From the NCBI GenBank assembly GCA_964016885.1, contig OZ024743.1, forward strand, positions 320,850,001 through 320,914,000: 64,000 nt of DNA, written 5' to 3'. This stretch comes from Eledone cirrhosa. Taxonomy: Eukaryota. The notes below the pieces were generated by a model, which worked only from the letters and a program-made list of their open reading frames with translations, ran no database searches and had not been told where the DNA came from. This document shows positions 1-64,000 of the stretch, piece by piece. How positions within the stretch are numbered: the first letter of the stretch is position 1; each line of letters starts with the position of its first letter. Position numbers and translations under genes: made by a program.

Positions 1-78
1 ATATATATATATAACCTCTCCTCCACATATACATCGGAGGCAATATTAAAAGTTTGCCACCAAGATATCTTTAAGTTC

Positions 79-195
79 ACAGAGTTCAAATTCCGCTGAG
101 GTCAACTTTGCCTTTCATCCTTACGGGGTCGATAAAATAAAGTACCAGTAATGTACCGGTTAATTGCTGGCCTTGTGCCAAAAGTAGAAACAATT
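79..195 (+). mobile_element. SINE fragment (family repeated about 7 times in the window)
   Basis: GAGTTCAAATTCCGCTGAGGTCAACTTTGCCTTTCATCC...GATAAAATAAAGTACCAG...TTGCTGGCCTTGTGCCAAAAGTAGAAACA, also at 865, 15621, 22915, 36440 and 55485. Confidence 0.75.
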
Positions 196-330
196 TTTTA
201 TATTTCTACTTGCAGCAACTTTCGATGAAATGCCTACAATGAAGAATATAACTCAATGATTTTTCCTTTGGACTAAAAGCTTTCGCTGATTATGATTTGA
301 AATGTTTCTTTCCTTATTCTCATATAAATA

Positions 331-710
331 CAGTGCATCTTCGCTTATCCGGATATCGATTTTCAGAAATTCGATTTACCGGACGGCTATTTCTATACTA
401 CTATTTATTCATTTTTAAAAAAGTACTAACTTTTTATGGTTTAACTCAACTCAGTTTTATCAAGTTTTTAGTTATTCTTATGTTTGTTTAATTAATTTTC
501 CTATAAATTCTAGCTGTTCTTTTGTTATTCTAATCAACTTTCTTTACTTAGCATTTGTCTTTTATTTTGACTAAAAGAAGCCAAAACATTAGAAACCACG
601 TGCATTATGTAACAATGGGATTTTAGAATTCACTTATCCGGATATTTCACTTAACCGGATCTTTTTCGAACTGTTTGGTTTTGACCGTCCGGATAAGCGA
701 AGATTCATTG
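331..710. mobile_element. Tc1/mariner (pogo/Tigger-like) MITE
   Basis: TIRs CAGTGCATCTTCGCTTATCCGGA and TCCGGATAAGCGAAGATTCATTG, each flanked by TA; subterminal CTTATCCGGA-like repeats; no coding capacity. Confidence 0.8.
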
Positions 711-864
711 TATATATATATTTATTAAAAATAGAAGTACCTGCACATATAAATACACACATACGCACAAACACCCACTTACCCACATCTACACCCATAC
801 CCACATATAGCTATATGTGTGTGTCGGAGTGTGTATAACATTATTATTATGTATATTGCCTATA

Positions 865-1085
865 GGGCGATGGATTGGCAGTATTGGTAGAACCTGGGAC
901 ACCATGCTTCGCAGCATAGAGTTACGGCACTTTACGTTCTGAGTTCAAATCCCGCCGAGCTTAACTTTGCCTTTCATCTTTACGGGCTAAATAAATAAAG
1001 CACTAGTAATGCACTGGGGTCGATTTAATCGACTTTCCCCTCCCCTTTAAATTGCTGGCCTTGTGCCTAAAGTAGAAACAATTAT
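865..1085 (+). mobile_element. SINE, near full-length
   Basis: GGCGATGGATTGGCAG head, GAGTTCAAATCC B-box-like motif, same body as other copies. Confidence 0.8.
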
Positions 1086-1199
1086 GTATAAATTGCCTAT
1101 AAATAAAATATCTCAGCATTGAAATTTGTTTTTGTCGTTTTATTCTTATTGTTGTTTTGTTTAAATCCAAAGTATCCTTGATATAGGTGAGCTGATCAT

Positions 1200-1560
1200 A
1201 GTCCATTCCAGTATTAATCAATGCATTCTTTACAAGCCGAGTGTGTATGATGTGGCTGCTATTTCCAGCGGGTCCTCTCAGGAGCAAACTTCTTCAACTT
1301 ATCCGTCTGAATCCCAAAATGAGACCAGCCAAGCTCATGGATGTTCTGCAACCATCTTGCTTGGTGGTCTACCTCTGGGACTCCTTGTGGGTCTAAATTT
1401 CGGTTTTGCCAGTAAAATCTGTTCAGCGATTCTTTCCTGAGACATTCTAACCACATACCTGTAGTAACATAGTTGTGATTTGTCTTCGGAGAAGTAGCGT
1501 CTCTACCTGAAGTGACTCTCTGATTTCTGAAAACTGCTGGAACGGATTCGGCAATGAGCC
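1200..1560 (-). mobile_element. RTE-clade LINE 3' fragment, degenerate
   Basis: Translates to the RTE C-terminal motif ARWLQNIHELGWSHFGIQTDKLKKFAPERTRWK; homologous to 8944-9150. Confidence 0.7.
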
Positions 1561-1569
1561 AGTTTCAGC

Positions 1570-1998
1570 ATTCAGCAATCAGAAGCAGGGAGGTAGGTGT
1601 AAAAGCCAAACTCGCTATCTTCAATTCGCTATTCGCGAAAAACCTTACCTATTGTCATGAATCTTAGGTAATGACCGAAAGAATACGATCACGAATAAAA
1701 GCGACCGTAATGGGGGTTCCTCCGAAGGGTCCTAGGAGTAATGTTACTTGATTGTGCGTAGCTCGAAAATTAGTGAGCCACTCCAATCAGAGTCGCTAAT
1801 TCTCCGAATTGAGAGATCACTGCACCGATACTATGGACATGTAGTTGGAATGTCTAAGGAAAGAATCGCTGGACACATTCACCGGGCAAAACCAGCCGGT
1901 AGGAGACCCAGTGGCAGAAGAAGAAGAAGAAGAAGAAGAAGAAGAAGAAGAAGAAGAAGAAGAAGAAGAAGAAGAAGAAGAAGAAGAAGAAGAAGAAG
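1570..1998 (+). mobile_element. RTE-clade LINE 3' fragment with (GAA)n tail
   Basis: LRIERSLHRYYGHVVGMSKERIA...GRRPSGR followed by (GAA)n; homologous to 8700-9010. Confidence 0.75.
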
Positions 1999-2054
1999 AT
2001 ATGTTTCAATTGTGTCCGGGTTTATATACGAATACACTCACACACACACACATA

Positions 2055-2118
<64 letters not shown>

Positions 2119-2589
2119 CATTCGTCTCATTCTGACGTCACCAGCCCTGTCTTTCCACGTGTGCGTTTTATTTTTCATAATCACGCATGATGGTGAACAA
2201 GCTTGTTTTAAATTCCCTTTTTGGCATATTAATCAGTGAGAAATTTTTTGGTTATCGAGTTGAGCTCTGCTGAGGATCGAATTCCAACCGTGACCATCTC
2301 CACTAAAAGTTTTCGTTAAATAGTCTTTAAGACTATACAGAGCATTTGAAGTTTTTCCAAATTGAAGGAAGAGTATTTTAAACTGTATTTTATCATGAGT
2401 TAAGGCTCTATTGATTTTTCCCTGGATTTCACTAAATTCTGTGGATGAATCTATATCCTGATTCTCTTTGAGTTGAGTTTGAATTATTTTTCCCACACCT
2501 TACGTTAACTATGTTTCCCATTTTGACGCTATAGTCACTTATATATTATGGAATACTGTGGTGGCTTTTTGCTACAATGTTTTCTATAC

Positions 2590-2663
<74 letters not shown>

Positions 2664-2800
2664 GGGAGTGTAACGTGAAGTTACTGTAGGTTCACCCTGA
2701 TGACCACATTCAGGTTCACGTCAGTGGCGAGGTGTAGAGCTAGATAGAGTGTATAATAAAACAAGGACGATTTGTTAAGTCTTCATTACGTTTATTGATC

Positions 2801-2886
2801 ACTGACGCGCGTTTCGCTATTAATTAGCCCAAGGTTCGATCTGTATCGATTTGGCCCGACTCTGGAATCAAAAACTCATCGGAACT
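2801..2886 (-). ncRNA. Degenerate type-I hammerhead ribozyme motif (CCGAUGA core)
   Basis: Minus strand reads CCGATGA-long insert-CGAAAC GCGC GTC followed by AATAAA; stem I weak. Confidence 0.5.
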
Positions 2887-2935
2887 CTGCTGTAGTAATG
2901 ACAGAATGAATAAATAAGGCATATATATATATGAA

Positions 2936-3060
2936 GGCGTGTGGCTGAGTGGTTAGAGAATTGGATTCACAATCTTGAGGTTGCGAGTTCGATTCGTGGA
3001 CCGGGCGATGCGTTATGTCCTTGGGCAAGACACTTTATTTCACGTTGTTCCTTCTACCTG
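2936..3060 (+). mobile_element. tRNA-derived SINE head with V-domain-like core
   Basis: TGGCTGAGTGG A-box, GAGTTCGATTC B-box, then TGTCCTTGGGCAAGACACTT. Confidence 0.7.
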
Positions 3061-3169
3061 GAGTTGCGACCGATAGATAGTACTAGCAACTGGAAAGACC
3101 GACGGAAACATTGTTTCCTCGGTCCGATTTGACGAAAGTCGATCGAAAAGGATATATATATATAGAGAG

Positions 3170-4052
3170 AGAGATATATATTTCTTTATTTGCCACAGGG
3201 GCGTACACAAATGGGACATTACAAGACGTGACGGCGGTGGTTTTACATAAAAATCATATAACTTTAACATTAATAAATAACAATAAACTATATATAATAA
3301 AATAACAATTGAAATCCCCATTCGGTTTTTTTTTTGGGGGGGGGGGACACGTTACTGTGGGGTTGTTTTACACCCCGTGGATAGAACAACCCTCAATACC
3401 AGGAACACGTTTTGTAGGTGTTCTCGTCTTCCTCAACCTACAGGTTTATATACAGAGAACGCCCATTCACTCGGGCCATTTTCGCCACATTCACCCCCCT
3501 TTCAACGAATTTACTGGGATGTAGCACATTCTCTCCACTCCCACCTTCCTTCTGAAGTGGTACTTAAAGAAGGGGATAAGTTGTTGTCCGGAGAGAAAGG
3601 TGTTTGCTCTCAGTCCTTTTAACCTCGTCCACCATATTACCTCTTTCGCCATAGCCACAGACAGAGGAAAACCGCCTCTCCTTCATTCTTGAATGAAGGC
3701 AGCGGGGTGATCCTCATGATGGACTCGACTGACAACTGGATGCGTCCCACGCGTGGCAGTAGCTGTTCGACATAATTCCATTGGTCAGTCACACCTGGGC
3801 ACTGAACAATTGCGTGCAGAACAGTTTCGAAGTCCTGCTCGCATCTTGGACAGGTCCTTTTGGCAGGATCTCTGCCAGGGCCTCCGTGCCTGTAGATTTT
3901 GTCTCGAACTGGTAGAGCTCCTCGGTAGCACTGCCAGGCCAGAGACCTCTGGAAGTTATCCATAGGCCCTGGACGGAAAGTCCTCCCAAACAGACTGGAC
4001 AGTTCGTCCTCCTCCATGCTTAGAGTTTCCACGACAACGACGTCACACTTAT
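3170..4052 (-). mobile_element. 5'-truncated Tx1-like LINE, family D (ORF2 C-terminus + 3' UTR)
   Basis: ORF 3637-4032 RSLAWQCYRGALPVRDK...CPRC...ETVLHAIVQC; 3' UTR matches 35918-36190. Confidence 0.9.
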
Positions 4053-4054
4053 AG

Positions 4055-4150
4055 AGATAGATAGATATATTTTTTTATTAGCCACAAGGGCGCACAAGAA
4101 ATATAAAATATAAAACCAAATATAAAATATAAAAACAAACAATTACAACA
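4055..4150 (-). mobile_element. Very short Tx1-like 3'-end fragment between (TATC)n tracts
   Basis: Minus strand ends TGCGCCCTTGTGGCTAATAAAAAAATATATCTATCTATC, the family A terminus. Confidence 0.7.
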
Positions 4151-5322
4151 GAGATAGATAGGTTTCTTTATTAGCCACAAGGGCGCAACAAGAAAAGGGC
4201 ACAATACAAAGACATGCCGGGGATTTTACATACAGTCGTGTAAAAAATATAAAAACAAACAATTTCAACAATCGAAATCCCCAATAGGGGGGAGGCGCCA
4301 CAAATGGGTTGTTTAATACACCGTCGATAGAACAACCCTCAACTCGAGGAGCGTGTTGTGCAAGTTCTCCTTTCTTCCTTTTGCTCTCTTCCTCAACCTA
4401 CAGGCTTATAAACAGAGAAGGCCCAATCACTCGGGCCATTTTCGCTTCATTCACCCACCTTTCAGTAAATTTACTGGGGTGCAGTGCCTCTCTCTCCACC
4501 CTGATTCTCCTTCTAAAGTGATACTTAAAGAAAGGAATCAATTGTTGTCCGGAGAGAAAGGCATCTGTCCTCAGTCCTCTCAACCTCGTCCACCATATAA
4601 CTTCTTTCACCATAGCCACCGTACAGAGGAAAACCGCCTCTCTTTCGTTTTTGAAAGAGTCTGGCGGTTTGATCCTTACTATGGACTCGGCAGTCAACTG
4701 GATTTGTCCCATACGCAACAGCAGTTCTTCTGCATAGTTCCACAGGTCGCTTACGCCCGGGCAGTGTACAATTGCGTGCAGAACTGTTTCAATGTCCTGC
4801 GCACATCTTGGACATGTCCTCTTGGAAGGATCCCTGCCAGGGCGTCCGTGCCTGTAGATCTTGTCACGAACCGGTAGAGCTCCTCGGTAGCAGTGCCAGG
4901 CCAGGGACCTCCGGAAGTTGTCCATAGGTCCCGGGCGGAAAGTCCTACCAAACAGACTGGTGAGCTCATCGTCTTCGACGCCCAGAGTCTCTCCGAGCAC
5001 GTCGTCGCCCTTGTAACGTACAATCCCTCTATAGAATGTCGAAGTGGAGTCTCCACTGATTGCTGCGCCCGCTTGCCAGAGGACTGTGAGCGCCTGAGCG
5101 CATTCAATGTGCCAGGCGCCCATCGTTTTCGGTCTTTTCTTCACCCAGGACTGCAGCTCCGTTAGCGAGACGAGATGTGGGAAAGCTTGTCTCACAAACG
5201 GTGCCCACACCGGTTGGGGGTCGGTGAGGAATACCTGGAGATGCCGCAGCCTCAGCGCATGTTTGCGCATCATCAGCCACGGCATTCCCAGCCCTCCGTT
5301 GGAAGGGTGCTGACAGCAGACG
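4151..5322 (-). mobile_element. 5'-truncated Tx1-like LINE, family A
   Basis: ORF 4398-5285 nearly identical to the last 295 aa of ORF2 at 27062-29752; 3' UTR near-identical; 5' junction follows TCTATC. Confidence 0.95.
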
Positions 5323-6055
5323 ATAGAATGTTCAGGTGTGGCACTCCATAATAGAAGGTAATCATCCTGGTATGAACACCTTTACTACTTCTTAATAGAC
5401 TACACTGTAATTTATAGATAAGTAACTTAATTTAGAAATTGGTTATAACCTCATATGATAGGGACTCAATTGAAGCACCATTAATGTAATTTAGGATAAT
5501 AAATTTAACTATGAAAATCAGCTAGTTACCTCCCCTTACGCATTAACTCCCCTTAGTCACACACACACTTCCGGAATATCCAATGTCTTCTCACACAACT
5601 AAAACATCCTGATCAAAGTAGGAAACGACAAGATATGGTTTATAACTTGGCTCTCCAGACACCAAATGCTGAATCATCGTGGATTGTGTGATAGACCTGT
5701 AGTCTATATATTGCGTTTCATGGATAGTGTGAGTGGTGATGTGTGCGAAAACAGTGGTGCTGTTTTGCCTATTTTATAATGTGTTTTGTGATATGTTTGA
5801 TATTTTTGATATTTTGCTGTTTCTCTACATTCGGGATTGTATATCATACAGGTGTATGCGAAAAAATGATTTAACAATACGGCCCACATGATAATATTGA
5901 TTGCCTGCTTTAACTGCCTGTTCTACAAATAACAATCTGCCGCACTCTAATCCTGTATAACTAAGACACGCGTGCATGCTACACGTGAGATTGTTTCATA
6001 CACTGACTACTCTAAACTTTCCTGTTGCTTTATCTTCATAAACAGCCAATGTTTA

Positions 6056-6280
6056 ATTTTTATTTTTATTTTTATTTTTATTTTTATTTTTATTTTTATT
6101 TTTATTTTTATTTTTATTTTTATTTTTAATTTTATTTTTATTTTTATTTTTATTTTTATTTTTATTTTTATTTTTATTTTTATTTTTATTTTTATTTTTA
6201 TTTTTATTTTTATTTTTATTTTTATTTTTATTTTTATTTTTATTTTTATTTTTATTTTTATTTTTATTTTTATTTTTATT
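6056..6280. repeat. (TTTTTA)n microsatellite
   Basis: Near-perfect hexamer array. Confidence 0.95.
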
Positions 6281-6423
6281 CTAATCCTTTAACCTTTATA
6301 TGTAAATTGCCATGCTATATCATTATGATGGATGTCAACCCACTGTGGGTCAATATATGCTACGTTTTTATATGTCTCCTGTGTTGAAAAGGAGGTCAAG
6401 TATGTTATAGATCACTAAATAGT

Positions 6424-6470
6424 TGCTCCGAAGAATCCAAACCTCGGTTTGGAGGAAACAATTGTAAGCA
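6424..6470 (+). ncRNA. Type-I minimal hammerhead ribozyme motif (CCGAAGA core)
   Basis: TGCT-CCGAAGA-ATCCAAAC CTCG GTTTGGAG-GAAAC AATT GTA-AGCA; stems I and II pair. Confidence 0.75.
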
Positions 6471-6504
6471 GATAAATGATTTAAAATGAACTTTGATTAC
6501 TGTA

Positions 6505-6592
<88 letters not shown>

Positions 6593-6634
6593 CGAGGGTT
6601 TTTATATGAAATCGTGTGTCGAAACAAATATTGT

Positions 6635-7174
<540 letters not shown>

Positions 7175-7699
7175 TATATATACTATAGAATTAAATGATA
7201 ATCGCGAAATAAGCTCAAGAGCACAGTTATACCTGTGTTCTCGGCATTGGCATAAAAGTCAAATCTATCATTAACTTATTTTGCACAATAGCTTGCGAGT
7301 GGAATTTTCAGTGGGAGAGCATATTACTTACATGGTTACGCGCGCGCCTGGGAGTAGGCCAGGTAATGTATGACTTCCAGCTATGTATTTCAACTAATAC
7401 ATCTCTTCCCCCTGAAAAACCTGCTCTATTACATTTCAGTCATTGAGCTATTTCTTCTACTCTGAGATACATACAATTATTTGTCTCTCTGTTAAAATGC
7501 GGAGAAACAGTAATTAAACTTTTCGAAGCAAGCAACACCGTGCTTCCTAAATCACAATATATGATATATTATAAAAATTAAAACAAAGATCAGTCATATT
7601 TTAAGTAACGGAGACAATTTCATCCGAAAGCTGAATATCAGGTTTTCAGAAAATATTTGTTTCACAAATTGACTGAGAATCTAACCGCTGAGATTCTGT

Positions 7700-9244
7700 A
7701 CTCCCTCAAATATACAATACTAACAGGAGCACCACCACCAGAGAGCATTTATGGTAATATATGATAACGGCAAAGTGAGGAATTTGATATTGATTAGAAT
7801 GACGAAATCTCTGAAGGTCTGAATCTCTGAAAAAGCACATAAGCAATGGCAATTTGGAGTGATAATCCCAATTTTCAAAAAGGCAGACAAGAGAAATTGC
7901 TCTAATTATAGAGATCTTCATGTAACGTCTATGCTAAGTGTCTGGCAAAGAGATGTAGGGAGATTGTCAGTCCAATCTATCTGATAAACAATTTGGTTCT
8001 CGCTTCGGACGCAGCAGAGCTGACAAAATATTTGCAACGCGACAGCTCTTTGAGAAATCGCGAGAGTACTGCCAAGAGGTGTATTCTTGCTTTGTAGAAC
8101 TCGAAAAGGAAAATGATTGTGTTCCACGGGACCTGCCGTGGAAGGTTCTGCAGCTGTATGGGATTGATGGTCAGCTTCTTGTTGCTCTGATATCTCTATA
8201 TGTATGCTCGAGTATTTGTGTTCGGATAAATGGTGCTAAATTGAAACCATTCAATGTAGGAGTCGGACTCCACCAAGGGTGCGTACTATCACCTGATCTG
8301 TTCATTAACGTGAAGTACAGGATTGATATGCCCAGTCGGGTTGGGAGTAGTATCACGACTGGCGGATGTAAAATCAGTCGGCTGGAAGTTGCAGACGACA
8401 TGTTATTACTTAACACGACAGTAGGTGATCTTCGTCGTGCCCTTGATAGGGTTGATGCCAAGTGCTGCATGGCTGGAATGAAAATCAGTGCTGCGAAAAC
8501 TGAGACCCCCGTCCTCACAAGGAAGCCTCCGCAGTGCAATCTACATGTGAATGGAGTTCCACTGAAGTAGGTGGAGAATTTCAAGTATCTTGGGGCCGTG
8601 TTCACGAGTGATGGAAGATAAGGGGTGGAATTAAGTGCCAGAATTGCAAGAGCTGGTGAAGTAATGCATCAGTTTCATCATACAGCAATCTGAAGAAGGG
8701 AGTAGACAAATTCCCTACCTTAAATTCGGTATCCATGCCAACCGATATGTGTGTCATGAATCTTGAGTAATGACAGAAGGAATACGATCGCTAATACAAG
8801 GGGCCGAAATGGGATTCCTCGGAAGGATCTTCGGAATAACGTTACGCGATATAGTGTCTAGCTCGGTGATCAGAAAGTCAACCTAGGTAGAGCCGATACT
8901 TCTCTGAATTATTGAGAGTTCACAGCTCCGATACTATGGGCCTGTGGTTATACTGTCTCAGAAAAGAATGGTTGAAGCGATTTTACAGGCAAACCCAATC
9001 GCTAGGAGACCCAGGGGCAGACCCCAAGCAAGGTGGTTGGATAACATCCATCAGGTTGACTGGTTACGATTGGGGATCAAGTTGAACCAGTTGGAGACGG
9101 TTGCTTCTGACAGGACGCGCTGGAAGGAGTGTTTGAGTACACTTCCCCCACTGTCGTCTAAAGAAGAAGAAGAAGAAGAAGAAGAAGAAGAAGAAGAAGA
9201 AGAAGAAGAAGAAGAAGAAGAAGAAGAAGAAGAAGAAGAAGAAG

Positions 9245-9327
<83 letters not shown>

Positions 9328-9330
9328 AAT
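7700..9330 (+). mobile_element. RTE-clade LINE, 5'-truncated degenerate RT + C-terminus, (GAA)n(GTT)n tail
   Basis: CFVELEK, GLHQGCVLSPDLF, VADD, KFKYLG-like and RRPRGRPQARW motifs with stops and frameshifts. Confidence 0.9.
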
Positions 9331-10589
9331 AGGCTATAATCAACGATATCAGAATTGGTTAGATACAATTGTAGACTTTGTAGACTTTTATGCTTCGGTT
9401 TCGAAAAAGCTATTAAACAAAGTATTAAATTTCGCAGACGGTATTGCATTAGAGATGATAGCAAGTTAAGAGTAATGACGCACGTCAGAAGAACATTTAC
9501 CTTACAAAAAAGAACTGCACTTGGGTTAATATAAACCCAACCTGTGGATTATGCGCCTGAATTGATTTATATTAGATAACCTTTAGAAAACCCAACGAAA
9601 AACATACATATATGCAATTAAAATGTTGACTACTGATTACACTACTATCTAATGGATCGTGTAGAAGTGCAGAGCTTCTATGAACGGTAGCAGGAAATTT
9701 AGACTCTCTCAGTTGAGAGGAGACAAAAACTGAAAAGCTCTCTATAATCAGACAATTATTTAAACAAGAGCCATACATGCAGCATATGTCCACACTGCAA
9801 CAAATATATTTTACAATTTTGCTCACTACTGAAGAGGTATTGAAACTAGAACCTTCGCTAATGTTGTTTATCAGATCATTTTCTTATACTTTAATTTTCT
9901 TTAAATACCCTTAATTAACGCACCCTTTTGATTTTGTCCATTCTCCCTGTGCTATAATAAAAGCAGCTCAACCAAAATCCCTTGTTAACTTTTACTTCTA
10001 AGCTTGATAAATCGAATCATCTCTCTTTATTTACTAAAGATGTATTAATTCACCATAGCATGAATGTTGACTTAATTAGTTTATAAACTAATGTTAATTG
10101 AAATTAGAAGAATTAATGTACTATATTAACTTGTATATAATTTGTTCTTAATTTAACTCAATTTAATTTCTATTATTAAATTGTAATTATTTTTATCATG
10201 CAAGTTCTCATGACGTTCATAGTAGAGAATGCATTATTAGATTAGATGTCTAATGAGGCCTCTCCGCTTGTATTTAAATCGGGATTGCCGTTCCTTCTAA
10301 TCACTACTATGGATGTCAGGGGCTTAGTGCCTACAGGAATGCCAACTGAAATGTCAAACGATGTCTGGCGATGTAATTTAAATCTGTGCACTGTGATATT
10401 GTTTGAAAGATTGCAGATTTTAAACAGTTGTCTGCAATGAAAGTGGGTTTACGACAACTAACAAATATCTTTGAGCTAACAAGAAACCGATCCATCGAAC
10501 TTTCAAATTTCGGTTATTTTATATTGCAATGGTATCTTATGTCTTGTCTGATATCAATGAGGCTCTCTCTCTCTATATATATAGAGAGA

Positions 10590-11960
10590 GAGAAGTGGTT
10601 GCACAACAGTTAGTTCACCATACCGAGAACAATTGTTTCACCTTCGCGGATCTTCAGCTCGAGATGTGTATGGTTATAGGAACAGGAAGGACAACCGTAC
10701 GAACGCACATGCGCAGAAACTCGGTCACTTCACACAGGCAATACTAGACTGCGTGCTGGAGGTGTAAGGGAGATAACTGCGAAAGTACGCAAAGTGTTTA
10801 GCTTGAAAATAAAATAAAAAGAATTAAAAATAAAATTACAAAGAATCAGTCCGGAGCCTTGTAGTTATGCAATAGATGTTTGGTGACGTGTGGACAACGT
10901 GTGAACAATTCACTTCTCGTGTTTAGGCAATCACTATTGCGTAATCTCTTTAGGATAGTTATTCGTTCGTCAATACATAAGCCACACGTCGGATTTTCCC
11001 TTGCGTATTGCTTGGACTTAATGATGGCTTTCCAATAAATGGAGTACCCTATACTTGAGTCCTTGAGGGACCATACGTGGCTCGCGAGTTTCGTGGATGA
11101 ACGTCTGTCCGGGTATCTGAAGGTAGACTGGTGGTTCAGGAAACGCTCCTTGAATCGGCCCTCCGCCATGCCCACATACGATTTGACCTCCTGTGGTTCG
11201 TTTGGTCGGTTGGAAGTGAGCACAGCTTCATAGATTACAGCTGGTATGTTGCATTGCTGTTGATGGGGGAAAGCTTCAGACTTACGGCAAGAGCACCCTG
11301 GTGGCGTGTTGCTCCTAGGGCTGCTGGTTATGTTCTTAGCGCAGGAGTATCCTAGTTTAACTTTGTGACGGTTAAAGATGGAGCGGTATTTATGACCTAT
11401 GGGGAAGTGTCTATCTAAGAGGGCTAAAAATGTTTTTCCTACATTGGTTTTAACATTGAGTAAGAAGGGAGGAGAGAACCAGATAGTTTGTCTATTGATG
11501 CGCTTACTTTTCTTAATGGTGTTGTTGTTAGTGGGAGAGTAATGATAGGTTGTGAGAAGCCGCTGTTAGCCAACGCCGTGTTATAGTAGGGTGCTGCCCT
11601 GTCAAAGATAGCCTTATTCGAGGAGAGGTTTGAGATTAGAGTACTGATATTCTTAACGAAGTTTCTAAAAACAGTGGAAGGGTGGCATGAGTCCTTGTGA
11701 GTGTAATTAAGTTTCTCGTTTAGCTTATGGAAGGGTCTGTGGCTGTGTGTGCCAATGTCTAAATTAGTGTCTAAGAAATCTACGCTAGAGAAGTTGGTAG
11801 CTACTGTTATCCTAAGGCTTAACTCATTGAAGGTAGAAGCTAAGTCTTTTTTAAACCGGTCGAGGTCGTGACCACTTTTATGGTTCGATAACGTCAGTCC
11901 ATCGTCGCGGTATATTCCCGTGTGGAAGTCCGGGAATCTAACACGTAATATGTCTAAGAT
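10590..11960 (-). mobile_element. 5'-truncated Penelope-like element (Naiad-type RT end + GIY-YIG)
   Basis: YRDDGL and VDFLD RT motifs (11439-11960); CSC..VIY..YVG..FKERF.NH..F..CGLC..E..LNTRSE..C.H endonuclease (10846-11300); HHR downstream. Confidence 0.9.
10624..10661 (-). ncRNA. Type-I minimal hammerhead ribozyme
   Basis: CGAG-CTGAAGA-TCCGCGAAGGT-GAAAC AATT GTT-CTCG, about 190 nt 3' of the GIY-YIG stop. Confidence 0.8.
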
Positions 11961-12021
11961 AAAAATATATATGAGTAAATAAATATATATACATATATAT
12001 ATGTACATATATATATATATG

Positions 12022-12070
<49 letters not shown>

Positions 12071-12360
12071 AAATAACGAAACGAAATTAAATTTCGTTTC
12101 GTTTGTAACTCACTTTTGTATGACTGACGCTTAAACAATTAAGTTAAAAAATGTACATCTACATATGCATACTGAAATACTAGTGTGCATATGAATACAC
12201 ACACGTATACATATGTAGATGTAACAAGTCTTTCACTGGTTACTTTACTGTGAGTAACCCAGCTATTCTGTATGTAAACACACAGACAAACCGGTTTTTA
12301 GAGTCATACTGGTTTTCGAGGAAACACCTTTCCTCTATTCTCCAGAAAGCCAGACAAGGA

Positions 12361-12403
12361 ATATTGAACTAGTTTCGTTGTTGTTACAACTCATCAGCAA
12401 TAT
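12361..12403 (-). ncRNA. Type-I minimal hammerhead ribozyme
   Basis: Reverse complement of 12721-12763. Confidence 0.9.
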
Positions 12404-12720
12404 TTACCTATCTACCGGCCTTTCTGGAGAATCGTAAAAGCACATATCGTTATATGCTTTTTCTATGAAAATTAGTAGTGGGCAGACCAATTTGCATAGA
12501 GTGTGAGTACGCACCGGTTCAGCGGAGACGATAAAAACAAATAACGAAACGAAATTAAATTTCGTTTCGTTTGTAACTCACTTTTGTATGACTGACGCTT
12601 AAACAATTAAGTTAAAAAATGTACATCTACATATGCATACTGAAATACTAGTGTGCATATGAATACATATATAACGATATGTGCTTTTACGATTCTCCAG
12701 AAAGGCCGGTAGATAGGTAA

Positions 12721-12763
12721 ATATTGCTGATGAGTTGTAACAACAACGAAACTAGTTCAATAT
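12721..12763 (+). ncRNA. Type-I minimal hammerhead ribozyme
   Basis: ATATTG-CTGATGA-GTTG TAACAA CAAC-GAAAC TA GTT-CAATAT; canonical core, 6-bp stem I. Confidence 0.9.
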
Positions 12764-12984
12764 TCCTTGTCTGGCTTTCTGGAGAATAGAGGAAAGGTGT
12801 TTCCTCGAAAACCAGTATGACTCTAAAAACCGGTTTGTCTGTGTGTTTACATACAGAATAGCTGGGTTACTCACAGTAAAGTAACCAGTGAAAGACTTGT
12901 TACATCTACATATGTATACGTGTGTGTATTCATATGCACACTAGTATTTCAGTATGCATATGTAGATGTACATTTTTTAACTTA

Positions 12985-13071
<87 letters not shown>

Positions 13072-13117
13072 CGTAAAATAAGAAAATTATAAAATTAACT
13101 TACTTACTAAAATTTCA

Positions 13118-13197
13118 CTCCCAACTAATTAGTTTCTGAAATGGAATAAATATACTTTCCGAAGAAAATAAAGAGAAGCATTTCGTCGTCAGGGAAG
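13118..13197 (-). ncRNA. Type-I hammerhead ribozyme
   Basis: Near-exact reverse complement of 13692-13771. Confidence 0.75.
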
Positions 13198-13691
13198 ACT
13201 ATTCTCAGCTAAGTATCCAGGCAAAGCGAGGACTCTGGAAACTTATACAAAAATAATTCAGTGGATAGAAAATAGCAAAGCGTGGACTGTATTCCTAGCC
13301 ATTGAGAAAATCACTGCCTACTGCGTCGGTGGCAAATTCAAAAAGAATCAATCACGTGACATCGAGGTCAATCAGTGGAAAGTGGTTTGTTAAAAAGACA
13401 GCGGCCTGCCTGCTACCATAGCAGCAGTCTTGGCCAATATTGCTAGACAAATAATTTGGAGATAATTATAAAGAATTAATATCTAGTAACATATATATAC
13501 ATACAGATGCATATCAATGCTATCAGATGTCACGTGATTGATTCTTTTTGAAATTGCCACCGACGTAGTAGGCAGTGATTTTCTCAATGGCTAGGAATTT
13601 AGTCCACGCTTTGCTATTTTCTATCCACTGAATTATTTTTGTATAAGTTTCCAGAGTCCTCGCTTTGCCTGGATACTTAGCTGAGAATAGT

Positions 13692-13771
13692 CTTCCCTGA
13701 CGACGAAATGCTTCTCTTTATTTTCTTCGGAAAGTATATTTATTCCATTTTAGAAACTAATTAGTTGGGAG
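13692..13771 (+). ncRNA. Type-I hammerhead ribozyme with long stem II region
   Basis: CTTCC-CTGACGA-...-GAAAC TAATTA GTT-GGGAG; palindromic loop III. Confidence 0.75.
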
Positions 13772-13937
13772 TGAAATTTTAGTAAGTAAGTTAATTTTAT
13801 AATTTTCTTATTTTACGTCTCTCATATTATTGTTCTGCAACCCCATGCATTGAACCACAAAGTTACTAAGACAAAACCTATTATTTGCTAGCATTGATAT
13901 GCATCTGTATGTATATATATGTTACTAGATATTAATT

Positions 13938-14071
<134 letters not shown>

Positions 14072-14857
14072 ATTATCCCACATATATATATATATATTGT
14101 CTCCTAACATAATACTTTCATGATGAAGGACAACCGTCGAATACATTCGGACATTCGTTTTCCCACATGTATAACACAAATTAAACCTTATTTAATTATT
14201 TATGCAGTTGACTTCTTTGTATAGCTATGACTTCGAACGAATGAAACATTTCTAGTTCTATAAATATCATTTCTACGGGAAATAAATCTTCCTCTGTTTC
14301 TTAACGAAATACCTTTGTTCTACTCCGAATTACTGACACTTCCTTATCACACATGCTGTTTAGTATACGGTGAAACCATAATTGTCTCACTCGGCACAAT
14401 TGAAGCTAGTTTTCAACACATTGCAATGAAACATATGTCACGCAAATAGATAAAACGAAGTTGATTCCTAAATCAAGAGTAACAGGTAGAAAAAAATGAT
14501 TAGGACGTCAGATATATTGGTTTCTGAAACATGCTAAGCTTTACTGCTCCCTCTAAAACACATTGATTACCAATCAATTAATTATGGAGCTGGCAACGTA
14601 TACACCCAGCCCTCATTAAGTTAGTTCCCACGTATTTCATTTTTACTGCAGTTTAGACAACAGCTGTGCTACATATAACGCGTGTTACATTTTTGTATAT
14701 TGATTTTTCTATTTAGAATGTTATATAAGGTCTCAAATTTTATAATTGGCACCACAAATCGCCAAGAGGAAGTTATCGGTTATTGCGGCTCTTGCTGGTA
14801 TTTATCACTGTTTACTATTTCTTGGATAATAACATTTCTGTTTTGTCTTATTAATAG

Positions 14858-14872
14858 ATACCATACTTATAA
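14858..14872 (+). CDS. Candidate 15-nt microexon of host gene
   Basis: TTCTGTTTTGTCTTATTAATAG|ATACCATACTTATAA|GTAAGC; open in phase 1-1. Confidence 0.3.
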   Translation: MPYL

Positions 14873-15161
14873 GTAAGCATGAAGAACCAAGAGAAAACAC
14901 CATCTCTAACAATACGTTACGATCTTCGCATCTCAAAAAATGTATTAGATTTATAGCAACAATAATTAAATCGCCCAAAATATATTAATCAATACAGTAT
15001 TATTTCCATCAAGAAAGTAATATAGTTACTTTAGATGATATAATACATTTAATACATTTTTATCATTGCAGGTTTTCTAACTTTATGCATGAGCGTAGCA
15101 GGAAGACCTGGTCCATGTAAGTAAAATTTAATAAACCTTTAAATTCTCTTTCTTCCTCTAT

Positions 15162-15201
<40 letters not shown>

Positions 15202-15205
15202 TCTC

Positions 15206-15280
<75 letters not shown>

Positions 15281-15620
15281 ATATATATAACACATTATAC
15301 ATATAACACACATATATATATATAACATATATATATATGACATATATATATATACAACACATTATACGTTTATACATATAATACAACACATTAACCGCAG
15401 TCATGCATGTTTATGTATGTATGAATAAATTTGTTGAATAACCAACAAATTAAATAACTCTTTGCTTATATATATATATATGCAAACTATATTTATATAG
15501 ATACATACACACAATCATACATGTATATGTATGATTGTGTATGTATAATTGTGTGTCTATATAAATATAGTTTGCATTTTATTAAAAGAGGAGAATGGTT
15601 CCACCTGCATCAAAGATAAT

Positions 15621-15781
15621 TATTTCTACTTTTGGCACAAGGCCAGCAATTGTCTCAGTGCATTACTGGTACTTTATTTTATGTACCAGGTAAGGATGAA
15701 AGGCAAAGTTAACCTCAGCGGGATTTGAACTCAGATCGTAAAGGGGCGTAACTCTATGCTACAAAGATACTGCCAACCCAC
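15621..15781 (-). mobile_element. SINE with 20-bp target-site duplication
   Basis: CCACCTGCATCAAAGATAAT at 15601-15620 and 15782-15801 flanks the SINE body. Confidence 0.85.
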
Positions 15782-16547
15782 CCACCTGCATCAAAGATAA
15801 TAAAACCTTATAGAAGCATAGATAGGGACAAACTGGTGACACAATGACATACAGATGATACAGAAACAAGAAATTCGTAGCTATTGACTGTACGGATGAA
15901 TTTAAACAGTTTTGACTGCTGATTCATCCGGGATCGCAGTATTAAACAAGATAATTAAACAGAACCCTGGAGTATTTTACCCGACAAGGACGATTTGAAA
16001 CTAGAATACTGAATTTGAACATGAATGATAATGTAATCAGATAAAGCAGAACGTACCTGAAATTAAATTTCAAGGGAAAATTTCATATATAATGAAAATG
16101 TTCAACATTTCAAACAATGAGTGAAGAAGATTTTCAATTAAACCAGAGAGGCAAAATAAGATAGAGAGTAGGTGACACACAGACGGAAAATGGTGGGATT
16201 GTAGTAAGCAAGTCTGATTGTTGGGGTAGTACCACATGATAGAAGAGGAGATAAGTTGTGCAGAATATAGTAAAAATCTCCCAAAAGGAAGAGGAGCGAA
16301 CGGCGGGTGGTATATCACGAGGAAGTTATAGTGAACTGTGTAGTACACAATTACTTTCCAAACATAATGTTCAGCTTTTTACTTACAATTATTCATACAA
16401 TACACGATTAACCATATATCTACCCAAACGACTTTACGAATATTACTATTGCTAAGTTATGTGTGCGCGATAATTCATTGAATGCGCTTTTACAAATGGC
16501 ATCGAGGCTTATATATATATTCAATAGAATCACGAGAATGCTTCTCA

Positions 16548-16617
<70 letters not shown>

Positions 16618-16731
16618 CCCACTCTACTACCTCAAGTATTGAGTACTTTGGTGCGTTATGGTCCACCTGGTTCCTTACCACATTTCCTTCGTTATATATA
16701 TATATATATATTTATTAAAATAACAGATTAA

Positions 16732-16782
16732 AGTTTAAGCAAAGAATCGCTGCTTTCACCCTTAACGGGATCTTCTGAAACT
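16732..16782 (-). ncRNA. Hammerhead-like motif (CAGAAGA core)
   Basis: Inverted copy of 19281-19331. Confidence 0.6.
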
Positions 16783-19280
16783 TACAAAGTCAATCTGTAA
16801 ACGCAGAAGTGGATATTTCAAAAAACGTTGCAACCGGAGGAAGACAGGAAGACGATACTTTGGTTCGTGGAAACGTTCTCCGGCACAGAACGGGAAAAAA
16901 CGAATATAATACGTCATTAATAGGAGCGGTGAAAAACAATTACACGCAAAGACAGAACCACGTTTATGGTATAAAAGAGGTCGTAGACTAATGTTCTCTT
17001 AGGTGGTTCATAGAGACGTTCTCTGGCAATGAACGAAAAAAACGAAGATAATACGTCATATGTGGAGCGTGGAGAACAATAGCACGCAAAGACAAAACCA
17101 CGTAAATGGTATAGCAGAAGTAGTAGACTAACATTCTAACTAGGAGACCGAATGAATCTCCGCTATAGAGTTAAGAACAAAGTAAATAAATACAATACAG
17201 AAGTAATAGAAATAAATAAATACATACACGCAAACAAATACGTACATACACAAGCATACGCAAAACACTTACCATAGGTATACAAAACCACGCACATATA
17301 AATATGTGTGTGTGTGTGTGTATGCGTGTATACAAATAAATAAATAATTATATAAACGTATATAAATAAATAAATACGTATATAACAAGCGCACACACAT
17401 ACCCGCACACACATACCTACATGTAAATACACGAATGTTCGGAGACGTAAGTCAACCAAAACATGAAGTACACATATACACACACCCAACATACGTACGA
17501 ACCAGCATACTCACACAGACGCAAAACTCCTGTATACACAAAGCCAAACCATATGTACCAGAAAATATAAAATTATACGCCATATCATAAACAATCAAAT
17601 ATACGTACGAGAAGGTATACGTACCTTCACAAAACATACGGGTAATATATACTTACCTATGCAAATAAGTAAGCGTATAAACAACCATATACTTAGCTCC
17701 CACATCAAGACGTAAAATATCCACGTATAGATCGTACTATCCGTTAGGGTATAACGTGGGGCTGTAATACAGGAAAGTTTTGTGCAATTTATGTTTACAA
17801 GCCGAAATTGCATCAGATTTTTTGTTTAAGATGTAGTCTGTGGCGTAGAGTATTTCCAGGGCCTCAGCGGCGCAGAGGTCACATGGTCTTTTATTTCCAT
17901 TATACGATCTAGCCCTAGCTAGGATCTCCCAGTGTAACTTATATTGGGTGTGGTTGTCTTTTAGACTCCAGATATAAGCTGAAAGTGACGTCATATTCCT
18001 TCTTAGAGGGTAACGAAAAGAATGGGTATACATGTAAAGACGCTGCTTGAATCTATTGGCGGTTAACCCTATGTAGGCGCTACGGGACGTGGGTGTTACA
18101 ACTATATCTGGTGTCTAAAAGACAACCACACCCTATATAAGTTACACTGGCAGATCCTAGCTAGGGCTAGATCGTATAACGGAAATAAAAGACCATGTGA
18201 CCTCTGCGCCGCTGAGGCTCTGGAAATACTCTACGCCACAGACCACATCTTAAACCAAAAATCTGAGGCAATTTCGGCTTGTAAACATAAATTGCACAAA
18301 ACTCTTTCCTGTATTACAGCCCCACGTTATACCCTAACGGATAGTACGATTTATACATGGATATTTTACGTCTTGATGTGGGAGCTAAGTATATGTTTGT
18401 TTATACCATTACTTATTTGCATAGGTAAGCATATATTACCCGTATGTTTTGTGAAGGTACGTATACCTTCTCGTACGTATATTTGATTGTTTATGTTATG
18501 GCGTATAATTTTATATTTTCTGGTACATATGGTTTAGCCTTGTGTATACGGGAGTTTTGCGTCTGTGTGAGTATGCTGGTTCGTACGTATGTAGGGTGTG
18601 TGTATATGTGTACTTTATGTTTTGGTTGACTTACGTCGGCGAACATTCGTGTATTTACATGTAGGTATGTGTGTGCGCTTGTTATATACGTATTTATTTA
18701 TTTATATACGTTTATATAATTATTTATTTATTTGTATACACGCATACACACACACACATAATTATATGTGCATGGTTTTGTATACCTATGGTAAGTGTTT
18801 TGCGTATGCTTGTGTATGTACGTATTTGTTTGCGTGTATGTATTTATTTATTTCTATTACTTCTGTATTGTATTTATTTACTTTATTCTTAACTCTGTAG
18901 CGGAGATTCATTCGGTCTCCTAGTTAGAATTTTAGTCTACGACTTCTGCTATACCATTTACGTGGTTTTGTCTTTGCGTGCTATTGTTCTCCACGCTCCA
19001 CATATGACGTATTTTCTTCGTTTTTTTCGTTCATTGCCAGAGAACATCTCTATGAACCACCTAAGAGAACATTAGTCTACGACCTCTTTTATACCATAAA
19101 TATGGTTCTGTCTTTGCGTGTAATTGTTTTTCACCGCTCCTATTAATGACGTATTATATTCGTTTTTTCCCGTTCTGTGCCAGCGAACGTTTCCACGAAC
19201 CAAAGTATCGTCTTCCTGTCTTCTTCTGGTTGCAACATTTTTTGAAATATCCACTTCTGCGTTTACAGATTGACTTTGTT

Positions 19281-19331
19281 AGTTTCAGAAGATCCCGTTA
19301 AGGGTGAAAGCAGCGATTCTTTGCTTAAACT
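19281..19331 (+). ncRNA. Hammerhead-like motif (CAGAAGA core)
   Basis: AGTTT-CAGAAGA-TCCC GTTAA GGGT-GAA AGCA..TGCT T-AAACT; stems I-III pair. Confidence 0.6.
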
Positions 19332-19443
19332 TTAATCTGTTATTTTAATAAATATTTGCTCTACGGTTCTTATATATATATATATATATATATATATCCT
19401 TATCGAGCCCTCTTTGGATTTTAGTCTTCAAATTTATTATTAT

Positions 19444-19489
<46 letters not shown>

Positions 19490-19499
19490 TATATAGTAT

Positions 19500-21628
19500 T
19501 AATTATTAACCTTCTAAATACCTCTGTAGCAAGCAACCATATTGACGGCAGTAACAATAGAAATAACACTAGTATAAGAAATAACACCGGGGTTGACAAC
19601 CCGAATATCCAAAATCTTATAGCTACCACCCAGACTTCTGCACTGCATTATAACCAGCAGACTAACACACAGGATAATTGTAACTGTAGAGCTAATAGAA
19701 CCTGCCCTTTAGATAAAAAATGCCTAACCAAGGATATCATATACTCATGCACCGTCACAACTAGCAACTCTTCAGAAACCTATGTAGGCTCCACTTCTAA
19801 CTGCTTCAAAATCAGATATAATTCGCACATCCACTCGTTCAAAAAGCACAGCCTAGCCAACTCCCCCTCACTATCTAGCTACATACACTATCTAAAAACT
19901 AAAAATAAACCTTACACACTCAAATGGGAAGTGATAGGCAGCGCGACTTCGTACAAACCACCTAATAAATTTTGTAACCTCTGTATACTAGAGACCCACA
20001 ATATTATCTTCTCTAACCGTAACCTACTTAACAAAAAATCTGAAGTGTTTGCAACTTGCCAGCACCGCTTCAGACATTCCTTACAAAACTTTAAGCCCAA
20101 TATATAGCAATGTCGGACTTGAACCAAACACCACCTTTAGCATCAAACACCAGGGGCACACCTTATACCACATACCCAACACTAACTGATCTAATATAAC
20201 ACAAACAGCGACATCCCTCTAGAACCCTTCGCAGGGCGAATACCCATTTATACCTCTACGTTAGGTGTGACAACATCCACCCACTTGAACTGCACTCCAC
20301 CACTCTATAGGTAATTTAAGCATGAATTGATTGGCTTGTTAGTGTTGTGCGGAGGAAGTGCCTTCCTTGGACAGATGAAAAACGATTTAATCTAGTAACG
20401 CTGTTGAGCAGTAGGACCGGTACGCTGAGTGCAGAGAATGAATGTATTGCAACTGGCGTGCGGGTTGTACATATATGGATGATTTGATGGTCAGAGTGGG
20501 GTCATGAGGACTGCGGATTGACCTCTGGTCGGCCCTGGTGATGATTATCTTTCGACATCCAATGTAGCAAGCGATGACCCAGAACTTACCAGAGATCATT
20601 GTGTGTTGAAGTGATTCTGCAATCACAGCGCCTGGTCCTATGAGTAGACTACAACCACAGATATCATTAATTTAGAATCCTCGCTCGTCGTCTATAATAT
20701 TCATTTGTGGCACCCTACGATGGGGGTTAATTCACCATAATAATACGAACACCTTCAGCACAACTTAATAGACTACTCTATAGTTAAAACACTTTAGGCT
20801 TTAGAAATTTTTTAGAAGTTGCGCATAACCATAGAAATTAGGGGCTATTTTGAGACACATTTCAATAGTTAGTAATAGAAACCTCGGAGTTACCTCCCCT
20901 CATGCATTAACTCCCCTTAGCCACACACACACTTCCGGGTAGTATTCAATGTCGATTCTCGAAACGTAACAGCCTCCTGTATTGAACTAAAGAACATCAA
21001 ACTACGATTCTCTAACCGGATTGTCAAACGCTCAATATCGAATTGTCGTGGATTATGTGAGGGGCAAATAATCTGAAAAATACACTCCCCTGACTATGAA
21101 AATGTCGAAGTACATGAAGTCCATAACATCCCTTCGCTGTGCATTTCCAATACTTTTAATATTTTTAATGCTTGCACTATTTTTAATGCTTATATCATTT
21201 CTCCACACACAGACTATAACAATTATATAAAGAATTTGCCACCAGATCAACCAACCTAACACTCTTGTTTACCTACCTAAGTGCTTCTACTACACGTAAC
21301 TCTCTGCCACACTATATAAACAAGACGCACGTGCTTGCCACACATATAACATTTGCACTATATAACCGCTTATTTTCATGTTGTATTTTAACCTGAATTT
21401 TTGATTGTACATTTTAATATGAATGTAATCTCTAAGTGTGTACTGCCACTCTAAATGCTGTAATGAATGTTGACCCACAATATTTGCATATGTATCTGTA
21501 TGTCTCTTGGGTGAAAAGGAGGTCATATAACTGTTCATTCATTAATAAATTGCTCCGATGAATCCAAACCTCGGTTTGGAGGAAACAGTTGTAAGCACAA
21601 AAATGTTTTGAACAGTTCTTTGATTCTT

Positions 21629-21635
<7 letters not shown>
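19500..21635 (+). mobile_element. 5'-truncated Naiad-type Penelope-like element: GIY-YIG + 1.5-kb 3' region + HHR
   Basis: Frame absent from the ORF track reads CNCRANRTCPLDKKC..IIYSC..YVGSTSNCFKIRYNSH..CNLCILE..LLNKKSE..TCQH, stop at about 20107. Confidence 0.9.
21551..21597 (+). ncRNA. Type-I minimal hammerhead motif (CCGAUGA core)
   Basis: TGCT-CCGATGA-ATCCAAACCTCGGTTTGGAG-GAAAC AGTT GTA-AGCA. Confidence 0.75.
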
Positions 21636-21662
<27 letters not shown>

Positions 21663-21664
21663 CA

Positions 21665-22345
21665 TGGTGGCTGCCAACTCGTTTTCGAGTACGGCCACTA
21701 CTTCATATCCATGTAGGAGAACCCTTACCGATGCGCTGAACGAGTGTGGCTTTTTAGTCCAGCAAGCGACTTGAAAACTCTGGTACAAACACTACACTTG
21801 TGACAATTATTGACACCTAGCGTTGGGCCTATAGCACCATGTGATCCAAGGTGTCATGTGAGATCACTACTCGACCTGCATACCCTTCCACAAACATCAC
21901 ATGTCGTCGTCTGATGAACACTTATAGCTCCACAGGTGCCTGCTTCCCTGTTCTTGTGCACTCTCAGGTGACACTTTAGACCTGCCATGCTCAGACAAAC
22001 CCTATTACAGGTCTCACATGTCAGGGCAGGCCGTCTGTCAGTGCCTTCGGGAAGGCCAATATGGATTCCTTTCCGGACAACTCTTTTTAGTGTCGCGTGC
22101 CTTCTTCTTGTTTCTTCAAATAGACTCTTGCCACTAGCCACTGCTTTCCTCCAATGCGATCGATCGCTAGCGCATGCTTCCCAGTGCTCACAAGGGATGT
22201 TACCTTTCATGAGCTCCCCCTTAATGCAGTCCTTAAAACGCATCTTGGGTTTGCTCGCGTTCCCTTTTCCCATTTGGAGCTCGCCATAAAGCAGCTCTTC
22301 GACATTCGCTTGTCATTCATCCTTACAAGATGGCCTGTCCAAATT
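21665..22345 (-). mobile_element. RTE-like LINE 3' fragment with C2H2 zinc fingers
   Basis: WTGHLVRMNDKRM..KPKMRFKDCIK..WEACASDRSHWRKAV..CETCNRVCLSMAGLKCHLRVH..CDVCGRVC. Confidence 0.8.
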
Positions 22346-22554
22346 CTTGTTTTGGGTATGTCACTATCTGTAAAACAACTTTTGTATTTTATCTGACGAG
22401 GGCGTACCAAATATGTTGATACCCTTGAAATATATATAATACAATAAATATGGTTTTATAAAGATAGTTTCCATTTATTAATATTATTGATATATATATA
22501 TACCTAATAAATTTTATTTGTACTGCCTCTCTGTTTTTGTTCCCGTCCAAGTTT

Positions 22555-22597
<43 letters not shown>

Positions 22598-22760
22598 GCG
22601 GTTTTTTTTTTGGTTTTTTTTCGCATTTGTACTTATTTTCATCATCCACACATATTTTATCACTATCCTCATAATCACCAGCATCTTCATCGTCATATTC
22701 ATCTTTATAATCTATTTGTGAATGTATAGTTTAATAATTTACACATTTATTTTCTTACAG

Positions 22761-22778
22761 CTTTGGGAAACATTTTCA
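22761..22778 (+). CDS. Candidate 18-nt microexon of host gene
   Basis: TTTATTTTCTTACAG|CTTTGGGAAACATTTTCA|GTAAGT; strong splice sites, phase 1-1. Confidence 0.45.
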
Positions 22779-22914
22779 GTAAGTGTTTAATCACATTTCT
22801 AATCTTCTTGAATAAAATATCTAACAAGCAATTAAAACAAAAAAAAAACAACTGATTTACCTATACGTAAAATATTGCCAGCAACTGATTGTTTCCGTTA
22901 TTATTGGGCCTACT

Positions 22915-23100
22915 TGGGCGGTGGATTGGCAGAATCGGCAGAACGTCCCTTTACGTTCTGAGTTCAAATCCTGCTGAGGTTAGCTTTGCCTTTCATCCTT
23001 CCGGTGTTGATAAATAAAGCACCAGTAATGCACTGGGGTCGATTTAATCGACCTTCCCCTCCCCTTTAAATTGCTGGCCTGTGCTAAAAATAGAAACAAT
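22915..23100 (+). mobile_element. SINE
   Basis: Same family as 865-1085. Confidence 0.8.
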
Positions 23101-23273
23101 TAATGATATCTATTTACATGTACGCATTTGTATTTTCATATAATACTTACACATTTGGATATAAAATGATGACGGTAATTATTTCTCTTAAAAATTAATA
23201 TTAATGTGTGTGTGTAAATATATATATATATATATAATATAAGAACAAAAGATGGTTAAAAGAGTTCCATGTA

Positions 23274-23340
23274 TTTTATTATGCGCATTTCAAAAACAAA
23301 TATCATCATGCAATAATATTTGTGTTTTCATCAGATAAAA
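23274..23340 (-). ncRNA. Type-I hammerhead ribozyme
   Basis: TTTTAT-CTGATGA-long stem II-GAAAT GCGC ATA-ATAAAA. Confidence 0.8.
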
Positions 23341-23460
23341 TAGGAAGACATGATATGAAGGTTAAAAAACACTTGTGTATAGTGCAGTTTTAAATCAACA
23401 TATCAGTTTTAAACTGCACTATCCACAAGTGTTTTTTAACCTTCATATCATGCCTTCCTA

Positions 23461-23527
23461 TTTTATCTGATAAAAACACAAATATTATTGCATGATGATA
23501 TTTGTTTTTGAAATGCGCATAATAAAA
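23461..23527 (+). ncRNA. Hammerhead copy with uncompensated G8A core change (CTGATAA)
   Basis: Inverted twin of 23274-23340. Confidence 0.65.
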
Positions 23528-23711
23528 TACATGGAACACTTTTACCCATCTTTTGTTCTTATATACTATGTATACTCCAGCCCTACAAACTGTAGAGTGC
23601 TTCTTATCCGATATCTGCATTGCTTTATTGTACTACAATAAAACTCACCTCCTACACACATATATATATATATATATATACATACACACACACATATATA
23701 TATATGTACAT

Positions 23712-23751
<40 letters not shown>

Positions 23752-23834
23752 GTGTGTGTGTATATATATATATGTACATTATTTCCCTTAAAAATTAATA
23801 TTAATGTGTGTATATATCTATATATATATCTATC

Positions 23835-23870
<36 letters not shown>

Positions 23871-23887
23871 CATATATATACATACAT

Positions 23888-23939
<52 letters not shown>

Positions 23940-24372
23940 AATATATATATAATAAATACGGTGAAAAGTGTATAATTCGCTAAGGGAGGTAATTACCAGT
24001 GCCCGTAGACAGTCTACTGCATTACTTATCACCAATACCAGCTATGGGAAAACATTTTTTATTTATTTAAAAGGAATTAACATATGTGGGGTTGGTCAAC
24101 TCAGCATAAATGATGCCGTGTTTATGTGTGAATATGATAGACTGTACACATATATACCTAATGTATGGGGACACGAACACATATATACCTAATGTATGGG
24201 GGCACGTTGGGGTGCGAATTTGAAGGCCTAGAAAAATAATGCCAATTTGGATCGAAGCTGTATGTTCATATGATCAATTCATCTAAGAAGTTACTCGGGT
24301 TCAGAACACGTGTAAGAGCTATATAAAGATATGTTTTAACGACTAGTAACTCTTTCATTCACTCATTCTTTT

Positions 24373-24461
<89 letters not shown>

Positions 24462-24724
24462 ATATGTATACACGTCTGTATTTTAGAGGGACCATGCCAC
24501 CAAAAACCTTGTCAGAACAATGGAAGTTGTCATCCGTTTCTTTTGGGATATAGGTGCGTATGTAAAGACGGTGTCAGCGGAAAGAATTGCCAAACAAGTA
24601 AGTCACACTGTAAATGTAAACAAAATAAAAGTAATTTACAATAAACATTTGTATAATTTCAAAATTACATATATATTATATGAAAGCGTATATCTATCTA
24701 AACAACATCACACAAAAAAAGAAA

Positions 24725-26305
24725 ATGTCTTTTGCTGACACAGTCAACAAGAAACAAGATTTTATAAATCTTGATATCTCCAACGCAAGAGATATGCTCC
24801 AGCAAGGGAGAAAATTTGTAACTTTCGAAGAAAGAGGTGGGTTTAGAATTAACTCACCCCTTGAAATAAAGGAAGACACAAACCGCCGATCAGTCACTTT
24901 TAGGACTGTGTCAAATTCGTCAAGAAAACCGACATTTGTTAATCAGTCAGATATAGAAGATTCTTTCAAGGAGATTCTAGCAAATGTCGATTTTCTCCAG
25001 CGAGGAAAACAGTACGGAAGTGTTTCCGTACTGTTTAAAAGCGAGACACTGGCCCCAAAAAACTCTGTGACACCAATAGTGTCAAAAGCATACACCTTTT
25101 TCCCTACATACATGGGGAAAACGACACAAAAAATAAAAATAAAAAACATACCTCCAAGCATTAACATCTGGTGGATCTTGGCTGGCTTCGTAGAGCCAGA
25201 AACAGACATAATACTTTCGATACGAAAATCCATTCGACAAAGGTGGGCGGGCACCGATTTGGAGATTCTGTTGCAAATGAAAGCGGAGAGAATCTCCAAA
25301 ATACCCGAAAGAGTCGTTATTGATAATAACAACAAAATAAACATTTCGGTAGAAGGAAGAAAATTTCACTGCTTTCGCTGTGGTAGCACATCTCACCTAA
25401 AAGCCTCTTGTCCACAAACACACAACAGCAACATCATAAAAAAAACGCTATTACCAACACCAACACCAAAACAACCACCACCACCACCACAAGTACAACG
25501 ACAGACGAAACGAGCAACCACACCAAAACAAACAGACACTCAACCAACAACAACAGAAAAAACAGAGACAACACCCCTGAAGAACACATCCCCACTCCAT
25601 CCCACTCCATCAAACACTACCACAAACACACATACCGAAACACCACCACCACCACACAACATACCCTTACCCCACATACCTGACGATGATTATTCATCGA
25701 CGGATGAAGCTGCTTCTCCTTCTTTAAGTGAAGAAGAGGGAGAACCGCGGAAATCCAAAAAACAAAAAAAGAGACACCACAAAACCCCCAAAACTCCAAT
25801 CACCAACACCAACACACAACCACAGACACAAACAACAACACAAACAACACCACAGTCAAACACCCCCCTATCAGCAAACCCAGCACCAACACCACCCCAA
25901 ACACAAGCACCCACCATAAAAAGAAAACTCCCAGATGAACAACAAACTAAAACAATACAACAAAAACACAAACAACAATACGCATACATCAACACAAACA
26001 ACAAGAGTTTGATGGAGGTCATCTCCCAAAACCCCAAGGTGGAGACGGAGGGCAAAACTTTCGTCAAGGCAGAATCGTCTCCACACCTTAAACTTATAAG
26101 GGTTTCTATGGAAACCTATAAAGACCTGAAAATTAAATTTTCACAGGACGTGGGCAACGCCTGCCACAAACCCATCAACCGCGTCCTGTTGAAAGGTTTC
26201 CCCACCCCACCCAACACCCCATCCAGCACCCAAATGGAGATTGAACAACCCGATCTCCAGGTAAGTGCACCTTTCGTCCTTTTTCTCCAACTTTTCTTCA
26301 CCAAC
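24725..26305 (+). CDS. Tx1-like ORF1p (gag-like CCHC, Pro/Thr-rich), N-terminus probably truncated
   Basis: CFRCGSTSHLKASC; homologous to ORF1 at 30387; runs in frame into ORF2 without a stop. Confidence 0.85.
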
Positions 26306-29300
26306 ATGGCTGGTTTACGAGTTGGAACCGTGAATGTGCGTGGCCTAGGGATGCCCTGGAAACAGGGCCAACTTTTAAACGACCTTAGGTCACACAGTAT
26401 GGATGTGATAGCCATCACCGAGTCCAGAATCCACAACAGGCAGCAACTAACCCCCATCTTCGACGACTTTGAGATCTACGCATCTCTCTGTCAGCCAGGA
26501 GGTGGAGGTGGAGTGGCTGTTATGTTTCGGTAGAACCTGGACGTCGGAGTACAGCAAGTACACTTGGGCCCGGAGGGTAGACTGGTAGTCCTAGACGTGA
26601 ACAGTATCGGAGGTGGAGCCTTCAGACTGGTGGCCGTTTATGCCCCGACCGGGCAATCGCAATCACGGCCAGACTTCTTTAAGCGTCTAGAGTCTTTTCT
26701 GAAAACGTCTCGCTCCTTACTTTTAGTGGGGGACTGGAATGGTATCCTAGATGCACGATGGGACTATGTGGGAGCATGTCCCAGTAGAGCGGGGTGCAAC
26801 AGCCTCAAAACTTTAATCGGCCAATTACAACTGGCCGATAGGTATCGACTGGATTTCCCGACTGCACCACAGTGGACGTGGGTAAACCGCAGTGGGACAT
26901 CTAGATCGTATTTAGATAGGTTCTTCATTAGAGAAAGGGACAAGGATATGTTAAGCTGTCCACGAATGCACATGGTTGCCTATTCAGATCACAAGTTAGT
27001 CTTCTGCTTAGTCAACCGTGATAGAATACATAGACAGGGTCCCGGATAATGGAAGCTGAACGTGTCGTTGCCGGCACGTAAAGCTTACAGTGAACGGATA
27101 AGTAAACTAGTCAAGCAACAGTTAACGGGAGCCATCGTCAACAATAGATGGTGGTACTCTCTCAAGAAAGCAATTAGAATAGAATCGATAGGGTATAGCA
27201 GAGAGTTAGCCTTAGAGAAAAGCAGAATAGAAAGAGAACTAGTAGCCAAGTTAGAGGAGGCACTTAGAAGTGGCAACGCGGCTAGAGTGTTAGCGTCGAG
27301 AACGGCACTGGACCAGTTCTTCGATGCGAAACACGAAGGCTGCGTGGTCAGAAGCAAAACACGTGCTCTAGGAAACGAAGGAGCGAAAGCTGTCAGCTGG
27401 GCCCGAGTGGCGGAGGCAAAAAGTGGCAACAAGTCCACGATTCGGTCTTTGAAAGACCAAAACGGACGCGTGCTACTTGACCCCAAGCAAATGTGCGCGG
27501 CCTTTCAGCGGCACTTTGCGCGACTGTTTGAGCAGAACGACGGTGAGCCGAACGGGGCAATAGACTTTAGTTCATACCTCGACGGCCTGCCGCGTCTCTC
27601 GAACACGGACGCCGAGTTCTGCGAAAGACCGATCACGGACACTGAGATACGGGACGCTCTGGGCCGCTGCGGGAAACGCAAGTCACCCGGTCTAGATGGT
27701 CTACCCTACGAATTTTACATAGGCATGCCGGACTTGTTCTCTGGCGTCCTCGAAGCCGTCTACTGCAATTGGCAGCAGAACGGGAGAATTCCCAGTTCTG
27801 CAGGCAAGGGCGTAGTAACGCTGATCAGGAAAGACGAGAACAAGGGGGACGAAATTAACAACTTCAGGCCCATAACTCTGCTCAACACAGAGTTAAAGAT
27901 TTTGGCCAAGGTGCTAGCGACGAGGTTGGCGCTTGTCGTCGAGAACCTGGTAGGGAAAGCGCAAACGTGTGCAATCCCGACCAGGTCCATACACGACAAC
28001 CTCCACCTCATGCGATACATCATAGAGAGGGTGGGTAGTAAACCCGGCTTCGGTGGGGCTCTGATCAACTTGGATCAGTCTAAGGCATTCGATAGGGTCG
28101 ACCATCGATACTTGGAAGCGGTTCTCAAGGCGGCCGGTTTCGGTCCCGTGTTCAGAGGATGGATCGAGGCGATGCACACCAGCATCTGCTCGAGGGTCAA
28201 GGTGAACGGCTACCTATCGGAGCCGTTCGCAATCACGCGTTCCATTCGACAGGGATGCCCTCTCTCCTCCATTCTGTATGTATTGACTCTTGAGCCACTA
28301 CTGCGGAAATTGGAGCTGTTGCAGGGCATCCCCCTAGAACCGGGACTGCGCAAAGCGGCGTCGGCTTATGCCGACGACGTGACAGTAATGGTGTCGAGCA
28401 CCTCGGAAATCGGGGTGATCGGCAACATACTGAAAGAATACGAAACGCTGACGGGAGCAAAACTAAACCCAGACAAGTCTGTCGGTTTGCAACTCGGTAC
28501 GTGGAGAGGCAAACCGATGACATCGGACAGCGTCGTTGGACGCTGGACGGACGGACCGGTGAAATTGCTCGGGGTCTGGTTCGGTCCAGACCTCCAGGTG
28601 GAGAAAAACTGGAACGAGGTCACGGCCAAGGTGTTTGCACTCACTCAGAAGTGGGCAGAGTGCAAACTGTCCTTGAAAGGTCGAGCGGAGGTGGCGAACA
28701 CTATCATAGCGTCCGTCATCTACTACCGCTTGACTGTCGTGCCTTGTCCCCGTGAACACCTCGCCAAGATGGAACGCATGCTCTTCCAGTTTCTGTGGAA
28801 GAAGCAGGCTCCGCTGGTGAGGAGATCCGTCTGCTGTCAGCACCCTTCCAACGGAGGGCTGGGAATGCCGTGGCTGATGATGCGCAAACATGCGCTGAGG
28901 CTGCGGCATCTCCAGGTATTCCTCACCGACCCCCAACCGGTGTGGGCACCGTTTGTGAGACAGGCTTTCCCACAGCTCGTCTCGCTAACGGAGCTGCAGT
29001 CCTGGGTGAAGAAAAGACCGAAAACGATGGGCGCCTGGCACATTGAATGCGCTCAGGCGCTCACAGTCCTCTGGCAAGCGGGCGCAGCAATCAGTGGAGA
29101 CTCCACTTCGACATTCTATAGAGGGATTGTACGTTACAAGGGCGACGACGTGCTCGGAGAGACTCTGGGCGTCGAAGACGATGAGCTCACCAGTATGTTT
29201 GGTAGGACTTTCCGCCCGGGACCTATGGACAACTTCCAGAGGTCCCTGGCCTGGCAGTGCTACCGAGGAGCTCTACCGGTTCGTGACAAGATCTACAGGC

Positions 29301-29752
29301 ACGGACGCCCTGGCAGGGATCCTTCCAAGAGGACGTGTCCAAGATGTGCGCAGGACATTGAAACAGTTCTGCACGCAATTGTACACTGCCCGGGCGTAAG
29401 CGACCTGTGGAACTATGCAGAACAACTGCTGTCGCGTATGGGACAAATACAGTTGACTGCCGAGTCCATAGTAAGGATCAAACCGCCAGACTCTTTCAAA
29501 AACGAAAGAGAGGCGGTTTTCCTCTGTACGGTGGCTATGGTGAAAGAAGTTATATGGTGGACGAGGTTGAGAGGACTGAGGACAGATGCCTTTCTCTCCG
29601 GACAACAATTGATTCCATTCTTTAAGTATCACTTTAGAAGGAGAATCAGGGTGGAGAGGGAGGCACTGCACCCCAGTAAATTTACTGAAAGGTGGGTGAA
29701 TGAAGCGAAAATGGCCCGAGTGATTGGGCCTTCTCTGTTTATAAGCCTGTAG
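26306..29752 (+). pseudogene. Tx1-like ORF2p (APE endonuclease, RT, CCHC) with two in-frame stops
   Basis: NVRGL, ITE, VYAP, GDWN, YLDR, YSDH; PGLDG, KAFDRVDH, RQGCPLS, YADD; stops at 26531 (TAG) and 27047 (TAA, aligned to TAC in family C). Confidence 0.95.
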
Positions 29753-29988
29753 GTTGAGGAAGAGAGCAAAAGGAAGAAAGGAGCACTTGCACAACACGCT
29801 CCTTGAGTTGAGGGTTGTTCTATCGACGGGGTATTAAACAACCCATTTGTGGCGCCTCCCCCCTATTGGGGATTTCGATTGTTGAAATTGTTTGTTTTTA
29901 TATTTTTTAGACGACTGTATGTAAAATCCCCGGCATGTCTTTGTATTGTCCCCTTTCTTGTTGCGCCCTTGTGGCTAATAAAGAAATA

Positions 29989-30018
<30 letters not shown>

Positions 30019-30019
<1 letters not shown>

Positions 30020-30140
30020 TTCTTATTTTATTTTTATATTTTGTTATTGCCTCCTCCTTATTGAGGACGCCTTTTTGTGTAAACTCCCCCCTTTGTACTT
30101 GTCCCACTTTTGATGCCCTAGTGGCAAATAAAAGAAACAT
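30019..30140 (+). mobile_element. Short Tx1-like 3'-end fragment, family B
   Basis: TGTAAACTCCCCC..TGTCCC..TGCCCTAGTGGCAAATAAAAGAAA between two (TATC)n tracts. Confidence 0.75.
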
Positions 30141-30143
30141 ATC

Positions 30144-30174
<31 letters not shown>

Positions 30175-30386
30175 CTATCTATCTTGATAGAGTAAGACAC
30201 GCTTCGCATCGGCTCCGCTATTCCATCGGGATTTACCCTTACTATTGTAAGTACCGGATAAATTTTTTAGTGCAACACATTTGGAACACTAACCCCTGTT
30301 ATTTAGGGAAACATTTATGCATTTACCCCCTTTTTAGGGGGCAAAATAAATATCTATTTTTGCCGAAAAATTTCTTTCTTGGCAGC

Positions 30387-32225
30387 ATGGCGGAAAAGAT
30401 GGCAGACATGTCTGCCATTAGCTCTGCCACGCCCCCCAAGTCTGAAGAACAAAAAATAATTACAACAAAATTAGACATTGAAACAAACAAACAAAATGAA
30501 AAAACAAATGTTAAGGAAAATGAGCAAACAGAAAACAAACAAACAGAAAATAATACAAATAACGACAGGGCAACTTTCGCCCAGAAAACAAAACAATCCA
30601 TTACATACACACCAATTGACCTAACTGCCGCCAGAGAAAAACTGGCCGAAGCAAAGAAACACATTGTTTTGGGGGAGAACGGAATGTTTTCCATTAACTC
30701 CCCCCCAGAATTCAAGAAAGCCAGAGCAGAAAACACAGTTATATACAGAACTATACTGAACCAGTCAAGAAAGCCAGCACAGCCCAGCCAAATGGAAATA
30801 GAGTTAGTCCTAAAAGACTATATGAAGAATATTCTCTTCATACGAAAGGACCGACTCTATGGCAGCATTTCGGTCCTAACAAGAGACAAAGAAACGGCGG
30901 AGAAGCTTTCCCTAAGCCCACTCTCGTCGACAACATATAGCTTCTATCCCTCCTACATGGGTAGAAGAACACAGAGAGTAAAAGTAAAAACAATGCTGCC
31001 CACAATGGACTTCTGGTGGGCTATTGCTGGCTTCATTGATATGGGCGAAGACACAATGCTGTCAATGGGGAAGGCAACTGGAGATGCGTTCCTGGGAATG
31101 GGCCTCGACATACTAGTCCAAATGAGGCCCGAAAGAATAGCACAAATCCCGGATCGCATCTGGCTGGATGACCTTACCCCAATAGACATAATTGTAGAGG
31201 GGAGAAGACCAGCATGCTATTTATGCATGGAAAGGGGACACGTTAAGGCTAACTGCCCGAAACGTATCCCCCAAAAAGGACTATTGCCCACACCCACCAC
31301 AAACAGTACACCAACACCACCCACCTCCAAAAATACACTAATACCACACACAGCAAACAAAATACAGACACCACCAACCACAAACACAACACAAACATCA
31401 CCACCACCAGCACCAAACACAAGCACGACACAAAAATCACCACCACCAACCACAACACAAACATCACCACCACCATCACCAACCACAAGCACGACACAAA
31501 CATTACCACCACCACCACAAAACCCATTCCAAACAAATAATTAAAAAAACAGTAACAAATCTACCCCTCCCGCAAAAAAAAAACAACCACGCAACACGTC
31601 CCTCCCACCTAGCGCTGAAGAGTTTCCCCCAACTTCTGAAGAAGAAGGAGGAGAAGCCTTCAGACAAGTTAAAAGAAAAAAAAGAAAACACACACCCAGC
31701 ACACCACAAATAACCCACACACAAACACCAACTCCAATCAAAAACACCCCACCCTCAACAAACAAAAATAAATCTGCGCCTCCCCTCTCCGAAACATTGA
31801 CAGCATCACAAAAAAAGACGTTGCAATACACATATATAAATAAAGAAAACAAAAAACTGGTTAAATTAATAAACAATAACCCTATGGTGCAGACCGAAGG
31901 GCCAAACTTTATCTCAACAGAGAACTTCACCCATTTAAAAATGATAAAGGTCCCTCTGGACCTTTATCGTTCCTTAAAAGAACAATTTAGACGGGACGTG
32001 AGCCCCCCCCCCCCCTGTTTAAAACCGTTGAATCGCGTCCTCTTGAAAGATTTCCCCATAACCGCCCCTCTCCCTGACACAACTCCAAATACCCCAACCC
32101 CACCACACACGTGTACCCCCACACCACCACAAAACATCCCTCCACCCAACACACCTGATGCCATGGAAATTACGCAACCCGGAGAGGTAAGTGCTTTTCT
32201 TTCTTCACTTTCAACACCAAAATAG
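30387..32225 (+). pseudogene. Tx1-like ORF1p, reading frame broken in the A-rich region near 31545
   Basis: CYLCMERGHVKANC; C-terminal part 31797-32225 aligns with family A (Y.YIN..NK..ETEG..F..HLK.I.V..NRVLLK.FP..MEI.QP). Confidence 0.85.
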
Positions 32226-35200
32226 ATCAATTGAGAGTTGGCTGTTTGAACGCGCGTGGCCTGGGCTCAGCTTGGAAGCAAGCAAAGCTTCTAAGTGACC
32301 TCAGGTCACAAAGTATAGATGTGATGGTTGTTTGCGAGAGTCGGATCAGCAGCGTGAGACAGCTGGCGCCCGCCTTCGATGACTTTGAGATGCACGCATC
32401 TCTCTGTCAACCCGGAGGCGGGGGGGGGGGGGGCGGGAGTTGCCGTACTGCTGGATAAACGTCTGACTCTCGACGTACAGATTGTTCACTCGGACCCGGG
32501 GGGTCGATTACTGGTGCTGGACGTCGGAGGCGGTGAAGGCGGGGCTTTCAGACTGGTCGGTCTTTATGCTCCCTTCGGGGCGGAAAGAGCCGACTTCTTC
32601 CAGCGTCTGGAGACTTTTCTAGGAACGTCGCGTTCCCTGCTTTTAGTGGGGGACTGGAATGGAATCCTAGATGCGCGTTGGGACTATGCAGGGGCATGTC
32701 CCGATAGAGGGGGGTGTAGCAGCCTCAAGGGGTTACTCGATCGATTCGACCTGGTCGATAGATTTCGACTAGATTGTCCAACTGCGCCAACCTGGACCTG
32801 GGCAAACCGCAGTGGACAATCTAGATCGTACCTAGATAGGTTTTTGGTTAGGAGTAAGGATAGGGACGTATTTAGTTGTCCAGAACTGATCATGGTTGGC
32901 TATTCAGATCACAAATTAGTGACCTGCGTGGTCAACCTTGATAGAACGCATAGACAGGGTCCCGGTTACTGGAAGATGAACTTGTCCTTACCGACAAAGA
33001 AAGATTACAGAAACCGGATTAGTAGCTTAGTTAAGATGCGGTTGACGAGAGCGATCGTCAACAGTAGGTGGTGGATATCTCTAAAGAGAGAGATTAGAGT
33101 AAGTTCGATAGGTTACAGTAAGGAACTAGCGGCGAATAGAAATAGGAGGGAAAGGGAGTTAACAGATAAACTAGAAGAGGCGATTAGGAGCGGAGACGTA
33201 GCCAGAGTGTTAGCGACGAGAACGGCATTGAGCCAGTTCTTTGACGCGAAGCACGAAGGCTGCGTTGTCCGAAGTAAAATACGTGCTTTAGGAAACGAGG
33301 GGACCAAAGCTGTTAGCTGGGCCCGCGTGACAGAAGCCAAGAGTGGGATTAAATCCACCATTCGGTCTTTGCGAGACCAGGATGGACGGGTGATCCTTGA
33401 ACCTGAGCGAATGTGCGAGACCTTTCAACGGCACTTTGCTCGACTGTTCGGAGGTGGCGGGGGGCCGGACGGGGATGTGGACTTCGGTCCATACCTCGAC
33501 GGTCTACCGCGTCTTTCGAGCGGCGAAGCGGAGTGCTGCGAAAGGCCAATCACAGCCACTGAAATCGGGGAAGCGCTCAGCCAATGCAGCAGACGCAAAT
33601 CCCCGGGTCTCGATGGTCTACCATACGAACTTTATTTAGCTATGCCGGTCTTGTTCTCCGAACTCCTCGAGGCTGTCTATTGCAACTGGCAACAGAACGG
33701 GAGAATTCCCTGTTCTGTGACCAAGGGCGTGGTCACGCTAGTGAGGAAGGACGAGAGCAAGGGGGACGACTTAAGTAACTTTAGGCCCATAACTCTGCTG
33801 AATGCAGAGTTACAGATTTTGGCCAAGGTGTTGGCGAAGAGGTTGGCGCTTGTGGTGGGTGGTTTGGTGGGAGACGCGCAGACATGCGCTATCCCGTCCA
33901 GGTCCATTCACGACAACCTCCACCTCATGCGATACATCATAGAGAGGGTTGGCTACGAACCCGGCTTTGGTGGGGCCCTGATCAACTTGGATCAATCTAA
34001 GGCGTTCGATAGGGTCGACCATGGTTACCTGGATGCGGTGCTAGCGGCGGCGGGCTTCGGACCCGTTTTCAGGGGCTGGATTTCTGCCATGCACAGTGGC
34101 AACATCTACTCTAGGATTAAAGTAAACGGCTACCTCTCGGAGCCGTTTCAAATCACCCGATCCATCAGACAGGGGTGCCCCCTCTCCTCCCTTCTGTACG
34201 TATTGACTCTCGAGCCACTGCTGCGGAAGTTGGAGTTGCTGCGGGGCATACCCCTGGAACCGGGATTGCACAAAGCGGTCTCGGCCTATGCCAACGACGT
34301 AACATTAATGGTGGCGGACGCCTCGGAAATCGGGGCGATCGCCACCCTACTGGAGGAATACGAAAGGCTGACGGGGGCTAAGCTGAACCAGGACAAGTCA
34401 GTCGGTTTGCAACTCGGAACGTGGAGGGGCAAACCGATGCCGTTAGACGGTGTCGTCGGGCGGTGGACGGAGGGCCCGGTGAAGCTGCTCGGGGTCTGGT
34501 TCGGACCGGACCTCCAGGTGGAGAAGAATTGGGGCGAGGTGACGAGCAGGGTGTTTGCGCTGACCCAGAAGTGGGCCAAGTGCAAACTATCACTGAAAGG
34601 TCGGGCGGAGGTGACGAACGCTTACATAGCGTCCGTCATCTACTACCGCCTGACCGTCGTGCCTTGCCCCAAGGAAAAGCTCACCATCATGGAACGCATG
34701 CTCTTCCAGTTCCTCTGGAAGAAGCGGCCTCCCATGGTGAGGAGATCCATCTGCTGCCAGCACCCTTCGAAAGGAGGGCTGGGTATGCCGTGGCTGTTGA
34801 TGCGTAGACACGCATTGAGGCTACGGCATCTACAGGTATTCCTCAACGGTCAGCCGGTGTGGGCCCCGTTTGTGAGGCGAGCCTTCCCACAGCTCGTCTC
34901 GCTCACCGAACTGCAATCCTGGGTGAAGCAAAGACCGAGAAAACTGGGCAACTGGCACACCGAGTGTGCCCAGGCGCTCACGGCTATCTGGCAAGCGGAC
35001 CCGACTGTCAGTGGAGAATCCACCTCGACATTCTATAGAGGGTTGTGGGCTAGCAGGGGCGACGACACCCTTGGAGAGTCGCTAGGCATGGAGGAGGACG
35101 AACTGGCCAGCCTGTTCGGTAGAACTTTCGGCCCGGGACCCATGGACAACTTCCAGAGGTCCCTAGCCTGGCAGTGTTACCGGGGGGCTCTGCCCGTTCG

Positions 35201-35669
35201 AGAAAAGCTCTACAGACACGGGCGCCCGGGCAGGGATCCCGCGAAAAAGATCTGTCCCAGATGCGTGCGCGACGAGGAAACCGTTGCGCATGCACTGGTA
35301 CACTGCCCGGGCGTTGCCGATCTGTGGGGCTACGTCGAACGACTGCTGTCGCGTGTGGCGCCGATTCGATTAACCGCCGAGTCTGTGGTGAACATCAAGC
35401 CACCTCCTCCCTTCAGAAATGAAGCAGAGGCGGTCTTTCTGTGCGTAATAGCCATGATGAAAGAGGTTGTGTGGTGGACGCGCCTGAAAGGTCTGAGGTC
35501 GGGTGACTTTCTCACCGGCCATCACCTGGTTTACTTCTTCCGATACCACTTCGGAAGAAGAATCAGGATGGAGAGAGAAGTGCTTGGTCCCAGACAGTTT
35601 TATGAAAGGTGGGTGAAAGAAGCGAGAATGGCCCGTGTAAATGGGCCTTCTCTCTACATTGTTCTGTAG
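32222..35669 (+). pseudogene. Tx1-like ORF2p with start ATG>ATA, frameshift in G-run at about 32425, RT YADD>YAND
   Basis: ORFs 32231-32458 and 32379-35669 together give the full APE-RT-Zn protein. Confidence 0.95.
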
Positions 35670-35917
35670 GTGAAGAAGTGAAGAGGAAAGGGGGAGCGCC
35701 TCCTCTCTGGGCTTCCCCCGCGAAAAGAGTTGCACACTTTTCGGGGGTATGTGCAATCCCCAACACGCCCCCTCCCTTTTGAGGACTTTTTATTGTTATA
35801 TTATTATTGTTATTCCTTTTTTCTTTACTCGATTTATGTAAACTCCCCCACTGTGTAAATGTCCCCTTCTTTTGTGCCCTCGTGGCAAATAAATAGAAAT
35901 TTATCTATCTATCTCTA

Positions 35918-36192
35918 TCTTCTCTGTATATAAACCTCTAGGTTGAGGAAGATAAACAGAGGGAAGACGGGAACACCTACAAAACGTGTTCCTGGTGTTG
36001 GAGGTTGTTCTATACACGGGGTGTAAAACAACCCCGCAGGAACGTTCCCCCTTTTGGGGATTTCGATTGTTTTATTTTATATATAGTCTATTGTTATTCA
36101 TCATTGTTAAAGATTTTATGTAAAACACCCGCCGTCACTTCTTGTAATGTCCCATTTTTGTACGCTCTTATGGCAAATAAAGAAAGATATCT
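35918..36192 (+). mobile_element. Tx1-like 3'-end fragment, family D
   Basis: Starts in the last ORF2 codons (CTCTGTATATAAACCTCTAG); homologous to 3170-3460. Confidence 0.85.
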
Positions 36193-36439
36193 ATACATAC
36201 ATATATATATATAATTATATCTTTTTCTCCCTATATATATATATAGAGAGAGAGAGATTTAGCGTTACCAATGTAGACTAGTATGACCATATTCAGCTAA
36301 GCACTCGATACTTGGGAAAGTAGAGTGGATGTATTGTAAATAGATAGTGTCCGGCATGGTACTAGCTAGCACCGACGTAATATACATAATATACGAAGGA
36401 GGGGACGTAAAACGTATAAAAATGATATCGTATAATAAT

Positions 36440-36616
36440 TGTTTCTACTTTTGGCACAATACCAACAATTATCCCAGTGCATTACTGGTACTTTATTTTA
36501 TCGACCCCGCAAGGATGAAAGGCAAAGTTAACCTCGGCGGGATTTGAACTTAGACCGTAAAGGGACGTAACTCTATGCTGGAAAGCATGGCGTCATACCC
36601 TCTACCGATACTGCCA
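36440..36616 (-). mobile_element. SINE
   Basis: Reverse complement of the 865-1085 family. Confidence 0.8.
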
Positions 36617-37642
36617 AAATAATAAATGATAATTACAACTCTTGAAATTAAGGGATAAGTATTCTATTAGTCACTTTTCTTACTTAGATTTATAAATATT
36701 ATTGGTAGAACAAATATAAATAGTGTTGTAATAGCTAGACTTGCAATACTGTTCACAGTAAGCTTTCGAGTGTGTATGTTAATTATAGTTGCTATTAAAT
36801 ATTAACAACGTTTAGAAGAAAGGTAAAAACAAGCTGTTGATATGGGGAAGCGGTTAACCTGCAGATGAAACTATTCCGAAGTTGCTGCTGCTGCAAATCT
36901 GCACCAGATGGACCAAACCATAACATCTTTTTTGGCAGTGGAGATCGAAACCATACATTTTATTTATTTATTTAATTTTTTTAAATTTTATTATTATGAT
37001 ATTTACATGCTGAGGTGGGATCCCAGCTAACTTTAGTTTGTCAGCCAGAGATGGACGACAGATTAAGTTAGACCCGATCAGCACAAGATATTTTTGAGAA
37101 CAGAGAGCATTCTTCAAAGGCATTATCTAACGAACTGCCGTAATGCTCATATAACTAGCCAAACTGAACGATATGTACAGGTTTGTTAAGAGGTCCAACG
37201 TCTACTTGTCTAGAAGAAATATGAATGTATTTGAACTAACAAGAGAGATGCATCACCAGCAAGAAAGCAGCCGAAATTCAAAGCAGGAGAGATTTCAAGA
37301 GATACAAATCTATTGCTTCAGTGGGGAAAGAAACAATTAAATGGAGCTTGAAGTAATTCTACAGTACACTGAAGACCTTTTATGCTCACCAGTTCTCCGC
37401 ACATCCGTCTCTCTCTCTCTCTCTCACTCTCACTCTCTCTCTCCCTCTCTCTCTCTCCCGTATTTCAATTCATTTACTCGACAATTATTTAGATGACCCA
37501 TTTCGAATTATAGCATATAAATACGCTTACATATCATTTCCAATATAATTCGAGAAGCATGATCCATATATTTTATAACACACAGACACACACACACATA
37601 GATACACACACATACACACACACACATAGATACACACACATA

Positions 37643-37748
<106 letters not shown>

Positions 37749-37982
37749 GATATATATATATATATATATATATTTATTAGAAAAGGGAAGTAAGGTTCTA
37801 TACAAAACAGTTGATATAGAGAAAAGGTTAAGTTGGAAATAGCACGGGAGATATATTTAAGGGTCTGTTTTTCACTTTTGATTCGTCAAAGTGACATTAT
37901 TGAAAAGATAATGTTATTAAAAAATGAGAGGGACAATTCTTTTTAAAACAATTTTTTATGATGTATATAAAGTATATGAAGA

Positions 37983-38024
37983 ATTACCGGTTTCGATGTG
38001 TTATTAAAATCCATCTTATCAAAT
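37983..38024 (-). ncRNA. Hammerhead motif, U3-A8 core, weak stem I
   Basis: TTGATAA-GATG..CATC-GAAAC CG GTA. Confidence 0.6.
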
Positions 38025-38115
38025 GTTGAGTGTAAAAAATTAAAAAGAATTGATAGGAGTTAAAAACGAAAGGTTTAAAATTAAAATCAAAATCAAATGT
38101 TTGTATATATATATA

Positions 38116-40056
38116 CTAGCTGACGTACCCAGCTTCGCCCGGGTAAAAAGATGATAAGAGAAGACAGGTAAAAGAGAAAATGACTGTATTCGATGTTTGT
38201 CTTGTTACAGTATGAGGCGAGTCCGTGGTGTCTGTGTGATACAGAAAACAGTAAAACAAATTCTTCCAGATATACCACATTCTTCGTTGTACCATTTATG
38301 CATAGTATATGAACAATTCTAGGTGCTCCCACCTAGAATAGTGGTCTCTAGGAGATGGTTCATCTTCTGCCTGACTGTAAAACGTGTATCATTGCATAGA
38401 CGTGGCTGTTCCACGTTTCTCAAAAGGATGATGAAAGTTCCAATATTTTATATTATATGTAGATATATATATATAGATAATTAATATAAAAGATGATGCT
38501 CAGCCAGTTCGTCTTCAACCATAGCAGCACGCTGTCGCTGCTTGGCTCCAATGTTTCGTTGGCGTTGTTCAGCCAGCTCCTCTTCATTCATGGTGACACG
38601 TCTTCGCCTCTGAAGTTCGGCGTTCCGATGGCGCTGTTCGGCCCGTTTTTCTTCATTCCTGGTGGCACGCCGTCGCCGCTGTAGTTCATTGTTTGATAAA
38701 GTCGAATTGCTTTTATTATCAGTATTCATTTCGACTAATTGTCAAAAAATGACACAATAATAAATATAAAAGATGTCCGTCAATGTAAAAAAAAAGGTCC
38801 CTATTTACTCCCTTCACATCTCTGTGTATGTTAGACTGACAGACAAGCACACAGACAGATGAACTGCGTGGCAATTTTGGAACGCCCCACGTACACATAC
38901 ATACACGCATGGAAACGCGCAAACGCACGCAAACTTACACACACACCCGTGCACTTACACGCTCACACATGTTGATAGTTTTTACTTTCTGTGGAACGCT
39001 GCACGAACGCACACACACATAAACATACGCGCACGTACATACCCACGCACACATGGTAATAGTTACAGCGTTCGCTTTGCCTCTCTGTTTCTTACTCCCC
39101 CTCTCCCTCCCTCATTGGCATTATGCGTATTAATTTAAGTTTGGCGTCGTTGAGGTGAGCGGAGTCGTTTGAAACCTATGAACCAATGATAATCGAGAAT
39201 TATGACACACGGAATACTGACGTTGTTCAAATTAATATATACTAGCTGACGTACCCAGCTTCGCCCGGGTAAACAGATGATAAGAGAAGACAGGTAAAAG
39301 AGAAAATGACTGTATTGGATGTTTGTCTCGTTACAGTATGAGGCGAGTCCGTGGTGTCTGTGTGATACAAAAAACAGTAAAATAATCTTCCAGGTATACC
39401 AGATTCTTCGTTGTACCATTTGTGCATAGTATATGAACAATTCTAGGTGCTCCCACCTAGAATAGTGACGTCTAGGAGATGGTTCATCTTCTGCCTGACT
39501 GTAAAACGTGTATCATTGCATAGACGTGGTTGTTCCACGTTTCACAAAAGGATGATGGAAGTTCCAATCTTTTATATTATATGTAGATATAGATAAATAA
39601 TATAAAAGATGATGCTCAGCCAGTTCGTCTTCAACCATCGCAGCACGCCGTCGCTGCTTGGATCCAGTGTTTCGTTGGAGATGTGCATGGTGGCACGTCT
39701 TCGCCTCTGAAGTTCGGCGTTCCGATGGCGCTGTTCGGCCCGTTTTTCTTCATTCCTGCACGCCGTCGTCGCTGTAGTTCACTGTTTGATAAAGTCGATT
39801 TGCTTTTACTTTCTGTGGAACGTTGCACGCACGCTCACACACATAAACATACGTGCACGTAAATACACACGCACACATGGTAATAGTTACAGCGTTCACT
39901 TTGCCTCTCTGTTTATTACTTTCCCCTCTCACTCCATAATTGGCATTATGCATATTAATTTAAGTTTGGCGTCGTTGAAGTGGGCGGAGTCGTTTGAAAC
40001 CTATGAATCAATGATAATCGAGAATTATGACACACGGAATAATGACATTGTTGAAA

Positions 40057-40065
<9 letters not shown>
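38116..40065 (-). mobile_element. Tandem dimer of an internally deleted Helitron
   Basis: 3' ends CCCGGGCGAAGCTGGGTACGTCAGCTAG|T at 38116 and 39242; Pif1-helicase remnants PRLCNDTRF.V and GTTKNVVYLE; Arg/Glu-rich RepHel-like N-terminal ORF 38481-38729. Confidence 0.8.
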
Positions 40066-40113
<48 letters not shown>

Positions 40114-40564
40114 CTGTGTGGAATGAAAGTCCAATCAAATTAGTGGAGTGGTACCAATAGACTAAACGAACCTTAAATATTATGTCACAGCATGACTGCA
40201 GCCTCCTGACTGCTACCAGCGAAGAAATACAAATATATACACTTATTTTAGATGTTGCTCAAATGTTTTTCTTTTAAACTTTCAATAAACATTTACATTT
40301 TCTAAATGTAGACATTTTGAAATATTTAAAAAGTGAAAACATCATATTTCAAATGTATTTCCTCTTAGTTTTATTCGTTTTTGTTGTTGTTGCTGTTGGT
40401 ATACTATTTAATGACACTCGTATGAAAATATATAGCTTCTCTTATGAACTTTTGTATCATAGTTGATTTAAAGTTAGTTTTTGTTTTTGAAAACTTTACC
40501 ATCGGTTACATTTCAATCATTTCAATCATATATTGATTATGTTTCTCTACTTTTATGGGGACAG

Positions 40565-40585
40565 GCAAACAACCTCCAACGAAAT
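40565..40585 (+). CDS. Host gene 21-nt microexon (KQPPTK)
   Basis: ACAG|GCAAACAACCTCCAACGAAAT|GTAAGT; phase 1-1 joins the VWA exon in frame. Confidence 0.6.
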
Positions 40586-40691
40586 GTAAGTTAACTGATT
40601 TTTTATCACTCTCTTACTCTCTCGCTTATCTATCAATCTATTCGTCTATGAATCTCTCTCTCTCTCTCTCTCTCTCTCTTCCTCCCTCTCC

Positions 40692-40724
<33 letters not shown>

Positions 40725-40771
40725 CACACATACACATATATACATATATGTCTATCTTTCTGTTTTTTTTA

Positions 40772-40807
<36 letters not shown>

Positions 40808-42647
40808 GCTCTCTCTCTCTCTCTTTCTCTCTATCTATCTATCTATCTATCTAATATCTATCTAAATATCTGTCTATCTATCTATTTATCAATTTATCAA
40901 TCCATCCAACATCCCATTCAATATTCAATCCTGGCATTGTTACTGTCAAACCACGCACATTAAAAAAAAAAAACATTTCTTTATCAACAGCCTCAATGCT
41001 GACTATAATTCCTCTCCAACTTTAGAAAGAGGATCTCAATTCGTGGCTAGGAACTTGCTGTTTTCTTTATCAAATCTGCTTCCTTATAAGGGTCATTTTA
41101 CCTGCCACATCAGTTTAATGTTTCGTCACTTTCCTTAAGATGCTATGGCAATTTCACGTTAGGCTAGCTCTCAAGTTAAAGTAATTCGAGAGTCCAGTGG
41201 GTTTTGTTTGAGATTGTGTTCTGGGTGTCGAAACCGCGGGTGTGTAGAAATGGTCGACCATTTTTTTTTTTCACTCTGTCTACAAGTTATATTTTTCACG
41301 TTCTGTATACAAGTTATATTTTAACCTCATTGACTCATTATGATGATTCGGAAGACCCATTTTTAAGTTCTCACTGAAAAGACACTGGTAGCTTGGACAT
41401 TTCTACTGCTGGATGCTACTTGCCCCTGGCCATTACTGCTGATAATGATGAAGTAGTGGGACATATTGCCTTGCTTAATTTGTGACAATTTCCGGAGCCT
41501 CAACTGATGGCAATATAGTAGCAATAAGTTATGGTTTGTTTTAATATCTATTACGCAGATGTCAGCAAAACCTCTGATGTCAAATATATCTACGTTGTTA
41601 TCAACATTCACTTCGAGAGTGCCGTTAGAGTCGACATGTCTAATAAGCTAGAATCGAAGACAGGCTGGGATAGACAATACCATGGCCAATATTTGGTAAG
41701 GCGTGTCAGAAGAAAATGATATCAACTTGTATGCCAGGAAAGGCTCAGATGCTTCAGGGTCAAAACAAAAACGGAAGTACTAGTTCATGAAGCGAAAGTT
41801 TGGTCATGAAGAACTATGAGAATAGAATAATAAAAACGGATCCTAAAACTAAATGGAGAACGTACAAGCATTACTGTTGACTCCATTACCTCTGAAGGCC
41901 CGGTTCTTCCCAATTCTGAATAGATACACGAGTATGCTCGAATTGACAACTATATCCACTGGACAGTATGACAAATCTTCATGAAACTGGACAAGAAGCA
42001 GTATAAAAATATACTAAACACGGTATATGACATCAGCTTGGCGAAAAACCTCTGGAATATGCCCATAAAAAACAGAAAATGAAATCAAGGCAAACTATCA
42101 AAATAAAATAGTCAAAGATTTAACAAACCCACACGTGCACACTAATATATATTGAAATTACTACTGACCAAAATATTGCTAGAAAAATAGTGAAACAACT
42201 GTCACTATACAACATGTAGTGTAAAAAAACCTGCTGTATAGTAAAAATAACAACAAAACATTGACGCTGTACTAGGGTGCACAGGGCAATAATCTTTCCA
42301 CAGCAAAACACTGCTAGGAACAGTTCACGCCATGGGCAAGGCATTATCAATTCGAAGCAAATTTTAATGGTTAATAATTTAGACACAGAGACACAGTTTT
42401 ATAGGTAGAATAATGCAACAAATTCGACATCAGCCATTTCGTGGTACTTTATTTATCGACCTTGAAATGTTGAACAGGAAATTTGACCTTGAGGTTATTC
42501 ACTTAAGAATATAAAGAGATTAAAAAAAGTAACGGTTTCTGATTAAGGCACAGTGCATTATCAATTTTGCCAATTGGCCGCCATCGACATCTTTCTTTTT
42601 TTTTACAATTAAACATGTTCTTGCATTTAATTTCCACTTTTATTTAG

Positions 42648-43015
42648 TGATAACGAAATAGCTGATATTATATTAGTGCTGGACGACTGAAATTATGATA
42701 AAATTAGAGAAAGGAAAGTCATTCGTAAAGACGATAGGAAACATCTTTAATATTAATCAAAACAGCGTTAGAGTCGGAGCCCTGTCATTCAGTTTCCAAA
42801 CCAAAGTGAAGTTTAACCAACATAAATATTAAGTCAATGAGATATTAGGAGGGTTATCGGTAGAATAACATACAAATTGGAAGTGCCTACACACACAAGG
42901 TTCTTGGTTACTTGAGAAAATATTTTAATCCATGATTCGTAGATATGCTAAGTGTCCTGAATATTGCAATCATTATATACAAGGGAAAATCTGAAAATGC
43001 AAGGTTTACAACCGA
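42648..43015 (+). pseudogene. Degenerate duplicate VWA exon
   Basis: ADIILVLDD*, SVRVGALSFS, GSAYTHKVLGYLR and NIAIIIYKGKSENA match the intact exon, with stops and frameshifts. Confidence 0.8.
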
Positions 43016-43315
43016 ATCGACCCCAGCAGAATTTGAAAACATAACATATAAGGCATTTTGTCCGACGTTCTACTGATGTCACCATAGCACCCATCCACAC
43101 TTACAGCAGTAATATCCCTATAATCATAATGATACTTAAGAATAATTGCTTAATAGACATTGCCGTAATCTTCTACGATAGTATGAATTACAATAAAATA
43201 TATACAATCATATATATTAATATAAAGCTACTTATAATCTTACTTTCTAAATGATGTAAACTTTACTATCGTGTTTTTTTTCATGTCTTGGCAATATTTT
43301 ATGTTTTACTTTTAG

Positions 43316-43882
43316 CTTGTAATAACGCAGTTGCTGATGTTGTGTTCGTGCTGGATGAATCCGGTAGTGTTAAACTCCACAACTTTAAAAAAATGAGGAA
43401 TTTTGTTAAAGACATAGTGAGTTCTTTTGACATCGGTCGCGACAGCATTCGTGTTGGAGTCGTAAAATTCAGTTCCAATCCCACAAATGTGTTTTACCTG
43501 AAGAAATATTATACGAAGAACGACATAATAAAAGCTATCGATAGAATACCTTACAAGAGAGGATCTACTTACACGCACAAGGTTCTTAATTACTTGAGAA
43601 CTAGTGCTTTTAAGGCAAGCAATGGAGATAGACAAAATGCCCCGAATATTGCTATCGTTATAACTGATGGAAAATCTAAAAATGCAACCTTAACAGCTGA
43701 GGCAGCAAGGAAATTACGAAAAGAGAACACGATAGTTTTTGCTATTGGAATCGGCAAAGGTATTGAAAAAGCTGAGTTAAATACGATTGGTAGCTCGCCA
43801 AGCAGGGAATATGTATTTTCAGTCGACAACTTTGATGTTCTAAAATCAATCGAAAAGGAATTGGTTGAAAAAACTTGTGGAG
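43316..43882 (+). CDS. Host gene exon: von Willebrand factor A domain
   Basis: DVVFVLDESGSV (MIDAS DxSxS), IRVGVVKFS, VITDGKS, FAIGIG; TTTTAG|...|GTATGT; 567 nt, phase 1-1. Confidence 0.95.
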
Positions 43883-44649
43883 GTATGTACGAAATTATGT
43901 ATCGATATTTTGAGCACTTACTTGAAAATCTATAAATTTTCCCTTCATATCTTTGCATAACCCGAAATTAGGATGTACAGCCGTATGAAGGATATGGGGT
44001 ACTAGAAGAGAACTTCTCATAATCCTTGAAGTATTAACATGGGTTTTAATTATGGTTAATCAATTATAGTCTTCGTTGAACTCTTAACGTATTCAATTAA
44101 TCAATGAATAAATGATGATGATATGCAAACTAAGTGGTCTTCCGATCCTGTAATTAGTTAAATGCCATACCTTTAATATTTTCTCGACTGCACAAACGAT
44201 GTTGATGGCCAGGCACCTTCAGATTAATTACAGCTTTACTTCTAGAAACAAGTGTTCCTGAAAATTGACTAAGTGTATTTTGTATTATATTTTGGCGTGT
44301 GAAATATTTCTCATACAACGTTACGAAAATATAATTTTTTAAATGCATACACACGCGTACACATACACACACACACACACACTCACACACAAACACACAT
44401 ATATATACTAATAGTAATGAGATTCACAGAAAGATGCACTAGTATATGTGTGTACGGCTCCGGCGTTGACCAGTTTTGCTCAATGACCGAAAGAGTTAAA
44501 ATAATCAATTAATCAGAGCTATTTATCAAACTAAAAATGCGAGTAAATAATAGAGAAAAATATACCTTTTTTCTTCATAGTCCAGACTGCAGTTTCGCCA
44601 AATTGCTTTGCAGTAATCATTCACTTCTATAGTGCATCTATGCAGCAAG

Positions 44650-44910
44650 AGAGGCTGAACTGTTAATTGATCACCATCTAGTTATTTGTAACTTGAGACT
44701 AACTAATGTCAAGACAGCCCACAGATCTGGCAGTTTTAAGTCGTCTACGGAATTAAGTGGGAAGCGTTGACGGATAAGAAAATAAGGAACAGTTATGCGG
44801 ATACTATTGCATAAAAATTCAGAGAACTGAGTAAAGCGATGGCGTTGAAACAGAGTAGTAAATGTTTAGCTCGGTAGTTTCTAATTCAGCTGTTAAATGT
44901 TGCGGCTGAA
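44650..44910 (+). mobile_element. Degenerate LINE APE-endonuclease/linker fragment
   Basis: DHHLVICNLRL-like translation. Confidence 0.4.
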
Positions 44911-46018
44911 ATGTTCGGCATATCATCAGCACATTGTTGTTTCATATGTCTTAGTCTTTGTGTTTTAAATATATTTGAGCCGTTTAGAGTTAAAATCCTT
45001 GTAACAGGTACTAAGACTATTACATGCAATAATATCAATACTATTATTATTAAAATGTATTATAAGGTAGGTATTGTTATATGGAGATCATCGTAGTCTT
45101 ATATTTTAGTCTTATGCTTTTCCCCGATGGCTTGCCATGGAGGAAACAGGAAAATAGTTAACTGAACTCCTTGCCCAAGTAAAACAGACGTGAACATTTC
45201 AGAATCAAGGGAAAAATTACACACGTTCGTCTAGCCTATGATAATAGCCCCCTCTACAGAAACCCGCAAATAATCAATTCAGGGACACTGTGCATGTTCA
45301 CGATAACATTTAATTTTCTTTATTGTTTTGTCAATATTTTGTTCTATGTCTCACTAGGATAATTTACATGGTTCTTCTAATCTTGGCTCAATGAACGTTT
45401 CAATATAGCTAAGCTGCAAACGAATTCTAGATTCGTTTAATTCGATCAATATGAGATATTGTATTGCTTATCGAGGTAACCTGTGTGATAGGAAGACATG
45501 AAGGTAAGGGGCTGGTGTAGTACAGTAGCAATAGTGTTTCTTTTAATAAGGTTTTTGACATAGCAGAATTTTCCCCTCTACAAATTTAAAAACAACGCTT
45601 TCTACACCCAGCGCATTATCAAGGAATCACATTTCATCGCTAAATCCGAATCCCCTCTAAATGCATCTATTTCAAACGAAATTGCAGCTGGCACACTTTA
45701 AAATTAGCACCTTGGACAAATTAAGGAAGATCTCTTTGAAACATTCACACTGCAGGTCAATTTAAGAATGACAGCATTACAGACAGAAATACCAAGATAT
45801 ATATTTTTAGAAACAATTAGTTCCTCAGTCAACTCTAAGGTCACTCATTTCATTTAAGTCAACCCCACGGACAGCTCCCATTACCCTTATTAATTGTGAT
45901 ACTATTACTACTACACCTTCCTGTCGTCCCCTTCTGCTTCATCCACCCCTTCTCCGTCTTCCCCTTCTTTACCATAGCCCTCGTATTACTACCACACATA
46001 ACCCATGACCCTCCCTCG

Positions 46019-46047
46019 TTGAGAAAGCATATATGCTGAAACCGGTA
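46019..46047 (+). ncRNA. Partial hammerhead motif, U3-A8 core, no stem I
   Basis: TTGAGAA-AGCA TATA TGCT-GAAAC CG GTA. Confidence 0.5.
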
Positions 46048-46204
46048 AAATTAAATGCGGAAATCCCTATTTTGTTAATAAATGTTTTGATGTTATTCTG
46101 AGAGAGAATCCTTTTAGTATTTTTTACTGTTCATTTCCTTTATTACTATTTTTTTATGTATATCAACTCGTGTGTCACTTCCCTACATTCCATGTATATA
46201 TGTA

Positions 46205-46685
46205 TATATATATATATGAATGTATATATAGTGTATTTTGTAATACAATGTATACTCAATTAAAATCATTTTGAAGGCCATACGCTATTGTTTTAAAATA
46301 CTGACTATGTCACTTATTTAAATTTTCCGCAAACAGGGGAGATAAACTGACAGAGCTCTGTTTCGTACTTTTTGGTACTTATCAAAGCTCACTACTCCAC
46401 CTGTTTGCTGAAAATTATGTGTTTTGGATTCTTATAGAATTCCAGTAATAATCAGGAACTGATTATACAGAGCAGTCGCCGGCCCAGCAGAAATTGAAAA
46501 TTAGAATTGGTGCTCTGAAATAGCGATATATATATGAATGTATATATAGTGTATTTTGTAATACAATGTATGCTTAATTAAAAACATTTTGAAGACCATA
46601 CGCTATTGTTTTAAAATAGTGACAATGTCACTATTTTAAAACAATAGCGTATGGTCTTCAAAATGCTTTTAATTAAGCATACATT
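46205..46685. mobile_element. Non-coding HHR element, 318-bp period partial tandem + short inverted tail
   Basis: 46217-46315 repeated at 46535-46633; about 46633-46685 inverted; HHR inside. Confidence 0.75.
46343..46391 (-). ncRNA. Type-I hammerhead ribozyme, U3-A8 core
   Basis: TGAGCT-TTGATAA-GTAC CAAAAA GTAC-GAAACAG AGCT CTGTC-AGTTTA. Confidence 0.85.
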
Positions 46686-46799
46686 TTCTAGAAATATTCG
46701 AAATATTAACATTCACTATAATATGTAATTTTGACACAACACAGCTATTGATAACTAATGATTAGATTATTTAATATCTATTTAAATATTGATTTGCAG

Positions 46800-46913
46800 T
46801 TGTTGATCCGTGTGGCAAGAAACCATGCCAAAATCGAGGTGTTTGTACCAACAACGGCAAAATTTACAGTTGCTATTTTATGGCTGTATTGTCAGGGACA
46901 GATTGTACTGTTG
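46800..46913 (+). pseudogene. Dead duplicate EGF exon
   Basis: PCGKKPCQNRGVC..YSCYFM..GTDC; donor reads ATAAGT instead of GTAAG; fifth Cys lost; flanking intron duplicated at 47657-47707. Confidence 0.8.
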
Positions 46914-47414
46914 ATAAGTAGAATATAACAATTAATTATTGACATACTTATGTCTAAGCCTTAATAAATATAATGGTTTCTGGTTTAGGTGCAAGGATTT
47001 GAACGCACACCATAAAGGGCCGTATCGCTTTGCTGCAAAGCATGGCGTCCGACCCTTTACGGATACTGCCAATCCACTGTAATGATAATGATGGTTTCTT
47101 ATATTAGATTCATTGTTATCGTGTAAATGATGACAATACGGTATGACATAGAAAGTCATCCATAAACTCGGGGTTGTATTATAATTTTCAATAACAGGAT
47201 TAGCAAAAAACATAGATTAATACATAGAATATAAATAACCACAAGAAATTATCAAATAAATCGTCAATAATCTTATAGGTGATAATAAGTACACATATCA
47301 AAAAGCCCGGATTATGATGATACATTTAATGTCTTGTCACCAGCCTATAGTTCCATTATTAGATATTGCACTACATAACAATGGGAAATAACCCATTATC
47401 CATTATCAACAACA

Positions 47415-47492
<78 letters not shown>

Positions 47493-47707
47493 GGAATTCA
47501 AGATAATCTTAAGAACTATTTAAAACTAGTTTAAACTAGTTTAAAACATTAACTTTTAATTTATTGCGATTCACTCTTCTCTTTGTTAAATTTCTTCACA
47601 AGAACGTATTTTATTTGTTTGTAAAAAATTGGATCATTTTCAGTCGATGCATTTATTGATAACTGATGATTAGAATATTTAATATCTATTTAAATATTGA
47701 TTTGCAG

Positions 47708-47818
47708 TTGAACGCTGTGACACGAAACCATGCCAAAATGGAGGAGTTTGTAAAAACAGCGGCAAAACATACTCTTGCTTATGTAAGGGTAGATTCTCTG
47801 GGAAAGATTGTTCTGTTG
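47708..47818 (+). CDS. Host gene exon: EGF-like domain
   Basis: RCDTKPCQNGGVCKNSGKTYSCLCKGRFSGKDC; TTTGCAG|...|GTAAGA; phase 1-1. Confidence 0.95.
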
Positions 47819-47956
47819 GTAAGAAGAATATAATAATTAATTATTTATTTATATATGCCTTCACCTTGATATATTGAATTGAATGCACTAAATGTTTATG
47901 TATAACGACTTTCCCTGTCAGAAATTCTCTGACAAAATAATGTATAGTTATACAGG

Positions 47957-47987
<31 letters not shown>

Positions 47988-48036
47988 TATGGAATACTGT
48001 TGGCTTTTGCTACAATGTTTTCTATACCTTTTATTT

Positions 48037-48330
<294 letters not shown>

Positions 48331-49001
48331 AAAGAAGTAAATAGATAAATAAGTAAATAAATGTTCAGGGATTGTTATCTACCCTTCAGTCTTGTATTAT
48401 CAGATAAGTAAGTTCTCTCTGTTAAAGTTCGGTTTAATGTTTAACAAGCAGTATTGCGATTCTATTCACTGACATGTGATGATGAATATGGGATTCCTCT
48501 TCTTTAAATATCAACAAAAGTGGTCATTTGTTTCTACACCTATGTTACTGGAGAGGAAACTATGATAACTAATTCCACAGTGATATTAATAGCCATAGAT
48601 ATGACATTCTACATATATATACATGCACACACGCGCTCGCGCGCGCACACACATATATATATTATTTTTATTTTGAAACGGAAGCAGATAAATCCACCAA
48701 CCTTGAGACCTACAAACACGGCCAAGTATAAATGCATAACGTATGCATGATTTTCATCGAAATATGTATATATAAACTTTTGTTAACAAAATTTTAAGTT
48801 TCAAATATCATAAAGAGACTAAAACATAAATATATATAAGAAGTGCATTTATAATTTTATCCTGATAAATCAAATTCGGCTAATGATGTCATTTGCAATA
48901 TAATTACATGTAAAGCTTTAGAAACTAAATTTATTGTCTGTAATAGAAATTGATTTTGACATAGTACTAATTTTTTTATTTTTTTATTTTTCCTTATTAA
49001 G

Positions 49002-49019
49002 CACCACCCCCACAACCAA
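49002..49019 (+). CDS. Host gene 18-nt microexon (APPPQP)
   Basis: Long poly-T tract, TAAG|CACCACCCCCACAACCAA|GTAAGT; phase 1-1. Confidence 0.7.
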
Positions 49020-49028
49020 GTAAGTAGC

Positions 49029-49113
<85 letters not shown>

Positions 49114-49274
49114 ATGTAAAAGTAAATCATTTAATGCGTGTTTATTCTACGTTCCATGTGTAAGAGCAAGCAATAGATTCTTCAGAATCTGGCATAAAGT
49201 TCTAAATTTCTTAGGGTAGATCATCTTCAAGGCGAGGTAATTTTAAAATTAGCTATAAATAAACAAATTATTTG

Positions 49275-49400
49275 ATTCAGAAAACCAGAGACCTGCCCAC
49301 TAGACCAACAGTGCAACATTCCAGTGGTGATATATCAAACAGATTGGACCTCCACTAACCAGAACCACCAAACTGAAGCCTGGTCTTATGTCTATTCAAA
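49275..49400 (+). mobile_element. Degenerate Penelope-like GIY-YIG linker fragment
   Basis: KPETCPLDQQCNIPVVIYQ resembles QQQCNIPAVIYE of the element at about 11230-11300. Confidence 0.55.
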
Positions 49401-50245
49401 AGCTGATAACTGGACCAGGAAACAACCTTCGGACATCCTGACAACAACATGCCAGTCAGCTCGCAAACCATGCATGGACCCTTAAAAATAACAGTACATC
49501 TTTTCCCATTAAATGGAGTATATTAGAAAAGTCTACCCCCTATAATAATTGGACGAAATTTTGCTGGCTTTGTAACTCGGAAAAGTGGAATATACCCCCA
49601 TAATTGGCTTCGGAGAAACACTGCTTAAATATACGCCTTCATTGCTTCAGTTGCTGTCCACTCGAAAAGAAATTCGTTCTAAGAAAATGGTATAGACGAG
49701 ACTAACTAATTTGTATTTCAAGGAATATATTTTCTTTGAATTACTAAATAATTTGACTTTCAATGAATTTGATTTCTTTCAATTACTAACTTAGAATAAA
49801 TTCCCTACATTTGGTAATATTTATATGATAGCTACCTCCTTTTAACCTATGTAATAATTTTTTTTTAATTTAAAGCTAATTTCGAAATGTCATGCCCTTG
49901 AAGACCTCCCATATACAAAACCATGGTAGTAGTCATCTTACTTTATATAACAGGGTGAATGATTTAGGGTGTATAACCCAGCAAAACTTAAGTACCTGTA
50001 TATGGCACTGTTGTAATTATATATATATACATGAATGTGTGTGTATATATATTGTTTAGTTTTTGATTTGTACTGCAACATTCATTATCTGAGAACGTGT
50101 GTTGAAACAGATTTTGTTGTAATTTGGGAGGTTCATGCAGCGTGCGTTTTTATTGGCAGCATCATGACTCTCCCACAGTATAACAATATGTATATTCTGC
50201 TATGAATATATTTCATTAATACAAAATAATTGTTTTTTTTTGTAG

Positions 50246-50496
50246 TTATTTCTGACTGTATATGTCGAGCATCAGGTGATCCACATTATAGAACATTTGA
50301 TGGCCAAACGATTCATTTCATGGGAGCATGTAAATATACACTTGCATCAACCAAAGCTGGATTTGGTCTGCCTACATTCCATGTAGATGTGAAAAACGAA
50401 TATCGTGGCAAAACGAAGAAAGTTTCCTACACTCGCTTTTTGGATATCAAATTAAATGGTGTAACTCTCCGCTTATTACCAAAACACAAGATTTCG
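50246..50496 (+). CDS. Host gene exon: VWD domain N-half
   Basis: CRASGDPHYRTFDG..FMGACKYTL; TGTAG|...|GTAAGT; phase 1-0. Confidence 0.95.
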
Positions 50497-51273
50497 GTAA
50501 GTGAAAGCTACGTAGTCAATAGTCAATTGTCAAACAGAGAAAGAATATTTGCAAGCAAGAAAACAGGTAAATGTAAACACATCGACAAGTTTGTATTGCG
50601 TAATTAACTACAACCCTCTTCGAGAGGACATATACATGCGTGACGTGACGAATTAGACATAAATGCTGAATTCCAAATGTGTTTCTGTTCCTTCCTATTT
50701 TACACCTTAACGTTTTCTAATTTCATTATTTACATATATCTTTTAAAAAAATCTTAATCGGAATAAGTCTCTATTTCCAAACTCAACATGATTGTATTTA
50801 ATTCTTGAATTGAACATTTTCTAAACATTTATATTTACTCATCAAAAAGTCTTTTATCAAAGGAGTTAGCAGCCTAATTCGTTCAAAACTTATATCGTCC
50901 CAGCCATATGATTATGATTATAGAAATTGTAAAGGGACCAAACCTCATTGATCACTCTATCCACAAACATATGAAAGGGCTACATTATTGTGACACAAAT
51001 GCATCTCGTATCTAAGGACTTAACCAGTTTGTGTGCCTTTGAAAATAATAACAGAATGGTTTGGATAGAATATACTCTATATTCATTATATTGTGTGTTC
51101 TTCGTTTTAACGTAGGGTATTGGCTTCTATATATGTGCTATATTTCTAATTATTATGCATGTTGTAAATCTGATGTGCATATGTAGATATGTGTGCAGTT
51201 AAACTGAAACGTGTTTGTGCATAGACATTTGAAACTAGCATTAATATTGTTATCTATTTTATTAATTCTTAAG

Positions 51274-51581
51274 GTTAACAATGAATTATTAGAAATGCCA
51301 TTGGAGAACTACATGGGATTCACAGTACGTTATTCTTCTGGCTGGGTTACGGCTACCACAGTGTTCGGTCTTCAAGTGAAATTTGATGGTAACCACCGTG
51401 CCATTGTCAAAGTACCAAGTCTTTACAGGGGGAAATTAACAGGAATTTGTGGAGACTGCAATGGTAAAAAAGATGACTGGCGTACAAAGACAGGAGATAA
51501 TGTATCAGGAAGAAGAAATAAATACGCTCTCATTGGTCAAAGCTATGAAGTTCCCGATGATAGTAATAAACCAATGAAATC
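51274..51581 (+). CDS. Host gene exon: VWD domain C-half
   Basis: GLQVKFDG..YRGKLTGICGDCNGKKDD; TTAAG|...|GTTAGT; phase 0-2. Confidence 0.9.
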
Positions 51582-51754
51582 GTTAGTATCATTTTATTAT
51601 ATTTTACATAGGAATCGACATTTTTGAATCTCCTCATCATGTTTCTTACAATTTGACGCTCATCTCTAAAATAAAGACCATAATTAATCATCTCTCTCTC
51701 TCTCTCTCTCTCTCCCTCTCTCCCTCTCTCCCTCTCTCTCTCTCTCTCCCTCTC

Positions 51755-51805
<51 letters not shown>

Positions 51806-51982
51806 CTTTGAAAACTCTTTTGAGGTATACAATCAGACACGAGAATCGTAACAAAAGAAACATTAAATACTAGTTCGATTTTATCGATTTTATCGTTGCG
51901 AGGTTTGTCTGCTATTACAATATATAAATCCATTTTAACTTTTCCAAAATAAAAACGTGTGGTGTTCTGCTTTATTGATATA

Positions 51983-53054
51983 CCAGCAGCAGTACCAAGC
52001 ATTGCCTGGGTAGGTAAAATAATATCTGCTTTGATGAAAAGGTGTTGATCTTAACGACTGCGAGTTTCTTGAAAATCGGTCGTAAGGTGTAGCAAAAGGC
52101 GAAATGTTGAGTGAAATCGTATGGAATATGTGGGAGGTGGAAAAAATCGTATTTTGAAGAATTAAACGGTTGCCACGCCGTCCCTGAACAAAAAATACAA
52201 AGTGTAAAGCTACTATAAGATGAGCAATGATAGGTTCTATCGTAGTATAAAAGTTGATCAAATAAATTGATTTATGTGTGAAGTGGAGCCGAGGTTTCGA
52301 ATTTGAACGAAATCGGTTGAAGAATGTGGGAGCTAATGATAGGTTCTGTTGTAGTATAAAAGTTGAACCAGATAAATTGATTTATATGTGAGGTGGAGCC
52401 AAAGTTTCGAATTTGAACAAAATCGGTTGGAAAAAGTGGGAGCTAGAGCCCAAAAGGCGGAAATTTGAGCGAAAAGGTGGTATTTTCGAATATTTAAGCG
52501 GCTGCCACGCCGTTCCTGAACAAAAAATCCAAAATATAAAGCCACTTGAAGACGTGCAATAATCAGATCTAGCGTAGTGTAAAATTTGAACAAAGTAGGT
52601 TGGTTAATGTGGGAGCTAGAGCCAAAATAGTGGAAATTTGAGTCTAAAAGTGGTATTTTTTAATATTTAAGCGGCTGCCACGCCGTCGCCGAACAACAAA
52701 TGCAAAATATAAAGCCATTACAGGATGTGCAATGATAAATTGTGTTTTTCTTTAAAATTTGAACGATATCAGTGGCAAAATGTGGAAGCTAGAGCCAAAA
52801 ATCTTATTTTTAGATACCTAAAAAAAGGTGACCCCCCCCCCCCCCCCCCCCCCCCATCGATTTTTATCTGCAGAATGATCCGGGAATAAAAAAAAAACGA
52901 TACGCTGATATATGGAAAACATTCCCCCGATGACTAATCTATGAGCCTGTAAAGTTTCATGAAAATCGGTCGTAAGGTGTAGGCCCCTATAGGTAATATA
53001 CAGACACACAGACACACACACACACACACATACTTAATTTTATATATATACAGA
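51983..53054 (-). mobile_element. Non-autonomous Helitron-like element with internal tandem repeats
   Basis: Minus-strand 5' TCTGTATATATATAAAA; 3' CCCAGGCAATGCTTGGTAC..CTGG hairpin-like end; TGCCACGCCG-containing repeats at about 52170, 52500 and 52675. Confidence 0.6.
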
Positions 53055-53354
53055 TTTATATTCAAGACCTTGTTTCTTTGCATGTTAACGTTTTCTCGTT
53101 TCATATAAAGAAAGCTTCTTTTGTACCAAATCATTAAAGTCAATTTTAATATCGTGTTACTCTATTTAGATTTAGTTCTGTCTTTAATGGAAAGAATATA
53201 GACAAGACAACATTAACGACATTCGGATATCTTTTAAGTTTATAATATATTTGTTACGACTGTAATCATTATAATGTTAGGATTGGTTGTCATGAATTTC
53301 CTCTTTGAAACATCATTGTACATTAATAAATGTTTTCTTTTATTTTGACTCTAG

Positions 53355-53629
53355 ATGCATGGTCAATGATACTTATCCTACATGTTCTGCTAGTGTAACC
53401 AAGATTTGTAACTATATGATAAACACGAATGATCTTTTCGGAAAATGTGTGAAAAAATTAGGCGACGAAGTAGCAAAACATTTTTATGAATCTTGCAAGA
53501 TTGATGTTTGTGCATACAAAGATGTATCTAAAACACTCAAAGGTGTTAAATGCCGATCTTTTGAAGCTTTCATTCGGAAATGTGAAGAAGTTGATGTCAT
53601 AATTAACTGGAGAAAGGTTTTAGGATGCT
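53355..53629 (+). CDS. Host gene exon: C8 domain
   Basis: FGKC..FYESCKIDVC..CRSFEAFIRKCEE....NWRKVLGC; CTAG|...|GTAAGT; phase 2-1. Confidence 0.93.
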
Positions 53630-54053
53630 GTAAGTAGATATTTTGAAATGCTTCTATTTTTTCCCTTGTTTCATCTTTCCTCTATCTGTTTCTTGCTTTC
53701 TGATTGTTTTCCCATCCATTTATGAACTAACATGTCAGCATTGTTTATCTACCCCTGCCGCGGGAATTCGAATATTTTGAATTGTTCTCATTCCTCTTTA
53801 CACTAAAATTTCAACATGATTTATCTACAACTTTCCCCCAAGCAATCCAATATTTTCAGATTTCTTCTTCAACGATTGATATTACAGGCGTCAAATTAAA
53901 TTCCAGAAAAGACGATCATCCCTATCATTGATACCAATAGTGTTTCTTTAATGTATTTTACTGCCTTCTCCTTTATTTGCACTATCATATCCTTCGCTTT
54001 ATTTGCACTTGCATATCATCCGCTTTTATCAACATGATTTTTTTAAAATTCAG

Positions 54054-54253
54054 CTTTGGATTGCTCAAAAAGCAAAAATATGATATACAAATTCAAAATT
54101 CAAGCCAACCAACCAACTTGTGCCAACAAAACACCTGCATTATCTGACTATTCTACTGATGGGTGCATCTGCATGTATAGATATGTGCTTAGTGGTACAG
54201 AATGTGTACTTCCGTCACAATGTGGCTGTATATACGATGGAACATACATAAAG
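54054..54253 (+). CDS. Host gene exon: TIL-like domain with reduced Cys set
   Basis: QPTCAN..DGCICMYRYVLSGTECVLPSQCGCIYDG; TTCAG|...|GTGAGT; phase 1-0. Confidence 0.9.
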
Positions 54254-54454
54254 GTGAGTCTCATATGTTTTGTGAAAAAGTTAAGTTTCAACATCTTTGT
54301 AAGTATTCTTCATTCGCATGCATATTGTACGTATGTTTGTATGTATGTATTGCACGTAGGTATACATGTATGTATGTATGTTTTCTCTTTCTCTTAATTT
54401 CGAGTATATTTTTTTGACCAGCCACCTTCCTGGTGGCAAGGTTGTAAAAGAAAA

Positions 54455-54625
54455 GAAATTGTCATCCACAACAGAACACGTTTTCAATGTGTGGTCCCAA
54501 ACTACAGTATCAGGCCGGTTGTGCTTTAATTTGGTGGCAGTTTTTATTTTCAGGTTCCACCAGTATTCCTTAGTGCCATCTGTCTCAATATATTCTTCCT
54601 CGTTTGTTGTTAATTTTGTTTTCCG
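54455..54625 (-). mobile_element. Restriction-like endonuclease fragment of an R4/NeSL-type non-LTR element
   Basis: EYWWNLKIKTATKLKHNRPDTVVWD..CSVVD. Confidence 0.65.
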
Positions 54626-55365
54626 TATGTATGTATGTATGTATGTATGTATGTATGTATGTATGTATGTATGTATGTATGTATGTATGTATGTATGTAT
54701 GTATGTATACATGCATGTACGTATCTATGGTCGGACCGTCGGCGACTAAACCGGCAACCCCACCAAGCTTGCTTGGTGAGGACGGTGATATTTGGACACC
54801 CTGCAGGGTGAAATACAAGACCCGGCAAAGGGCGGAGGAACTCAGCAGAGTCAACAGCCATCCAAATAGTACTTTTTTTTTTCACCTGGGAGTGAAAGGC
54901 CCCAGTTGCTGTCACAACACCTTTCTAGGAGAGGGGAAACTCTGAAAAAACGTCGCAGCTTCGGAAGCGTCCGATAATGTTGACCAGTTCTCCTTTTTGT
55001 GTAGTGTTTTCGATGCTCAGAGAGTGGGATTGTTCGAGTGCAAGGCCTTTCCCCACTTAAAAATCCTTCAAAGCACAGGCATTGCTTGTTCAGGATATGT
55101 TACAGGTTCGTGTGGCTGGCCGCTGTCTAAAAGTGCATCAAACACGATAATCTGACAAGTGATTACAGTACAGTTAGCAGAGTTTGCAGCCATGATGTAT
55201 GTATTTATCTATGTATGTATCTATGAATATATGTTTACGTATGTATATGCATAGATGTAAGTAGGCATGTATGTTTGTAAGTATGCAGGTATGCAGGTAT
55301 GCATGTATGTATGTACCTATGTACCTAACTACTCATCTCTCTCTCTCTCTTTCTTCTCCTCTCTA

Positions 55366-55430
<65 letters not shown>

Positions 55431-55484
55431 CATGTATATGGATATATATATTTATATGGAGATATATATTTATATAATTGTTTG

Positions 55485-55657
55485 TACTTTTGGCACAAGG
55501 CCAGCAATTACCCAGTACATTACTGGTACTTTAATTTATCGACCCCTGTAAGGATGAAAGGCAAAGTTAACCTCGGCGGGATTTGAACTCAGACCGTAAA
55601 GAGACGTAACTATGCTGGAAAGCATGGCGTCCGTCTCTCCACTGATACTGCCAATCC
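55485..55657 (-). mobile_element. SINE
   Basis: Reverse complement of the 865-1085 family. Confidence 0.8.
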
Positions 55658-55663
55658 ACAATG

Positions 55664-55907
<244 letters not shown>

Positions 55908-56144
55908 TATTTAGAAACACACAGATACATGCGGACACACACATATATACATGAATGCATCCGCACCCAACTGTGAGTTAAGGGTGCCAACTTCACCGAT
56001 GTTGCTCAATGAATGACCGGGACAGACCAATTCAGTTTGAACCAGACTGAACCAGTATCAGAGTTAAAAATACATTATGAAGAGAGAAGAAACATTTAGA
56101 TATAATTAGTAATAAAATGTATCATACCTAAACTGTTCCTAAGT

Positions 56145-56232
56145 TCCTCGACTACGTAGTTTCGTGGCATAAACAAAAACAATATATCAAAGATATAGAG
56201 TCCTTGCGAGGTCTGCCGACTTATCAAGAGGA
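56145..56232 (-). ncRNA. Type-I hammerhead ribozyme, U3-A8 core
   Basis: TCCTC-TTGATAA-GTCGGCA...TGCCAC-GAAAC TACGTA GTC-GAGGA. Confidence 0.85.
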
Positions 56233-56735
56233 TACCTCATTTTACTAGTCTCAAGAACGCGTCTACACGACGTGAGAAAGAATCCCAAAAGGCGGAGGGG
56301 GAGATAGTCACGCGATATAACGGTCGAGAAACAGAGCTAAGCCTCTTATAACCACGAAGAAAATACCACGGAGGCGGAGGGGGTATTCATATCGAGGCCG
56401 TAGAAGAGGTAGTGAAGAAGGCGAGAAGTATGAGTAATGGAAGCTTTCCAGTTGTCCCCACACTTCAAAGATTGCTCGACCAGAGGGAGTTATTAATATA
56501 TTTAGAAACACACAGATACATGCGGACACACACATATATACATGAATGCATCCGCACCCAACTGTGAGTTAAGGGTGCCAACTTCACCGATGTTGCTCAA
56601 TGAATGACCGGGACAGACCAATTCAGTTTGAACCAGACTGAACCAGTATCAGAGTTAAAAATACATTATGAAGAGAGAAGAAACATTTAGATATAATTAG
56701 TAATAAAATGTATCATACCTAAACTGTTCCTAAGT

Positions 56736-56823
56736 TCCTCGACTACGTAGTTTCGTGGCATAAACAAAAACAATATATCAAAGATATAGAGTCCTTGCGA
56801 GGTCTGCCGACTTATCAAGAGGA
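56736..56823 (-). ncRNA. Type-I hammerhead ribozyme, U3-A8 core (second unit)
   Basis: Same motif 591 bp downstream. Confidence 0.85.
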
Positions 56824-57125
56824 TACCTCATTTTACTAGTCTCAAGAACGCGTCTACACGACGTGAGAAAGAATCGCAAAGGGCGGAGGGGGAGATAGTC
56901 ACGCGATATAACGGTCGAGAAACAGAGCTAAGCCTCTTATAACCACGAAGAAAATACCACGGAGGCGGAGGGGGTATTCATATCGAGGCCGTAGAAGAGG
57001 TAGTGAAGAAGGCGAGAAGTATGAGTAATGGAAGCTTTCCAGTTGTCCCCACACTTCAAAGATTGCTCGACCAGAGGGAGTTATTAATATATTTAGAAAC
57101 ACACAGATACATGCGGACACAATAT

Positions 57126-57364
<239 letters not shown>

Positions 57365-57443
57365 ATTCCGGGTTGAATCGGAGGTAACCACAGTAAGTAA
57401 GGTACTCAATACATAGCAGAGTATAAAAGTTTTAATGTAGATG

Positions 57444-57494
57444 AGATTCTACAGGACTAGAACTGTTTCATTCATTAGAAATCATCAGGAATCT
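57444..57494 (-). ncRNA. Type-I hammerhead ribozyme
   Basis: Inverted copy of 59545-59595. Confidence 0.88.
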
Positions 57495-58083
57495 GGGTAT
57501 CAAAAAATAAATATGGTATTTATATGTCTCTACAAGTGGTAGGAGAGGGTGGGGAGTGGGATGGGTGCAGGTCATTGGTTGACAGAAAAGGGAATTCATT
57601 AAAAGCTAATTCTACAAACCTATAGTTTATTTTTATTTATTTATGTTTTTAGAGTAACAAGGGCAGACAGAATTCTATAAACAGGTTCCGGATGGCATAC
57701 CATTCCTTGTCATTAAGTTTCTCTTAAGCTAACAGGTGTCTATAAAATCAGTGGGGGGTCAGTCATGGTCGATAGAATTAAAGAAAAGGGAGATTCTTTA
57801 AAAGCTAAAGTCATTAAGGTTCTACTAAGTGACAAAGGTCTAGAGAATTCTGCAGACAGATTCAAAATACTGAGTGCATATCTTACTATTATCTTCGAAC
57901 TTCTCTTAAACTAATCAACTATATGCCAAAAATCAACAGACACGTTCACAAAAAAACAAAAAACCACATACTCACTCACACACTTACGCGCAACCATAAA
58001 CACACACACAAACACATATACACACATAAAAACACACACACATATATAAAAATATATATTCATGTACACACACATACATACAC

Positions 58084-58174
<91 letters not shown>

Positions 58175-58306
58175 TATATACACATATATACACACACACA
58201 TATATATATATACACATACACACACACATACACATACATACACATATATACACAAATACATATAGACATATATGCATACACATACACAGACACATATACA
58301 CACACT

Positions 58307-58367
<61 letters not shown>

Positions 58368-58423
58368 ACACATACATACATACACATACATATATACACA
58401 CACATACGCATACATATATATAC

Positions 58424-58456
<33 letters not shown>

Positions 58457-58486
58457 CATATATATATACGTACACACATATACATG

Positions 58487-58518
<32 letters not shown>

Positions 58519-58635
58519 AAAACCCCATACACACACATATATATACATATACACACACATACACACAAACACACACACACATATATATACACATATACAT
58601 ATATATATACATTCATATATTGTGTATGTGTGTAT

Positions 58636-58680
<45 letters not shown>

Positions 58681-58878
58681 TGTGTGTATATGTGTCTGTG
58701 TATGTGTATGTATATATGTCTATATGTATTTGTGTGTATATGTATACACATGTATATTTGTGTTTGTATGTATGCGTGTGAGTGTATTTATTTGTGTATA
58801 TATGTGTGTGTGTGTGTATGTATGTGTATGTGTGTATGTGTATATATATATATGTGTGTGTGTATATATGTGTATATA

Positions 58879-58952
<74 letters not shown>

Positions 58953-59544
58953 TGTGTGTATGTATGTGTGTGTACATGAATATATATTTTTATATATGTG
59001 TGTGTGTTTTTATGTGTGTATATGTGTTTGTGTGTGTGTTTATGGTTGCGCGTAAGTGTGTGAGTGAGTATGTGGTTTTTTGTTTTTTTGTGAACGTGTC
59101 TGTTGATTTTTGGCATATAGTTGATTAGTTTAAGAGAAGTTCGAAGATAATAGTAAGATATGCACTCAGTATTTTGAATCTGTCTGCAGAATTCTCTAGA
59201 CCTTTGTCACTTAGTAGAACCTTAATGACTTTAGCTTTTAAAGAATCTCCCTTTTCTTTAATTCTATCGACCATGACTGACTCCCCACTGATTTTATAGA
59301 CACCTGTTAGCTTAAGAGAAACTTAATGACAAGGAATGGTATGCCATCCGGAACCTGTTTATAGAATTCTGTCTGCCCTTGTTACTCTAAAAACATAAAT
59401 AAATAAAAATAAACTATAGGTTTGTAGAATTAGCTTTTAATGAATTCCCTTTTCTATCAACCAATGACCTGCACCCATCCCACTCCCCACCCTCTCCTAC
59501 CACTTGTAGAGACCTATAAATACCATATTTATTTTTTGATACCC

Positions 59545-59595
59545 AGATTCCTGATGATTTCTAATGAATGAAACAGTTCTAGTCCTGTAGAATCT
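59545..59595 (+). ncRNA. Type-I hammerhead ribozyme with 4-bp stem III
   Basis: AGATTC-CTGATGA-TTTCTAATGAAT-GAA ACAG TTCTAGTC CTGT A-GAATCT. Confidence 0.88.
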
Positions 59596-59607
59596 CATCT
59601 ATATTAA

Positions 59608-59638
<31 letters not shown>

Positions 59639-59689
59639 GACTTTGAAAGAGATAAAATGCTAAACAATGCAAGTAATCTGGTAATCTTT

Positions 59690-60600
59690 GTTTTTGTTGT
59701 TTTTGTTGTTGTTGTTATTATTGTTGTTGTTCTTTTATATGTCCAATATTTCGGGACCTAAAAGTCCCTTCATCAGGGATTAAGGAACCTTTAGTGAATA
59801 ACGTTCCAATTTCCTCTCTTTGAGATATATATTGATTTGATTTAAAGTTTTTCTAAGTCGTTTTCAAGCATTTTTTGGTGGTTACTTCCCTTTCCACGTG
59901 AATGAGGTCAATTGCCAATATAGTATTTCGCGAAATCAATTTTCCTTTTTGTATGAGATGTTTAGTTTGTGTGCCTGTGGGTGTGTCTTTTTATGTCAAG
60001 TACTGTGTGCTGAGTTCTAATCTATTATTTATTTGCGGGTTGAGTCTTCGTATGAGCAAAGCTTCCTTAATTCTTTAGTTGCCCACTATCACTGGCTTTA
60101 ATGGTAACGGTAATATGTTAGTTGATGTTTCTACATTTGTCAATGTATTTTTTTGAATGATGATACGCGTGTGTTGAGGTGTTCTTTAATGCGAGTGTGG
60201 AGTGCTCGAATCGTGCTACCAATGTAGAACTCCTTACATTTATTGCATTTAATCCGGTATATCATGTGTCCGCTGGCACATACCTGTATCGCGAATAGGG
60301 CAGTTAGTCAGCGAGCATTGATTGTTGTTGTCTCTGGATTGCTTTTTAGACATGTATCCGCGCAGTGAAGGGCCGGAGTGTACTAACTGTATGTCCAGTC
60401 CTTTTTTGCGGATAGCTTTGCAGAGAGCTCTGAGGATATCTGTGGTTAGGCGTTCGCTGAAATGTGGTTACTTCATGAAGTAGGTGTTAGAGGAGGCCAT
60501 GTACATGCGGCACCTTCGATTCTTAAGTCTATTTCGTTTCATTCTTTTCCATTTATCGTTTTCGGTGCGCCCGGCCGACTAACTCACTCGATATGCAAAT
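59690..60600 (-). mobile_element. 5'-truncated Penelope/Poseidon-type element (GIY-YIG) with 3' HHR
   Basis: Minus strand IYRIKCNKCKEFYIGSTIRALHTRIKEH at about 60180-60262. Confidence 0.85.
59742..59779 (-). ncRNA. Type-I minimal hammerhead motif
   Basis: TCC-CTGATGA-AGGGAC TTTTAG GTCCC-GAAATATT-GGA. Confidence 0.75.
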
Positions 60601-60673
60601 TAGGCTGCTCAGCCGTTAATATGCATAAGGAAAGTATATACTTCAAACTCTCAATCATCTGACAGGGATGTAT

Positions 60674-60716
60674 ACGATGCTGACGATAGCTAATAAGTTT
60701 GAAATTAGTTCATCGT
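60674..60716 (+). ncRNA. Type-I minimal hammerhead motif
   Basis: ACGATG-CTGACGA-TAGCTAATAAGTTT-GAAAT TA GTT-CATCGT; 6-bp stem I. Confidence 0.8.
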
Positions 60717-61019
60717 TCCCTTGTCAGTGTTGAACAAAAGGGCAACGATGGTTGCCGAACACTGTACGGCGTAATTCGGGCTGTTTGTTTACAAATAAAC
60801 CGAACATTATAATAAATGTTCGGTAAACCCATACGTACATATATATATATATATATATATGTGCATGTATGTATATATATACATACTACTGTACGTCTGT
60901 ATACATATATGTATGTACGTATACATACTTATATTTAAGTATCAGCCGTACTAAGAGTGAGAAATGAAATTTCGTTTCATTCTTTTCAATTTATATATAT
61001 ATATATATATATAAGTAAG

Positions 61020-64000
61020 ATGTATGGTAGGTCGTATGTGAATCGCGATGATCACGTCTGACTTACCAAATATGTGACGGTAGCTAGTTAAGCTCTATGC
61101 GTATACGCAGAGCAGAAATATTAGTTAAAAAGAACAAAGGAACTATTATGACATTATAACAAGTTTATTGCCGACAGCCGTTTCGTCCGACCCCATGGTG
61201 GGACTTATCAAGGCATATAACATGTGATTGCAAGATCATTGTTTACATCAACGTATCACTCAAGGCTAGCAGTTTGAAATTGTTGTATACATCAGCAACT
61301 CCGCTTTAAGGGGGGCTCTTTTATATTAGTTGTCGGGGTCAGCGATTGAAGTTTAAAAATTAGACAAAAATATATAATTCACGCATCAACATTAAACCAA
61401 AGACCTGGGGTCCCGTTGAAGCACCTCAGAAAATCCCTCAATGAGTGCATAAAGCTTACAGGCTCCAATACACCTATTAGTCTAGAAGAAAATTAAGAGG
61501 CTAATAAAATAAGAAAATAAAAATATAAAGTTTCTCTAAAAAATATATAGAGTTCCTATGAAATTTCTTCTAGAGAAAAAAATTTTTTTCCGAAAGAAAA
61601 AAACCTTCTTCCCCCGAGATCACGTTTACAAAATTCAGAAAACTGAATTGAAAACTAGGTTGAAAGAAACTAATCAATTAGAGGTTAATTCAGAGAGCCT
61701 TCCATAAATCTCTCAGAAAAGGCCCCTTTACTATTTCCAATAGGAACTTCTTCCGAGAGACCCTTCGAAGAATTAAAATTTTAGAGAGCCTTTAAGGATA
61801 AATATAAAAACGAATTGAGGAAAATTATACATTAAAAGTTAAAAATTAAAAATTACGGTATTTGGGATATCCGAGGAATTTTCAAAGGGCTGCTTCAACA
61901 GATACAACCTAGGCATAATAGGTACAATAATCTAAGCAATTTAACTAATTTAATTAGGGAGCAATTCAAGGAGTTTATCAAGTTGGGCAAGATTAAAGAA
62001 AGTGGTAACTAAGAAAATACATAAGCAAAAAGACAATAATCATAAAATGTATCTTTAAGAAGGTATAAGGTAGCTTCAGTGATCTAACCCTGTATTATCA
62101 CAAAAAAACATTCTAAAATTATTGATACAGGATTAAAAATTATTACAAAATCATTACAAAATTACCACAAAATCATTACAAAATTATCAAATTATCATAA
62201 AATTATCGCAAAATTATTACAAAAATATAACAGGATGAACAGTACTGGTGACCGTGTGGGCGCGATATCCATTCTGCCTATGCAGTCCCCTGCACAACTC
62301 CAGGCACGATATCCATTAGGCGTAAGCAGTCATCTGCATAGCTCCAGGCGCAGCTGGTCTTGTTTAAACGTTCATAGATCACCTGGGGTTCACTATTATC
62401 TGCGTGGACTCTCTGGGAGATGTACCTGTGGATCTAATAGCCAGTGGTTGCCGGATGTGGTCCGTTCGATCTTTTAGTTTCAGGGGTTGAACGCTTTCGC
62501 GATAGACGAGCCTGCTGGTTCTAAGTCCAAGGTTTCGCCACGCATGATGGATTGGTCCACATGCTATATTGTTAAAAAACCAGTGTGGATTTGACTGGGG
62601 TGGTATATTACGAACTCCAAGTCCACACGCGACTGGTCAAAAGCGAAGGGCTGTCCTCTCTTTGTTTGCTGTATGGGTCGTTCTCAGCTTAGATGGTGGT
62701 CGTGTTATCCATATTCCGTCAGCCCTGTATATTCAAGACAGATCAGGGTATGTATTTGCGGGTATGGTCCTGCGTCTACGTTATCCAGAGGGTCTCGCTT
62801 GTGGTATTTTCAAGTTCGCATGTCATCTCCCGGTTAAGACTGCGCATGCTTCGGTGAATCTCAAGCATGGAATCTTAGGGTATCATATTACACGGGGTGA
62901 CCAGCAGAAAATATACATTCTATGCTATCGCGCACGCGCTGGCCTGCGGCTACGACCGTGTCCAGTCTCGGCAGACAGCAGGTAGACCAGCTATACACAC
63001 CCCCGATCAGGGGGAACAACCCCTAACTTATCGAGTGGTCAGACTTCAAGGGAGTCAACTCTCCAAGCCCATTATGTCGACCGTGGTGAAATACAAAAAG
63101 AATTCCTATTAGTAAAGAACTAATCACTGATAATAAAGAACCAGCTCCAAAGAATGGGGGGGGCATCTATTTGGGCGGGGGTTTACTAAGGGAGGGGGTG
63201 GGGTGAGTGGCTATAGGCAGGGAGCGGCCGCCATATTTGGTGTTTTGTTACTGTTTCCCTAGGCAGTTCTCGAGTTTGTTGACATACATCTCCGACGGCA
63301 CCCTCTCAGATTAGTCAACGTGGTTCCAGGCCCTCACGATGTCCTGCATCGCAGGCATCAGCTGCCCCCAGGTTGCCCAGCAACAGTGTTGCCACCAATC
63401 CCAGGTTGGCAATTGGGACACAGGGTCGTCTGTTCCTCACCAGAGTCCCCATCGCCAATCGGGGAGCCGAGGCATCCATGCGGCCGGGGTTACCACAGAG
63501 CACCCTGTACGCCAGCGGGGCCGCCACGTGCAGGACTGGGTGGTGTCATGGCTATGTGTCCGGTCTGAAGAAAAAGAAAGAGCTAAGTATGGTATGGGGG
63601 CAGGACGAGAAGATTTCTGATCTCCTGTTGAGCAAGTTGAGCCCTGAGAATACTATGGCATGAGATTCAGATAGGCACAGGCTACAACACCTGCTCAACG
63701 AGCTATATGGAGGAGCCTTAGTAAGGCATCTCCAGCTGAGTGTGTAGGGGATTTTTGTTTGTTTTAAGCTATGTATATGCTCCGCTAACGACGTGGTATT
63801 TTTAAGCTTCTCATATCGGAAGCTATGCTGGTGGGCGTTGAACCTCGTCTTGAACTCATTAGCGGTTGATCCTACGTACGTCTTAGTATACGTGCCTGTG
63901 GTTACGTTACAAGCATATACCACGTTCCTGATAAGGCAGTGTCCAGCTAGTGGGCATTTGTCCTTCCTTCTGCAATTACACTCTTTAGTAGGGACATGCC
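61020..64000 (-). mobile_element. Naiad-type Penelope-like element (GIY-YIG, long 3' region), continues beyond the window
   Basis: CNCRRKDKCPLAGHC..VVYAC..YVGSTANEFKTRFNAH..CSLCLSE..LLNRRSE..CPH (63552-64000); continuity to the HHR at 61169 is inferred. Confidence 0.8.
61169..61215 (-). ncRNA. Type-I hammerhead ribozyme, U3-A8 core
   Basis: TGCC-TTGATAA-GTCC..GGAC-GAAAC GGCT GTC-GGCA followed by AATAAA. Confidence 0.85.

What the first reader, a model, noticed from the sequence alone, without database searches (positions are those of the whole stretch)
26255..35700. ORF2 of Tx1-like LINEs may lie entirely inside a conserved GT-AG intron
Seen: two divergent families carry a perfect donor at the same phase-0 position at the end of ORF1 (CAG|GTAAGT at 26261; GAG|GTAAGT at 32187), followed by a pyrimidine tract and the ORF2 start. 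ORF1 has no conserved stop: it is fused in frame to ORF2 in A and out of frame in C. All five copies that retain the ORF2 stop have a TAG in acceptor context: TTCTCTGTTTATAAGCCTGTAG|GT (29752, 4398), TTCTCTCTACATTGTTCTGTAG|GT (35669), AACCTGTAG|GT (about 3438) and AACCTCTAG|GT (35941). Splicing 26261-29752 would end ORF1p with VEEESKRKKG, which is NLS-like. Inference: a spliced subgenomic ORF1 mRNA could set the ORF1p:ORF2p ratio, as copia-type LTR elements do for gag. I do not know this arrangement for Tx1 LINEs. Caveat: in C the spliced tail is only VKK*, unless one base was lost, since EEVKRKGG lies in an adjacent frame.
Basis: partly seen in the sequence, partly recalled or inferred. Interest (0 to 1): 0.85.

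Follow-up and report, generated by a model that had tools for sequence, protein, structure and literature searches.

The report
LINE RNA zipper hides splice donor
A large group of jumping genes keeps a splice-start signal at the end of its first gene and two complementary stretches at either end of its reverse-transcriptase gene; these are predicted to zip the RNA into a 3.4-kb loop that likely hides that gene's start and likely stops it being cut out, rather than making it a routine intron.

Summary
Window copy A has lost 11 bases; in 29 of 29 other copies ORF1 ends at a TAA inside the donor, so there is no fusion and no VEEESKRKKG tail.

The donor is real and selected. It is present in 20 of 20 subfamilies (down to 57% identity), in all three ORF1 phases, and is the best U1 match of the element in 15 of 20.

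The acceptor is weak. A family with 5,556 matching ends uses TAA. No spliced copy was found (0 against 453 and 377 unspliced); 5 of 18 families were probed from the donor side.

In 18 of 18 families the stretch from donor to ORF2 start is complementary to the ORF2 stop and next 40-50 nt (predicted -37 to -61 kcal/mol). This accounts for the TAG|GT bases and would mask the AUG, the acceptor and part of the donor.

Best reading: a fold-back zipper plus a U1 site, mostly unspliced (0.5); regulated ORF2 splicing 0.3. No RNA data. The scan reported these features before on other pieces of this genome, and the zipper lead came from there.

The parts
24701..26260 (+). Family A ORF1, 5'-truncated in this copy; one CCHC knuckle and a Pro/Thr-rich middle; 11 family bases missing just before 26261
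26258..26266 (+). Splice-donor-like (U1-complementary) site of A; in the family it contains the ORF1 stop TAA (phase 2)
26261..26311 (+). 5' arm of the predicted zipper of A: donor, pyrimidine spacer, ORF2 ATG at 26306
   Evidence: 42 pairs, -53.6 kcal/mol
26306..29752 (+). Family A ORF2 (AP endonuclease, RT, zf-RVT); premature stops at 26531-26533 and 27047-27049 in this copy
29744..29790 (+). 3' arm of the predicted zipper of A: last ORF2 codons, TAG (29750-29752), purine tract, anti-donor
29753..30020 (+). 3' UTR of A, AATAAA at 29977-29982, (TATC)n tail
30387..32225 (+). Family C ORF1 (premature stop 31542-31544 in this copy); ends at TAG 32223-32225, 36 nt past the donor
32184..32192 (+). 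Splice-donor-like site of C (phase 0; GTAAGT in 27 and GTAGGT in 3 of 30 copies)
32179..32231 (+). 5' arm of the predicted zipper of C; ORF2 begins at ATA 32222-32224, overlapping the ORF1 stop
   Evidence: 43 pairs, -53.3 kcal/mol
32222..35669 (+). Family C ORF2; frameshift in a G run near 32420-32440 in this copy
35658..35710 (+). 3' arm of the predicted zipper of C, TAG at 35667-35669
35670..35920 (+). 3' UTR of C, AATAAA at 35888-35893, (TATC)n tail
35920..36213 (+). Short 3'-end fragment of a related family (TAG ends at 35941)
4105..5322 (-). 5'-truncated family A copy (TAG ends at 4398)
3145..4053 (-). 5'-truncated copy of a related family (TAG ends at 3438)

Best explanation
These L1/Tx1-type LINEs keep a conserved splice-donor motif at the ORF1 stop and two complementary arms at either end of ORF2; the arms are predicted to zip the RNA so that ORF2 becomes a 3.4-kb loop, which likely masks the ORF2 start, the would-be acceptor and part of the donor, so the RNA likely stays unspliced. 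Shown: the donor, the complementarity, its family-specific match, and the absence of spliced genomic copies in the families probed. Inferred, untested: (1) U1 snRNP binds the donor while ORF2 is being transcribed and does a non-splicing job, such as holding off early poly(A) sites; (2) once the 3' UTR is made, the zipper closes and competes with U1 and with acceptor recognition; (3) in the cytoplasm the fold-back puts the ORF1 stop about 160-225 nt from the poly(A) signal instead of about 3.7 kb, which would shield the two-ORF RNA from nonsense-mediated decay; (4) ORF2 is translated rarely, when a ribosome finishing ORF1 opens the outer end of the helix and restarts.
For: Duplex in 18 of 18 families, -37 to -61 kcal/mol, z -2.6 to -6.8 against shuffled partners; better than every other 75-nt window of the same ORF2 in 16 of 18; own partner ranks first in 7 and in the top two in 11 of 18; 0 of 20,000 label permutations reach the summed energy. 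Sense strand more stable than antisense in 16 of 18, mean 7.3 kcal/mol against 3.2 for shuffled partners. The G of TAG, the two bases after it and the synonymous G at -4 pair with bases before the AUG (16, 14, 12 and 16 of 17 families), with double changes such as G:C to A:T and A:T to G:C. The long-range pairing beats local folding by 21-24 kcal/mol for both window copies. It is kept in the TAA family (-40.8). Donor: 0-2 tree changes at 7 of the 8 positions from -2 to +6, against a median of 4 at 49 fourfold sites and 4-11 in the flanks; phases 0, 1 and 2; bases +2 and +3 are paired in only 9 and 7 of 18 predicted duplexes, so the zipper does not explain the donor. No ORF1-to-3'UTR copy. Fold-back suppresses decay in human reporters (PMC2689704, passages). 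U1 at a retroelement donor suppresses early termination (PMC5580714, passages).
Against: No RNA evidence of any kind; pairing over 3.4 kb is only predicted, and the full RNA was not folded. Co-evolution on 9 independent sister pairs is 6 of 9 (p 0.25): four pairs favour own partners by 9-25 kcal/mol and five differ by 2 or less. The permutation test overstates because kin share sequence. ORF2 holds an AATAAA in only 4 of 18 families, so classic downstream protection by U1 has little to protect; 12 of 18 have one within 500 nt upstream of the donor instead. A stop follows the TAG in the donor's own phase more often than permuted (p 0.02-0.12), which fits splicing. The decay, translation and U1 steps rest on analogy.
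Confidence: 0.5

Rival explanations
1. ORF2 is a regulated intron: a minority of transcripts splice from the ORF1-end donor to the ORF2 stop (or to an AG 7 nt earlier) and give an ORF1-only mRNA, and the zipper sets the ratio by masking the sites.
For: Selected donor in all phases. 11 of 17 TAG families meet a stop within 3 codons of the junction in their own phase (permutation p 0.02); 5 of 5 phase-1 families do so within 1 codon; only 27 of 513 AG-by-phase cases in the 3' UTR do. The phase-2 families A, c6, c10 and c12a that miss have an AG 7 nt upstream that gives a two-residue tail. Copia precedent (PMC5580714, passages).
Against: TAA family with 5,556 ends keeps the donor. The phase test falls to p 0.12-0.32 on 11 collapsed lineages, and the stop after TAG pairs with the spacer. 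TAG shows 2 tree changes, like synonymous purine sites (0-3, n = 8). It is the top-scoring AG in 2 of 15 (home-made score). The zipper pairs intron start with exon 2, an inhibitory geometry (inference). 0 spliced copies against 453 and 377 unspliced junctions and 1,246 3' ends, though an RNA without ORF2 would need help in trans.
Confidence: 0.3
2. Only the zipper and the two stop codons are selected; the donor is a by-product of a TAA/TAG/TGA stop lying in a paired, purine-rich context.
For: In most subfamilies the stop supplies bases +2 to +4, and the variants GTAAGT, GTAGGT, GTGAGT are the three stops. The region is one arm of the duplex. 0 of 7 distant metagenome relatives have a donor of 8/9 or better near the ORF2 start.
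Against: Seven representatives in which the stop has moved keep -1, +1, +2, +4, +5 and +6 unchanged while only 11 of 44 fourfold sites are invariant among them. The partner strand varies while the donor does not, and the core is bulged in about half the duplexes. Best U1 match among 157-315 GT sites in 15 of 20.
Confidence: 0.13
3. The complementarity is a DNA-level relic (inverted copying during reverse transcription) or plain pyrimidine/purine composition, with no RNA role.
For: One arm is pyrimidine-rich and the other purine-rich; shuffled partners still give -24 to -37 kcal/mol. Sister families swap partners at little cost in 5 of 9 pairs.
Against: Negative z in all 18; register fixed on the AUG and the stop; 86 G:U among 767 pairs; sense bias above the shuffled level; kept between clades about 60-65% identical.
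Confidence: 0.07

Closest known systems
Tx1-clade microsatellite-targeting LINEs (Kibi, Koshi; PMC4494074, passages) and the L1-Tx1 families counted in Octopus vulgaris (PMC13282606, passages)
   Same: Two ORFs, AP endonuclease, RT and a cysteine motif; copies end in and cluster at a microsatellite, here (TATC)n.
   Different: The passages seen report no splice site or long-range pairing. Placement in the clade was not tested by a tree with named members.
Ty1/copia subgenomic gag splicing (Drosophila copia, BARE1, Arabidopsis EVD; PMC5580714, passages)
   Same: A conserved U1-type donor at the end of the structural-protein region; a stop soon after the would-be junction; U1 there also blocks early termination.
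   Different: Copia has one long ORF and needs splicing to end gag; here ORF1 has its own stop. Spliced RNA is shown there and not here.
Human L1 splicing and SpIREs (PMC5860796, passages)
   Same: LINE RNA with splice sites whose use would damage the element.
   Different: SpIREs are about 2% of full-length L1 copies and keep ORF2; no copy joining ORF1 to the 3' UTR was found here.
Engineered 3'-UTR fold-back that suppresses nonsense-mediated decay (PMC2689704, passages)
   Same: A duplex from just after a stop codon to near the poly(A) signal shortens the physical 3' UTR.
   Different: Those are human reporters with a 20-30 nt arm beside the poly(A) signal; here the arm is natural, about 45 nt, about 190 nt from the signal, and untested.
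ORF2 translation by termination-reinitiation in L1 and SART1 (review PMC5972666, passages)
   Same: Two-ORF RNA with a short spacer; SART1 needs an RNA structure downstream of the stop-start site.
   Different: The review describes no pairing with the far end of ORF2.

Membership tests
L1/Tx1-type non-LTR retrotransposon | ORF2 with N-terminal AP endonuclease, RT and C-terminal cysteine motif | tested here: met
   PF03372, PF00078 and zf-RVT (the last below its cut-off)
L1/Tx1-type non-LTR retrotransposon | Separate upstream ORF1 with a nucleic-acid-binding motif | tested here: met
   CCHC knuckle seen in both translations; no Pfam hit; own stop in the family
L1/Tx1-type non-LTR retrotransposon | No LTRs, 5' truncation, 3' end at a poly(A) signal with a simple-repeat tail | tested here: met
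   against 17
Tx1 clade | RT phylogeny groups with named Tx1 elements | not tested
Tx1 clade | Target-sequence preference | tested here: inconclusive
   (TATC)n tails and head-to-tail clusters; tail and target not separated, target-site duplications not examined
Spliceosomal intron / copia-type subgenomic RNA | Conserved 5' splice site | tested here: met
Spliceosomal intron / copia-type subgenomic RNA | Conserved 3' splice site beyond other constraints | tested here: not met
   TAA family; conservation like synonymous sites; bases accounted for by pairing
Spliceosomal intron / copia-type subgenomic RNA | Junction restores a sensible frame | tested here: inconclusive
   p 0.02-0.12 on 17 families, 0.12-0.32 on 11 lineages
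Spliceosomal intron / copia-type subgenomic RNA | Spliced RNA observed | not testable with these tools
   No RNA holder listed
SpIRE-type spliced retrocopy | Genomic copies lacking exactly the intron | tested here: not met
   0 of 33 atypical hits join ORF1 to the 3' UTR; 0
Conserved long-range RNA duplex | Complementarity above chance, with compensatory changes | tested here: met
   independent-pair test only 6 of 9
Conserved long-range RNA duplex | Pairing shown in RNA | not testable with these tools
   needs probing or crosslinking

The most novel reading that the evidence does not exclude
A LINE lineage has evolved a splice-or-zip switch. U1 marks the ORF1 stop, and a 45-base-pair zipper made 3.4 kb later decides between excising the whole of ORF2 (ORF1-only mRNA) and a looped, decay-resistant genomic RNA whose ORF2 start is unlocked only by ribosomes finishing ORF1. 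It would be a natural fold-back answer to how a two-ORF LINE RNA escapes decay and rations ORF2p, combined with copia-like subgenomic splicing.
Probability: 0.25. Interest if true: 0.85.

Novelty: new variant of a known kind. Interest (0 to 1): 0.62.

Why it matters
How LINE RNAs with a stop codon 3-4 kb from their tail avoid decay, and how they keep ORF2p scarce, are open questions (background knowledge). Here twenty natural subfamilies mark out, base by base, a U1-type site and a long-range helix that begins at the ORF1 stop and covers the ORF2 start and stop. That gives ready-made compensatory tests in a two-ORF reporter. If ORF2 is also spliced out, it would be a subgenomic RNA of a kind I did not find described for LINEs in six full-text searches. 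Those searches cover open-licence papers only; Repbase reports, subscription journals and supplements were not seen.

Tried and rejected
RNA: no RNA holder listed. Three contig runs of unrecorded kind were laid on copy A; 15 of 289 joints were shown and none lies at the donor or the TAG, which says nothing either way.

Spliced copies: exact junction for A, 0. Donor followed by anything else: 13, 4, 0, 6, 0 and 3 hits for six motifs covering A, c3/c6/c10, c1, c9/c14, C and c2. Acceptor preceded by anything else: 3 and 4 hits. All 33 were read: small indels, truncations, one unrelated match, and one 128-nt jump into ORF2. Limits: the patterns are exact; the filter cannot see junctions whose second exon has G at its fifth base (the c3 and c16/c18 TAG type); c4, c11, c12, c13, c15, c16, c17 and c18 were not probed from the donor side; denominators exist only for A and C.

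Rejected: ORF1-ORF2 fusion and the NLS-like tail (a deletion in this copy). A conserved micro-intron in the spacer (AG before the AUG only in c12, c18 and c15). A conserved in-frame fusion splice (three different donor phases).

Reach: a 40%-identical outside relative as query found only the same lineage among the 30 of 150 hits examined; 24 of those 30 keep the donor at 8/9 or better. DNA of the 40% relatives could not be fetched. Of 16 metagenome loci at about 26-48% identity, 7 with an ORF2 start were read and none has the donor; 4 ends were read: 2 TAG, 2 TGA, and a fifth TAA.

Dropped rows: L174 (donor deleted) from the donor counts; L182 and L188 (end misplaced by the script) from the 3' counts; c5 and c7 have no mapped end and are not among the 18; c19 was merged with A; family C was left out of the gap-free pair table because its register is shifted.
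Full report
WHAT IS THERE. The region holds two near-full LINE copies head to tail (A, 24701-30020; C, to about 35920) and three 3' fragments. ORF2 carries AP endonuclease, RT and zf-RVT domains; ORF1 has a CCHC knuckle. Copies end in AATAAA plus (TATC)n. The window lies in a 3.0-Gb genome; I take the host for an octopus from recalled likeness of nearby repeats, untested. A degenerate motif at the ORF2 start has 13,491 matches. I fetched 60 of the first 100 listed, all on contig C1 and chosen to cover motif variants. With two A copies they form 20 clusters at 93% identity, down to 57% between clusters.

CORRECTING THE OBSERVATION. The quoted motifs are present. But copy A has lost 11 bases just before the donor; 29 of 29 other copies have them, and ORF1 then ends ETKR-stop with TAA inside GTAAGT. 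So ORF1 has a stop, is not fused, and the donor is phase 2. Family C is phase 0, with the stop 36 nt on, in 30 of 30 copies. Across clusters the donor is phase 2 in most, phase 1 in c4, c9, c13, c14 and part of c12, and phase 0 in C and one single copy. The NLS-like tail is an accident of this copy.

THE DONOR IS SELECTED. In 61 copies, -2 to +6 read A 57, G 59, G 60, T 60, purine 61, purine 61, G 60, T 61. Tree changes are 0-2 at these positions (5 at +4, all A/G), against a median of 4 at 49 fourfold sites and 4-11 in the flanks. The position was found by best match, so I ran a null: 22 of 2,418 other windows reach 8/9, against 19 of 20 representatives. It is the best U1-complementary GT site of the sense strand in 15 of 20 (U1 end and consensus recalled). 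A stop codon explains three of its bases in phase 2. In seven representatives where the stop has moved, six positions are still invariant while 11 of 44 fourfold sites are. One of the six is the first base of the new stop in phase 1, and the date of the phase shifts is unknown. The distance to the AUG varies from 25 to 52 nt. Seven distant relatives lack the motif, so it looks specific to this lineage.

THE ACCEPTOR IS WEAK. Cluster 2 ends ORF2 in TAA, has 5,556 matching ends against 1,246 for the A-type pattern, and keeps the donor. TAG shows 2 changes, like synonymous purine sites, and tops a home-made acceptor score in 2 of 15. For splicing: 11 of 17 TAG families meet a stop within three codons in the donor's own phase (p 0.02; within one codon 10 of 17, p 0.03; at once 8 of 17, p 0.12), and four phase-2 families that miss have an AG 7 nt upstream giving a two-residue tail. 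On 11 collapsed lineages p is 0.12-0.32.

NO SPLICED COPIES. Exact junction for A: 0 against 453 unspliced. C: 0 atypical against 377. All 33 atypical hits from eight searches were read, and none joins ORF1 to the 3' UTR. One copy, L158, jumps 128 nt from the donor position to an AG inside ORF2, one G short of an exact splice; a deletion fits as well. An RNA without ORF2 would have to be copied in trans, so this lowers but does not exclude splicing. No RNA run was available.

THE ZIPPER. In 18 of 18 families the stretch from 8 nt before the donor to just past the AUG pairs with the last ORF2 codons, the stop and the next 35-50 nt: -37 to -61 kcal/mol, z -2.6 to -6.8, and better than all other 75-nt windows of ORF2 in 16 of 18. 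Own partners beat foreign ones (rank 1 in 7, top two in 11; 0 of 20,000 permutations, inflated by kinship). On nine sister pairs the result is 6 of 9, p 0.25, with four large gains and no large loss. The sense strand is favoured in 16 of 18, by 7.3 kcal/mol against 3.2 for shuffles, as expected for selection on RNA. The helix accounts for the 'acceptor': the synonymous G at -4, the G of TAG and the next two bases pair with bases before the AUG, with some double changes. The purine tract after the stop faces the pyrimidine spacer, and an anti-donor faces the donor fully in some families. In about half, the donor core is bulged, and its partner varies while the donor does not, so the donor has a constraint of its own. 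In the window the arms are 26261-26311 with 29744-29790 and 32179-32231 with 35658-35710; co-folding gains 21 and 24 kcal/mol over local folds.

HOW IT MOST LIKELY WORKS. Shown: donor, arms, geometry. Inferred: the helix pairs the would-be intron start with the would-be second exon and covers the AG, which should hinder splicing. Its outer end sits at the ORF1 stop and leaves 161-224 nt to the poly(A) signal instead of about 3.7 kb (17 of 18 families). In human reporters such a fold-back suppresses nonsense-mediated decay (PMC2689704, passages). Its inner end buries the ORF2 start, which would ration ORF2p in a termination-reinitiation scheme like that proposed for L1 and SART1 (PMC5972666, passages). 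The donor is free until the 3' UTR is made, so U1 could bind and act without splicing, as at the EVD donor (PMC5580714, passages). Its target is unclear: AATAAA lies inside ORF2 in 4 of 18 families but within 500 nt upstream in 12. I put this reading at 0.5, regulated splicing of ORF2 at 0.3, donor as by-product at 0.13, and no RNA role at 0.07.

COMPARISON AND NOVELTY. The element is an L1/Tx1-type LINE; Tx1 membership in the strict sense was not tested by tree. It resembles microsatellite-targeting Kibi and Koshi (PMC4494074, passages), and recent L1-Tx1 families are counted in O. vulgaris without mention of introns or splicing in the main text (PMC13282606, passages). It might work like copia subgenomic splicing but fails the conserved-acceptor test, and no spliced product is seen. 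It differs from SpIREs (PMC5860796, passages). Six searches of the open library (listings only) showed no report of this donor or of ORF2-spanning pairing in a LINE; supplements, Repbase and subscription papers were not seen. Five earlier notes of this scan describe the same lineage on other pieces of this genome; they are not independent support. Verdict: a real, lineage-wide RNA feature and a new variant of a known element; the intron claim is unproven and is the second-best reading. Interest 0.62.

Noticed in passing
window 32222-32225; L031-L060, L186: Family C starts ORF2 at ATA, overlapping the ORF1 stop, in 30 of 30 near-identical copies; L186 has an open 1,146-codon ORF2 from there and the zipper is kept in a shifted register. 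Suggests non-AUG initiation or copying in trans in a young family (377 exact matches).
   Followed up: partly
L158 (G000:C2:135302702): Family-A-type copy that jumps about 128 nt from the donor position to just after an AG in the ORF2 5' part; one G short of an exact splice; splice and microhomology deletion cannot be told apart.
   Followed up: partly
L151-L153: Three A copies lack the 7 nt between the upstream AG and the TAG at the ORF2 end.
   Followed up: partly
L132, L147, L149, L136 spacers: In c12, c18 and c15 the pyrimidine spacer ends in an AG just before the AUG context, giving a micro-intron-like stretch of about 35-50 nt that the other families lack.
   Followed up: partly
L143, L118: Copies whose 5' end belongs to one family and 3' end to another (c4 with c2; c3 with a c6-type end): recombination between families, which blurs donor-acceptor phase tests.
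   Followed up: no
G000:C1:4225343-4255759: Six copies with near-identical ORF2-start motifs head to tail at about 5.7-7 kb spacing; different families also stack in the same (TATC)n sites.
   Followed up: no
ORF1, 130-500 nt before the donor: AATAAA in 12 of 18 families, against 4 of 18 anywhere in ORF2: candidate early poly(A) sites near the U1 site.
   Followed up: partly
P0002-P0028: ORF2 relatives at about 40% identity in large unnamed clusters (732, 435 and 352 members); some run 10-20 residues past the position of this stop. Their DNA would show how old donor and zipper are.
   Followed up: no
window 16708-19355, 57422-59617, 12009-13065, 55900-57131: Three long self-inverted stretches (80-93% identity) and a 640-nt direct duplication at 99%; content not examined.
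   Followed up: no
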